Assembly (NCBI GenBank): GCA_044892505.1
Contig: CM097883.1
Span: 23,188,001 to 23,252,000 of the forward strand
Reading direction: 5' to 3'
DNA length: 64,000 nucleotides
DNA from: Schmidtea nova
Lineage: Eukaryota
A program made the position numbers and the translations under genes. This document shows positions 1 through 64,000 of the stretch, in pieces; the first letter of the stretch is position 1, and each line of letters starts with the position of its first letter. The notes beneath the pieces are model-generated. The model was not told the origin of the DNA, searched no databases, and worked only from the letters and a program-made list of their open reading frames with translations.

Positions 1-1385
1 CTGAATAATGCAGAGCAATCTCGCATCTGGCTGACAACATTTAATGCACTCATTCGAATACATGACTGGGTCTTAACAGGAAAAAAACTCAATCACAGAC
101 AATTTTATCGCAACCTGAAGATACGAAGTTATACAGAAGATTCAGGCTATGATAACTCCCCGCAATATCGAAGACCTATCTTTTAATTAAATTGAATCAG
201 TCATCAAGAGCTATTTATTACCAAAATCAAGATTAATCATTGCTGAACAAGCACAATATCATTCTATGTGACAATTACCGAAAGAAAAGGTTGGGGATTT
301 TCTAATTCGATTGAGAAAAGCAGCAGATTTCTGTCAATTCGAAAACCTGAAAGAATCATTAGATCCGACCGAAGACAAGATTCAAATGGCATTTATATCC
401 GGTCTATTTGAGCCAACATCCAAGGAACGAGTACTAGAACGATTCTCAATAAGTAATGATCAATAAGAATGAAGAACAAAGTAAATTATACTAACAATTC
501 GAAAGTGAAATACAAGTATTGTGGAACTATAGATGAAATAAGAAAGTGTCTAGCATATGGTAAGTGCACTAAATGCAACAAGATGAATCACTTTGAAATT
601 GTATATCCAATCGGAAATATCATCAAAAAGAAGCAACATCCACAATAATGAGGAATTCGATGTGGGCAGTATTACGTTATCAGTTAATCTCGGCACATCA
701 TTTATGGATTGCATAATTAATCAAATAAAATGCCAAATGCAACTCGACACTGGCTTTGACGTAACAATCATATCATCGGAAATGTAGATAGCGGTAGGTA
801 AACCAAACCTAACGAAGACAAACAGTAATCTTGTCGCATATGATGGTCACGTGATGACTTGCTGTAGAAAACTTTTCACAAAGCATTAGACGGATGATCG
901 AACTCTTAAATTGGCAAATTTCGTGATCAAGGGCGATAAGAAATACGGCAGACTTCATTTTCAATACAAATTCAATACATACAGAGGTACGCGTTATATT
1001 TTTGGAACCGATTCAGGATGTCAAAGCAACAATGTAACTAAGTGATGGGGCCACTAATAAATTTTGCAAAGCTCGCCCGGTCCCGATCGCAATGGAAGAG
1101 AAGATCGGGAAGGAACTCGATCGCCTACAAGAAATGGGAAGAATCACTCCATGCAAGGATCCAGTGTCAAACTGTTATCCTATAGTGTGGACAAAGAAAA
1201 GAAATGGTGATTTGAGAATGTGTGTCGACTTCAAAGTGCACATCAATGAAAATATATAATCTAAAGCATATCCGATTCCCAACATTGAAGTTATTTTTGC
1301 CAAATTAAAAAATGCAAGGAAATTCGCGAAAAATGATCTTCAGTCCGCACATTGGCAAATCGAATTGGACGATGCAGCGAAGGCA
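1..1385 (+). mobile_element. Degenerate Ty3/Gypsy gag-pol fragment (Gag, zinc knuckle, aspartic protease, start of RT)
   Basis: Frameshifted translations give DFLIRLRKAADFCQF (Gag), CTKCNKMNH (CCHC-like), QLDTGFDVTII (protease DTG) and PIVWTKKRNGDLRMCVDFK...YPIPNIEVIFAKL...DLQSAHWQIELD (RT). Many stops. Confidence 0.85.
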
Positions 1386-2229
1386 GAATTTGATTGATGT
1401 TGGACCTTAGGTCTTCTTTTTAAAGTTATTTAAAATTTTGAAGTTCATTAATAATTTAAATTATATTAGAATTATAAATTTCAGCGTCACCCCCTTTTTG
1501 AATACCTATTTTATTACCAAAATTAATCTATATAAAATTTTATGTATAAAAAAGATTTCAGGCTTTTCACTTTTCAAAATTTAACTTGCAGCTTTATTAG
1601 TTGCGTTAAAATATAGTGAAATTTTTTCCTATAGTATAACTTATCGGTTAATTTATTTATTTTTATTTGGGAAATCCCAACCAAATTCGGTGCAAAATTT
1701 TTCCAACGAAATAATACTGGTCAAACCAATTGTAATTTCTCACCAAAGCTTGTAAAACAGTTGGTATAGCTCTTTCAAAAAATGGAATTTTATGTCGGTG
1801 GGAAAAAATTTTTAAATCGACATTTTCAAGATATACATTTGGAATCATATAAATGATTCTTATTCAAGATTTTTCGCTTTTTATGGATTTATGATTATGT
1901 TGGAAATAGGTAATTTTAATGGGCAAATTAAAATATAAAGGTTTTAATTTTTTGTTGTATTTTCTTTTTTTCGATTAGTAGTAAATCAAATTAGGGAAGT
2001 GGTAATACTGTGGAAAAATAATGGCATTTCCTGACAATTTCGCCGTTTCAATATATTATCAAAAAAAAACAATTTTCGAAAAAACTAAACTGTAGTTACA
2101 TGATAACCCAAAACACCAATTTCTCTTTAGATTTAATGAACATACCATAATGTAAATTCAATAAGTTGCCATGAAGTATATAAAAATAGCATTGGTATTT
2201 GGGCGTTACCGGAAATTTAAATATGTGCT

Positions 2230-2430
2230 GGCCGGCTGAATGACCTCGAGTGAACAGTGATCCATTTCGTGCCGAAGATGAGGCTCCGATCTCTCAATGT
2301 CACATTCGACAAAGGCGATTGAAGCCCAGTAAAGGTGCTCGAGCACGTCTAAAACGGAGGAAAGAAGCTCGCATGCTGGGACAAGTCCGAAAATTTAATC
2401 TCGAGACGATTGATCTAACAATATTGTGAA
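2230..2430 (+). pseudogene. Arg-rich C-terminal fragment of a retroelement accessory ORF
   Basis: Reads DPFRAEDEAPISQCHIRQRRLKPSKGARARLKRRKEARMLGQVRK, which aligns with the 18318-18566 minus ORF (PVRVEDE...KPNKGVRARRRRRQEARLLGQIRR). Confidence 0.55.
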
Positions 2431-4650
2431 CAATTTCCAATAAAATGTGATAAACTTTTGTTTGTGCTTATGTATGTACATATTCATCGTGTAAAATGTT
2501 CTATATCCTATGTATTGTCAATCATAATTCCTTTGTGTATAAATTTATTTTCTTTGTTATCAGTTATTATAATAAACGTATAATACTATTTTTTAATTAA
2601 GATAAACCGATCCCAGAACTCCGATAGCGACTTTCAGTATATTTAAAAGTAAATAGCGTGATAAATCATATTAAGAAACTCAAATGGGTATTAAACCTTC
2701 TATCGGTAGCCCGTGAACCCATTGTGATGTTCGGTCAATCATAGTTTCGATTTTTTGACGCTCACTGTTTGTGGACATCCATCCATTTGTTGCATTACCA
2801 ACATTACATTGTGACGGGCAACAAGATGGTTAAACTAATGTTTTGTATGTTGAGTTGCGATAGGTGCCACAACAACGTCAAAGTCATATTAGGATTACAA
2901 ATCTAAGAGTATCAAGTTGTGTTTACAGAGGATCCACTCTAGGAAGATTTCTCGGGAATAGACCACAACAACTATAATGGGAAGTCTCGGGAAAGTAACA
3001 TCGAGCATAATCGTACTTACGCTATCGACCCAACCCCATAAATAATGACATAGATAACACTAAAGCATAGTGAATATGTATTAATCAAACAAACACAATT
3101 AGTTCTACGACGGCATCACGAATTGTAGATAGTCTCATGCAGTTATATAAACGAATGAGATAAAATAACAACAAGAGATGTTCAGGAATCCACAACCGAT
3201 TTTCTTGGGCATAACCACATAGTATATCTGCGGTTTTTCTATCGTGTGAAAGATGACACATAATGAGTGCTAATTGAGGACTAGTGATTGAGTGCATGAT
3301 AAAGTTGAGCAGTTGATCGGGCCAATGATACATACGATTGATGGTGTGCGGTGAAAAAGAAATGCCATGTGATTTGTGCTGTTTGTAATCCATCTGCCAA
3401 CTTTATAATTAATTCACCCGATAACGCGTGCGCTTGCCAATTGCTGATTGTATGATGTAGAAGGCCTATTGTGACAGCGATCCCGAAAAATGGTACTTGT
3501 GAGTGGGTGCAATAGTCTAATAAACGGAAACTAATAGATTGATTAAATTACGAGGAAAATCTTCAAGCATTGTATAACCTGTCGTATAACATTGTATAAC
3601 ATATTCAAGTAGATCATATTATTAACAATTTTCCACCATAACTGTCCATTCTTTGAAATTATTTATTTTTAATAGAAACGTGACAAGGAAAGGTTTACCT
3701 ATCTATCGATCAAAGGAATAATATTTTTTTCATATTTTAAATTTATTTTATTTTGATAACAAATTAAATCCACACCTCAGAAATGGCCCCTGCGTCGAAA
3801 ATGTCTCATTCAATCTCCACGCCATTGCGGAAACGTCCTTCGATTTATTTTAGAAACGGCAAGATCAAACAACTTGGGACCTGGTCATTGAAACAGCTCC
3901 CATCAAGCTATCTTCAATAATATTCAGATTCGAAGATGGATAAACTCGTTTAAGGCTCGAACTCCTTTCAACTTGTGGGACAACCCTACGGAAGAAATCT
4001 GGTACGAATGATGCCCTCTCTGGCCGACAACAGATCCAACTGGGAATTCTAATAACTGGTTTATCGTCATTCGCGACTCCGAATTAACTCATCGTTGGGT
4101 GATTTCATTCTGTGCAATCAAGACCAAGGCATTCAGAAACGGGAGAGTACCGGGAGTTCACAAATCTTCTGTTTGAGTTTCGTGTGGAATGACGGAATTT
4201 CTCCGATTGGACACGCCACATAACAATCAAGGAGATTTTTTTGTACAATTCAAGGCTATGTTGGACGCCGAACTCAGCCCTCTACTATTCAAGTGGAATT
4301 CTCAATAAAGAGGCTAGAGAGTCGCAAGAATGGTCGTTCCAAGACCTCGAAGATCAATAAATACTGCTAAAGCCGATGAAGTTCAATACTTTAAACGACA
4401 GTTTTATTTTCAGTGTTGAGTAGCGGTGAATATAACTGATTAATTAATATTTGTTATTTTAATTACTTGCTTGTATGCCCAGTATGGAACGGTTGATATG
4501 TGTGAAGGGGGGGACATTTGTTGTTAATCCTGACAATTTATAATAACGAACTTATTGGAAGGTGTACGTGGAAGGCGAAATATCTGTAAAATGTCTGCTG
4601 GAATTTTCCGTATGAGTGAAATGATTGTGGACTAATAATAACTTAGTTGG

Positions 4651-4971
4651 TTGGTGACGACGATTGCATGGGGATGCATGAACCTGTATAGGATCATAAA
4701 TTTGCTAAACCGCTGTCTAAGATCAGTCTCAGACGATTTTATAGAGAGGTATCTGAAGGAACAGATACGCTCTAGCACTTTTGACCGGTGGGTGCCGAAA
4801 AGGGTCACGACGATAGAAACCCTAACCGAAGAAACGATGTTCATTGCACCAGCCCCGATGGACAAAGGAATACCATCACTAGTTCGGTGTCTGAAAAACC
4901 CAAAAAAAAGGAATATGCTGGGAGCGAAAAGACGGAGAGAGAGACGGGCATTCTATCCGAACGAAAATTAA
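4651..4971 (+). CDS. Small ORF with basic C-terminus (KRRRERR) inside the candidate LTR; function unknown
   Basis: 106-aa ORF from the ORF track; the Arg-rich tail resembles the other accessory ORFs in this window. Confidence 0.4.
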   Translation: MVTTIAWGCMNLYRIINLLNRCLRSVSDDFIERYLKEQIRSSTFDRWVPKRVTTIETLTEETMFIAPAPMDKGIPSLVRCLKNPKKRNMLGAKRRRERRAFYPNEN

Positions 4972-6997
4972 TAAACTTGATTAATACCAGTGTTTTTAGG
5001 CTAAATACGTGTATTTGTTTGCTATTTGAGTTGGTTTGTTAATGAATGTCGAGAATGTATGTGGAGCACGATGAATTTACAAATGTAATTAAATCATAAA
5101 ATAAGGGAACACAGTAACTACCGCTAAGACCTATCGGTCCGAACGAACCCGTAGAGGTAATAGGGGAATATTTTACCGCGAGGTAGCTCACCTACCCCAT
5201 TACCCTACACCGGCCAATAGATTACTAATGTGATAGGCAATTAGGGGCGAGTCACGGGTACTAGCGCGGGTTTATCATGTTCATGTTGGCGGGGTTGCCC
5301 TAATCAGTACATCCAGTAACCCCAAGTTGACGAACATCCGCCAGCGCACCAACAATATATCAATACATTTTTCATTCATAACATCGTGTTTGTCTTTACT
5401 TTATGTTTTAAATTATTATGAGTAGATTTTGTGCCTCGAGAGTCATGGACAGCCTCATGAGTCCCTGGTTTTTCGAAAGTTCGACCCTCAGTCTCGTGCT
5501 TCGTGTGTGGGACGAATGATGGAACTATCGAACGGCCATTTGCGGAAATGTATTGTAATTGTAGCGCGAGTGTCAGGATACAGTTAACGTCAGTAGTTCT
5601 AAAATATTGTATAAAAAACTTTCTAGTAAATCAGGGGGAAAACCGAGATGCCATAGTTAAATCTGAACAACTCAGTTTAATACCAACACTACCCTCATCA
5701 AATACTAATTTTACCTCATCAAACTAGATACCCACTAAGGATAGGAATATGACCAGCGAATATGACCAGAGTGAAGAGTCAAATTACCACGACTAATTTA
5801 TAAAGGAAAATGTTTAATCTAAAACCCACGAAATGTTCGATAAATTAAATTCTCCTAGATATTAGAACAAATCGGAAATGATCTCATAAGTAGATTTCGA
5901 CCACGCAGATTGAAAACCATTTCAACTCTACAATAGTACAGAGAAAGTAGAATTTCTCATCCCGATTGTAATTGCGAGAATGATAGAAAAATCCACTAAT
6001 TTAGAAATAGAATCAGTCAACGCATCGACACAACAACAAGTAGTGAGAGGGGAAATACACTCTAAATTCACTTAGCTGCAATGCCTTCTAGTGCTGACAT
6101 CACGCGTTCATGTGGGAAGGGAATCAATTAATTCCGAGATCACTAATGGGAAGAGAATTGCCGAGAGACAAGATTTAAATCCATCATCGAAATAAATTGC
6201 TGCGAACTAAAAATTCTGAATTTAGGACATGATTACTCGTCGCATTTAACTACTCAAATTTTCCATTGAACATTAATAACCTACTCAAATGCGAGAGTTG
6301 CTGAGTGTAATTTTAGGGTCAAGTAAATTGAAATCGACTAAATTTTTTTACTTGTACAAATCGAATTTATTACAGTTGAACTAAATTAGATAAAACTTAT
6401 TACGAAAATTGTGTAGTAGTGACTAAAGGAGAATTAGTCTACGGCAGTACATAAAATAATATCACGTGTAGAATAAAATTTTTAAAAATCCAAAACCCAA
6501 TTTTAATTAATAAATATTTTATATTTATAGATAGAAAAATGTTCAGTTATCCGCAAATCAATTTGGGAGGCAGAAAGAGAAAGGAGTCGACCCCAAACCA
6601 AGAATCAAACGAAAACCGCACTTTATGTGACAATTATTTAGTGGTGTCCATGCCACTAAACCGTATCCCCACTGATCTTGTGAAGGAGATTGATTGTTTT
6701 AAATCATCAGTTTTGTAAATTTTTTCTGGAGTTTAGTTGTGAAAAAAATGATATTTATAATAATAAAATTTTAGTTTATTTAATGTTTTTTTTAAATGCC
6801 ATTAACAGAACTTTTTATAAGTAAAAAAAATTGTCTAATTTTGCACATAATTCTTGAATCCAGTTAGTTATAGTTGTAGTTGGATTTTTACATTCATGAC
6901 TGTTGTCCGTAACCATCATCCATGTAACTTTCATTATCATAAAGACTTTCAAATGAAGCTAGAGGAATATTTGATAAATTTTTCTTTTTCGAAGTTG

Positions 6998-7589
6998 TCA
7001 CAAAATTATCCATTTTTCGAATTTCCTGGATAAGTGATTTTGAAATGGTTTGATTACTTTGTAATAGACATCGTTTTTCATGTCAAAGTTCTGAAAAGAT
7101 ATTCCAAATGGAAAATGTAAAAATATCTGGTTCACGTTCTTTGAATAATGAATTGCTCCCAGAAATTCACACGCATTCCGACATGCCCGCCGAACAAAAA
7201 CTCCACCACAAACACCAATAATCTTTTTTCGAACACAGGAGAGACAATCCTTTAGCCTATTCAGAGATTGTCCGGATGAGGTCATCTGGCACGGAAGCCA
7301 AAAGTGGCCAATAGACCTCGAAGAGCAACATCCAGCAGATAACCCAAAGTATCTTGTATAGTCTCCAAGCGAGATTCTGGGCCGTTAGATTTTCAATTAC
7401 ATAGGAACAATTCCCCAGGATGAATTTAGGCAAATGGACAGATCTTTTTAGTCTTATCCTTCCAGCGAATCCACCGACACCCCCTTCAGCCCCTCCAAAT
7501 CCAATTGATCGAATTGTGCCATTGAACTCAAAAATCATTATTTGTGTTTTCAATTTTGTTATACAAATATTAAATTTATGTCTCGTCAT
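6998..7589 (-). pseudogene. Broken ORF containing a degenerate MYND-like zinc-finger motif
   Basis: Two overlapping ORFs; motif CLSC-x8-CGGV-x5-CRNAC...H, with one expected Cys replaced by Val. Confidence 0.35.
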
Positions 7590-8849
7590 TTTCTAGTTGT
7601 ATTATTTTTTCTTGATTTTGTGTAGGAATAACCAAAAACTTAGTTTAATAATTAATAAAGTACTGAAATTTTCTCGACAAATGAGTAAATGAGAGAGATG
7701 AGATTTTACAAGTTCCTTGGTTTAGTACAAATTTAGTCAGGCAAATTACCAGGATCCGAAACTGAGTGTGAAGTTCGTACGAGACGAGCGATCACGGAGC
7801 ATAATCGTATAATTGTAAATTTTTAGAAAATCATGAATCGAACGAATCCTGAGGAATCCCGAGGAATCCAAAGAACAGGGAATTTCGAGAAGCGTAAATC
7901 AGAGCTCTTTACCAACAATAATAGAGGAATTTAAACGACCATTGTTCGATCTGGAGACTAGTTATTTTTCAGTAGCCGAAATGAAAACGGTGAAGGACAA
8001 ACTGTTGAGGGTAAATCGGGCCGTTGAAGATATGAAACTAGAATTGGAAGCCGTAAAAATCGAAATTAAGAATTGCTGGAAGATCATTACATAGTGTTTC
8101 GTGGCCGATAATATATGGGACCTACTCCGACCGATAACTTTAGCGGATTGGTACCTGACATCTAGCCCAACCGAAAGAAGTAACAACACGACGGACGATA
8201 CAGGTAAAACGACGAGAAAGCGATGCCGGGTCCATGCTCAGCGACGGCGAAGGAGGAAACAATGAAAGGAAAATGACCAGAGGTTCTGATGATCCGATTG
8301 AGACGACTTGTGAAACTAACTTAAACTGATTTCGTAACTTGTGATTGCTATAACAGTTGATTATTTATATGTTTTGAATGGTGTACAAATTGTTTTGTTT
8401 TGTTTTGTTAAATAGTATTTGAGTGTGGAAACGATAACGTTGTCCCGACAGATTAAGATTTTGATTAATTGTAATAAACCGGTACATCAAGAGAGAACAC
8501 CGAAATTGAAAGACCTGTGTAAAGGGTGAGAAAGGGAAAAGAGAACATGGACTTATATCGGTTTTAAGGAACCCGTGAGAATGATTGAATCTGGAGTAGT
8601 TTTGTAAAGAAGTTCACCTGTCGATTCACATTCGCCTGACATGTACACTACCAACATAAATAGATAGGGTATTTACCGGTACATGGACAGTAATCTTTTT
8701 ATGTGTGCGTTGTAACCCTAGAAAATCGAGATTCAAGCGAGCAGATATTAAAGTTTTATTGTAAAATTTCAGTAACAACAACATCAACAGATTCAATAAA
8801 AATAACTAATCGATGGAATTTATCCTAATATCATAATGCAGTTCTCCCA

Positions 8850-8995
8850 CTAGCAACTAGATTGAAATATTTATATCCACTGCCTATAACCCTCTTCTGA
8901 TTGTGCTTTCAATTGTACTATAGGCGACTCTGTCGGGAGTTTTACGGATGTTAATTTTATCATCCTTCAAATGACATTTGGTCCCTGAAAAAAAA
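8850..8995 (-). pseudogene. Possible PH-domain C-terminal exon fragment
   Basis: After a TTTTTTTCAG acceptor the frame reads TKCHLKDDKINIRKLPTESPIVQLKAQSEEGYRQWI*IFQ, similar to the PH-domain terminal helix pattern LxAxSEE...WI. Confidence 0.3.
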
Positions 8996-9539
8996 TTTTA
9001 CCATTTCAACCAAGTTTGGAGCAATGAATTTCATGCAATTCTCAAAGAAGCTGTTTTTTCAATAAACTATTTCATGTTTTGAGAATCCTATATATATCAC
9101 CATCAGAATCGAAATCGTCAGAATTTTCTAAAATTTTGATGAACATTTTCCCCAGAATTATCGAAAAGAATTTGCACATTGCCACCGGGCGAAACAAAAA
9201 ACCATATTACTTTTATAATCAACTGGTAGGAACCTCTAATTGAAGAAACCGATACAAAGCAAAAAATTTCTCCGCCTACAAGAAAATTTCTATCACGAAC
9301 AACTAAAATTCTAAAACCCTTTGCTCAATTCAACCCGAAGAAATTATTTCGAGAAACCTTCCGTAGTTTCGAAGATTACCAACAAAGCAAAATAGATTCA
9401 GACTAACTAATAATTAAATAGAAGAGGCCATCGCCAGAACAATTAAATCGTAAAACTGAACTTAAGTTTACACTGGATTATTCTACGGGTAACTTTTTGA
9501 AGGAGAATTTTAATATTTAAAATGAGATTTTATCAAAAC

Positions 9540-10600
9540 CTTCTATTGGTCCAGAGAAGAAGAGAAGAAAAAGAAGTATTGTTTGGCATGTATTCGAAAA
9601 AACTGATGATAATCAGGTACGTTGCACATTGTGCAATCATCTTTTGAAGAGAAATAGGCAAATTAATGGAATGATGTACAATATCACGGAGAAACATCCA
9701 GAATATTTAATAAAAGAAGAAAGTTGGTTTTCAGTTGCAAGTTCTAATATTTATGAGGTATTATATGCATATATTCTCGAAGATGACCTACCTTTATCGA
9801 CATAAGATTAAAAAAATGTAACACTTGTTTCCTGTTTAAATAAGGATTTTGTTATTTCATCAAGAGGAGAATTTATCACAAAGATTCTCCCTTCTCTATA
9901 CGATAATGTGAGAAAAAACAATTTATTTGAACTGGACAGTGTAGAATATGTATGCTTCACAACAGATACATGTACTTCAGCATCTAACGACTCCTATATG
10001 TCGATAACAGTACAGTTTCATAATAAAGAGTTTGTATTGAAAAATAATTTAATATCTCAATGCTGCTTATCTGAATCTCATACTTCTGAATATCTAAAAA
10101 TGAAATTTATTGAAGAAATTGAAAACTGGAATCTTAGGTCAAAATATTTTAGTGTTGTACATGATGGAGGTCCCAACATTAAAAAAGCAATGAATGAAAA
10201 TCTGGCGAATAATCTTATTTGCTTTGCTCACCTTTTACAGTTATGCATAAATAAAACTTTGAAGGATGATTTAATTAAAGAAATACTTAAAAAAATTATT
10301 ACAATCGTAGGACACTTCAAACATAGTTCAAATCTGTTGGAAAAGCATCATAAATTGTTATTTATCCCAAGCCACCATATTGTTCAAGATATAGTAACAA
10401 GGTGGAATTCAATTTTTTATATGATTGAAAGTTTCCTTGAACAGATGTATGGATTCAAAAGATTTTTTAATTTTATAAAATTAAACAAAAAATGGTGGAC
10501 TTGTTTTTACCAAAATGAAACAGTAACTTTTTTAAAAAATTGTAAAGAAATATACAAACCGCTCATTGGCCTCCGGCCAACTTTCTGCAACAAGTAACAC
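9540..10600 (+). mobile_element. hAT (Ac-like) transposase remnant with BED finger
   Basis: RSIVWHVFEKTDDNQVRCTLCNH (BED finger); FTTDTCTS, VVHDGGPNI, CFAHLLQLCI and DIVTRWNSIFYM (hAT core motifs). Frameshifted and truncated. Confidence 0.85.
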
Positions 10601-10904
10601 TAATTCTCATAAATATATATCTTTTGCAGTTATCTTAAAGCAATATATTACAGATATTGACAAAACACAGCAAAATAGACTCGAACATACAAAATACAAA
10701 AACTGCAAATAACAGCAAAACAGCGCAATGAACAACAAAACACAATAGCATTTTTTCTACTAATTCAGACAGTCATAATTACAATGACTCGGACATCTAA
10801 CAATCAATTTAGGAAAGAATTAAAGATCCTTTAGTCTTTCAATTGACTTTATCTTACGGAACATTCTTCTTGATCATGCTCTTATCGTCCATGATCATAA
10901 TGTC

Positions 10905-12480
10905 AGCATCATGTCATATGCTGATGACATTGTCCTTATCACCGAATCAAGAACAAAAATTAAGGAAATACTGACAGATATCATCGGATACATAGATATG
11001 GCCAAATTTAAATTCAGAACTAACAAATGCGTATACTTTCAATTTAAACGAAACCAAAAAGAAGATCCTATTATACTCTATAATGAAAGAATTCCAATTA
11101 GAGAAGAAAGAAACATCTGCAAATATCTCGGAGTGAATTTCGGACAAAAGGGGATACATAGTAAAAACAAATATTCATCCCACACAAAAAATTCAGACAT
11201 ACAAAACCTTTATTCATTCTCGACTTATCTTCCCGTTCCGGAACATTACAATCAATCACATGATCCTTGATAGCAATAGAAACAAGATTGTGCAAATAAG
11301 ACCGAAGCAACTTGGATAAGACCAAAAAATTAAAAGAATTGTCAAAAATACATTACAAGATATCCATCAAAATGTCAACAACAACTTTCTTCATGCTCAC
11401 TATAAACCACTTCCATTGACAAATACATACAAAGCATCGTCTATTTCCTACGGATCCTAAACTCTAAAGACACCACAATGAAAACCTTCATAATGACGGA
11501 AATTATTAATGCGGCTAGAAAAATATGTCCCACCCAAAAAATCAATCTCTCTCAAACTCGGATATTAAAAATGAAATTGATTGCACAAACCTTTTTTTAG
11601 CAAATATTGCTCTTCTGCTAAAAGACTGAATGAGAAATTCGGGATATCGGCACAACCGCAACATACAAATAACATATTTACACTATACACGACTGACAAA
11701 AATTACACATGCACCATTGACGCAATCACTCTGAGAAATAAATCGGCAATCCTGCATGACCTAACCAGCGAATGGTATACTGACCATTGGTACTCGATGA
11801 ACTGCCAGGGACATATTTCAAGAACGATTGGAAGAAACATGAAATCGGCCTGTCATATAAAAACCGATAACAATATGATTAATCCCAATTAACAATCCCG
11901 TAACAATATGATTAATCCCAACTTCAAAACGCATATGATGAAAGCCAAACTTGCCATCATGTGCAGACTATGCAAAAAAGCAGCTGAAACACAAGCACAT
12001 GTGTTCAACCACTGTAGCCAATCCCTTATTGCCAGACGCAACAAGCAAATAATGTAAATAATAAGGTCAGCGAATACCTCATCTCCAAAAGTTTTCAAGT
12101 GGATTTTGAAGTGTCGAAACCGCATTATCATTAAGTCCAAACGAAACAACAAGATCCATATATTAAACATCAAAGTTTCTTATGACCGCAATGAGTATTT
12201 TGAAGTGGCTAAATCCGACAGCTTCATAAAATATCGCGAAATTGTTCTTGAGTCTGGTAAAGTAAATACTACCTTATCGGCTCTAGTCGTTGGGACTCTC
12301 GGAACTTCGGATAAGGACAAAGATGCAATATTAGGAAAGATTGCATTTAATGGCAAAGAAATGAAAAATTTAGCCAAAACTTGTATTCAAACAGCAATAG
12401 CCTCAAGTTATGCTATATACATGGACCACATTACAAACTACAAACAATATTCAACAAATATTTATCTGCAACTCAGAATG
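10905..12480 (+). mobile_element. 5'-truncated non-LTR retrotransposon with RT and restriction-like endonuclease (R2/R4/NeSL-type)
   Basis: YADD (RT domain 5), KFRTNKC, CKYLGV, CRLCKKAAETQAHVFNHC (CCHC) and a degenerate PD-(D/E)xK region (RIIIKSKRNNKIHILNIKV). Multiple frameshifts. Confidence 0.85.
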
Positions 12481-12532
12481 AACTGGGTACACCTAAAACT
12501 GACTAACGCACTTGGTGATAAGGTATTTCAAT

Positions 12533-12596
12533 TTCGTCTCCCAACCATTTCACCAAAAACCCCAGAACCCAACATATTTGGTGAGCCCGACGTGAT
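12533..12596 (+). promoter_or_regulatory. LTR 3' end followed by a tRNA-Trp primer binding site
   Basis: ...CCCAGAACCCAACA is followed by TGGTGAGCCCGACGTGAT (12579-12596), one mismatch from the tRNA-Trp PBS TGGTGACCCCGACGTGAT. The same LTR-end sequence recurs near 17180-17212 and 54375-54413. Confidence 0.8.
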
Positions 12597-12805
12597 CAAA
12601 CGTTGGTGAAAAGATTATTGAATAAAAGTATTTGTGATATACCAAACGAGATAAAAATTGGTGAAGAATTATTGAATAAAAAGTGTTGAAAAAGAAGTGA
12701 AAATAATTGTGGTAAAGAGAAATTATTCAACGAAATTATGAAAAGGTAAATTATTGATTGCAGTAATAAATTTGAATTTAGATTTTGTGTAAATTGAGAA
12801 AATAA

Positions 12806-13190
12806 TTGAGTACAGTGAATCGGTATAATTTACGAAGCAAAAGTAAAAAGAAACCCACAATGAGCAGTGAAGATTTGCCTGTTTCAGTTGTTAAAGAAAA
12901 TAATGATTTTGCAAGTTGTCAAAGATTACCTGTGGAACAATATGGAGGAGATCCGGTTATTTTTGTAGATTTTATGAGCGATTACTATATGTATGCAACG
13001 GCGTACGGATGGTCTCAAGCGATTATGATTCAGAGATTACCATTATATCTCAAAGGAGCAGCTAGAGAGGTTTGGCAACAGATTGACAAGAAAGTAATCG
13101 GTAATGATTTGGCAAAGTTGAAAGACGCTTTACCTGAGAAACTAATTGGAGGGGGCATCAAAAGATTAATGTCGTCGACAGTGACGGAAT
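12806..13190 (+). pseudogene. Gypsy Gag N-terminal fragment
   Basis: Follows the PBS; YNLRS...PVEQYGGDP...YATAYGWSQAIMIQRLPLYLKGAAREVWQ is typical of retrotransposon Gag. Truncated. Confidence 0.75.
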
Positions 13191-13666
13191 GTTGTTGTGG
13201 CGCCTTTTTATAATTGTGCAACAAAAATAGTTATCTTGACATTTGTCAAGATAACCAAAAAATATTCTTTGGATTTGATAGTCACCATCCGCCATTATTT
13301 TGCGCAGAGTATTCGTCTAATAAATTCCACAAACGATAACATTAGTAGGGCGCATAAGTGCCACAAAATTTTAATTAATTAATTATAATAATTATTACGA
13401 TTAATGGTATTAGTATTATTAGTATTATTACGATCATTATTATTATTTTTAATATTACTATTAATATTATCCTCATCAATATTATTGTTATTTTTAGTAT
13501 TGGTATTATTATTCATTATTTTTATTATTTTATTATTAGTAGTATTATAAGTGTCATGAGAGTTAAAGCAAAATTGGTATTAGAAAGATACAGTAGAAAA
13601 TGATAAATAGAAAAATAATATATATCACAGATGTTTAAGATAAATAGTTAATTAAATTAATAATTA

Positions 13667-14527
13667 TGTTAGGGTTCGAGATCATAGGATTTCGATTTTA
13701 TAGAATTTTATAGATAAGGAATAAGTTTAGTGATAAATAATTACTATAAATAAAATATAGTAATAATTAAATGGTATAAATAAAATATTGTAATTAACAA
13801 TTACTATAAATAGATAAATAATAATTATAGGAATAAATAAATATATGATAGATTTAAATAGTAATAATAATAATAATAAATTACTTTAAATAAAAAATAT
13901 AATAATTATAGATATTTTTAAAGGCAGTGGTAAAACACCACCGCAGTTTTGAGACATGATTGTGAGCGTGGTAGTGTGCAAACCTACTATCGTTCAAATT
14001 ATATATAAACTGATTGTTAAATCAGTTAGAGAAAAAATTTAAGTTTCAGTTTCAGCGTAGTTTTCAAGAGTGAATTTTTAGAAATAACACGAGAATTTTT
14101 GTTGAGATAATTTTTCAGAAGTTTCACAGAACAAGAAGAATTTTAGAAGAATTTTTACTTATATCATTGGAATAAATTAGCTGGTAAATTTTAGTTTCTA
14201 TAATATCATTAATCGATCACGGGGTAATAGTTATCTTACTATTTTTCCCCTTCAGTCAAAATTAATAAAAAGCCAACAAAAAACATATTAGAAGGGTATT
14301 TATTAGGATACAGTGATAACCATTTCTGGGTTATCACCATAGCGTAAACTACCGGGAATCCCTTATCTTTTGTCCTATCTTTTAGTCGGAGCTGTTGAGC
14401 CTTTTAGGTCCATCTAACTTTAGCTTTGCAGCCATTTTTGTTATCTATTTTGTACATTGTTATACATATATCACAATAAATCTTATTAAAAAGAATTAGT
14501 TTTATTATCTTTACACACAACCTAACA
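13667..14527 (+). mobile_element. Probable solo LTR (861 bp)
   Basis: Inverted termini TGTTAGG...CCTAACA; AATAAA and TTTTATT near the 3' end. No clear TSD. Confidence 0.55.
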
Positions 14528-14678
14528 CATATATTTTATTTATAATTAAATAGGCATATTATCGTTTGAAGTCCGATAATCAAATTAAAGTTATCTATAA
14601 TCGAATAAATTTTTCTGTGTTCGTCGTAACCACTGATACGAACCGAACAATTAATTAAAATAGAGGGCTACTTAAAAC

Positions 14679-15922
14679 CAGGCCCGGCTCTAGTGGTGCT
14701 GGCGCCCCGATGCAACTTTTTGTTACGCACTTTTTATAGGAATTTATGTCATAAATAAAACTTAAATTTCACAGTTAAGTATTATAATTTTATTATTAAA
14801 ATGATTTACTGTATAATTAAACATTAATTCATAAAAAAAATAAACAGAAATCTTATATATATAAATTAGAAAACCACAATGTTTCATTTAAAATTTTATT
14901 TTTCTTGCTTTTATGGAAGCAAATTCATCCAATACATCATTAATTTTGATTTTGTCACAGATATCGCTTTCAATAGCAATCAAAGACAGGCCAACTAGTC
15001 TTTCTTGAGAAATGGCTGAGCGTAAATAATTCTTAATTAGTTTAAGTCTGGAAAATGATCTTTCGCCAGCTGCTACTGAGACTGGTAGTGTTAATAATAT
15101 TCACAAAGATACAACTATATTTGGAAATATATCAAATAAATCATTTGAATAAATAAACTGCAATATATCTAATGGATCAAAACTATTAAGTTGAGTTATG
15201 GTGTCTTTAAATATACACAGTTCGTTACATAATTCTGAAGAACTTAACACATTATGTAAATCTGTACATTTATTTCTTAGTATCTCATTATCCAAATTAT
15301 AAAATTTATGAGAAATTGAAACTTTTCGGCATGACTATTCATAAGTTCAAATCTTTCGACTATTGAGTTAATTGCACTGTCAACAATTGGAAGAAAAAAT
15401 GAAATTTTATAGTTTTTTTCCGGGTCTGTCGGACTTTCATCTCGACATTCGTAGTTAAACATACATTTTTTACGCCTACGTAATGGAGTTTCTTTAAATT
15501 GAGGAGCTATGTCAATATCATGTGCCAAAATTGTAGCTTTTTTAAGTATATTATTGAAATTTTCATCTAAACGAAATTTTTTTAAAAAAGTTATTAAATT
15601 ATTTAAACTATTTGTTGATTCATTTAGGTTGGTTCTTGAAGATTGAAACATCTTGCTCACAACATTAATCCTGCTTAAAATGTCGTACCAAATTATCAGC
15701 GAACAAACAAATTAGTAGTCAAGCTTCAATGCCAAAGATTTATCTTCAGATTTTGTGTTGTTGTCATTTCTATCATTATCATGGATGGCAAGTAAAGCGT
15801 CTAAAAAAATTTTTAATTTGAAAAAAAAATAATTTTCATTTAAATTTTGGATTTTAGCGCCCTTTGTTCGTGTAGTGCCCCGATGCTTTACATCTTCTGC
15901 TTCATCAATAAAGTCGGACTTG
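14679..15922 (-). mobile_element. Internally deleted hAT element with 8-bp TSD
   Basis: TSD CTTAAAAC at 14671-14678 and 15923-15930; imperfect TIRs CAGGCCCGGCTCTA / CAAGTCCGACTTTA; transposase C-terminal fragments including the hATC motif (LPVSVAAGERSFSRLKLIKNYLRS). Confidence 0.9.
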
Positions 15923-15966
15923 CTTAAAACTAAGGTTCCAAAAAAAAATTATCATTACGATTTAAA

Positions 15967-15976
<10 letters not shown>

Positions 15977-16029
<53 letters not shown>
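15977..16029. repeat. (TA)n microsatellite
   Basis: Direct reading; similar tracts near 27562-27599 and 52979-53015. Confidence 0.95.
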
Positions 16030-16031
<2 letters not shown>

Positions 16032-17139
16032 TGTGTCAGTATGTGTATATATATAGTATTGCTCTTAAATTTAAGGGCTGTTATACTAAATTGTCTAGTT
16101 CTAGGAGAACAAATTTAAAGAAATCAACTGAGCATAACTTAAATATTTAAATTCGATGAAGATTTTTTTTAAAGGAGGGAGAAATGTTGAGGATACCTAA
16201 AATACAAAATAATATAAAAATAATAAAATTACCTGGGGGAAAAACAGTCATGACGAAGGAGACGGTCAATGGGAACACAGAAAAGAAAACGGAAATAAAA
16301 AGAAATGAGAAAGAAGAATCAAACAAAAGAAATTAAACAGAAAATCAAAACGAAGGTCAGCACTAATTTATTAGTGCAAAAGAGAAAGTAATTTTAAAAT
16401 GGGAAAAAACAAAATAATTACAATAATCTTATCTCCACAGCTTGTCGAAGATAACGGGAAGAGAAATAAAACAGCCAAGAGCGGCAAAAAGGAAAAACCG
16501 AAATTATCTAGACAGCTGTCATAGATAATACGGGAATTGGGAGAAAAAACGAGATGGCCGGGAGTCAAAATAGAAAAAGGCAGAATTATCTCAAGTGCTA
16601 TAAAATTAGACGATATATAAAAGGAGAGACACTGCAGAAGCAGTCAGAAGATTTTAGACCGAACATTTGCCGGGAGAAAATCACGAGAGACAATAAAACA
16701 GAACATTTCCGACAGACGGTTGAAGAAAAATACAGAGAAAATCATTGGAGAAATTGAAGGATTGTGTGAAGCCAGAGGAAATTGGAAGAGAAGTTTAGAG
16801 AATAATTTGAAGAAAATCCGACGAAATATTTAATCGGAAATAAAGGACGTAACAGAAAATTGAATTAAACCCGTTATCATCGATTAATAATCGAGTAAAA
16901 CTCAACCAGTAAATCCAAGTCAAACCCAGAAGACAACCAGCTAAATTACCAATTGTAATACCCCTCAGTGGTGAGTGATCGTTCGAACCAAGATTATACA
17001 AAGTGCTATTCTTCACCATCGTGTCGTAATAAGCACCATATAATCAGTTGTTGGTCTGTTGATTTTGGTCAATTCAATGTTAAAGAAAATAGTTGTGATA
17101 TTCAATAAAGTTTCCAGTGTTAATTGTTATTGTTGTCAA

Positions 17140-17212
17140 TTTAAAGACACGCTTTGGAGTCAGACATTTGATTGGTAGCTTTTACCATTTCACCAACAAC
17201 CCCAGAACCCAA
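17140..17212 (+). repeat. LTR 3'-end fragment of the family at 12533-12574
   Basis: ACCATTTCACCAACAACCCCAGAACCCAACA is shared with the 12.55 and 54.39 kb copies; GCTTTGGAGTCAGACATTTGAT is shared with 26746-26770. Confidence 0.7.
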
Positions 17213-17243
17213 CATTATTATTATGTATTATTATGTATTATTA

Positions 17244-17300
<57 letters not shown>

Positions 17301-17435
17301 CAATAATTCTCATAATGACTATAGATCAAAATTTTTTTTTTTTTATAAAAAAAAAAAATTTTGATCTATAGTCATTATGAGAATTATTGATAATAATAAT
17401 AAAAAAAGATCAAAGGTGAAAAAAGATAATTATGA

Positions 17436-17475
<40 letters not shown>
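17213..17475. mobile_element. Penelope-like pLTR tail hairpin embedded in (ATT)n
   Basis: Near-perfect inverted repeat centred at 17345-17346; the arm sequence matches the 3' tail of the GIY-YIG element at 61.2-62.2 kb; (ATT)n on both sides. Confidence 0.75.
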
Positions 17476-17599
17476 CAAATTATTCTTTACTTACCTTTGT
17501 TAATCTTGCAGCTTAATTGCTTTGGCTTTATTAAACTTGCACTTACAATGCCATGTGCGTCACTTAATAATTAACTCAGTCTTTGAATATATTTGAGCT

Positions 17600-17772
17600 A
17601 CTTAAACCATAAATTTGACGTTAAAATCACCTTAAATCGACCTTGACCCACTTTTTCTTACCTTTAAGTGCCCTTTAGCGAAAATTTAACCTTAGTGTCC
17701 TTAAATTGACCTTCGTAAAAAAATTTTCTAGGGGGTCGTGACCTATATCTTATGGGCTCACATCCTACTACT
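17600..17772. mobile_element. Isolated Polinton-type terminus
   Basis: Ends in CTACTACT (reverse complement AGTAGTAG), preceded by an A-tract, TTCTAG and a G-tract, the same layout as the 48966 terminus; subterminal GACCTT repeats. Confidence 0.55.
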
Positions 17773-18317
17773 GCAAGACGAGGAAAGATCACACAATTTT
17801 CTGATTTAAAAACTGAGACTAATGATTTTGGAGCAACATCAAAATGTATTTATAGTAATGGCGGGTTGTTGATCGTCAATATGACCTTGACGTTGCTATA
17901 GCTCGTATCAACAACTCAACATACAAAACATTGAAATAACTATCTAGTTGCCCGTCACAATGTAACGTTGGTAATGCAACAAATGGGTGGGTATTCGCAA
18001 TCAGTGAGCGTCGTCAATACGAAACTATGATTGACCGAATATCTCCTGGGTCCAAGGGCTACCGATACAAGGTTTAATGCCCAGTTTGTCCCTCCTATGC
18101 ATTATTTACTTTCAAAAATCATGAGTTATATCGAACTAAATTTACTACTAAACCTCAGTTGATTTTATTCAATTTATTCCCTTCAAGCATTCAAACAAAT
18201 AAATATTTCAAACACAAAAGAAAAATATGTAATTAATGTCAACAAAACAATAACATAAACTACAAAGTATGGTAATAAATATATCATTTGTTTGATTTAA
18301 ATCACAATAGCGTAATG

Positions 18318-18863
18318 TCAATCACTTCTGAGGACTCTGCGGATTTGCCCCAGCAATCTCGCTTCCTGACGACGTCTTCGTCGAGCCCTCACTCCTTTGT
18401 TGGGTTTCTGTCGTGTCATTTTTACTGGAACCGGAGGTGTCAGGATCTCATCTTCGACCCTCACTGGGAACAATTCTTGAGGTGCACATGAAGATTTCGG
18501 CAAGATGGCAGTTATAATGCCGCTATCCACCCTCAATTTCTCGATCAAGAGCTCCTGCTCCCGCATCGCAACACGGCATGCTCACAATCTCATTGCGTCT
18601 TCTGCAGCCTGTTGTAGAAGCATCTGGTTCTGCTTCTTCAGTTTGTCGACAGTCTTCTTGTCGGACCAAGTCGACTCCATATCTCTGCACCGCGCTCGAA
18701 ATTTCTCCATCCGGGAGGTCATAATTTGCAACGCGTCAGAGTTTGATGTTTTCGCCTTTTCCATCTCGGCAAAGCACTGATCTACCCGGCGATTATGTCG
18801 GGCATTTTCCAAAATCAACCGGTGCATCTCCTCAAATTTTTGTTCCATGTTCATTTCTGACAT
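18318..18863 (-). pseudogene. Frameshifted coiled-coil plus Arg-rich accessory ORF of a Gypsy-associated repeat
   Basis: Two ORFs (93 and 82 aa) join by a frameshift; TTTTAG acceptor just before the ATG; the C-terminus and the adjacent 17860-18090 block are homologous to 2230-2900 in inverted orientation. Confidence 0.55.
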
Positions 18864-20724
18864 CTAAAATCACACATTCAAAACACATTTAAGTCATCAT
18901 CTAACATTGTAATTTCATTTTAAATATTCATTTTAAATTAGTAAGATAAAAATAATTTTAACGATGAACATTTATTGATTTTTAACAACCAACTATTATA
19001 CACAAAATTTATCTAAAAACACGGATTTTTACACATTCATTATTAATTACAAGCTTATCCTCAAGTATACCATCGCCAACTCAATTCAGGAATCGAAAAA
19101 TCTTTGATCCATCACATAATTCGGGGTATACGATGTCTGTTCATTTTAACTAAATTTTTATTATTTTCAAGATTTTCTAAATTTGCATGTTTTTGTGTCA
19201 GAGAATTTAACGAAATTTTTACTTATCCCCTATACTTAGTGTCTATCTTGCTTTATAAGTTTAATTATGTTTATTAAAATTTAATGATTTTAACATTTGA
19301 ATTCTCACCGAGGCATTGGCAACGGTATCAATATAAACTGCCTAAATATTAAGTAAATTTGATTTTATTAATATCTTTTAATTCCGAATATTTCCTATAT
19401 TTGCTAATTCTAAATTTAATTTTATTCTAGGAAACTCAACTCGAATCAGGATACCCCTGAAAACGACGCCGTTCCAACGCAAAAAAGAGAAACTATATAA
19501 ACGCCAAGCAAAAATTACACGATTTTCATTGGTTATTTCACATTATGGGATTTTCGAATCCCATAATATATTCATTGATTTTTAATTCCTATTTTTAGGA
19601 ATGGATTCCCCTTACGAAAATTCGTCGTTGGTAAGTTATTTTTAATTTTCCTGCAATTTTATAGTTATCATTTGTTTCTTTAAGCCACTTGAAAACTCTC
19701 AATTCAATGCTGATTCCGGAAATTACATCAGTCGGTTGAACAAGGTCTCCTATCAGAGTAAAAGTAATATTTCGTAATTTATTACATAATTCAGATTTAT
19801 CGTTATTTAAGTTTTAGAAGTTGCCCTGATGAAATCAATTTCTCGTCTGGGATGAAAATTAGCTATACAATGAGGGACTTAGTAAGTGAATCCGAATCTT
19901 TTCACATGCGTACTACTAGTTCCTGCACTCCTCCGGATTCGAATAGCGATTTTAGTCAATTGGATTTTTCCGTTCTTTCTCACTGTGATTTTCCTCATTT
20001 AATCATTCAATGAAACTATGATCGTGGATTTATTTATGGAATTTTTTCTACTTGTGATGTGAAGTTTCGAACCCGATTTTAGTCAGATAACTATAGTAAG
20101 TAGATGTTGTCGAAATGCTATATTTTGATAAATAAAGTGTTTACTATTTGGATGTTTTCTTTTCTTAAGCTAATAACGTTTATTATGCATTACCTTTCTA
20201 CTATTGTCATTAGCACTTTTAGTTTAGAATGATACAATTGGAAAGTGATGTTTTTAGGAGTTAGAACTGGGGAAGTTAATATTCAAACCCGAAATATTAT
20301 TGAATAATAGTCCGAGAAGCTTGACATACTTCAACCTTTTCACATGAACAGTTAGCCAATAATTTTACTAAGAGTCGGAAAAAATTCGATTTGTAATCAG
20401 TTTGTTGGTATAAGAATTTGGCTTTCTAAATAGGTAGTGAGAAAGTTAGGGTATTACATTGAAAGGTGAAAAATGGGGTAAGAAGCTGACATTGCCACCT
20501 GGATGCAGATTGCTGCTGTTAGGTATGTTTAGCAAAGGAAGGTGAACTGATCTCGATAAATATGTAGAGGATACAGATTGTTGAATACAATGATCGGGGG
20601 TGGTTTGTGAATAGACATGTTGTGTTTTATAATGCAATTTCTATATGGGATGTCGTTTTTTGTTGTGGTATGGGGGGATTTAGTGATTGTAAGTTTGTGT
20701 GTATGTATATATTATGTATATATC

Positions 20725-21326
20725 AAATGATATGTATATTACTAGGGTTTAAAATTTTTGAATCTTGCACTTTTCAAGGGTACGACCATTGTGTGCACAT
20801 CTCAATTAGCTTTTGTTTGATACACATATTATATATTTTAGACCCTTTAAAGGTTTAGCACCCACCATACACCTTCGAGGGTATGACCATCTTACCTACC
20901 TCTCAAATACCTTTCAAATGATATATGTATTATAAGGTTTGAAGGTTTTTGACCCTTTCAAGGTTCAGGACCTTCCATACACCTTTGAAAGTATGACCAT
21001 CATACTTACCTCTCAATTACCTTTTGTTTGATATATAACTTGTAAGTATTGTAAAAGGTTGAAGGTTTTTGACCCTTTGAAGGTTAATGACCCTCCATAG
21101 ACCTTCGAGGGTATGACCATTGAATAGACCTCTTCAAGACCTTTCGAATGATACCCTTGTTTGAAGGTTTGACCTTATTTGACCTTTGGAAATTTAAATT
21201 TAAAATTTGAAATGAGTCATCAATTACGTCATCAAAAAAAATCGGGGGTGGGTTACGAAAATTACGTAATCGATGACGTAATTTCCTTTGTTCTGCGATG
21301 AGTCATGCTCCTCATAACTATCTACT
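20725..21326 (+). mobile_element. Left-truncated diverged copy of the AGTAG-ended mini-element
   Basis: Aligns to 40205-40821 (GATATGTATATTACTAGGG..., 120-bp GACCCTTT repeats) and ends GTCATGCTCCTCATAACTATCTACT. Confidence 0.85.
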
Positions 21327-24232
21327 ATAAGTCTGAAATACATATCTTATTGTTATAATTTCAATGTGATTGTGTGTGTTTGTAAATTGAGAATAGTACT
21401 GCGGTAATAGGCGCTAAACAATGGATGTGATTATATGCATATTTGTGGGGATTGTCTGGATGTATGATGCTAGTGAACACTGAGATGAAATCACGTTGTG
21501 TATGTTGGTGAGTGGATGTATTGTTTAGGGTATTATTTAGCATAGAAGATCCTATTGATTGCAATGTGGTAGTGTGTGTGTTGGTAACTGAATGTATTTT
21601 GATTTGTATTAAGTATGGGTGTTACTAATGAATGAAATTGATGTAAGTTTTTGCAAAAAGGGATGCATTATGATTTTGTGATATCGTGGGGGGTATTTTA
21701 TAAGATAATATATATTTGTATACATAAAATATTTTTAGAGTTAAAATAATAATAGTAATTTTTATAATTTACAAATTTTTAATAAAATTTCTAATTTTTA
21801 TAATATACATTTTTTGAATTCAAATTTTTATATTTTAAGAATATATATATTAATCGTAAATTTTTTCTATGAAATTTCGAATTTGGAATTTTATAAAATG
21901 ATAAAATTTTTGATATAATACCAATATTTTCGATTTATAATTTTCAAGGGTTTCAATATAATTTCTGATTTACAAACTATTAGGAAAGTTTTTGGGTTGC
22001 AATTTTTCCATTATAAATTTTTCGCAAAGTAACAGAGAGTAAATTTTATTTTTATGATCAAAAACGAAATCTACATAATAATAAATTTTTATCCACGAAT
22101 TTCACAATCCAAATAAGAATTCAATCTAAAAATTCTATATACTAAAAAAAAATTAAATTAAAATAAATTAGAAAATTTTTCAAATGGTTTTCTACATCAA
22201 GTAAGGTGAATTTAGGTTTCGTTCGAACATGAATTTCCCAACCAAAGTGCGCGCAAAAATTTTCGAGACACTTCACTTAGGAACTTCTGGCTCCCGAAAA
22301 CAAGGTTACCTAGAGAAAATTATTTAGATAATGAATGAGGTTTAATTCAGATCAATCAATACTTGTCTTCATAATTCGTTTCATTTCGTGATCATTATAT
22401 CAGCTTTGAGCATTATTTCAAACGATTCTCTTTTCAATATTAGCTTTTTATTCTACTTGTGTTTTTCGGATAAGATGGTAATTATTGTGAGAGTGAAGGC
22501 GAATGACGAGTAGAATATTCTTGTACAATTAAACTATGTAAATGGAAAAAACATTGATGGATGAATTGAAATTTACGTTTTTATGTAGTATTAGGTTTTA
22601 AGTGCTCATTATGTAAAAAAAATTTAATCCAAATAAACTACACTACTATAAATTTTTGATCATTAATATAACACCTTGCCCTTGGCCAAGCCACTGTTCC
22701 CCAGTTGGGATGAAGTGATCATGGATGTTTGGGCGTATCACCTGAACTCGGAAATATGGGCTGATCGATTATGAATCGAACCAGCGATCCGCTCAGGCTA
22801 CTTCCACCCGCTCGGCACAAGGCCAGAAACAAGTTTTAAGGGGTATGGAAGAAAAAGAATTATTATTTTTATCTTTATGCAATAAATATTATTTAAAATA
22901 AATTGTAGTCTAATATGGGGATTTGTGACAGTTTTATATGGTTGAATTCAAAAATAAAAAAAAGAAATAATATTCATTTAATATTTTGTTCATTAAATAA
23001 AATAATATAACAATAATAACAATAATATAATAATCAAAATAAAATATTACCGGGTACGGGGTAATCGAAAAGGCATGATGTTCGATGACCCCGCACCGAA
23101 CAAGAAAATGATGCTTACCTATATAAATTCTTCCGGAAAATTTCGGTTTCAGAGTAAGATTTTAAAAAAAAATTTTCGACAAATTCTCTAAATTTTAAAA
23201 ATACAAAAATTTCGACTCAATTCTGATCTTTGCCATTTTGATGGCGGTATATATACCATCGATTTTGCATTACCTTCACTAGTGCAGTAAAACAAATTGT
23301 TCTAGAATGTTCTTTTTAATTTTTCTAAATTAATTCTAATGATTTTCCGAAAATTAAATCCATATTTTTTTGTAATCATTTTTTATAAAACACAAATAAT
23401 TTATTTTAATTCAAAATTTTTATTTTTGAATCGAAATTTGTTCGATTTGATTTAATTTACGATATTTCGATCAATATTAGTTCTTTTTGTTGTTAATGTG
23501 AAATTTTATGATAAAATCACAATTTTCTTCTAAATTTTGGTTAATTTTTTCTGCACTGAAGTTTTATGACACAATTCTGTTCTTTATGGGCATTTTCAAT
23601 GGGTTTTCCGCCTATTATAACTTTCAAACGTTCTTCTTTTGGCGATTTTAAATTTTTTCCGAGGTTTCAGTGTAAGGACTTGCAAATTCACAGCTAGCGC
23701 GTTCTCTACTGGTTGATGTGTTTGAGTCCACTTCACCTTTTTGACGTTTCTCACTTAACCACGTCGGTTTTTTATGAATGTTTGGGTTAAAATTGGATCT
23801 TGCGCGCTCTCTACTTACGGGGTTACTGCTTTATTAAAACAATTCGTAGTTTTTGCCCAACAGTAACAAGAGGGTCTATTCGTTTTCGTGCCTGTAGTGC
23901 CTCAGTCATTTATATATTAGTATCATATTTTTTATATATAGAAATTCAATTAAAAATTAAGAAAAATAATTAAAATATTATATCATTATATATATAAAGA
24001 TAAAAAACGATTGTTTAAATAACTAAAAAGGACATTTTTTTCTCTTTTTCAAAACTTAGAAGGAAGAAAAGACAAATCTAATTCGACGATTTCAGAACAG
24101 TTCCAAAAAATACAATTACAAAATACAATCCAAAAATCAACAATTTCAGAAGTACATAATTCGAAGAAATAACGACCATTGGACTTGAATAAATGTTTAC
24201 GTATTTTTTAGATTTATTGATTTTTATTTCAG

Positions 24233-24577
24233 TAGCTAAAAATGGTGTCAGAAATACTGGCAATAATTACTCAAATACAACTTATCGCAAAGAACTCTCT
24301 CCAGCATCAGAGAGTGTATATCTTAACATCTTATCTACACCTGAACAATATGTCATGGGACAAAGATTCACAATGCAATGCAAAGATAATCCAAAAGTCG
24401 CAGACACCAGATACTCTTAGTACAAGAACAGTCGATTAATCAGCAAGGACAAGAGCGTCACATTCGACCAAGTGAGAAGAGAAAATTTCGCTTCATTCAA
24501 ATATATTATCAAAAGAATTGCTGAAACTGGCCCTACAATGGAATTACAAACATCGACTTTCCAACAAGCATCAGCAC
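24233..24577 (+). pseudogene. Decayed immunoglobulin-like domain exon
   Basis: TTTCAG acceptor, then ...GQRFTMQCKDNPKVADTRYS*YKNSRLISKDKSVTFDQVRRENFASFKY. The core Trp codon appears as TAG and the second Cys as TAT. Confidence 0.55.
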
Positions 24578-27090
24578 GTATTTTTTATTATATTATTTTA
24601 TATAAAATGATATTCATATTTATACTTAATATATATCATATTTATAATATTAATTTATTAATTCTATTTTATTATAAATTTATTTGTAAAACGTTTTTGC
24701 CCATATTCACCATTTTAACACTAAACCACATCCAAAACAATTATTTTTCCCCACAATTGCAGCCATTTTATTAAATTTTATTTTATCATGAATTTATTTA
24801 TAAAATTATTATATCATTTACACCTACCTCGTCCATATTCCCCATTTTAACGGCAAACCGCACCATCATCCAAAAAAAGAGACAACCCAAAACAACTATT
24901 CTTTCCCCATAACTGCCTCCATCACACCAATCTATATTCTTATACGTTTCAACAAAAAAATACGCCAAATCGTTGTCACCTCTGACTTATACTCAGACAT
25001 CGCTACATCGCTCTTCATTGGTAAGAGTTCCTTCTACCTATCGCTCAATGGTTGTTTAATCTCGACTTCCACCCTATTCCAAGCTAATTCAATATTAGAC
25101 GCTAACTCCCGCATTCACGGAGGTGTCCGACCTCCTACAGAACCGATTTCTTCAGCCGGCTCCCGTACCATACTGTTTTTCCTAGATCAAGACGGCACAC
25201 CTTCTCGTGGTTTCGTATTTTTGAAGCCTTTCAATTAAAAAACATTTTTAGTCAATATACTTTTGTCAATGTTTGTACAATAATATTTTTCAATATATTA
25301 TTTTTGCCCTCAATGTTTTACTTTTACTTCTACATGAGTTTCAATTTTTGACTAAAAACTGGTTTTTAATTTTCAATTCGACTTATACATGAGTTTTTTT
25401 ATTGAAAATCGAAGGTAACTTATTGATTATTATAAACATTTTTTTCTTTTTATTATTTGGGTATATCATTCTAAGGAAATGACTCTTATAATGAATTTCT
25501 CTAAATTTCACTTCTTCGGCTAACTGGCAAATGCTAATGAAATGAGTTTTATATACTAAACTTAATCCCATCAATTACTGTGGACACTAATAAAACCCCA
25601 GCAATAATACTGATTTTGACATGCTAATTCTTCTTTTCTACGGGTATTTTGACAAGTAATTTTCCGGCTTGTCTAATCTGACACTGCCTCTTTCTGCACA
25701 ATGATTGATGAGATTACCCTAATGAATAATGAGGTCAATTGTTAAATTAGTATTTATGCTTTTGCCCCTCCCAGGATCTCCAGTTGTTTTTAAAACTACC
25801 CTCTTAACCGGAAATAACACAGTAGTATTCGTTTTTAACTCTCATTTTGACATCGATTATCATTTTCTTTTGTAAGATATTGAATTTTACCCTTTTTGAA
25901 ATTTTAATTAATTCGATTCTCTTAAATTTTTAGCGTTTATGTATAACCACTACAAAACCAATCATTGGCAGCTGCAGTTTTAACACCAAAACCAACATCA
26001 TACACAGCGACTGATAAAGTAAATGAGGGAAATCCACAATGTAGTATAACTCCAACAATGAATCAATTAATACCAAGATCACAAGTAAAACGCCACCAAT
26101 GAGAAATCCGAATAATAAGGACGTAAAAGCTTTTAGAGTATGCAAATCACACATTAAACGAACAATTATTCAATAACCAAGATATACTACATAGTAAAAT
26201 GCCTTTAAGTAAACATACAATAACTATAAAAACCTAAGCATAAGCATAACATGTTTACAAGTTACTTTCCAATATAAATACAAAATATAAATTTAACAAA
26301 TTTTAATATTGAATTAAAATTTCTAAATGCCATTAAAATTTATTGACATACATTTAATAGCAATACAAATTTTACTGTTAATTTTAAATATTTAAATCAT
26401 TTTTAAATATAAATCTAAAAATTCGTAAATTTAGTTATTAGATATTTCATTTATTTAATAAAATAACAAAGATTGAACTAAATTGCTTAATAATAATTAT
26501 TAATGGTTAAGCAATACTTACATTATTTCATTGATCTCATTTAAAATCCAGTACTATCAAATCAATTATATATAATTATAAATTATAATCATAACGACAT
26601 TATAAATTATAATTGTACGACAGACTTAAATTTATGCTCGATAAATAGAATTTTAAACAACCAAAGTAATAGTAAAACATTTTTAAAAAATTAGTTATAA
26701 TAAATCCTGGCAAAAAAAACAGGGTGACCCCTTTATGATTTAAAGGCACGCTTTGGAGTCAGACATTTGATAGAAATCATAAATTTATAATTTAAAATAA
26801 AAAATCGATAAACAATTACTATAGTAAATAAACTATAGAAATTTTCAAAAGTGAAAAAATCAAATAAGCAACTATTGAAATAATCTAAGATAAAATTAAC
26901 TAAAAGAAAATTGAATCAAATTAAAAATTGCCCAGAAAAGTGGAAAAATCGAAAAATAATGAAAAAAATTGGGTTTAAAAAAGCAAGAAAATTAACACGG
27001 AACACCAATCCTCCTAAATTCGAAATGCGAAAATTATGTCAATATATAAATTAGGAAAAGAAAAAGATTAAGAACTAAATACATTATATT

Positions 27091-27474
27091 TTAATCTACA
27101 AAAGTTGATGAATGAGTTCCTTGGCTTTTGTAATCGCTAACCAGTTGATTTTGATTGATGGTCCTGGGATTCGGCATTGTTTGAACATGACACGTATTGT
27201 GTTTGGAATTTGATGGTTTTTGGTTGAATTGCTTATTAGTTTCACTATGCATAAATGATAGCTGGGTCTGATTGTCATTCATAGGGCCGACATCGGAAAC
27301 CTCATTAATCTGATTCTTATTGCAACGACTAAAAATTGAAATCACAGTGCGAATGTTTAGCAACGAAAAATATTTAGAATTTTCTTGAAATTGTTGAAGG
27401 AAATGAGCATTTGCCCTTCCAAGTGCAGGACATAATTGAGGTATCGCCCCAAACTCTGGAAGAATTTGAGATAA
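27091..27474 (-). CDS. Possible terminal exon of an unidentified gene
   Basis: Open frame of ~127 codons from a TCTTTAG acceptor (27475-27476) to TAA at 27091; no recognisable domain. Confidence 0.3.
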   Translation of the reverse strand, partial: LSQILPEFGAIPQLCPALGRANAHFLQQFQENSKYFSLLNIRTVISIFSRCNKNQINEVSDVGPMNDNQTQLSFMHSETNKQFNQKPSNSKHNTCHVQTMPNPRTINQNQLVSDYKSQGTHSSTFVD

Positions 27475-27552
27475 CTAAAGATTGTAATTAATCATCCTTC
27501 TCAAATTCAATATTAGTATATAAAACCTTAAGACAAAATAGAATTTTGCAAA

Positions 27553-27599
<47 letters not shown>

Positions 27600-27600
<1 letters not shown>

Positions 27601-28877
27601 GTGTTGCGGTCAAAATGTTTCCGGCCTACCCTACATAACAAATTGATTTTTTAATAGAAATAGGTTTATTTTATTGGAAATTTATTGACAATTTCATGTT
27701 GAAAATCTTATTGACCTAATCCATTTACTTTATCTGTTGCAGATGGAAATGTCGTTGCAAGTGCATTCGTTGGAAAAAATTGAGTATCGCAGTGCTATTC
27801 GCTTATGTGTTATTCTCGGCCAAACCAACCAGGAAATCATGGCAAATCTGAATCGAGCCTATGGCGAAAAGTGTCACTTTCAGTCTACCATCAAGTTTTG
27901 GATTGCTGAATTCAAACAGGGTTGGCAAAGTGTGTCAGATGAGGAACAAGAGGGTCGACCAAAGACTTCGAGAAATGAAGATGTGAAGGAAAAATTGGAG
28001 AAAATGGTACTGGAAGATCGTCGTATAACTACCAGGCAGCTGGAAGAATCTCCACAAATATCACACAGCACCGTAGTGCAATTATTGAAGAACCTTAACT
28101 TCAACAAGGTGGTGTCTCGCTTTGTGCCTCGCGTTTTGACAACTGAGATGTGCAATAACCGAAAGAATGCGTGTCTCATGAACCTCGCCATTTATCGCAA
28201 GTATGGAGAAAGATTTATCCAAAACATCCTCACTGTTGATGAGACACCGTTGCCCCTACATCAGCCTGAATCAAAGCGGGAGTCTATGTAATGGAGAAAG
28301 CCGGAAGAAGGAAAAGTTTGGAAGTCTCGTTCCGAAATGTCGCACAGACGGGAACTCATGTTGACTGTGTTTTGGAGTCATAAGGGAGTGATCCTCACCG
28401 ACTTTCTTGAGAAGGGACAGACAATCAGCGGAGAATATTACGGTAATCTCATTGAGCAAGCTAGCAGAAAGTGCCGAAAACCATATGGTCTCCCTCACTG
28501 GTTTCAACATGACAATGCGCCAGTTTATACCAGCCGCATTGCCCAAGCAAAACTCAATGACTGTGGCTTCGAGATCATTAGCCACCTTCCATACAGCCCT
28601 GATTTGGCTCCCTCAGATTACTGCCTATTTACGGAATTAAAGAAGCAACTGCTGGGACAGTATTTCATGGATGCAGGCGATTTAGAGGAGGCTGTAAATC
28701 GGATTTTTGACCAGCTTCAACCCTCATTTTACCATGGGGCATTCGAAGCCCTCCCTGGTCGTTGGCAGAAGTGTGTCGATGCCGGAGGTTATTGGTTCGA
28801 GAAGTAATGGTATTGGTGTTGATAAAAATATAGTTGTGGTTTCTTGCTTTTACTTTTTTGTGGGGTAGGCCGGAAAN
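27600..28877 (+). mobile_element. Mariner (DD34D) transposon; transposase interrupted by one in-frame stop
   Basis: Inserted at the TA of a (TA)n tract; TIR core ...GTTTCCGGCCTACCC and GGGTAGGCCGGAAA (right TIR cut by an N gap); FVPRVLT, TVDET, FQHDNAP and YSPDLAPSDY motifs; stop at 28289-28291. Confidence 0.95.
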
Positions 28878-29119
28878 NNNNNNNNNNNNNNNNNNNNNNN
28901 NNNNNNNNNNNNNNNNNNNNNNNNNNNNNNNNNNNNNNNNNNNNNNNNNNNNNNNNNNNNNNNNNNNNNNNNNNNNNNNNNNNNNNNNNNNNNNNNNNNN
29001 NNNNNNNNCCGGTACTGAGACCGTTTTTAATTCTAAATTTGAAACTTCCATTTTAATTATAACATGGGTGTCCTTCAAGTCAGAATTAACTTCGACCAAA
29101 CCAATGTCCAATTTGAATA

Positions 29120-29121
<2 letters not shown>

Positions 29122-29163
<42 letters not shown>

Positions 29164-29373
29164 AATAATTCCCATAATGGATGATTATAGATCAAAATTC
29201 TTTTAAATAAGTACACAATATTTCGGTACAGCCTTTATCAAGTGTGTGATACACACTTGATAAAAGCTGTGTCGAAATATCGTGTACATATTTAAAGAAA
29301 TTTTTATCTTTAGTCATCCATTATGGAAATTATTGATATTAATAATAAAAAAAGATCAAAGGTGAATAAAAAG

Positions 29374-29420
<47 letters not shown>
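29122..29420. mobile_element. Penelope-like pLTR hairpin with hammerhead motifs, embedded in (ATT)n
   Basis: Imperfect inverted repeat centred on GTGTGT-GAT-ACACAC (29242-29256); arms contain TTGATAA-A-(A/G)GC...GAAA; (ATT)n flanks. Confidence 0.75.
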
Positions 29421-29421
<1 letters not shown>

Positions 29422-30559
29422 GGTTTCTTTTCACTCGATATTTCTGGAGATCTCTGATACGTCGCCTCATTTGGATTTGAAAACATTTTACTGGATTTCA
29501 TTTCAGATTTTGATTTTATAATTGTAAATTATTTTTGTAGCATGTGAGGTATGTTGGTTTCTTTTGAAAGGGAAAAATTGCATTCTTTACTTATTTAAAA
29601 CAAAATGAAAAAAGATCATTTAATATAATACTACATTAATAATTTAATTATTAAATTAATGTCATAATTAAATTGAAAAGTCTGAGTAAATATATATCGT
29701 GAGTAAAAATTAACTTTCATTTTTATGAAAATAAAGTTTGTTAATGAAATCGTTTATTAGTTGTTGTTTTGAATAATTTTACCCGCACACTAACGCATCT
29801 AAATATACATAACCCTCGCCCAGCTGTCCCGATACCTTGTTACAGGAGACTCTGCTGGGCTCTACAAATTTCTGTAAACAATTTATAAACCAAACAAAAT
29901 ACAAAAATAACACAATATAATTATATAATTTTATAACATAATTGGTGTCAGAAGGAGAAAAAAACATAACACATCATCGTCGTTTTCTTTTTCAAGCGCT
30001 ACCTCTTTTAGCATACCTAGTATAGAGTTAAAAAAATAGCGTCTCTGTTGGCTGAACATAAAAAGCCATATCCTTAAAAAAGCTCATTTTTTCACAAAAA
30101 ACAAAGCAAGGAAAATTACAAAAATCAAACAATTTTATGTCCATAAAATTAATGGCAATAATTAACGCTATCCAAAATTTCTTTATAGATTAAAATGGCT
30201 CTATGTAAGCGTGGTTAAAAGTTGCCAAATTGGCATTATCCTTTAGTAGAAATACATCAATAAAACTAATATGTTTGTAAATATTAACGGCAATTCCATG
30301 TTAAATCCGCAATGAAATTGCGGATCAAATAGATGTAATTTCAATAAGAACCACACTTTTAAAAAACTCTGTAGCATATTAGCAAGTAGGAATGATAAAT
30401 TATTAAACGTAACAGTCAAAAGAAATATAAAACTAGATACAATGAAACCAATTATTTTTAACAAAGTTTTATTCATTACAAGTCTGAATTTGAGGTATAA
30501 TTTGAATAGATAGCTGGATTTGAAACTGGAACACTAACTGATCTTTTGATTGGTCTATA

Positions 30560-31410
30560 AACGAGTCACATGCTTTATAATGTTCATATGCAAGAGTTTC
30601 ATTTTTTCCCACCCAAAACCTTTTATCATCCAAGTTCGTTAAGGCTACTTTATGGTTTTTATTAGTAAATAATTTATGATCTTTGCTAAATATTCGTGAT
30701 TGAGCAACAGAAACCATGGAATTATTATAATAACAATCCAGGTACGACGGATGTTTAGGTTAGTACCCTTCAATGTTATACCCTTAGCCTTAATGCTCTC
30801 TTTTTACCTAAAATACTATAACACTTTGGCCTAAAAAACAAGCACTCCTTATACTTGAGTCCTTTATTTTCATCTTTGAATTGTCCAATGACAAAATCGA
30901 GGTTTCTCGAGTACAAGGGATGATTTGGGTCATAATTGGAATTGTCTAATAACCTATCCCTAACCATAGCAGACAAAAGAAGATCAAATTTACAATTTTT
31001 ATCCTCCAAGAAGAAAGAGTTAGTGTCACCAGTTACTATATTAATCTCGCTGTTGAATTCATTACGATATTGTTGTAATTCTTCTTACTGGAGTTGATAC
31101 ATCCTAAGTTTAGATAGATTCAGTACAGTTTGGCCAATATAGCTGGATCTATCTAAATACACAGAGTCCTTATTAAGAAAGACATAAATTAAGTCATCAT
31201 CAATCTTATAAATTTTTCGAAAGGTAGGTTTTGAAGTTTATGTAATCAGTTTTGATGCTGAATTACATTGTCGTAAATTAAGTCTTTTCTTAAGATTCTC
31301 TACAGTTTTACCTTAAATTCTATTATTTAAAAATTTGTAAGAGTTCTTATCTAAAGCCGTAGAAGAAACTGCCCTAAGTTTAGTGTTTGTGTCAATGTTA
31401 TTTTAAAAAT
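30560..31410 (-). pseudogene. polB: Decayed Polinton protein-primed PolB C-terminus, a paralogue of the intact gene
   Basis: GKTVENLRKRLNLR, YIGQTVLNLSKLRMY, GDTNSFFL, HPLYSRNLDFVIGQFKDE, FRPKCYS and ALTNLDDKRFWVGKNE align with the intact PolB; stops and frameshifts present. Confidence 0.9.
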
Positions 31411-32655
31411 GGGTTTCTGTTTTTTCAATCTTTGCCAAATAACATGCAAATAAATAATACCACAAATAATTTCATAAAACCACAAAAACAGAATTTGGAG
31501 AACGTCGAAGCAAAAATAGCAAACATTGACTCAAACGTGCAAAGAAGAGTGCAAAAGTAAGCAACTAAAAATAATGAAACTGGAAATGAAATGTCGACAG
31601 ACATGTTGATTAAAATAAATGAAGGAATTTACCCTAGTGTTAACAGCACTTATAAAAACAAAAATAAAACATCCAACCATGAACAACATGAGAAAGAAAA
31701 CAAAAGAATATAATTTAACGAAATAAATAAAATCCTAAATAACTTAATAAGTAAACTTGACAAAATAACAACTGAAAATAAAAGGTTCAGATTAGAACTA
31801 AATGAAATTAAAGAAAAAACTTAAAACATAACTACTGTTCAAATCAAACATCGTGTAGGCTCAACAGGTCAAACTTAAACTCAAGAAATAAACACCAAAA
31901 CTTTCTCAACAATAAAAATTAAAAAAATTAAAATATACAAAATTCTGAAAACCAGAAATCAGACTGGTATATCAAGAATTTTGTTACTTCCATAATAAAT
32001 TTGAAGAAAAAGCATTTAAATGCCAAAACCCTTCAGATATAATGGAAAAAATACAGAAAACTGTCAACGTTACCAAATACAAAAAAATAAATTGCTAAGA
32101 AAGAATTAGAAAACTAAAAAAGACGATTAAAAAGATACTTGGTAAAACAAAAATCAGAAAAATTGAAGACTAAAATGGAATAAGGAAATCTCAAACTTTA
32201 AAAAACAGAAATCAGAAAAGAAATAAAAGAGAAAACACCAGAAATAGGAAGACAAAAGAAGATGGAAACTTAATAATTTCAGTATATGTCAATCTACCCG
32301 TGAGTAGTGCTATCAATAATTTTGTTTTTAATATTTAACAAAATAAACATTTCGGTTATTTTTGTTTGTTTTATTAAGTATTAAAGCACATGCACACGCA
32401 TACAAGCACACATACATTTTAAAAAATAACATTCACCCCAGCTGTCCCAAGACAGATTTTTACCGGTGACTATGTTGGGCTCTACACAGTTCTTCCAAAT
32501 AAACACATTGCAATATAATTATTGCAATAACAATTTATTACAATATAATTGTCAACATAATTACATTCCACTACACAATTACATTCTTAGAACAACATAT
32601 ACAATTTCTAAATTAAAATATATAAAAACATATTAAAACTAAAGCAATAATTTAC

Positions 32656-32751
32656 CATTAGTCGATTCATCACCAATATCTGTGGAAAAATTTCGTCCAC
32701 GTTGTTTCCGATCAATTGATTTTAATAAATTAGAATTAACCGTTTTAATTT
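32656..32751 (-). CDS. Possible 96-nt symmetric internal exon of an unidentified gene
   Basis: TTTTTAG acceptor, GTAAAT donor, phase 1/1, open frame IKTVNSNLLKSIDRKQRGRNFSTDIGESTN. Confidence 0.3.
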
Positions 32752-33426
32752 CTAAAAATTATATTAACACAATAATAATAATAAAATATTATTTCGCCCT
32801 AAAACAATATTCACTAGGGCTTCATATTTAAACTTGGATTTCGATAATCACCTTTTATTATTATTATCCTTATATCTTTCTCATTTTACGTATGAATGTA
32901 TTCTCCGATTTCCAAGACCTTTTTACATAATGATTAGTTGTTTGAATGATTAAGTCAATTTTTAAAACCTGTATTAAATCAACTATAACTAGTAAGAATA
33001 TTTTTTTTTTCGAGTAAGAGCAAGAATTCCGAATGAATATTAGAAAGATAGAGAGTGCTATTTTAGAGAAAGGGACCAAACATCGAAATGAGCACATATC
33101 TTCTATCGATAATTTTGAACCCATAGAAATTACTCGATCAATTATAGTTCTATTAATAGCGCTAAATTTGTGTTAGAATTTTGTCCAATAGTTACATTAC
33201 TAATGGTGCTTGCGACGAGTAACTACTAATTAAACAACAGTTATATTGTTACCATAGAATTGGACCCTGCTATGGTACCAACAAATGATTGTTAAGATTT
33301 TTTGATATGCCAATCTTTCCATTACAGATTTTTATTATGATCACTAGTAGGTAATTAATGGCCCTTGAACTCACTTCAAATTCTACCCACCCCCCCACCC
33401 CCCTAGAATTTTTTTTTTCTGAGTTT

Positions 33427-33790
33427 ACGGGCCACTATGTTTTTTCTGGCCATTTTTTGTATTGGAAATTTATTGTCGGTCTTTTGTACAGATGCGTTAG
33501 CGGGCCATTATGTTTTTGGGTCAATCTTTTTTATTGGAAAATTTTTGTCGGTCTCTTGTACAGGTGCGTTGACGGGCCACTATGTTTTTCTGGTCATTAT
33601 TGTATTGGAAATTTATTGTCGGTCTCTTGTACAGGTGCGTTGACGGGCCACTATGTTTTTCTGGTCATTATTGAATTGGAAATTTATTGTCGGTCTTTTG
33701 TACAGGTGCGTTTGCGGGCCATTATGTTTTTGGGTCGATCTTTGTATTGGAAAACTTTTCTCGGTCTTTTGTACAGGGATTTTTAGCTCC
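33427..33790. repeat. Subterminal tandem repeat, about 5 x 71-73 bp (left arm)
   Basis: CGGGCCA anchor at 33428, 33501, 33573, 33644 and 33715. Confidence 0.9.
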
Positions 33791-34090
33791 GAGATTTTTC
33801 TCGGGCAAAAAGGGACTCTAGTAATGTGAGAGTTGAAATGACACAATATTTAAAATTTAATAAAAAAAAAGGGTAAAATTAATTTTTTGGAGAAATCAGA
33901 GTTGGTAAATTTTTAAATATAAAATGAAATTCTTTTTTTCACAAAATTCTTTTTTAAACCAATAAAAGTCTTAACTAATAAAAAGAAAAATTTTTAACTA
34001 ATAAAAAGAAACATTTTTAACTAATAACAATTCAAATAAATAAAAAAAAACATTTTTAACTAAATTTTATTAAAATAAATACAAATTTTA

Positions 34091-37000
34091 TTAAAATAAA
34101 TCTTCTTCATCGTCTTCTTCTGTAACTTGATTGAATTCTCTGTCATTAGTGTCTTTATAATGCCCGTATGCACAACTTTCATTTTTTCCCACCCAAACCC
34201 TTTTATCATCATTATTAGTTAGTGCAATTTTTGAATTTTTAAAGCTATATAACTGATGATTTTTTGTACCTATTCTAAATTGTGGTACACTAATCTCTGA
34301 GTTATTTAAATAACATTTTACATATGAATCGTGGTCTATTTTAGTATCCTTTAATGTTGCTCCCTTAGCTTTTGTAGTATTAGTTTTACCCAACAAGCTG
34401 TAACATTTCGGTCTAAGGAAAATCCACTCATCATATCCTTCACCCTTACTTTCATCTTTGAATTTCCCAATAACAGAATCCAATTTCTTGCTGTATAGTG
34501 GGTGATCAGTTGGATAATTTGATGTATCTAACAAGTTATCATTTTTCATTTCATTTAATAATATTTCTAATTTTAGATTTTTAATTTCTAGAAAAAACGA
34601 ATCTGTATCGCCTGCTACGATATTTATCTGACAACTATATTTGTCGCGATATTTTTGTAAATCTTTGTATTGTAATTCGTACATTCGAAGTTTTGATAAA
34701 TCAAGCACCGATTGTCCAATATAACTCGGTCTATCTAAACAAATCGAATCTGGATTTAATAAAGCAGCAACTAAATTATCGTCGATTTTAATAGATTTTT
34801 TGAAAGAAGGTTTGGATGTATATATAACTAGTTTTTTCTCCGTTGAACATAATCTTAAATTCATTCTCCTTTTAAGATTTTCCACGGTTTTGCCATACAG
34901 ACTATTATTGAGTAATTTGAAAAAGTTTTTATCTAAAGTATTAGTACTTTTCGCCCGCAATTCAGTGTTGGTGTCTATATATTTTTTGAAAATAGGATAT
35001 TGCTTAAATTTAACTGCTCTATTTATCTTTGTGACTTTAACACCAAGTCCTAAATATAATTGAAGTAATCGCCAATGAATTATATAATTATTTTTAGGGT
35101 AATGAGTCAATAGTAATTTTTCTACTTTTGAACCTCGTGGTTTCATTTTTTCTGCAGCTACCGGGAAATCATCCAAGAAATCATGAATTTCAGCAGGTAT
35201 TTCCAAATCTACCTCTAAAGTGTAACCGTAAGATATAGATTCAAGATTTAGATTAATACAGTCATGCAAAATATTATCTAAATTATCAGTCACCCAACTA
35301 AATTCTCCACAAGGTAAAGGTTCACTTAAAGCCCATCCGTAAAGATTATTTATATCGATATACAATAATTCTGTATTTTCATCGGTTTTAACGAAGTGTT
35401 TATTTACAAAAGTCAAACCTCCTCGAATTCCCCCTTCATAAAAGCTAAACATTTCATTTTCTGTTATTAATTCCATTGGTTCATCTAAAGTCATTAAAGA
35501 AGATGACCAAGACATGCCAGGAATACCGAAGTAATTCAATGGTTCTAATCTATTGTGAGCTATAGATTTGGTTCGAAATTGCTGAAAGAAATCAGCCAAA
35601 AGAAAGCAATCAAGTTTCAAGTAAGTCATCATATAATCTAAAAGAGTAACACAGTTTGTTTCTGTCCAAATCAGTTGTGCCTTTTCATATTCTTCTTTTG
35701 AAACACCTTTCCAGATTGGTGGTAACTCATAAGTATTTTCAAGTACTTCTAAACTTGTAGCAAAGCTATACGGAAAAATCCCCTTTTCAGAAACTATAGT
35801 TCCATTAAAAACCAAATTTGTCAAAGGTAAAGATTTCAACGTTTTCACTGCCTTTGCCAAAGAATCATTCACAAACTGGTATGAGTCTATAAATCTTAAA
35901 CTAATCTTGTCAACATGAGCTATCAATGAAATAAATTTTTCAGTTGTAATTGGTATACAACCCAATGACCAATTCTTGAACTTATTTAATCCATGTTTAA
36001 GAATATGGTGCATATCATATCCTTTCAAGTTATGAAAAACTATTGGTAAAGACTTGTTGATTTTTCTATTAATGTTACACGTTTGACATGCTGCACCTAA
36101 ATATTTCCCAGTGAAATGGTCATGGTCTCTTACAGGATCTACGATATTTTTCATGCAAAGGTAACAAGTGGTACCATTTTTAAATTGATCCTCTTCAATT
36201 TCAGTCAATCTATTCATTGGTTTGTTTCCATTTTTATTGTAATATGGAAGAACTTTTAATAAAGCAATATCTTCAATCGCTTTTAAAAATTCATCTACAC
36301 AATTTAGTCCAATAAATTGTTGGTAAGATTTTGTCCCATCAAAGTTATTTATTAACAAAAGCCCCGCAGAAATAGGCAAGTGTTTCTGATAATATACATC
36401 ATCCTTTGGTAAAATAGCTTCAAAGTCTGCATAAATAACAAATGGTGGGGTAACAGTTTTTGACCAATCTGAAAATTTAAGCATTTTATTTTCCGGGAAA
36501 GTGTATAATGTTGTTCCTAGTTGATTTTTTCTGCATAAAATCTCATGTTTTTCCAACGATATTTTATTTGGGAAACCATTTAAACATCTACTGCACCATT
36601 CGCTTCTTATCCTAGTAGTACAATAAATGCTTTGGTGACAATTCATTAAACGTTTTAAATTTATAATAGGTACATAATGATATTTTTCCCCTTCATTTAA
36701 TAACAATAAATTTATAGTTTTTCCTTCTATTACTTTTGACCGATGAATAATATCCAAATGAGGATGCTTTAAAATATAATCATCTTGCTCTTCATTAATT
36801 TCATTATTATAACATAGTACATTTATGATCAATCCTGGATTCTTTGCTTCGAATTTTCTGATACTATTTAATTTCATGGGCATGTCTGATATATCATATT
36901 TGAGCTCTGACAAAAAATTTGTATATTTTGATACTCTTTCTTTATTTCTAGATATTGAATCATATTTTAATATAGCTAAAATGCTATATAAAAAACATAA

Positions 37001-38312
37001 ATTATCCTTATTATCAATGTTTAATATACATCTCTTTCCTTTTAATCTTTCAGGAGTTTTTACAATGCTTCTACCTGCTAACCTACTTATATTGGATATC
37101 TTAGTTACAACAAAACTTATTTCAGTAATACGATTAAGTACCCAACTGCTACCTAATTCCGCAAATGAAGTTATCTTTTCATTCAATTTTTTAATTCCCT
37201 CTTCGAAAAATGTCTGTGTCAGAGGTTTTGCACTATTGGAAATATTGTTTCTTTTAATTTCTCCATCTTTCTCAAATTCAACACAGATACCAAATTGTAT
37301 CTTCACATAGCCTATTTCATTAATTATTTCTATTAATTTATTAATTAATGATTGTGGAAAAATAATTTGCTTTATATTTAAATCACTAGTGTTAATTTTT
37401 AAAATCCTATGCGATCCATTTAAATCACTTTCAATGACAGGGAGAGGTTCTATAACACTTCCTCCAGTTTGATAAAATCCAACGTTCCAAAAATCTTCAA
37501 TCTCTTCCACCGTTTCAATTAAAATCTTGTTTTTGTCCGTTTCGTCCGCTTCCATCGCTTCTAATAAAATCTTATCTTCAATCTCTTCTTGTAAATTTTG
37601 TGATTTCTTGATTATTTCTATGTTCAATTTAATCTTTTTATTATTAATAGGGTTTTGAGTCAAGTTTGGTCTTTTAAATAATTTTATTTTCTTAGACCTA
37701 TATTCATTTAAATGATCCTTATGTTCATCGTAAAAATTTTTATATGTAAGGGGTTGGGAAGTTTGGCATACGGGACATATATAATAGCGAATTTTATAAT
37801 AAGAGTGTCCATAATATTGCTCCATTGATCGATGACAATTATCGTTGTGGTCAGTTGAAAAGCAATAATTTGGGTATAAAGCACCTATGAATGTAAATTA
37901 ATGTTAAAAATAATAATAATATTATCAAATTATATATTTACAAATATTTTACTATATTTATTTACTAAATTAATTAAAATATAATTAAATTAATTAAAAT
38001 TAATCAATACTTACATTGGTCATTCAATACCACATCAGGTATAACTCCATTATTCATATTATTTTCGTCACTAATAATCTTAGTTTGTACGGTAGTTAGT
38101 TCAGTCATATTTACATCACCTAAAGTAAAAATTAAATAATATATTATGTTTAAGATTAAGTACCATTTTCTTCTGTATTTTCTAACAACGATTTCCCAAT
38201 TGAATTATTGATATTACCTAAATTACTACTAAATGATAATAAATTAAAAAATAAATTTACCGTTTTCTTTCCCACTTGGGTTTTCGTTCATAAAACTTGT
38301 TATCGTGTTCAT
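34091..38312 (-). CDS. polB: Protein-primed family B DNA polymerase, left copy; 1244-aa ORF, 1334 aa if spliced
   Basis: ExoI YADFE, ExoII HNLKGYD, ExoIII YLKLD, motif A DINNLYG, motif B KLLNNSLYGK, motif C GDTDS. Predicted exons 38312-38261, 38217-38164, 38119-38015 and 37884-34091. Confidence 0.95.
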
Positions 38313-38340
38313 TTTTAAAGTTTATTATTTGTAAAAGTGA

Positions 38341-38451
38341 ATAATGAATGAAAAAGTATTGTTTATATATCAAAGTTATTACACACACATAACCTTTGAC
38401 CAATAAAAATCGAGTAAGGGGTAGGAAATTTATTCTTATCAGCCAATCAGA
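38341..38451 (-). promoter_or_regulatory. Putative Pol II promoter of the left PolB
   Basis: Mirror image of 43860-43970. Confidence 0.5.
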
Positions 38452-38859
38452 ATCGAGTAAGAGGCAGTAAAGGTATTATTATCATCAGATAGAGAATTAT
38501 GACTAATTATATATTACGTTGCAGTATTTTAAAAAAACTAGAAAAGTTATTTCAACAAATTATAATACACATCAAAGTTATAAAATATTTCAATGAATTG
38601 CATGCATGTCATATGATTAAAATATATTAGACTAAATATTTCAGTAAATTACGTCTAAATTATATTACATTTCAATAATTACGTCAGTTATAAAAAATAT
38701 TTTAATTAATTTTGATAAAATACATTAGAATTGTCAATAACACACACAAAACCTTTATAATTTTCATTAGTATATGATAGAAAATTAAATTATATCTACA
38801 CATGATTAAAATAAATATTCGATAAATCTATGCTAAATAGTCGAAAAAATCCCAGTATT

Positions 38860-39950
38860 TTATTACAAAACACGTGTGCATCACAAACATATCAATATAC
38901 TTAATTTTGAATCAAGCCATTTTATAGATATTTAAATTTTATCTATATGTAATTACAATGAAAACTCACTAAAGTTATTTTAAATAACTAAAACTTACAA
39001 AATTAATTACAAAACACGTGTGTAACACGAAAAACGACAACTTTTAGATTTTGAATCAAACCATTTTATAGGAAATTAAATTTTACATATACTTTATTAC
39101 AATGAAAAGTCAATAAATTTATTTTATATACATGAAAAATGCAAAATTAATTACAAAACACGTGCGTAACACCAAAAACGACAACTTTTAGATTTTGAAT
39201 CAAGCCATTTTATAGCAATTTAAATTTTATCTATACTTTATTACAATGAAAAGTCAATAAATTTATTTTATATACACGAAAAATGCAAAATTAATTACAA
39301 AACACGTGTGTATTACAAACACACTAGCAAACTAATTTTCTAATCAAGCCATTTTATAGGAAATTAAATTGTACTTATACTTTATTACAATGAAAACTCA
39401 ATAAATTTATTTTATATACACGAAAAATGCAAAATTAATTACAAAACACGTGTGTATTACAAAATACGACAACTTTCAGATTTCTAATAAAGCAATTTTG
39501 TAGACATTTAAATTTTACACATATAATATTACAAGGAAAACTCAATAAATTTATTTTATATACACGAAAATGTAAAATTAATTACAAAACACGTGTGCAT
39601 TACAAACACACCAACAAACTAAATTTCTAATCAAGCCATTTTATAGGAAATTAAATTTTACTTATACTTTATTACAATGAAAAATACATAAAGTTACTTT
39701 ATATTGTTAAAAATTTGAAAATTCAAAATAAAACACGTGTGCATCACAAAATACGACAACTTTCAGAATTCTAATAAAGCTATTTTGTAGACAATTAAAT
39801 TTTATCTATACAATATTACAATGAAAACTCAAAAAAGTTATTTTATTTAGGTGAAATAAACAAATTTAATGACAAAACACGTGTGCACAACAATATACAC
39901 AACATTTTGAATTTTTAATTCAGCCATTTTGTAGACAATAAAATTCTGTC
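38860..39950. repeat. Tandem array of 8 x 144 bp, each unit with CACGTG (left arm)
   Basis: CACGTG at 38871, 39015, 39159, 39303, 39447, 39590, 39734 and 39878. Confidence 0.9.
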
Positions 39951-40024
39951 TATCTATTGTTACACTTAAAACCTGATCAGGCCCGAATAAAGTGTCAAAG
40001 AACCCGTCAGAAAAAAAACAGGAT

Positions 40025-40821
40025 AGTAGATAGTTATGAGAAGCATAACTCATCGAAATTACGTCATAATTACATAATATTTCGTGACCCCCCCCCCCGT
40101 GTAAATTCTTTAAATTTTTTTTTTTTTGAAAATTTTACCTTGGAACCTTTGACCATAGACCTTTGAGCGTATAACTACCATGTACATCTCTCAAATACCT
40201 TTCGAATGATATGTATATTACTAGGGTTTAAAATTTTTGAATCTTGCACTTTTCAAGGGTACGACCATTGTGTGCACATCTCAATTAGCTTTTGTTTGAT
40301 ACCCATATTATATATATTAGACCCTTTAAAGGTTGAGCACCCTCCATGTACCTTCAAGGGTATGACTACCATACTCACCCTTTAATTACCTTTTGTTTGA
40401 TGTACATATTATAAGAATTAAAAAAGGTTGAAGGTTTTTGACCCTTTCAAGGTTCAGGACACTCCATACACCTTTGAAAGTATGACCATCATACTTACCT
40501 CTCAATTACCTTTTGTTTGATATGTATATTATAAGGTTTGAAAAAAGTTGAAGGTTTTTGACCCTTTGAAGGTCAATGACCCTCCATAAACCTTCGAGGG
40601 TATGACCATTGGATAGACCTCTCCAAGACCTTTCGAATGATACCATTGTTTGAAGGTTTGACCTTATTTGACCTTTGGAAATTTAAATTTAAAATTTGAA
40701 TTTGAAATTACGTCATCGATTACGCCATCAAAAAAAAATCGGGGGGGGAGGGGGGGGGTCACGAAATATTACGTAATTATGACGTAATTTTGATGAGTCA
40801 TGCTCCTCATAACTATCTACT
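40025..40821 (+). mobile_element. 797-bp non-coding mini-element with AGTAG/CTACT ends
   Basis: About 70-bp imperfect TIRs starting AGTAGATAGTTATGAG; internal 120-bp repeats (GACCCTTT at 40320, 40440, 40560); repeated TTACGTCAT motifs. Confidence 0.8.
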
Positions 40822-41488
40822 ATCCTGTTTTTTTTCTGACGGGTTCTTTGACACTTTATTCGGGCCTGATCAGGTTTTAAGTGTAACAATAGATAGACAG
40901 AATTTTATTGTCTACAAAATGGCTGAATTAAAAATTCAAAATGTTGTGTATATTGTTGTGCACACGTGTTTTGTCATTAAATTTGTTTATTTCACCTAAA
41001 TAAAATAACTTTTTTGAGTTTTCATTGTAATATTGTATAGATAAAATTTAATTGTCTACAAAATAGCTTTATTAGAATTCTGAAAGTTGTCGTATTTTGT
41101 GATGCACACGTGTTTTATTTTGAATTTTCAAATTTTTAACAATATAAAGTAACTTTATGTATTTTTCATTGTAATAAAGTATAAGTAAAATTTAATTTCC
41201 TATAAAATGGCTTGATTAGAAATTTAGTTTGTTGGTGTGTTTGTAATGCACACGTGTTTTGTAATTAATTTTACATTTTCGTGTATATAAAATAAATTTA
41301 TTGAGTTTTCCTTGTAATATTATATGTGTAAAATTTAAATGTCTACAAAATTGCTTTATTAGAAATCTGAAAGTTGTCGTATTTTGTAATACACACGTGT
41401 TTTGTAATTAATTTTGCATTTTTCGTGTATATAAAATAAATTTATTGAGTTTTCATTGTAATAAAGTATAAGTACAATTTAATTTCCT
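40822..41488 (+). repeat. Central spacer: direct copy of 42287-42953 and inverted copy of 39358-40024
   Basis: Starts ATCCTGTTTT like 42287 (offset 1465); contains four CACGTG units; stops at AATTTCCT, where AGTAGTAG begins. Confidence 0.9.
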
Positions 41489-42286
41489 AGTAGTAGATAG
41501 TTATGAGGAGCATGACTCATCAAAATTACGTCATAATTACGTAATATTTCGTGACCCCCCCTCCCCCCCGATTTTTTTTTGATGGCGTAATCGATGACGT
41601 AATTTCAAATTCAAATTTTAAATTTAAATTTCCAAAGGTCAAATAAGGTCAAACCTTCAAACAATGGTATCATTCGAAAGGTCTTGGAGAGGTCTATCCA
41701 ATGGTCATACCCTCGAAGGTTTATGGAGGGTCATTGACCTTCAAAGGGTCAAAAACCTTCAACTTTTTTCAAACCTTATAATATACATATCAAACAAAAG
41801 GTAATTGAGAGGTAAGTATGATGGTCATACTTTCAAAGGTGTATGGAGTGTCCTGAACCTTGAAAGGGTCAAAAACCTTCAACCTTTTTTAATTCTTATA
41901 ATATGTACATCAAACAAAAGGTAATTAAAGGGTGAGTATGGTAGTCATACCCTTGAAGGTACATGGAGGGTGCTCAACCTTTAAAGGGTCTAATATATAT
42001 AATATGGGTATCAAACAAAAGCTAATTGAGATGTGCACACAATGGTCGTACCCTTGAAAAGTGCAAGATTCAAAAATTTTAAACCCTAGTAATATACATA
42101 TCATTCGAAAGGTATTTGAGAGATGTACATGGTAGTTATACGCTCAAAGGTCTATGGTCAAAGGTTCCAAGGTAAAATTTTCAAAAAAAAAAAAATTTAA
42201 AGAATTTACACGGGGGGGGGGGGTCACGAAATATTATGTAATTATGACGTAATTTCGATGAGTTATGCTTCTCATAACTATCTACT
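41489..42286 (-). mobile_element. Second, inverted copy of the mini-element
   Basis: Reverse complement of 40025-40821, differing only in homopolymer lengths as far as seen; its left end reads AGTAGTAGATAG. Confidence 0.8.
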
Positions 42287-42360
42287 ATCCTGTTTTTTTT
42301 CTGACGGGTTCTTTGACACTTTATTCGGGCCTGATCAGGTTTTAAGTGTAACAATAGATA

Positions 42361-43451
42361 GACAGAATTTTATTGTCTACAAAATGGCTGAATTAAAAAT
42401 TCAAAATGTTGTGTATATTGTTGTGCACACGTGTTTTGTCATTAAATTTGTTTATTTCACCTAAATAAAATAACTTTTTTGAGTTTTCATTGTAATATTG
42501 TATAGATAAAATTTAATTGTCTACAAAATAGCTTTATTAGAATTCTGAAAGTTGTCGTATTTTGTGATGCACACGTGTTTTATTTTGAATTTTCAAATTT
42601 TTAACAATATAAAGTAACTTTATGTATTTTTCATTGTAATAAAGTATAAGTAAAATTTAATTTCCTATAAAATGGCTTGATTAGAAATTTAGTTTGTTGG
42701 TGTGTTTGTAATGCACACGTGTTTTGTAATTAATTTTACATTTTCGTGTATATAAAATAAATTTATTGAGTTTTCCTTGTAATATTATATGTGTAAAATT
42801 TAAATGTCTACAAAATTGCTTTATTAGAAATCTGAAAGTTGTCGTATTTTGTAATACACACGTGTTTTGTAATTAATTTTGCATTTTTCGTGTATATAAA
42901 ATAAATTTATTGAGTTTTCATTGTAATAAAGTATAAGTACAATTTAATTTCCTATAAAATGGCTTGATTAGAAAATTAGTTTGCTAGTGTGTTTGTAATA
43001 CACACGTGTTTTGTAATTAATTTTGCATTTTTCGTGTATATAAAATAAATTTATTGACTTTTCATTGTAATAAAGTATAGATAAAATTTAAATTGCTATA
43101 AAATGGCTTGATTCAAAATCTAAAAGTTGTCGTTTTTGGTGTTACACACGTGTTTTGTAATTAATTTTGCATTTTTCATGTATATAAAATAAATTTATTG
43201 ACTTTTCATTGTAATAAAGTATATGTAAAATTTAATTTCCTATAAAATGGTTTGATTCAAAATCTAAAAGTTGTCGTTTTTCGTGTTACACACGTGTTTT
43301 GTAATTAATTTTGTAAGTTTTAGTTATTTAAAATAACTTTAGTGAGTTTTCATTGTAATTACATATAGATAAAATTTAAATATCTATAAAATGGCTTGAT
43401 TCAAAATTAAGTATATTGATATGTTTGTGATGCACACGTGTTTTGTAATAA
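42361..43451. repeat. Tandem array of 8 x 144 bp with CACGTG (right arm)
   Basis: Mirror of 38860-39950; first CACGTG at 42428. Confidence 0.9.
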
Positions 43452-43859
43452 AATACTGGGATTTTTTCGACTATTTAGCATAGATTTATCGAATATTTAT
43501 TTTAATCATGTGTAGATATAATTTAATTTTCTATCATATACTAATGAAAATTATAAAGGTTTTGTGTGTGTTATTGACAATTCTAATGTATTTTATCAAA
43601 ATTAATTAAAATATTTTTTATAACTGACGTAATTATTGAAATGTAATATAATTTAGACGTAATTTACTGAAATATTTAGTCTAATATATTTTAATCATAT
43701 GACATGCATGCAATTCATTGAAATATTTTATAACTTTGATGTGTATTATAATTTGTTGAAATAACTTTTCTAGTTTTTTTAAAATACTGCAACGTAATAT
43801 ATAATTAGTCATAATTCTCTATCTGATGATAATAATACCTTTACTGCCTCTTACTCGAT

Positions 43860-43970
43860 TCTGATTGGCTGATAAGAATAAATTTCCTACCCCTTACTCG
43901 ATTTTTATTGGTCAAAGGTTATGTGTGTGTAATAACTTTGATATATAAACAATACTTTTTCATTCATTAT
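43860..43970 (+). promoter_or_regulatory. Putative Pol II promoter of the right PolB
   Basis: Two inverted CCAAT boxes (ATTGG at 43864 and 43907), TATATAAA at 43942-43949 and TCATT initiator-like sequences near 43960, upstream of the ATG at 43999. Confidence 0.5.
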
Positions 43971-43998
43971 TCACTTTTACAAATAATAAACTTTAAAA

Positions 43999-46900
43999 AT
44001 GAACACGATAACAAGTTTTATGAACGAAAACCCAAGTGGGAAAGAAAACGGTAAATTTATTTTTTAATTTATTATCATTTAGTAGTAATTTAGGTAATAT
44101 CAATAATTCAATTGGGAAATCGTTGTTAGAAAATACAGAAGAAAATGGTACTTAATCTTAAACATAATATATTATTTAATTTTTACTTTAGGTGATGTAA
44201 ATATGACTGAACTAACTACCGTACAAACTAAGATTATTAGTGACGAAAATAATATGAATAATGGAGTTATACCTGATGTGGTATTGAATGACCAATGTAA
44301 GTATTGATTAATTTTAATTAATTTAATTATATTTTAATTAATTTAGTAAATAAATATAGTAAAATATTTGTAAATATATAATTTGATAATATTATTATTA
44401 TTTTTAACATTAATTTACATTCATAGGTGCTTTATACCCAAATTATTGCTTTTCAACTGACCACAACGATAATTGTCATCGATCAATGGAGCAATATTAT
44501 GGACACTCTTATTATAAAATTCGCTATTATATATGTCCCGTATGCCAAACTTCCCAACCCCTTACATATAAAAATTTTTACGATGAACATAAGGATCATT
44601 TAAATGAATATAGGTCTAAGAAAATAAAATTATTTAAAAGACCAAACTTGACTCAAAACCCTATTAATAATAAAAAGATTAAATTGAACATAGAAATAAT
44701 CAAGAAATCACAAAATTTACAAGAAGAGATTGAAGATAAGATTTTATTAGAAGCGATGGAAGCGGACGAAACGGACAAAAACAAGATTTTAATTGAAACG
44801 GTGGAAGAGATTGAAGATTTTTGGAACGTTGGATTTTATCAAACTGGAGGAAGTGTTATAGAACCTCTCCCTGTCATTGAAAGTGATTTAAATGGATCGC
44901 ATAGGATTTTAAAAATTAACACTAGTGATTTAAATATAAAGCAAATTATTTTTCCACAATCATTAATTAATAAATTAATAGAAATAATTAATGAAATAGG
45001 CTATGTGAAGATACAATTTGGTATCTGTGTTGAATTTGAGAAAGATGGAGAAATTAAAAGAAACAATATTTCCAATAGTGCAAAACCTCTGACACAGACA
45101 TTTTTCGAAGAGGGAATTAAAAAATTGAATGAAAAGATAACTTCATTTGCGGAATTAGGTAGCAGTTGGGTACTTAATCGTATTACTGAAATAAGTTTTG
45201 TTGTAACTAAGATATCCAATATAAGTAGGTTAGCAGGTAGAAGCATTGTAAAAACTCCTGAAAGATTAAAAGGAAAGAGATGTATATTAAACATTGATAA
45301 TAAGGATAATTTATGTTTTTTATATAGCATTTTAGCTATATTAAAATATGATTCAATATCTAGAAATAAAGAAAGAGTATCAAAATATACAAATTTTTTG
45401 TCAGAGCTCAAATATGATATATCAGACATGCCCATGAAATTAAATAGTATCAGAAAATTCGAAGCAAAGAATCCAGGATTGATCATAAATGTACTATGTT
45501 ATAATAATGAAATTAATGAAGAGCAAGATGATTATATTTTAAAGCATCCTCATTTGGATATTATTCATCGGTCAAAAGTAATAGAAGGAAAAACTATAAA
45601 TTTATTGTTATTAAATGAAGGGGAAAAATATCATTATGTACCTATTATAAATTTAAAACGTTTAATGAATTGTCACCAAAGCATTTATTGTACTACTAGG
45701 ATAAGAAGCGAATGGTGCAGTAGATGTTTAAATGGTTTCCCAAATAAAATATCGTTGGAAAAACATGAGATTTTATGCAGAAAAAATCAACTAGGAACAA
45801 CATTATACACTTTCCCGGAAAATAAAATGCTTAAATTTTCAGATTGGTCAAAAACTGTTACCCCACCATTTGTTATTTATGCAGACTTTGAAGCTATTTT
45901 ACCAAAGGATGATGTATATTATCAGAAACACTTGCCTATTTCTGCGGGGCTTTTGTTAATAAATAACTTTGATGGGACAAAATCTTACCAACAATTTATT
46001 GGACTAAATTGTGTAGATGAATTTTTAAAAGCGATTGAAGATATTGCTTTATTAAAAGTTCTTCCATATTACAATAAAAATGGAAACAAACCAATGAATA
46101 GATTGACTGAAATTGAAGAGGATCAATTTAAAAATGGTACCACTTGTTACCTTTGCATGAAAAATATCGTAGATCCTGTAAGAGACCATGACCATTTCAC
46201 TGGGAAATATTTAGGTGCAGCATGTCAAACGTGTAACATTAATAGAAAAATCAACAAGTCTTTACCAATAGTTTTTCATAACTTGAAAGGATATGATATG
46301 CACCATATTCTTAAACATGGATTAAATAAGTTCAAGAATTGGTCATTGGGTTGTATACCAATTACAACTGAAAAATTTATTTCATTGATAGCTCATGTTG
46401 ACAAGATTAGTTTAAGATTTATAGACTCATACCAGTTTGTGAATGATTCTTTGGCAAAGGCAGTGAAAACGTTGAAATCTTTACCTTTGACAAATTTGGT
46501 TTTTAATGGAACTATAGTTTCTGAAAAGGGGATTTTTCCGTATAGCTTTGCTACAAGTTTAGAAGTACTTGAAAATACTTATGAGTTACCACCAATCTGG
46601 AAAGGTGTTTCAAAAGAAGAATATGAAAAGGCACAACTGATTTGGACAGAAACAAACTGTGTTACTCTTTTAGATTATATGATGACTTACTTGAAACTTG
46701 ATTGCTTTCTTTTGGCTGATTTCTTTCAGCAATTTCGAACCAAATCTATAGCTCACAATAGATTAGAACCATTGAATTACTTCGGTATTCCTGGCATGTC
46801 TTGGTCATCTTCTTTAATGACTTTAGATGAACCAATAGAATTAATAACAGAAAATGAAATGTTTAGCTTTTATGAAGGGGGAATTCGAGGAGGTTTGACT

Positions 46901-48220
46901 TTTGTAAATAAACACTTCGTTAAAACCGATGAAAATACAGAATTATTGTATATCGATATAAATAATCTTTACGGATGGGCTTTAAGTGAACCTTTACCTT
47001 GTGGAGAATTTAGTTGGGTGACTGATAATTTAGATAATATTTTGCATGACTGTATTAATCTAAATCTTGAATCTATATCTTACGGTTACACTTTAGAGGT
47101 AGATTTGGAAATACCTGCTGAAATTCATGATTTCTTGGATGATTTCCCGGTAGCTGCAGAAAAAATGAAACCACGAGGTTCAAAAGTAGAAAAATTACTA
47201 TTGACTCATTACCCTAAAAATAATTATATAATTCATTGGCGATTACTTCAATTATATTTAGGACTTGGTGTTAAAGTCACAAAGATAAATAGAGCAGTTA
47301 AATTTAAGCAATATCCTATTTTCAAAAAATATATAGACACCAACACTGAATTGCGGGCGAAAAGTACTAATACTTTAGATAAAAACTTTTTCAAATTACT
47401 CAATAATAGTCTGTATGGCAAAACCGTGGAAAATCTTAAAAGGAGAATGAATTTAAGATTATGTTCAACGGAGAAAAAACTAGTTATATATACATCCAAA
47501 CCTTCTTTCAAAAAATCTATTAAAATCGACGATAATTTAGTTGCTGCTTTATTAAATCCAGATTCGATTTGTTTAGATAGACCGAGTTATATTGGACAAT
47601 CGGTGCTTGATTTATCAAAACTTCGAATGTACGAATTACAATACAAAGATTTACAAAAATATCGCGACAAATATAGTTGTCAGATAAATATCGTAGCAGG
47701 CGATACAGATTCGTTTTTTCTAGAAATTAAAAATCTAAAATTAGAAATATTATTAAATGAAATGAAAAATGATAACTTGTTAGATACATCAAATTATCCA
47801 ACTGATCACCCACTATACAGCAAGAAATTGGATTCTGTTATTGGGAAATTCAAAGATGAAAGTAAGGGTGAAGGATATGATGAGTGGATTTTCCTTAGAC
47901 CGAAATGTTACAGCTTGTTGGGTAAAACTAATACTACAAAAGCTAAGGGAGCAACATTAAAGGATACTAAAATAGACCACGATTCATATGTAAAATGTTA
48001 TTTAAATAACTCAGAGATTAGTGTACCACAATTTAGAATAGGTACAAAAAATCATCAGTTATATAGCTTTAAAAATTCAAAAATTGCACTAACTAATAAT
48101 GATGATAAAAGGGTTTGGGTGGGAAAAAATGAAAGTTGTGCATACGGGCATTATAAAGACACTAATGACAGAGAATTCAATCAAGTTACAGAAGAAGACG
48201 ATGAAGAAGATTTATTTTAA
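43999..48220 (+). CDS. polB: Protein-primed family B DNA polymerase, right copy; 1244-aa ORF, 1334 aa if spliced
   Basis: Same motifs as the left copy, with one Met/Ile difference. Predicted exons 43999-44050, 44094-44147, 44192-44296 and 44427-48220; AATAAA follows the stop. Confidence 0.95.
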
Positions 48221-48520
48221 TAAAATTTGTATTTATTTTAATAAAATTTAGTTAAAAATGTTTTTTTTTATTTATTTGAATTGTTATTAGTTAAAAATGT
48301 TTCTTTTTATTAGTTAAAAATTTTTCTTTTTATTAGTTAAGACTTTTATTGGTTTAAAAAAGAATTTTGTGAAAAAAAGAATTTCATTTTATATTTAAAA
48401 ATTTACCAACTCTGATTTCTCCAAAAAATTAATTTTACCCTTTTTTTTTATTAAATTTTAAATATTGTGTCATTTCAACTCTCACATTACTAGAGTCCCT
48501 TTTTGCCCGAGAAAAATCTC

Positions 48521-48884
48521 GGAGCTAAAAATCCCTGTACAAAAGACCGAGAAAAGTTTTCCAATACAAAGATCGACCCAAAAACATAATGGCCCGCAAA
48601 CGCACCTGTACAAAAGACCGACAATAAATTTCCAATTCAATAATGACCAGAAAAACATAGTGGCCCGTCAACGCACCTGTACAAGAGACCGACAATAAAT
48701 TTCCAATACAATAATGACCAGAAAAACATAGTGGCCCGTCAACGCACCTGTACAAGAGACCGACAAAAATTTTCCAATAAAAAAGATTGACCCAAAAACA
48801 TAATGGCCCGCTAACGCATCTGTACAAAAGACCGACAATAAATTTCCAATACAAAAAATGGCCAGAAAAAACATAGTGGCCCGT
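48521..48884. repeat. Subterminal 71-73 bp tandem repeat (right arm)
   Basis: Mirror of 33427-33790. Confidence 0.9.
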
Positions 48885-48966
48885 AAACTCAGAAAAAAAA
48901 AATTCTAGGGGGGTGGGGGGGGTGGGTAGAATTTGAAGTGAGTTCAAGGGCCATTAATTACCTACT

Positions 48967-49190
48967 ATCACTAATATTGGAAACTCACTTCGGTCGACCA
49001 TGTTCAAGAACTTGAGTACAGAGATGACGAGTGGTCTCTTCAATGTATGTGGCATCACACCTATTACGTTGAAATTGATAAACGAGATCTGGACACAATC
49101 GAAACGGAGTTTGCGACTTATTAAGAAACATATTACTCAGTTTGCAGGAATTGGAGACAATATTAAAATTTAACCCGCTCAACAGCTTAC
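48967..49190 (-). mobile_element. Penelope-like GIY-YIG remnant, continuing at about 33290-33345 on the other side of the insertion
   Basis: LVYQFQRNRCDATYIEETTRHLCTQVLEHGRPK*VSNISD continues as HNK(I)CNGKIG once the element and one TSD copy are removed. Confidence 0.75.
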
Positions 49191-49280
49191 CTAATTTCTT
49201 TATATTATAAATTCATTTTCTTTAATAAAAAGCAAAAGTAATTCACATTAAGAAATTGACTAACTTAAGAAATGTTTTAA

Positions 49281-49596
49281 CCCTTTCGCTGCGTAAATCG
49301 TACGAAGCCGTAAAATATTTTGGTGGCTCGTATGCTAGAACTAGTTTAATACGCAGGTAAAATTTTGGTACTAACTGCTTAGAACGAACACATAGGCTGT
49401 ATTATAATTATGTTATAACAAATAAAAATGCTATAGGCATGTTTGTTTTTTGTTATTAAATAGTAAATTAACTGCGGATACCGTGTATATACGCACGTAC
49501 ATCATACATAGTGCTACAAACGTACTAATCCGCGCGCCTGACAAAAACGCCGCACAGGAGGTCTAGAGCGCTTAAACACGCGCAGAAGCGAAAGGG
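49281..49596. mobile_element. piggyBac-type MITE (316 bp)
   Basis: TTAA on both sides (49277-49280, 49597-49600); TIRs CCCTTTCGCT / AGCGAAAGGG. Confidence 0.85.
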
Positions 49597-49630
49597 TTAA
49601 GAGATTTCTAGTTTTGTTGTTGAGAAGACT

Positions 49631-50690
49631 GTGCTAAATATGAGTCAGATTGTGTTGCTTGGAAATAATGAACGGATTGTGAAATTTGGAATAAATCATT
49701 ACATTAAAAATCGGATTGATGAAAATAAATTGTGTGCGAAGATTGAACGCTTGAATTATCTTATATGTATGTCAACTAAGGATGTTAATTTGCATAATGT
49801 TAACAGTTTTCGGAATTCGAGTACAAATGAGTATATGGATAAAAATAACATAAAAACCACGATAATTTGGTTTTGATGAAATAAATAAGAAATTTGAAGA
49901 AAATAAATAAAATAATATTCATGAAAAGGAGTGATACTAACCTATAAAGGATGAAGTTTTATTGAAGTTTATCTTGTAAGGTTTTATCAATGATGGACTT
50001 ATTGATGAAAGTGGTTAAATTTATTATTACTAAGAGATCGCCACCAGAAAAATTGAAGACTTCCAAAGGTTCATATAAAAGACATTTTTTATTTATGGTT
50101 GGTACTATACAAAATAAGATAGTAAGCATTTGGATGAATTATCAAAACCTTTAATGCGATAAAAGTTTGTATGTACGGATAGATTTGAATTTACATCATA
50201 TATTGCACAGGTGAATGAAAATAATGTGAATAAGTATATGGTTTAATTCGATATATGTTATTTGTTTACTAATGTCCCATAGGTGAAAACAATTGATTTA
50301 TGCAGTGAATTGTAGAATGATAATATATCTGAACATCATCTGTTGGACGGGAATGCATTTCGTAAGCTTCTAGAGTTTTGCTACTTCCAAAGTTAATTTT
50401 CTTTTTAATAATAAATAATATCAACAAATGGGTCGAGTTGCTATGGGTTCTCCTTCGGCACCAACGATGACTTCAATTTTTAGTGAGTTTAGACAAGAAA
50501 TTTGCTTCTTTCCAATTTGAAAAGCCAATTGTTTATAAAAGATCATGTGCAGCCATTTTGAATTATATGAATGGTTTACATAAAAACATTGAGTTCACAT
50601 GTGAAAATGAGAATGAATTTTCTGTTTCAGATCTATTAATCAAATGCAAGGATGAATCGTATGAGAAAGAGGTGTGATTATCATATTTAA
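49631..50690 (+). mobile_element. Degenerate Penelope-like reverse transcriptase fragments
   Basis: LFTNVP, MGSPSAPT and NYMNGLHKNIEFTCENENEFSVSDLLI match Penelope RT motifs. Confidence 0.7.
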
Positions 50691-51101
50691 CAAACATAAA
50701 CCTCTGACACCTAATAATTTAATATTGGGTAATTTTTAGATACATCATTACCGGGAGTAACCAGTTATCTTTAAATGGTAAAATGAATACATTTGTGATG
50801 CGGAAATGATTGGAATGGAAATATGCTACCGAACGGGTAACTGGAGCGCTGATAATAAATAAATACTAAAAAAAGAATTGAAATAGCAGATCATATCGAA
50901 ACGTGAAAACGTTGAACATTTAATAATAAAATTTGATCAAAAAATAGACAGAAAATGCACAAATATTTACAGACATCTGTAAATAATAATTCCAAGAGGC
51001 TTATTTTAATTAAATTAAAAATAAGATTTTGTAACTGGCGTACTGGGGCTATCAGAACTTGACGAACAAGTCGACAGCCTCCTTCCTTCGGATTTGTCAT
51101 T

Positions 51102-51382
51102 TCACAACATCATTTTCTGCACCATTTGTTCGAGTTGCCGGAACGAATACTTTTTCAAACGATGCTCAATTCCTGCTTCCAGATCACAATAGAAGCGTTC
51201 CAATTGACCAAGGAAGCCAAAATGCGGGTCAATTATCGGCCGTTTCGATTGTAAAAACATAATTGTTTGTAAAACATTTAAATCGGTGTGTTTTAATAGA
51301 TAAGCTGCGACAATAGTAGCAGATCGAGAAACTCCAGCCCAACAATGGACCAAAATTTTCCCGTTTTTTGAAAAAGCTTCAT
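51102..51382 (-). CDS. Dual-specificity (MAPK) phosphatase, catalytic exon
   Basis: TTTTTTAG acceptor; (D)EAFSKNGKILVHCWAGVSRSATIVAAYLL...RPIIDPHFGFLGQL contains HCxxGxSRS; phase matches the exon at 58377. Confidence 0.85.
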
Positions 51383-52564
51383 CTAAAAAAACAGCTTTTG
51401 AAAATATTTTTAGAATATTTTAACATTTTAATAAACTTTCGAGGATCGAATTTTGCAATTAGTACAGGTGAGGTTGCAAATTTAAAATTTTACGTTTTTT
51501 ACCATAATTATTTTTTGGTTTCACCTATGATCTTTTTTATTTATATCAATAAGTTCCATAATTGTATGACTAGATCAAAAAACGTTTTTGGGTTTTGTGG
51601 TTGTTAAGTAGACGAAAATATTTTATTTTACAAAAATTGATAACACGCATGAAGTAAAAGTAAACATGGAACTAAGTTAACGATTTGCAATGTTCAATTG
51701 ATATGAAAACCTGATAAGTTTTTTATACAACACAGTTTAAAATCAAGAACTCTGTCAAACTAGGAAAATAGATTTGTAAAAGGCCTTTTATTTAGGACCT
51801 TAACCATAAAACCAATTATTTATTAAAAAAATATTTATTTTTATAACAATAATTATATAAATTATTTATATAAAAATGAGAAAAGAATTAGTTCGTCTTT
51901 CTGTTTGTAACCCTGTAAATTAGAAATTAAAATTAAGCCGTTTGTTGGCAATAAAGAAAATTGGCGAGCCAGTTGCTAAATTATCACATTATTAAGAAAT
52001 AATTCAAAAATTAACCAAATTAAGAAATAGGCTATGCATTTTTGAATTTTTTACACATAGTTATGCATAAATTTGGATTGCTAAAATAATTTTCATAATC
52101 TTTAAATATTAATACAATCGTCATAATATTTTCATAATATTTACACAATAATTTTATAATATTTACATAATATTTAGATATTATGTAGTCTTTGTTGTTC
52201 CTTAACCAAGCCTTTAACATAAATAAATATTAGGATATAAAAACAATATGCATTATACATATGAATTAGATGCGAACCGGTTGTTACCGAGTTACCAGCA
52301 CATTTCCTGGTTGTGCCTTCTGCTTCAGATTTTGATCACTCAAAATAATTAAAATAATAATAAATAATTAAGAAAGTAAAATTAGAAAACTATAATTTTT
52401 ATGCTGATAAAATTTCAATTTTAGACATTTCAAAACTTGCCCTCATACATCAATCTATAAATTAAACAAAGATATTAACACAATAATTACTCCAAAGTTT
52501 ACAATCATTCGTTAAAGATGAAGTTCGCTCTTCTGAATTTTTCCACGAAAAGGATTATTTTGCT

Positions 52565-52768
52565 TTAATTAAATAGTAGTATTTTTTCAATAGACATCAA
52601 GGCTAACTCGTGAAGACAATCTTGTGACATTGTACTACGAGAATAACTTTTAATTCGTTTCAATTCTGAAGAACTTCGTTCTACCGGAACTGTAGTTAAT
52701 GGCATTGGCAAAATTAAGTCTCCAAGGTTACTCGTTTCTGAAAATACCTGTAACATAGTAGATTGCAA
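52565..52768 (-). mobile_element. hAT transposase C-terminal (hATC) remnant in the DUSP intron
   Basis: MPLTTVPVERSSSELKRIKSYSRSTMSQDCLHELALMSIE. Confidence 0.8.
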
Positions 52769-52975
52769 TGTTCACAAAGCAAAATACAGTGGTTTAGAGT
52801 GATGGTTAAATTGTTTTACATATTATTGTTATATTACAATACAGAATGCATTTTTATTAATTACCTTTAAAAAAATTTTTGTGTACAATAATAAAATTTG
52901 TAGAAATAGAATAAAAATCCTAAAAATTGTTTAGATGTTTGGTGAACAACTAGAACATCCTAGAAAAGGCCGTTG

Positions 52976-53029
<54 letters not shown>

Positions 53030-54011
53030 AATAAAATTATTATTTTACTAATTGAAATAAGAATTAAAAAATAATAAAAGGAAGGAAGTGAAACAATTTT
53101 TAACATTTTTGAAAAGCATGAAGAAAAATTAAATAATAAAAGATTTTTATCATTTATGTAATTGTAGTCAGTATTAAAATAAATAAAATTGTAATTGAGA
53201 TGATAAATAAAAGTTTACATTGTTTGAAATTCCTTATAATTACTAATCAAAGCACCTTTATAGTAAGCTTGATCTCTTTTAGTTCATTATCCACACGATA
53301 AAACCAATAACTATTTTCGCTAACTATTTTACAGCAAAATTTTGAAAAATGCGGTTTTGGTCAGTCCAGCTTTTTATTTAATAATACACCATAATTTCAT
53401 TCTGTTTCCCTTTGTACAATGCACTATAACCGTTATTATTTGAACCTCGATTATGCGGAATGAACAAAAAAGGTTTAACACCAAAAAATAGCAGATTTGT
53501 GTTAATAGAAATATTTTGAAATTTGATAAAATAAATTTAATAAATATGGATTTAAAAATTAAGGTTGTAAATTTTATTAAATTCAAAATATAAGAGTTTA
53601 AAATTTTAATTTTTAATAAAATTGAAAATATAATATTTAATCAGTATGTTGAATTACAGAATGTTGAATCATAGCTCATAAAAAATTATTTTTATTTTTA
53701 AGGTTATTTTAAGGAAAAATTATGACGCCACCATAAGGTAAAGCATTCTAAGATCAGGGTCATTTTAAGGACAAGGTCAAAGTTTTAAGGTTAAATTTAA
53801 GAGAAAAAAATTTTAAACTTAAATTTTTTCAAATACTCTCAAAAACCAACAAAAATTCAAAAATTAATAATCAACATTTATTAAAAGTACATTAAGCGAT
53901 TCTAGCACTGTTGATTTCCTAAATAGGAGACACTGCTTCTTTTGGATATACTTTATAGCCTTGAATCGATATTTCAAAAAACCAATTTTTATTATCCATA
54001 AATTCAACGGA

Positions 54012-54353
54012 TTAAAATGAGTCATGAAAATAAGTTTTCTTGTGGTTGATAAATATCGGTTCATTGCAAGATAATTTCTTGTTGATTTTCATCAACATTT
54101 TATTGATTGCAACAACATCTTCTTTATAAAGCTGACCGATTAAGTTTGAATATTGAGAAGTCGACATCTTGTGATTGTGCAGAGCAGAAGCATTTCCACT
54201 TTCGAGTTGGATGCACATGTCATGAATTAATGCCGGTATCCCCAATACTACTTCAACGGTATAACCGTATGTTAGTAAATGCAAATCTACTGTTGTCCAC
54301 TCATTAATTATTTGATTTAATAAATGATTGTCAGTTACCCATTGACAGTTCAA
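54012..54353 (-). pseudogene. polB: Decayed Polinton PolB internal fragment
   Basis: QWVTDNHLLNQIINE...YGYTVEVVLGIPALIHD matches WVTDNLDNILHD...YGYTLEVDLEIPAEIHD of the intact gene. Confidence 0.8.
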
Positions 54354-54488
54354 AATCAGATATTTGATTGGAAACCTTTACCATTTCACCAACAGCCCCA
54401 GAACCCAACACTATTATCAAAATATTATAATTATTACTATTATTAAAATATACTTAAAAAATTCTTTAAAAAATCCAATAAGTCTTAC

Positions 54489-54990
54489 ATTTGTTCATAT
54501 TCATCCTCGCGGTAATAAAAACATTTCCAGCATTACTCGTGATATTGTGCGTCGCGGCATTAAAAGTATTCACTGTGGAATCTTTCATTGCGGAATTCAT
54601 ATTTAAATATTCTAGAAAGCATTTAATAAAATTTTAAATAACAATACTTTTCTTATTCGGGCCATTACCATTTAATCCGGTGTTGATTACATTTAATTCA
54701 TTTAAACTGGTGGTCATTCCATTTCTAAAATTTCCTATAAATGTTAATAATACATATTACTAATTATAAAAGAATTTACCATTTAAGCCATTTGATCCAT
54801 TTAAAACATTTGAGCCATTTAAGTCGTTAAAATTATTGGATTTATTTAAACATTTAAGCCATTTAAGTTATTTATTCCGGTACCATTGAATCCATTTTGG
54901 ATATTAATATTGTTCATTGACATTCCTAAAAAAAATAAAATTTAAAAAAATAATAAAATAAAAAGTTCTTACTATTTCCACCGTTGACAT
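54489..54990 (-). pseudogene. Spliced Asn-rich PolB leader of a second, decayed Polinton
   Basis: GT-AG mini-introns at 54972-54926, 54779-54735 and 54668-54612, plus a donor at 54488; frame-preserving exons of 66 and 123 nt; CAGCCAAT and TATA-like motifs upstream (55100-55145). Confidence 0.55.
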
Positions 54991-55298
54991 TGGTATTTTA
55001 AATGTTTGCAATATTGTTGTACACGTTGATTATTTAAATTGATTATTGATAATTAAATTTTGGGATATAGTTAAAAGTGATTAAAATAATTAAAACATCT
55101 CTTTATATACGATCTATTGAGCAATATTTATTCAGCCAATGAAAATCGTTTATCAATTGAAAATTTTACGCTTACACATACAACATGCATTGACAAGTTA
55201 TACACACATACTGTGTGTATTGCCATACATGTCATACTTAATAATCAGTCTCACACACATGATTAATCATGCATGATGGCCGCAGAGGTCATGCATTT

Positions 55299-55470
55299 GA
55301 ATTGCAAAGCAATTATTTTCAATTGCAAAGCAATTACTTTTAATTGCAAAGCAATTATTTTTTGAATTGCAAATCAATTATTTTTTGAATTCCAGAGCAA
55401 TTATTTTTTGAATTGCAAAATTATTATTGAATTGCAAAGTAATTATTTTTGAATTGCCAAGCAATTATTT
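55299..55470. repeat. Tandem repeat, about 8 x 21-23 bp (GAATTGCAAAGCAATTATTTTT)
   Basis: Direct reading. Confidence 0.9.
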
Positions 55471-55904
55471 AGTCTATTAATTAATTTTTCAATTAATCTA
55501 AAACCCCATCAAACATTCTTTAAAAGCAAAATTTGTATGATCTGGATATGGACATGAAATATTGTCAGGAAAATCTTCAACTTCTTTAGCACTGTATTTG
55601 ATTAGTCTCAGATTTTATCTTGATCAGTGACATAGAAAATTGCACCAACATCTTCAATTTCTTTCAGAATACACGCAGAATAAAAGTGATCTTCTCATTT
55701 ATACTATTCCAATCTATCAGGTTCACTAATTCCAGTCAAGAAAGCAACATCATTATATATCCAATACTTTGGTCGAAAAATATTATTTACATTCATAATA
55801 CAGAGTTCCTTAATAATTATCCCACCTACATTATCATTATAACATAAAATATCAATAAAATAACAAGTCATTTTTCTAATAACATTTATTAAACTACATT
55901 GTTT

Positions 55905-56290
55905 ATACTTTTAACATAGAATTAAGCCATGCAAGTCAATGTTGAAGACGAGTAATTGTTAATGGATTTGATACCGAATTCAATTATATACAATCGTTTT
56001 ACCTAATGTTTATAGTTTACCAATTAATAAACCGCGGTAATAACATTCGAAGGGATCGAATGCACATACCTTACTTGGTTTAACATATACCGCAATTCAA
56101 TGTTCCCCGCCTAGAGTAGATGATTGAGTATTAACAACTATGGCTTAGTTGACATCTAAATAAAGGATTTTATCTAATGGATAGACTCCAATAAATTGAT
56201 TTCCTAATAAATGTTTTCCAATTCAATTTACCTGAATAACTAGATAAATAAATTTATTAGATAAATAAAAATCTTACTCCATGACAATTT
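55905..56290 (-). pseudogene. Decayed adenovirus-type (adenain) cysteine protease of a Polinton
   Basis: FIGVYPLDK...IVVNTQSSTLGGEH*IAVYV...AFDPF...VYN*IRYQ, not present in the ORF track because of stops. Confidence 0.75.
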
Positions 56291-56354
56291 GATGAATTTC
56301 CTTAGGTCATTGAATAGTTTTTTAAACAGAGTTCAAACCGGTGCTGTTCGATTA

Positions 56355-56950
56355 GCAGTAATTTAAATTTCATTTACAAAAACTCCATATATTATTACAT
56401 GTACAGGTTTTTCACTAGCTTTAGCGAACTTTATATCTAATCTAAAATTTTCTATTTGAGGTAATTGACTTTGATTTAAATCGAAATCCGGGACAAGAAT
56501 AAAAGTAAAGAATGGATATTTTGCTTTAAAATCAGCCAAAGATATACCACAATTCAAATTTTTATCCAGATATCCCATATTTTTGACCATCGATTGCATA
56601 CATGTAGTACAATAATTATCAATTTCAAAATCTTGAGTATATGTTTCTCGATAAATAGTGTTTTTCGATAGAGATAGGGAAGTTACATTGAAATGTTTAA
56701 ATTTCGAACTTGATGCAGTATATGACCTATTGTATTGCGTTTCACTTTGAAATCCGACCAGAATGAAATTTGGCAATCGTCAATCGCCGAATATTTGTTC
56801 TTTGTAGAAAGATAATGCACCTTTAGTAATAGCAATAAGGATCATACGAGATAGGCCAGAATTGATGATCATGATTGCTATTAAGAGAAAGAGTTGAATG
56901 CCTTCTATCGACAAAGAGGAAACCGTAATAAGGAGATTGGTATGGAGTAG
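56355..56950 (-). pseudogene. Decayed Polinton double-jelly-roll major capsid protein, C-terminal part
   Basis: PNFILVGFQ...FKHFNVTSLSL...QDFEIDNY...CGISLADFKAKYPFFTFILVPDF...FRLDIKFAK follows the Polinton capsid pattern. Confidence 0.7.
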
Positions 56951-58376
56951 TCATAATATTATATCACACCCGCCAACAAGCCGCGGTGTACATTACCAAC
57001 ATGATTGCCTGAGAATAATTGTGGGTACATGTGCGAAGGATTTAAATGTGTAAATTAGTGTAGTATAAATTAGACGATCAAAGTAAAGACCCTAGGTCGA
57101 TACATGAACACGTCAGCAAAATGTATATTCGTTAAACACGCATACCTTTTAATTTCCAATATTATATTTTTTTCAATGTTGCCCAACCTGTAAAATTATT
57201 TAACACATCAAAAATATCAAAAATAATAATTTGGCAGGTTAAAGAATCGAAAAATTATTTCTAGCTTCCTTGCAAAAGCATTAAGTCGGTTTTTATAGTG
57301 GTAAACTATTGATTACATATAATTTACTGGAATTTCCAGTAACCTTCCAAATGTTGAATAATCTTTGCCAATTTACATGGTTCTGTTTAGTCTAGTTTAT
57401 TAATACCTGAAGTTCTATAATAATAAAAAAATCTTTTAAACTTTATATGACAAGAATAAAGTGTCTTAGTTTTTGTTGTATAAGTTGGTTCTGAAATATG
57501 GGAAATACTGCAAAATTTTAAATCTTTATAAATTACAAAATAATTCTTAAAATTTGTTTTAATCATTTTTGCCAAATAGTAGAGTACTAGGAGTAGAGCC
57601 TTCGGAAATAATATCAAAATTTCATCAGGATTTTATTTCAAGTCGGAATTAGTTTTTGATTCCTCGTGCTCTTATTTAAAATCAATCAAAATCACCCAAC
57701 ACAATAACTTTCATTTAATCTAGCACAAAATTTGCTTTTCTCAATAGCATTCTATTGTTTGTACTTTTTGCTGCGATAGAGGTAAATATCCCAATGAGGA
57801 AATATCCTTTTCCTTGTACGCAGATTTGTTGATATTATCACACTGTCTATTTCTTACCTCTTCGGTAATTCTGAATTTACTCGAATTTGTTTATAGTATT
57901 CTTTATAGTATTTTTCTAATTGAATATTTTCCCAATTTTGATTTAATTACTGTCCAGTGTCTTTCAATCAATTTGCCTAAAACTAATTAATTCATTTAAA
58001 ATTTGGCTTTCCTTACCGCTCGGGTTTTCCTTTTTACTACGGGGTTTCCTGATAGTTAATTTGGTCGAGTTAATTGGAACACTCAGGCTTCCTCTTAGTT
58101 GTCTAACTTTCTTTCGTAATTAGATAATTTTGTTGATAACTCAGGTTTTCCATACCACTCATGTTTCCCATTAGCTCAGATTTTCCATTAGGTAATTATT
58201 TGTGTTTTTTTACTATTTGTTGTGTGTTTGCAAGTTCTTCTTATATTTTAGACTATTTGTCTACAGCATTATAAAATCATATTAACTGAATTAGAAACAT
58301 CTACACGGGTAAGTTTGTGTATATTTTAAATAAGTTAAAGTTTTCTTTTCAGTATAGCAAAAATAATCCTATTTAC

Positions 58377-58559
58377 CTATAAATCGGATAGCTTCTTCAT
58401 AATAAATTCGCATATCTTGATTATTGGAATCGGTTGCTGAAAGGCGTTTATATATAAAAAGATCTTCGTGATAAAAAGGTACATTAGCTGTGACGTTGAG
58501 AATGTGGGTTATTTTTTTTTCTTGTAAAATGTCAATGTCATTGGAATCCATTTCATTTC
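58377..58559 (-). CDS. DUSP exon (middle of the phosphatase domain)
   Basis: TTTCAG acceptor, GTAAAT donor, 183 nt, phase 1/1; NEMDSNDIDILQEKKITHILNVT...YKRLSATDSNNQDMRIYYEEAIRFI. Confidence 0.85.
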
Positions 58560-58644
58560 CTGAAAGTGTAATTTTCAATTATTGCCACTAAATGAAATAA
58601 TGTGCGCATTTAATCATTCAAAAATGTTTGGGGATACACTAAAA

Positions 58645-59272
58645 CAGCGGTTTTCAAACTTTATGATACTGCGACCCGCAAGAAAAAGAAAAAATTGGAG
58701 GACCCCCTTATTGCATAAAACAACAAAATAATATAAGCACATTTTCAAGTTGAAAAAAGTAATGTATTCATAGAATAAAACTAAACAAAAATTAATAAAA
58801 ATTTAGTATTTATTTATAAAAAAAATATTTAATTTGATGGATGAGCTTGTCTGTTAGCATCGTGGTGTTATTGTTGAAATAACCACCCGAAGTTCTTTTT
58901 CCACTACTAAACGAATTCGATAATTCGATTTCATGGTAGATATAGTAGAAAATTCAGTTTCGCACAAATATGATGTTACGAATGGCAAAAGTACTTTTAT
59001 AGCTCTGTCCGACAAAGTAAAATAGTCTTTTTTTAGGCTCTACCAAAAACTGAAATAATGTTTTACTATCAAATTCTTGTTGCAATGATGCATTGCATGC
59101 TATTTCTATTAGTTGTTTTTTTGGAAAGTTGTCAATTCAAATGCACCAAGTTGATTATTCAAAAATGGATTCTGGACCCATGCAAACTTTGTAAAATTTA
59201 AAGCTTCACGACCCCCTTAAGGTTATTACGCGACCGTCCAGCGGGTCACGATCCATAGTTTGGAAACCGCTA
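58645..59272 (-). mobile_element. Non-autonomous hAT (Buster/Charlie-like) element in the DUSP intron
   Basis: TIRs CAGCGGTTTTCAAACT / AGTTTGGAAACCGCTA; flanks CACTAAAA / CACTAAGC (6 of 8 match); decayed transposase C-terminus (WVQNPF). Confidence 0.75.
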
Positions 59273-59295
59273 CACTAAGCTATGTAAAATATTAC

Positions 59296-59460
59296 CTAGA
59301 AAAAGAAATGGTAATATTTCCGTTATTGAAACGTTCAAAACATTTAATGATCTGTTGGATTCATTTGTGGGACTATATTGATATTGATTGTGTTTTTCAT
59401 TGGGAATAGTTGATTCGATAAAGCTTTTTGGGTAACATTTTATATATTCCTCATATCCAC
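59296..59460 (-). CDS. DUSP exon (end of rhodanese-like domain to start of the phosphatase domain)
   Basis: TTTTAG acceptor, GTAATA donor, 165 nt; GGYEEYIKCYP...SITEILPFLFLG splices in frame to 58559. Confidence 0.85.
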
Positions 59461-59740
59461 CTAAAATAATTTAATTCAAAAAGAATTTTTTTTATATTAA
59501 AACTTAAATGCTCTAAAGCACGGGTTCTTAAAAATTTTATAGTCACGGTTCAACTAATAACCATATTTTTTTCTGTGGCCACAATTCCTTCATTATTTAG
59601 ACTTTTTTATAAAATATCAATTTGTTATTATCTTACTATAAAAGAAATAAACTTATTTATAAAAGAAAAAATAAATAAATCCATAACATTTATAAAAATA
59701 AATAAAACAATATTTTTTTAAATATATTATTGCAATATAT

Positions 59741-59945
59741 TTCAAAAGCTCAGCTGTAATCATCAGACTTAAAATAATTTTTAATTAATTTTACTAGGTT
59801 AACAAAAGTTTTATTGGAATGTGCACATGTGATTGTGTAATCACTAATTAACGTATAAATAAAATCAATTTTAATTTAATTGAATTTGTTTAAAGCCTGA
59901 TGATGACAGCTGAGTTTTCGAAATAAATTGCAACGATAAATTTAA
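59741..59945. ncRNA. Inverted pair of degenerate hammerhead-like motifs (second pLTR family); repeated near 60541-60755
   Basis: CTGATGA-TGACAGCTGAGTTTTC-GAAA on plus (about 59897) and CTGATGA-TTACAGCTGAGCTTTT-GAAA on minus (about 59775). Confidence 0.5.
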
Positions 59946-61243
59946 AAAATTGTGTTCTTTTATTTATTTGAATAAATTGATATTATNNNNNNNNNNNNNN
60001 NNNNNNNNNNNNNNNNNNNNNNNNNNNNNNNNNNNNNNNNNNNNNNNNNNNNNNNNNNNNNNNNNNNNNNNNNNNNNNNNNNNNNNNNNNNNNNNNNNNN
60101 NNNNNNNNNNNNNNNNNNNNNNNNNNNNNNNNNNNNNNNNNNNNNNNNNNNNNNNNNNNNNNNNNNNNNNNNNNNNNNNNNNNNNNNNNNNNNNNNNNNN
60201 NNNNNNNNNNNNNNNNNNNNNNNNNNNNNNNNNNNNNNNNNNNNNNNNNNNNNNNNNNNNNNNNNNNNNNNNNNNNNNNNNNNNNNNNNNNNNNNNNNNN
60301 NNNNNNNNNNNNNNNNNNNNNNNNNNNNNNNNNNNNNNNNNNNNNNNNNNNNNNNNNNNNNNNNNNNNNNNNNNNNNNNNNNNNNNNNNNNNNNNNNNNN
60401 CATTATTTAGACTTTTTTATAAAATATCAATTTGTTATTATCTTACTATAAAAGAAATAAACTTATTTATAAAAGAAAAAATAAATAAATCCATAACATT
60501 TATAAAAATAAATAAAACAATATTTTTTTAAATATATTATTGCAATATATTTCAAAAGCTCAGCTGTAATCATCAGACTTAAAATAATTTTTAATTAATT
60601 TTACTAGGTTAACAAAAGTTTTATTGGAATGTGCACATGTGATTGTGTAATCACTAATTAACGTATAAATAAAATCAATTTTAATTTAATTGAATTTGTT
60701 TAAAGCCTGATGATGACAGCTGAGTTTTCGAAATAAATTGCAACGATAAATTTAAAAAATTGTGTTCTTTTATTTATTTGAATAAATTGATATTATNNNN
60801 NNNNNNNNNNNNNNNNNNNNNNNNNNNNNNNNNNNNNNNNNNNNNNNNNNNNNNNNNNNNNNNNNNNNNNNNNNNNNNNNNNNNNNNNNNNNNNNNNNNN
60901 NNNNNNNNNNNNNNNNNNNNNNNNNNNNNNNNNNNNNNNNNNNNNNNNNNNNNNNNNNNNNNNNNNNNNNNNNNNNNNNNNNNNNNNNNNNNNNNNNNNN
61001 NNNNNNNNNNNNNNNNNNNNNNNNNNNNNNNNNNNNNNNNNNNNNNNNNNNNNNNNNNNNNNNNNNNNNNNNNNNNNNNNNNNNNNNNNNNNNNNNNNNN
61101 NNNNNNNNNNNNNNNNNNNNNNNNNNNNNNNNNNNNNNNNNNNNNNNNNNNNNNNNNNNNNNNNNNNNNNNNNNNNNNNNNNNNNNNNNNNNNNNNNNNN
61201 NNNNNNNNNNNNNNNNNNNNNNNNNNNNNNNNNNNNNNNNNNN

Positions 61244-62212
61244 ACCTTTGATCTTTTTTTATTATTATTATCAATAATTCTCATAATGACTATAGATCAA
61301 AATTTTTTTTTATAAACAATAACACAATATTTCGGCACAGCCTTTATCAAGTGTGTATTTCTATCGTTATATTTACTTAATCCTAAATAGTAGCCTTAAT
61401 TATTTTTTTAATATTTTATAATGATTTTATTGGATGAAAAAATTTATTTTATTTTAATTTTTTTTGTGCGAATTGAATGTTGATGGAAGGTTTGTATTTT
61501 TTTATGAAAAAAGTCTCGGAAGCTAATCTTTGTAATGAATTTTTGAATCCCTCTTGTAGGATCTGGCATTTTGTTTCTTCTATAGATGGAGTTGTTTTAT
61601 GTACTTTTTCCCAGTGTTCGTAATAATTACTGGTTTTGATTTTAGTATGTTCATTAAGTCGGGTGCGAAAAGTTCTATGTGTTTCTCCTATGTAAGTAGC
61701 GTCACATTTTTGACAAGAAAGTTTATATACTATATTTTTGGAAAAGCATATAAACTTTTCCAAAAATATAGTATATAAACTTTCTTGTCAAAAATGTGAC
61801 GCTACTTACATAGGAGAAACACATAGAACTTTTCGCACCCGACTTAATGAACATACTAAAATCAAAACCAGTAATTATTACGAACACTGGGAAAAAGTAC
61901 ATAAAACAACTCCATCTATAGAAGAAACAAAATGCCAGATCCTACAAGAGGGATTCAAAAATTCATTACAAAGATTAGCTTCCGAGACTTTTTTCATAAA
62001 AAAATACAAACCTTCCATCAACATTCAATTCGCACAAAAAAAATTAAAATAAAATAAATTTTTTCATCCAATAAAATCATTATAAAATATTAAAAAAATA
62101 ATTAAGGCTACTATTTAGGATTAAGTAAATATAACGATAGAAATACACACTTGATAAAGGCTGTGCCGAAATATTGTGTTATTGTTTATAAAAAAAAATT
62201 TTGATCTATAGT
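61244..62212. mobile_element. Head-to-head palindrome of a Penelope-like 3' end (GIY-YIG C-terminus plus pLTR)
   Basis: Arms of about 460-500 bp around an 8-nt loop (61747-61754); both arms encode IVYKLSCQKCDATYIGETHRTFRTRLNEH...ETFFIKKYKPSIN; flanked by N gaps. Confidence 0.8.
62144..62179 (+). ncRNA. Minimal type I hammerhead ribozyme candidate (U3-A8 variant)
   Basis: ACAC-TTGATAA-A-GGCtgtGCC-GAA-ATAT-T-GTGT: 4-bp stem I, 3-bp stem II and palindromic stem III; mirrored near 61325-61360. Confidence 0.55.
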
Positions 62213-62490
62213 NNNNNNNNNNNNNNNNNNNNNNNNNNNNNNNNNNNNNNNNNNNNNNNNNNNNNNNNNNNNNNNNNNNNNNNNNNNNNNNNNNNNNNNN
62301 NNNNNNNNNNNNNNNNNNNNNNNNNNNNNNNNNNNNNNNNNNNNNNNNNNNNNNNNNNNNNNNNNNNNNNNNNNNNNNNNNNNNNNNNNNNNNNNNNNNN
62401 NNNNNNNNNNNNNNNNNNNNNNNNNNNNNNNNNNNNNNNNNNNNNNNNNNNNNNNNNNNNNNNNNNNNNNNNNNNNNNNNNNNNNNNNNN

Positions 62491-62784
62491 GACGACCCTG
62501 ATCCTTATGGTGACGACCTGTTATGGTGGAAAAGACCCAAGGAAGGTTGGGAAAAGCCTATTGAGACTTATAAAAGAAAAGTCGTCAAAAACACGGCTAT
62601 CACAACTTGCCCTAATTATCGTATCCTAGAGGTATCTAAGAGACCTCTTATTATCTCATTCTTTGTTTATGTGGACGCACTCACAGATGAACCATTCGTT
62701 GTCAGCATCGAACCCGAAGAGTTGCAGAAAAGGAAAAATCGAATCGCCACAGTATACTATGCAAATCGACAAAATGACTCTTAA
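62491..62784 (+). CDS. 5'-incomplete accessory ORF (97 codons) upstream of a PPT and candidate LTR start
   Basis: Open from the gap edge (DDPDPYGDDLLWWKRPKEGWE...YYANRQNDS*); AGGGGGA near 62907 and TGTTAGGG near 62920. Confidence 0.4.
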   Translation, partial: DDPDPYGDDLLWWKRPKEGWEKPIETYKRKVVKNTAITTCPNYRILEVSKRPLIISFFVYVDALTDEPFVVSIEPEELQKRKNRIATVYYANRQNDS

Positions 62785-63599
62785 TTGTGACATTAATCCT
62801 GTGTATATATTGTTGACATTATCTTATAATTTTTTATTATCTGTGTATATTGTTATTGTTATATATCCCGTGTATCGTCATCTTCTTTCCGAGACGAAAA
62901 TCTTCATAGGGGGATGACATGTTAGGGATGGACCTTATGTCCTAACCATTGTAATTAGATTTTAAATATCTAAATGTTACATTCTAAAAATATAAATAAA
63001 TATATAAAAAATAATTAGAAATAAAAATTACTAAAAATAATTAAACAATAAAATTATAATATTTATAGTATTTTAAATAACCTAAAAATAGATTTGAAAT
63101 TAAAATAACAATTTAAAATTATTAATTAAAAATATCGATTTAGTATATAAAAGGTCAGAATGACCAGTTGAGGGACTAGAAAAATATTATATCTGGCATT
63201 TATTCGAAGAAGAATTTTAAAAGTAGCCGTATTTTGGACAGGAGAAAAATCTGACATTTAATAGTTATCAGATCAACTGTATATATATATATATATATAG
63301 ACGTTTATGCTGATTTATGCTGATTTACTTATGACCATAGAAAACCTATGTGAACTTTTTTTAATCAGAAAAAGAAATGAATGATGATTTTATGTTTTAT
63401 CTGTAAAGGCTCATCCAGCAGTAGCATGGAAATTATTATATTTAACAACAATTTCAAAAGTCATATCCTTAATACACATACATGCATATATTCTTATTTG
63501 ATTCCAAAAGAAATCTTTGTATCGGCCTGTAATTAATTTTGTAATTTTGATCCGGTCCGTTTACCTAAACTTTTGCTGGCTTATGGCAATTTAAGTTAT

Positions 63600-63900
63600 A
63601 ATCTATCGCCCTAGATATATTAGAACTCCTTTCGGAGTAGGGATCATTTTGCAAAAGATTTCGACGGCTTTATCAATCAAGATCAAAGCTTTAGAAAGCT
63701 TTTTTGATGATAACTTTGTTTTCTCGGTGATATTTTGCGATGTGTCTTATTCATGGGAAAATTCCAAATCGAATTGCATTAAATCCTTGTTGCTTATTTC
63801 CTGGTTAGCAATTCATCAATACCCATCTCTTTCAAGCCTTCAATATAAGACGCTCTAGCAATGTTTGCAATTTCAAAAAAATTTAACTAATATCTACGAC
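63600..63900 (-). mobile_element. Possible pogo/Tigger transposase C-terminal remnant
   Basis: LILIDKAVEIFCKNDPYSERSSNISRAID resembles the Tigger C-terminal DPxxER motif. Confidence 0.4.
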
Positions 63901-64000
63901 GTCTGAGATCTTTGGTTCTTAACACGACCATTTTAGTGACACATTGTGTATCCTTCCAATTACTTCCGAATTCCTGAGTCTTTAATTTTTTGATTTGATT

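What the first reader, a model, noticed from the sequence alone, without database searches (positions are those of the whole stretch)
33346..48966. Giant palindromic Polinton-type element encoding only two outward-pointing PolB genes, integrated with a 6-bp TSD
Seen in sequence: AGTAG...CTACT termini, a perfect ATCACT duplication, and 33346-40821 as the reverse complement of 41492-48966 (arms of 7476 and 7475 bp, 670-bp spacer). The only long ORFs are two intact 1244-aa pPolBs. Established: Polintons have AG...CT ends, 6-bp TSDs made by their own retroviral-like integrase, TIRs of at most about 1 kb, and also encode integrase, ATPase, protease and capsids. Inference: the PolB end-module has been duplicated as a fold-back, so the 'TIRs' are whole genes. 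The molecule could self-replicate by protein priming from both ends but needs integrase (and capsid) in trans. That would make it a copy-back, defective-interfering or satellite form of a Polinton, which I do not recall being described.
Basis: partly seen in the sequence, partly recalled or inferred. Interest (0 to 1): 0.93.

Follow-up and report, generated by a model that had tools for sequence, protein, structure and literature searches.

The report
Palindromic Maverick remnant, two polymerase genes
A 15.6-kb insertion consists of two mirror-image copies of the DNA-polymerase end of a Maverick/Polinton virus-like element, joined at a small hairpin-forming repeat; it looks real and very young, but it is a single rearranged, non-autonomous copy, and one locus cannot show whether it arose before or after integration.

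Summary
Window 33346-48966 is bounded by a perfect ATCACT duplication and identical AGTAGGTAATTA... termini. Arm 33346-40822 is the reverse complement of arm 41491-48966; the arms differ by 2 substitutions plus length changes in three C/G runs. The only real genes are two intact, outward-reading 1244-aa protein-primed polymerases (PF03175, E 3e-32). Their closest relatives (47-59% identity) sit in full Maverick/adintovirus-like genomes with integrase, packaging ATPase and protease. No trace of those genes lies in the element.

The 668-nt "spacer" is not unique DNA. It is a perfect inverted copy of the 667 nt left of a nested 0.8-kb mini-element X (73-nt inverted ends, another copy at 20.7 kb). 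Both new joints at the centre lie exactly at X's terminus.

My best reading is fold-back and template-switch DNA synthesis at X, producing an inverted dimer of the polymerase end. That dimer keeps two true termini but needs integrase and capsid in trans. Formation before integration (a snap-back defective genome, about 0.4) cannot be separated here from repair of an already integrated copy (about 0.3) or from misassembly (about 0.12).

Structural analogues are known (maize Mu killer, snap-back defective genomes). I call it a new variant of a known kind and score interest 0.55.

The parts
33340..33345 (.). Left copy of the 6-bp target-site duplication ATCACT
33346..34090 (+). Left outer terminus and non-coding end region: AGTAGGTAATTA... 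end, a C-rich tract about 45-60 nt in, and five 71-bp subterminal tandem repeats (33423-33777)
34091..37825 (-). Left polymerase gene, intact, 1244 aa, reading outward: N-terminal region + endonuclease-VII-like insert (aa 549-585) + protein-primed family-B polymerase
37826..38861 (.). About 1 kb of AT-rich unique non-coding DNA upstream of the left polymerase gene; no similarity to relatives' genes
38862..40023 (.). 144-bp tandem-repeat array (B0); its last 667 nt (39357-40023) are the template of segment M
40024..40822 (+). Nested mini-element X: 73-nt inverted ends (4 mismatches), ends AGTAGATAGTTA... (10/12 identical to the outer terminus), C/G tract, internal 120-bp repeats. It folds as a long stem-loop. 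Its right end is the inner end of the left arm
40823..41490 (.). Central segment M: perfect reverse complement of 39357-40023 (667 nt) plus one extra base (41490).
41491..42289 (-). X', the exact reverse complement of X; its terminus is joined precisely to M+1 nt
42290..43450 (.). Mirror copy of the 144-bp array
43451..44485 (.). Mirror copy of the unique upstream non-coding DNA
44486..48220 (+). Right polymerase gene, intact, 1244 aa, reading outward; one residue differs from the left copy
48221..48966 (-). Right outer terminus and non-coding end region (mirror of 33346-34090; 71-bp repeats at 48534-48888)
48967..48972 (.). Right copy of the 6-bp target-site duplication ATCACT
20723..21328 (+). 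Second, 5'-truncated copy of mini-element X elsewhere in the window (86% identity). It ends at the same terminal nucleotides, which shows X is a dispersed repeat independent of the palindrome

Best explanation
The locus is a genuine, very young, non-autonomous derivative of a Maverick/Polinton (alpha-adintovirus-like) element. It is an inverted dimer of the 7.5-kb polymerase end.

Shown:
- Each arm consists of a true element terminus, 71-bp subterminal repeats, an intact outward-reading protein-primed polymerase gene, 1 kb of unique DNA, a 144-bp satellite, and a nested 0.8-kb hairpin-forming mini-element X whose ends resemble the Maverick ends.
- Between the arms lies a perfect 667-nt fold-back copy of the DNA left of X.
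- Both novel joints lie exactly at X's right terminus.

Inferred:
- A linear DNA that ended at X's terminus was copied back on itself.
- Its 3' end snapped back on X's 73-nt inverted repeat and copied 667 nt (segment M).
- Synthesis then switched, with one extra base, to the X-terminal end of a sister molecule and copied the whole arm out to the Maverick terminus.
- The product has two identical bona fide termini. An integrase supplied by another element could therefore insert it, which would create the ATCACT duplication.

The element encodes only the polymerase. It would depend on a helper for integration and for any packaging. In form it is therefore a snap-back defective genome of a Maverick. 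Whether it still replicates or interferes with a helper is unknown.
For: - Palindrome, termini and duplication.
- Two substitutions between the arms show two physically distinct copies.
- The polymerase is intact and of Maverick type. Relatives lie in full genomes with rve integrase, ATPase, C48 protease, Bcl-2 and TBP. Such genomes are described as Alpha adintoviruses in PMC8502044.
- An outward-reading PolB next to the TIR occurs in relatives (L039, L017, L028, L003, L005).
- No other element gene is present.
- X is a dispersed repeat with its own inverted ends and a strong stem-loop (z -11.6).
- X's terminal 12-mer matches the outer terminus at 10/12. The chance rate is about 11 such hits per 128 kb.
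- M is a perfect fold-back copy, and both new joints are terminus-precise. X' is an exact reverse complement of X, including the variants in its ends, as copying would give and recombination within the ends would not.
Against: - There is only one copy. No second palindrome with a different duplication and no same-family helper could be sought, because the host genome is absent from the searchable collections.
- The only other Maverick material in the window is old, decayed and diverged.
- The same DNA-synthesis steps could have happened during repair of an already integrated full-length copy, which would also keep the duplication.
- No reads are available to verify the assembly.
- The similarity between X's ends and the outer ends is short (12 nt) and was noticed post hoc. 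Beyond it, only the C tract aligns.
Confidence: 0.4

Rival explanations
1. In-situ conversion. A full-length element, already carrying the nested X, integrated normally and made the ATCACT duplication. Later a break inside it was repaired by fold-back priming at X's inverted ends and break-induced copying of the polymerase arm, with template switches. Repair finished by annealing in the far terminal repeat. The integrase/capsid half was replaced by a mirror copy of the polymerase half.
For: - The duplication and both termini are equally expected under this model.
- A host-type dispersed repeat (X) inside the element shows its ancestor had resided in a chromosome.
- The complex centre (M, one extra base, two switches) is typical of error-prone break-induced synthesis.
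- Polinton-mediated inversions, and polymerase-end remnants with a TIR but no integrase, are documented in C. elegans (bioRxiv 10.1101/2024.01.15.575659).
Against: - It needs loss or resection of about 10 kb and a precise finish in the far TIR.
- It needs a free end exactly at X's terminus twice.
- No remnant of the replaced half is left.
Confidence: 0.3
2. Assembly artefact. The assembler threaded a wrong path through repeats (TIRs, 144-bp array, X copies) or used fold-back chimeric long reads, so that one polymerase end was written twice in mirror image.
For: - The arms are almost identical, and most differences are homopolymer lengths, as polishing noise would give.
- The window contains scaffold gaps elsewhere.
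- No reads can be inspected.
Against: - Two true substitutions separate the arms, one of them changing a residue.
- The palindrome is internal, with unique flanks on both sides and a matching 6-bp duplication.
- The centre is asymmetric, with a loop and terminus-precise joints rather than a loop-less turn at a random point.
- There is no N inside the element.
Confidence: 0.12
3. Whatever its origin, its present effect is that of a silencing locus, as with maize Mu killer. A transcript entering from either flank would fold into a roughly 7.5-kb double-stranded stem covering the whole polymerase gene. That stem would feed small-RNA pathways that repress related Mavericks.
For: [quoted passage not shown]
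- Inverted duplications made by alternative transposition trigger Ac/Ds silencing (bioRxiv 10.1101/2020.01.07.897926).
- The arms are 99.9% complementary.
Against: - No expression or small-RNA data are available.
- The two polymerase genes diverge from the centre, so their own transcripts do not cross the axis.
- The intact reading frames are not needed for such a role and simply reflect youth.
Confidence: 0.2
4. The family naturally has multi-kilobase terminal repeats that contain the polymerase gene, and this copy has merely lost its unique middle by an internal deletion.
For: Polymerase orientation relative to neighbouring genes varies among relatives. This hints that the polymerase module has been inverted in evolution.
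Against: - None of 42 related loci has two polymerase genes as an inverted repeat.
- Their detected TIRs are 237-552 bp, and one locus has a 1.18-kb inverted repeat, one arm of it internal.
- Published ranges are 46-1500 bp.
Confidence: 0.08
5. Two independent head-to-head insertions of a 7.5-kb polymerase-only element.
For: Each arm is bounded by AGTAG...CTACT-type ends: the outer terminus and X's right terminus.
Against: - The sequences flanking each arm are not duplicated. Only the outermost flanks match.
- The arms differ by 0.03%.
- M is a copy of arm sequence, not of host DNA.
Confidence: 0.02

Closest known systems
Mavericks/Polintons (adintovirus-like, Alpha PolB class) of animals
   Same: The protein-primed PolB hits PF03175 and is 47-59% identical to polymerases of full elements. 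The ends are AG...CT (AGTAG), the target-site duplication is 6 bp, there are subterminal repeats, and the size is 15.6 kb.
   Different: There is no integrase, ATPase, protease or capsid gene. The 'TIRs' are 7.5 kb instead of 0.05-1.5 kb and contain the polymerase gene. The centre is repeats plus a nested mini-element.
Snap-back / copy-back defective viral genomes (review PMC13506859). From memory: the inverted left-end DNA in incomplete adenovirus particles (Daniell 1976, cited in PMC5033970; the paper itself was not held) and the hairpin derivatives of the yeast linear killer plasmid pGKL
   Same: One genome end is duplicated in mirror image, both termini are identical, essential genes are lost, and the replicon is protein-primed.
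   Different: Those are extrachromosomal molecules seen in infected cells or particles. This one is known only as an integrated copy, and neither replication nor interference has been observed.
Maize Mu killer (PMC3440606)
   Same: [quoted passage not shown]
   Different: It belongs to a different superfamily (Mutator, cut-and-paste) and holds only part of the gene. Its silencing function is demonstrated, whereas here it is only a possibility.
Inverted duplications from Ac/Ds alternative transposition (bioRxiv 10.1101/2020.01.07.897926)
   Same: Transposon-end-precise joints create inverted duplications.
   Different: Those arise through hAT transposase chemistry on sister chromatids. Here the joints suit copy-back DNA synthesis at least as well.
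C. elegans polymerase-end + TIR remnants without integrase, and Polinton-mediated inversions (bioRxiv 10.1101/2024.01.15.575659)
   Same: Partial Polinton copies that keep the pPolB end and a TIR and lack integrase; rearrangements driven by TIRs.
   Different: Those are single ends or direct/inverted TIR pairs around host genes, not a mirror dimer with two intact polymerase genes.

Membership tests
Polinton/Maverick | [quoted passage not shown] | tested here: met
   PF03175 at E 3.2e-32, 112.5 bits against a cutoff of 25.8, for residues 441-1244. All invariant columns of 23 relatives are kept. 16 of 23 relatives hit PF03175.
Polinton/Maverick | Retrovirus-like (rve) integrase in the element | tested here: not met
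   tblastn with the integrases and all other proteins of L001-L005 finds nothing in 33346-48966 outside the polymerase genes at E<=1. There is no ORF over 69 aa in the centre.
Polinton/Maverick | Morphogenesis module (capsid proteins, packaging ATPase, adenain-type protease) | tested here: not met
   Same searches. Relatives carry Pox_A32-like ATPase and Peptidase_C48.
Polinton/Maverick | Terminal inverted repeats with 5'-AG...CT-3' ends and a 6-bp target-site duplication | tested here: met
   AGTAGG...CCTACT ends and ATCACT on both sides. Published end motifs and duplications are in PMC8097293.
Polinton/Maverick | TIR length 0.05-1.5 kb, without genes | tested here: not met
   The arms are 7.5 kb and include the polymerase gene. 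Relatives' TIRs are 237-552 bp, and one locus has a 1.18-kb inverted repeat with an internal arm.
Alpha adintovirus-type PolB (OTU + PF03175; PMC8502044) | N-terminal OTU-like domain | tested here: inconclusive
   A model of residues 101-450 (pLDDT 81.7) gave no PDB match at E<=0.001 and no OTU among the top hits. Pfam finds nothing in residues 1-440. Invariant Cys and His residues exist in the region.
Alpha adintovirus-type PolB (OTU + PF03175; PMC8502044) | Closest relatives reside in genomes with integrase, FtsK/A32-type ATPase, adenain, and accessory Bcl-2/TBP-type genes | tested here: met
   L001, L002, L003, L005, L006 and L009.
Snap-back defective genome of a protein-primed replicon | Mirror duplication of one genome end with loss of essential genes | tested here: met
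Snap-back defective genome of a protein-primed replicon | Exists or existed as a free replicating molecule dependent on, and interfering with, a helper | not testable with these tools
   There are no reads and no host genome, and only decayed, diverged relics in the window.
MITE-like non-autonomous element (for X) | Short, non-coding, with terminal inverted repeats and dispersed copies | tested here: met
   799 bp, 73-nt ends with 4 mismatches, and a second copy at 20723-21328 ending at the same nucleotides.
MITE-like non-autonomous element (for X) | Own target-site duplication | tested here: inconclusive
   In the palindrome its flanks are mirror images, not direct repeats. The other copy lacks its left end.
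Fold-back chimeric assembly artefact | Identical arms, a loop-less turn at an arbitrary point, usually at a contig end | tested here: not met
   There are two substitutions between the arms, a structured 668-nt centre with terminus-precise joints, and unique flanks on both sides. Read-level support is not testable here.

The most novel reading that the evidence does not exclude
The locus is an integrated fossil of a snap-back defective genome. It would then be sequence-level evidence that animal Mavericks replicate as free linear protein-primed molecules, that a nested mini-Maverick terminus can serve as an internal end or origin defining a 7.5-kb polymerase-only sub-genome, and that such polymerase-only dimers are inserted by integrase supplied in trans, i.e. 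a satellite-like class of Maverick derivatives.
Probability: 0.3. Interest if true: 0.8.

Novelty: new variant of a known kind. Interest (0 to 1): 0.55.

Why it matters
The replication cycle proposed for Mavericks/Polintons (excision, protein-primed copying as a linear molecule, re-integration) rests almost wholly on gene content. A copy whose architecture is best explained by copy-back synthesis at a DNA end, and which still carries two perfect termini and a fresh target-site duplication, would be a rare structural trace of that cycle. It would also be a trace of defective or satellite forms.

Independently of origin, a 7.5-kb perfect inverted repeat of the polymerase gene could produce double-stranded RNA against the whole family, as Mu killer does in maize. 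Both ideas can be checked with descriptive data (reads, copy census, small RNAs) from the host species.

If the locus is a one-off repair product or a misassembly, it is only a curiosity.

Tried and rejected
- Pfam on the whole 1244-aa protein returned only Endonuclease_7. Splitting the protein recovered PF03175.
- phmmer against PDB found nothing. The family profile hit only the HNH enzyme Hpy99I at E 0.006, which fits the endonuclease-VII-like insert.
- Foldseek of the N-terminal model gave no significant match, so the published OTU likeness was not reproduced.
- The exact protein is not on record. The best homologue is 57-59% identical, so the source genome is not in the collections.
- A search with a hAT-like ORF to identify the host gave only 28-35% hits without names. 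The host stays unknown.
- The G+C content (about 29%) and the repeat content are not human-like. I do not take the contig for human.
- The terminal 19-mer has 0 hits in IMG/VR. It has one hit in the metagenome set, in a 60% G+C contig with no other similarity, which I take as chance.
- blastn of the non-coding parts against relatives' loci gave only low-complexity AT-rich noise.
- The flanks have no other copy in the window, so an empty site could not be inferred. The two flanks were compared apart and never joined.
- Rfam and tRNA scans of the element found nothing.
- Termini of distant relatives' contigs do not share AGTAG.
- L002's two head-to-head polymerases turned out to be diverged copies, one of them truncated, not a palindrome.
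- Daniell 1976 could not be read. What I say of it is from memory.
- Literature searches for a palindromic or two-polymerase Polinton found none. The library is incomplete.
- N stretches were left as they are.

Full report
**1. Observation**

The window is AT-rich (about 29% G+C) and has four N runs, none of them inside the feature.

At 33340-33345 and 48967-48972 the same hexamer ATCACT directly flanks AGTAGGTAATTAATGGCCC and its reverse complement. That 19-mer occurs nowhere else in the window (0 expected). By my own calculation, a 6-bp match at this base composition has a chance of about 6.5e-4.

blastn of the element against itself pairs 33345-40822 with 48967-41491 at 99.906% over 7480 columns (seeds). 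A base-by-base comparison gives two transitions, one of them changing a Met/Ile residue of the polymerase. It also gives length differences in three C/G homopolymer tracts.

The only substantial ORFs are 34091-37825 (-) and 44486-48220 (+), each 1244 aa and both reading outward. The 140-161-aa ORFs lie antisense within them or in the 71-bp subterminal repeats.

**2. The gene**

The whole protein hit only Endonuclease_7 in Pfam. Residues 441-1244 alone hit PF03175 (DNA polymerase type B, organellar and viral) at 3.2e-32.

There are 2160 homologues at E<=0.001, the best at 57-59% identity. In a 23-sequence alignment the window protein keeps every one of more than 100 invariant columns, including the acidic and Lys/Asn/Gly positions in the exonuclease and polymerase parts. 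16 of 23 members hit PF03175 and all 23 hit the endonuclease-VII-like insert. The gene looks fully intact.

PMC8502044 calls the class 'OTU + pfam03175' Alpha adintovirus PolB. I could not reproduce the OTU likeness. A good model of residues 101-450 (pLDDT 81.7) had no significant PDB neighbour.

**3. Relatives and their anatomy**

Contigs carrying the nearest polymerases are full Maverick/adintovirus-like genomes or integrated copies. They encode rve integrase, Pox_A32-like ATPase, Peptidase_C48, Adeno_PX, Bcl-2 and TBP (L001-L009).

In L003, L005, L017, L028 and L039 the polymerase is the last gene and reads outward. It ends 19-380 nt from a TIR or contig end in L005, L017, L028 and L039, as in the window. 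In others it is convergent with the capsid block.

Across 42 related loci, none has two polymerase genes as an inverted repeat. Detected TIRs are 237-552 bp, and one locus has a 1.18-kb inverted repeat with an internal arm. Short-read assemblies could not have resolved a palindrome, so this absence is weak evidence. Published TIRs are 46-1447 bp and 100-1500 bp, with 6-bp duplications and AG- or AGT-type end motifs.

**4. What is missing**

tblastn with every protein of L001-L005 (integrase, ATPase, protease, capsid candidates, accessory genes) finds nothing in 33346-48966 outside the polymerase genes, even at E<=1. The 6.66 kb between the two start codons has no ORF above 69 aa. It has no Rfam or tRNA match.

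**5.

- Each arm, going inward from the polymerase start, has about 1 kb of unique AT-rich DNA, then a 144-bp tandem array (38862-40023), then a 799-bp unit X (40024-40822).
- X is a dispersed repeat. An 86% copy lies at 20723-21328 and stops at the same terminal nucleotides.
- X has 73-nt inverted ends with 4 mismatches, internal 120-bp repeats, and a long terminal stem when folded as single-stranded DNA (z -11.6).
- X's ends read AGTAGATAGTTA, 10/12 identical to the outer terminus AGTAGGTAATTA. About 11 such near-matches per 128 kb are expected by chance. Like the outer end, X carries a C tract some 45-75 nt in. Beyond that the two ends do not align significantly.
- I therefore call X a MITE-like mini-element, possibly derived from Maverick ends. 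That last point is only suggestive.
- The inner end of the left arm (40822) is exactly X's right terminus.
- The 668 nt that follow are a perfect reverse complement of the 667 nt left of X (0 mismatches) plus one extra base. Then comes the exact reverse complement of the whole arm, starting at X's terminus.
- So there are two novel joints, and both lie at the last nucleotide of X. X' reproduces X's end variants exactly, as copying would and as recombination inside the ends would not.

**6. Mechanism (inference)**

The simplest series of events is DNA synthesis that reached a free end at X's terminus. The end snapped back on X's inverted repeat and copied 667 nt. Synthesis then switched to the X-terminal end of a sister molecule and copied it to the Maverick terminus. 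This yields precisely arm-M-arm'.

A free end at a terminus-like sequence is expected for a linear protein-primed replicon. It is also expected for a transposon end cleaved in the chromosome. Hence two versions remain:
- (a) Formation on a free linear molecule, followed by insertion by an integrase in trans. I give it 0.4.
- (b) The same synthesis during repair of a break in an integrated full-length copy, completed by annealing in the far TIR. I give it 0.3.

The duplication, the termini and the youth of the arms fit both. X, being a host-type dispersed repeat, shows only that an ancestor had lived in a chromosome.

I rate misassembly at 0.12. The arms differ by true substitutions, the palindrome is internal between unique flanks with a matching duplication, and the turn is structured rather than loop-less. 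Without reads it cannot be excluded.

Two independent insertions are contradicted by the flanks. A family with naturally gene-bearing TIRs has no support among relatives.

**7. Function**

Shown: two intact polymerase genes and nothing else.

Inferred: the element cannot integrate or form particles by itself. In form it equals a snap-back defective genome (definition in PMC13506859). From memory, the adenovirus and killer-plasmid precedents are of this kind. PMC5033970 confirms only that incomplete adenovirus particles carry left-end DNA.

[quoted passage not shown] It also resembles the inverted duplications made by Ac/Ds alternative transposition. Which of these effects, if any, operates here is open.

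**8. Context**

The window is a transposon-rich stretch. It contains:
- a decayed polymerase C-terminal relic at 30541-31516 (5'-truncated, at least one frameshift, 4-6 in-frame stops);
- a decayed relic cluster of another Maverick-like copy at 53952-56851 (fragments, 1-3 stops each);
- mariner, hAT-like and RT-like ORFs.

None of these is close enough (54-60% aa) to be a helper of the same family. The host species could not be identified. The contig is not human-like.

**9. Novelty and score**

I found no description of a palindromic, two-polymerase Maverick/Polinton derivative. Polymerase-end remnants with a TIR and no integrase are reported in C. elegans. Because close structural analogues exist in other systems, and because only one unverified copy is in hand, I classify it as a new variant of a known kind, with interest 0.55. 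The most novel reading still open, an integrated fossil of a snap-back defective Maverick genome that used a mini-element terminus as an internal end, has about 0.3 probability and would merit about 0.8.

- The flanks and the pieces were compared apart.
- N runs were left untouched.
- Consensus lines printed by the alignment tools were not used.
- One functional test was left out and is listed under referred steps.

Noticed in passing
window 30541-31516 (-): Decayed C-terminal relic of a second, diverged Maverick-type polymerase gene (54-60% aa to relatives). It is 5'-truncated, with at least one frameshift and 4-6 in-frame stops. It lies 1.8 kb left of the palindrome, on the same strand as the left polymerase gene.
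   Followed up: partly
window 53952-56851 (-): Cluster of decayed fragments of another Maverick-like copy: the C-terminal part of the 407-409-aa protein (53-61% aa), the 87-aa and 159-aa homologues, a 50-aa polymerase piece and a 110-aa homologue. Each has 0-3 stops. The gene order is as in L003.
   Followed up: partly
window 20723-21328 (+): 5'-truncated copy (86%) of the mini-element X that sits at the palindrome's axis. It ends at the same terminal nucleotides.
   Followed up: yes
window 27737-28807 (+), next to N run 28877-29008: Mariner/Tc1-type transposase in two ORFs (HTH domains, then the Transposase_1/DDE_3 part). It runs up to an assembly gap.
   Followed up: no
window 9908-10597 (+) and 10911-11270 (+): By eye, a hAT-like transposase fragment and a reverse-transcriptase-like ORF. 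The hAT-like ORF has only 28-35% relatives in the protein collection, so the host genome is not represented there.
   Followed up: partly
L002:3-6315 (ena:ERZ25039515:contig_28610): Two diverged polymerase genes lie head-to-head about 670 bp apart, the left one lacking its first roughly 290 codons. There is no DNA-level inverted repeat, so this is probably a nested or abutting insertion, not a palindrome.
   Followed up: partly
L001, L006, L009 versus L003 and window 53952-56851: The orientation of the polymerase gene relative to the neighbouring 159-aa and 407-aa genes differs among close relatives (convergent versus co-linear). The polymerase module has therefore been inverted at least once in this clade.
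   Followed up: no
window 44486-48220 (protein): Pfam misses PF03175 when the whole 1244-aa protein is the query but scores it at 3e-32 when residues 441-1244 are given alone. This is a search-tool effect worth knowing for this family.
   Followed up: yes
window 6274-6285 (-): AGTAGGTTATTA, one mismatch from the element's terminal 12-mer. It could be the end of another Maverick-type relic or chance (11 near-matches expected per window at up to 2 mismatches).
   Followed up: no
L043 (JAABUL010000103.1): The only exact match to the terminal 19-mer in the metagenome collection. The contig has 60% G+C and no other similarity to the window; I judge it a chance match.
   Followed up: yes

Follow-up and report, generated by a model that had tools for sequence, protein, structure and literature searches.

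The analysed window, a stretch of 64,000 nucleotides of Schmidtea nova contig CM097883.1, contained a palindromic element of 15.6 kb (Table 1). The element comprised two inverted arms, each with a gene for a protein-primed family B polymerase (pPolB), two copies of a mini-element, here named M, and a short additional piece of arm sequence between these copies. A third, diverged copy of M and a lone end of another family were present outside the palindrome. All coordinates given in the initial annotation of this locus held.

Table 1. Features of the 15.6-kb palindromic element and of related sequences in the window. TIR, terminal inverted repeat.
Feature	Position	Strand	Remarks
Lone end of a third family	17600-17772	-	AGTAGTAGG, C-tract, T-tract, AAGGT-rich interior like M
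Third, diverged M copy	20723-21326	+	86% identity over M positions 178-797; right end intact, left end absent
ATCACT, left copy of target duplication	33340-33345	+	6 bp; alternative reading: 4-bp TCAC with TAG ends
Arm A	33346-40024	+	outer AGTAGG end, C/T tracts, 71-bp array, pPolB gene, upstream region, 144-bp array, inner tip CAGGAT
71-bp array of arm A	33423-33777		
pPolB, left copy	34091-37825	-	intact, 1244 aa
144-bp array of arm A	38862-39945		
Mini-element M	40025-40821	+	797 bp, non-coding
Left TIR of M	40025-40096		
120-bp tandem units of M	40320-40642		
Right TIR of M	40750-40821		
Inverted copy of the inner part of arm A	40822-41488	+	667 bp; identical to 42287-42953; ends inside the 144-bp array
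Extra AGT	41489-41491	+	gives the second M copy an (AGT)2 end; A common to the arm (1-base microhomology)
Inverted M copy	41492-42286	-	795 bp, right end first
Inverted arm A'	42287-48966	-	2 substitutions and 1 homopolymer indel relative to arm A
pPolB, right copy	44486-48220	+	intact, 1244 aa; exonuclease and polymerase motifs present
ATCACT, right copy of target duplication	48967-48972	+	6 bp

Self-BLAST paired positions 33345-40822 with positions 48967-41491 in a single inverted repeat, with 99.87% identity over 7,481 aligned bases. The palindrome halves differed by substitutions at 35474/46837 and 39165/43146 and by homopolymer-length changes at 33390, 40088 and 40748-40751. Identity between the 667-bp arm piece and its counterpart in arm A' was 100%, and the second M copy differed from M in the lengths of C/G runs only. 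Pairing outward from M was perfect over 668 bp (39357-40024 against 40822-41489). M had been placed at the symmetry centre of the locus. It was indeed the loop of this local palindrome, but the axis of the whole 15.6-kb element fell in the 667-bp piece, and M and its copy are thus part of the arms. No N gaps were present inside the element. Both outer ends read AGTAGG and were flanked by ATCACT, a 6-mer with a chance recurrence of 0.00034, and the remaining flanks differed. For the outer boundaries, a simple mirror chimera from amplification or an overlooked adapter was discarded: the outer flanks were different sequences with a 6-bp direct repeat in common. At this one locus, the two bases by which the 6-bp reading of the duplication exceeds the 4-bp reading would match by chance in 12% of cases.

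M was bounded by AGTAG and CTACT over the 797 bp annotated initially, and its TIRs, previously estimated at about 70 bp, comprised 72 bp with 94% identity and mismatches at positions 17, 23, 31 and 50. Its predicted fold was more stable than that of 20 shuffled sequences (z = -11.9), and its longest stop-free frame was 72 codons. The right end of the third copy was joined to non-arm DNA (CTACT/ATAAGT). M is therefore dispersed, multi-copy and non-coding, and it is not confined to the palindrome locus. A full M with two independent flanks was not found. The absence of a target duplication, another claim of the initial annotation, was confirmed insofar as no direct repeat of 3-6 bp surrounded M when AGTAG and CTACT were taken as its ends; whatever length was considered, its flanks repeated each other in inverted and not in direct orientation. 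With T before AGTAG throughout, however, the locus was also compatible with TAG ends or with a duplication of TA.

Non-autonomous TIR elements of the foldback type, such as Galileo, contain internal tandem repeats and form a known class together with miniature inverted-repeat elements (MITEs). M resembled them in its size below 1 kb, lack of coding sequence, bounding TIRs, internal repeats and multiple copies. In contrast to MITEs, M had ends resembling Polinton ends, and these ends differed about tenfold in summed contig depth, so that many M copies may be ends of larger elements and not a compact MITE.

The depth values originated from contigs of four out of six sequencing runs, placed on positions 41250-42714, with 17,693 records from X3, 9,496 from X4, 7,282 from X5 and 34 from X1. 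The 120-bp and 144-bp units were highly repeated and diverse in organism B. The right TIR bin (41495-41543) showed summed depths of 218,441 in X3, 20,724 in X4 and 11,263 in X5, compared with 18,520, 2,834 and 1,189 in the left TIR bin (42230-42278) and 30,343, 1,510 and 2,061 in the arm-tip bin (42279-42327). The right TIR bin was thus 7 to 12 times deeper than the left TIR bin in all three organism-B runs, and the left TIR and arm-tip bins agreed within twofold in each of them; summed contig depth does not equal copy number, X3, X4 and X5 belong to one study, and contigs from either TIR can fit both places. The right end of M seems to be commoner than its left end, with left end and arm tip of similar abundance. 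This pattern is consistent with a right end that is common and with a less frequent pairing of left end and tip. Run X1 (share 0.09) gave no cover on either TIR bin. It provided the only loose end at 41489 among the matches listed, and this continued as array, not as M. The loose ends listed, all from contigs of which none spanned the stretch, included no flank at an M terminus.

Both ends of M abutted the same arm base in inverted orientation, as noted initially, with CAGGAT before the left end and ATCCTG after the right end. The sequence following the right end at 40821/40822 was a mirror copy of that preceding the left end. Junctions 40024/40025 and 42286/42287 were one left-end junction that had been copied, which reduces the four junctions to three events. 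The two new junctions, 40821/40822 and 41488/41489, both used the right end of M. The initial annotation had the second inverted copy starting with AGTAGTAG exactly where the 667-bp arm copy stops, and this was found at 41489. The right M end extended here one AGT beyond any other M end, and the first A of AGTAGTAG was also the next base of the arm. A position within 3 bases of an M end has a probability of about 1% by chance. The arm had a native TA at the 41489 break, and TA occupied 12% of the array positions. The bases of the right TIR at positions 17 and 23 were its own and recurred in the third copy, which places the turn or switch in the last 16 bases. Neither integrated end, of M or of the outer element, was a full (AGT)2.

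The left and right pPolB differed in a single residue, 784, and the 1244-aa frame had all catalytic motifs in both arms. In the Pfam scan, the sole match at the cut-off was Endonuclease_7 (HNH-type) at residues 549-585. Relatives of the polymerase made up 2160 of the 7998 scored candidates, with 45-60% identity for the best of them and annotation as PF03175 for many. One further ATG frame of at least 150 aa was present; it comprised 161 aa and ran antisense within pPolB. Stop-to-stop frames of at least 90 aa in the left arm were confined to the 71-bp array and the antisense strand of pPolB. Frames for integrase, packaging ATPase, protease and major or minor capsid proteins were absent from the ORF lists of the 15.6-kb element; for the short frames, this result is based on the lists and not on Pfam. 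A helper element supplying the integrase was not seen.

According to the available text of PMC8097293, vertebrate Mavericks have (AGT)2, (AG)3 or (AC)3A ends, with (AGT)2 as the commonest motif, produce 6-bp duplications and are 12.7-24.6 kb long. The element fell within this range of length and shared with Polintons/Mavericks the AGTAG-type ends, the 6-bp duplication and the intact pPolB. Its AGTAGG ends agreed with (AGT)2 at five of six bases, the motif list being that of vertebrates. In the available text of bioRxiv 10.1101/2023.08.22.554363, an HNH insert is the mark of pPolB2, a class of Polinton polymerases from nematodes and oomycetes; the HNH-type insert found here recalls this class, a likeness by insert and not by tree. 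The element differed from Polintons/Mavericks by its lack of integrase, ATPase, protease and capsid frames, by an inverted repeat of 7.5 kb instead of 46-1447 bp, by two polymerase copies and extra internal AGTAG ends, by integrated ends reading AGTAGG or AGTAGA instead of (AGT)2, and by predicted introns upstream of the long frame, where three exons are predicted. It functionally resembles a defective Polinton and is no autonomous member.

Viral contigs scanned with the single pPolB protein yielded no relative. With an alignment of 25 relatives, 13 loci with related polymerases of 24-33% identity were obtained, none of them palindromic. Locus L044 had TIRs starting with AGTAGT, a C-tract, the flanks AACGTC/AACGTA (five of six bases matching) and capsid hits. 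One of its AGTAGT ends was preceded by C, not T, and T before AGTAG is therefore not obligatory among relatives. Loci L039 and L048 showed GTAGTAGT right at the contig start. The former gave hits to integrase and A32 ATPase, the latter to A32 ATPase.

The initial statement that the TIRs of M were unrelated to the outer termini beyond AGTAG was too strong. M and the outer end matched in 9 of 11 terminal bases and had a common anatomy of AGTAG, 45-65 bases, C-tract, T-tract and tandem array. The lone end at 17772 matched M in 7 of 11 terminal bases, and no partner for it was found in the window. Its interior and M showed similar AAGGT densities of 29 and 25 per kb, respectively, against a background of 1.6. 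Nine C5+...T6+ motifs occurred in the window; AGTAG was located at most 75 bases upstream in seven of them and 78 bases upstream in copy 3, with a background of 4.7% per 75 bases and with the eight positives being non-independent and representing three end families. T preceded AGTAG at every M end and both outer ends, i.e., on five of five independent junction sides (p ~0.004), and TAGTAG was present at all eight ends tabulated. The T on these sides could reflect an A..T target bias, but TAG ends or a duplication of TA would account for it equally well. The Repbase rule allows at most one mismatch to a family member in terminal bases 1-11, as given in the available text of PMC4455052. With two mismatches to the outer end, M would be filed apart from the outer element by this rule.

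An exact search of viral contigs with the first 16 bases of M led to 32 loci, which did not resemble M in any other part. A 20-base M pattern in metagenome contigs matched three near-identical loci over 22 bases. These had no inverted partner and no C-tract and were rejected as chance matches. The outer-end anatomy pattern was found in 120 viral stretches, and none of 168 loci matched any end of the window at E 1e-4 or better. No autonomous Polinton with the TIR of M was detected in the viral or metagenome contigs searched. In a BLAST search of M on the window, its TIR did not match the mariner remnant at 27743-28807. The 144-bp array, whose tip starts with A/TC, was also considered as a Helitron or Helentron; this was rejected, as no sub-terminal inverted repeat or 3' hairpin was conspicuous among the longest 25 of 101 inverted pairs. 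Altogether, the view that the ends of M look Polinton-type is supported by the anatomy they have in common with the outer ends, between which an intact pPolB lies and beside which a 6-bp duplication is found, and by the AGTAGT ends of viral contigs with pPolB.

It had been proposed initially that Polinton-type ends, not random breaks, created the junctions. This was borne out in part. The end anatomy, the AGTAGT-ended viral contigs and the improbable position of the 41489 junction were in favour, but no particular chemistry of the ends is required for the lack of a duplication, given that the far flank is replaced when spaced inverted repeats fold back (PMC10164571), and two of the junctions were one that had been copied. 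In the available text of PMC10164571, spaced inverted repeats of 94% identity with kilobase spacers gave rise to inverted dimers from single-stranded DNA in yeast, and fold-back at any spaced inverted repeat converted the far flank into a mirror copy of the near flank. The preferred reading, which is tentative and to which slightly less than an even chance is given, is that the right end of M formed the unattached terminus of a linear molecule derived from a Polinton, folded onto the left repeat of M and primed a mirror copy of the arm.

In an initial step, either M or one end of another family of Polinton type would have been joined through its left TIR to the tip of the pPolB arm. The product would be a 7.5-kb unit, E, composed of outer end, pPolB, 144-bp array and M; its junction is present at the locus, and the origin of this junction is conjectured. 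Protein-primed polymerases displace single strands. If a strand of E became displaced in this way, its 3' right end could pair with the 72-bp left TIR and prime the copying of the arm. The geometry required was observed, the fold-back is proposed by analogy with that at spaced inverted repeats in yeast, and the free right end is presumed. Since fold-back would turn the right flank into a mirror of the left one, no duplication could remain around M; with the far flank lost, it would be invisible whatever the rule of M itself. After 667 bases, the nascent strand would have been connected to another E molecule at the right end of the latter, through a jump onto the 3' end with the help of the 1-base A/T match or through one-ended joining by an integrase, both of which are conjectural. 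Copying to the outer end would then have produced E-spacer-inverted E, the arrangement whose junction was found at 41489. More speculatively, the extra AGT may represent the full (AGT)2 terminus of a free, untrimmed molecule. The product, with two identical outer ends, was likely integrated by an integrase acting in trans, leaving the observed ATCACT duplication; the helper providing this integrase is postulated.

Inverted dimers formed by fold-back are known from the palindromes of Tetrahymena rDNA and Streptomyces linear plasmids, and linear viruses form snap-back or copy-back defective genomes. Like such defective genomes, the element has two identical ends, has lost half of the genome and would depend on a helper. 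The fold-back at Alu inverted repeats in yeast (PMC10164571, available text) likewise has long mirror arms, a non-palindromic spacer, short inverted repeats as bounds and the same flank on both sides. It differs from the present case, in which a virus-like mobile element is concerned, the repeat is the end of an element and another junction, precise to the terminus, is found 667 bases further on. Particular to this locus is the intact polymerase pair together with an identifiable mini-element at the turning point. As a description of M, a MITE-like parasite of Polintons is plausible. A wider reading is regarded as rather doubtful: M would stand for a sub-kilobase class of Polinton-ended parasites that, once joined to an arm, supply a second terminus and thereby a self-priming hairpin, and the locus would be a frozen intermediate with one right end folded back and a second joined with an unprocessed (AGT)2 tip.

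Four other explanations were weighed. It is unlikely, yet deserves consideration, that the doubled centre, consisting of the 667-bp piece and the second M, was mis-assembled and that the true element has the outer ends and a single A-M-A' palindrome. The assembly could have followed a path through collapsed repeats and borrowed the M/array junction of a sister element, or it could have merged flip orientations of M. The restriction of M differences to homopolymer lengths and the complete identity of the 667-bp piece to arm A' are consistent with this, as is the very high abundance of both repeat units in the contigs of X3, X4 and X5. The window also contained four N gaps, and a palindrome of 924 bp and a perfect duplicate of 396 bp lay next to gaps, indicating that the assembly makes or keeps artefact-like repeats. 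Junction 41488/41489 was bridged by no contig among the matches listed, which may be set on the same side and in itself counts neither for nor against. However, a random mis-join would rarely fall so close to an M end, and the addition of AGT would be unexpected. The 15.6 kb are free of N, and the two substitutions between the arms show that these are not one sequence written twice. The 144-bp units were diverged, with 76-84% identity within the array, and a borrowed junction would therefore require a near-identical sister element. With a still lower probability, M is a cut-and-paste MITE of unrelated origin that ends in GTAG/CTAC and duplicates TA; it would have been inserted in the central TA of a hairpin (CAGGA-TA-TCCTG), and its right end would later have reached another TA of the array by one-ended or alternative transposition. 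TA was found at every M junction, including the native arm TA at the 41489 break, removal of GTAG...CTAC with one TA restored a perfect palindrome centre, and mariner-type transposase remnants were present in the window. Yet Tc1/mariner ends are usually CAG-like, and the outer ends of the palindrome likewise read TA-GTAG but have four more duplicated bases and the end anatomy of M. Such an insertion would have had to hit the exact hairpin axis, the extra 3 bases at 41489 would stay unexplained, and a single TA match is weak given the frequency of TA in the array.

Chromosomal repair was considered very unlikely as the source of the palindrome. An integrated Polinton with M would have been broken, resected and folded at the TIRs of M, the arm would have been copied and the far end rejoined through TIR homology with retention of the 6-bp duplication, and a second break would have led to the 41489 junction. 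Fold-back by the host at spaced inverted repeats is established (PMC10164571, available text), and this course of events accounts for the near-identical arms and for the duplication without a helper that integrates a palindrome. It demands, however, that the second break was repaired exactly onto the right end of M with addition of a 3-base terminal repeat. A similarly low probability was assigned to an Academ-like family with TAGTAG...CTACTA ends and a 4-bp duplication, TCAC at the outer ends, for which pPolB would be cargo and M a non-autonomous member. Academ ends are TAG/CTA, and the TAGTAG at all tabulated ends as well as the appreciable chance match of the two additional bases in the 6-bp reading agree with this. 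AcademX duplications are 3 or 4 bp long (PMC10045372, available text), and the outer ends of the 15.6-kb element fit TCAC with TAG ends. The only long gene of the element is, however, a Polinton-type polymerase, no candidate for an Academ transposase gene was present in the element, and related polymerases occurred in AGTAGT-ended contigs, with C instead of T before one end of L044. The fold-back of a free M end likewise has evidence against it, namely the T on all independent junction sides, the 2 mismatches in 11 bases between M and the outer end, integrated ends that fall short of (AGT)2, and an element with no integrase, ATPase or capsid gene and no helper in sight.

Non-autonomous Polintons exist in Repbase. 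Neither palindromic Polintons nor Polinton-derived MITEs appeared in the titles and abstract openings searched, a scope outside which most subscription journals and Repbase Reports lie. The available texts of PMC11071193, PMC8504770, PMC6431247 and PMC3014272 contained nothing on Polinton MITEs, and the last of these describes non-autonomous Polintons as apparently absent in the anole. Polinton replication and integration are still inferred nearly wholly from sequence. Should the centre prove mis-assembled, what is left is an abundant family of repeats and a palindromic Polinton that is defective. If the centre is real, the locus is a record of two events at a defined element end and suggests a possible origin for palindromic Maverick-ended elements. 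Three predictions could then be tested: the self-priming of displaced Polinton strands at internal TIRs, the presence of one more AGT on free ends than on integrated ends, and the mobilisation of MITE-like passengers of 0.8 kb by Polinton integrases. If M is indeed a parasite that acted as the hinge, the locus would show at the level of sequence what a free Polinton end looks like before trimming by the integrase and would explain how palindromic Mavericks arise.

The protein-primed family B polymerase (pPolB) of the 15.6-kb palindromic Polinton-like element was preceded by three short predicted exons, which were in frame with the long ORF. The three predicted introns had GT-AG borders and lengths of 43, 44 and 130 bases, and all were in phase 1. 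Splicing, here predicted from sequence, would be unusual for a Polinton polymerase because intact vertebrate Mavericks are intronless as described in PMC8097293. The two 43-bp repeats with their boxes, close to the first predicted exon on its upstream side, are a candidate promoter.

Features of the window and of two viral-contig loci with pPolB relatives
Feature	Position	Strand	Remarks
43-bp repeats (two)	43827-43911; also 38400-38484		ATTGG/CCAAT boxes; close upstream of predicted exon 1
Predicted exon 1	43999-44050	+	Stop-free; mirrored in left arm
Predicted exon 2	44094-44147	+	Stop-free; mirrored in left arm
Predicted exon 3	44192-44296	+	Stop-free; mirrored in left arm
Predicted splice acceptor, long ORF	before 44427	+	Mirrored in left arm
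Degraded second pPolB	30574-31396	-	62-63% identity to residues 950-1224
Further pPolB trace	54216-54341		42 residues
Lone end AGTAGTAGG	17600-17772	-	C-tract and T-tract present
Mariner-type transposase remnant	27743-28807	+	Split over two frames
Short hairpin-shaped repeat family	17285-17405, 29147-29351, 61244-61358		Inside (ATT)n tracts
Exact 396-bp duplicate	59591-59986 and 60401-60796		Flanks N gap
924-bp near-perfect palindrome	61289-62212		Gaps on both sides
L044 element, 11.1 kb	L044:192-11301		AGTAGT TIRs; flanks AACGTC/AACGTA
L045 viral contig, 6.5 kb	L045:1-6543		272-bp TIRs starting with GTGTGTGT

The degraded pPolB lay 2 kb left of the 15.6-kb element in the orientation of the left pPolB copy, its reading frame interrupted by frameshifts. 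The lone end had CCCCCTAGAA in common with the outer end of the 15.6-kb element and, as in the 797-bp mini-element M, an AAGGT-rich interior; no partner was found for it within the 64-kb window. The mariner-type remnant matched Transposase_1 (E 3e-12), with HTH matches under the Pfam cut-off. The 396-bp duplicate and the 924-bp palindrome are possible assembly artefacts.

Among the viral-contig relatives, the L044 element held a split pPolB and a capsid protein matching Sputnik-type Pfam models. In L045, a pPolB relative of 1115 aa was accompanied by just two further long frames, and the contig reads as a self-synthesising element of very small size.
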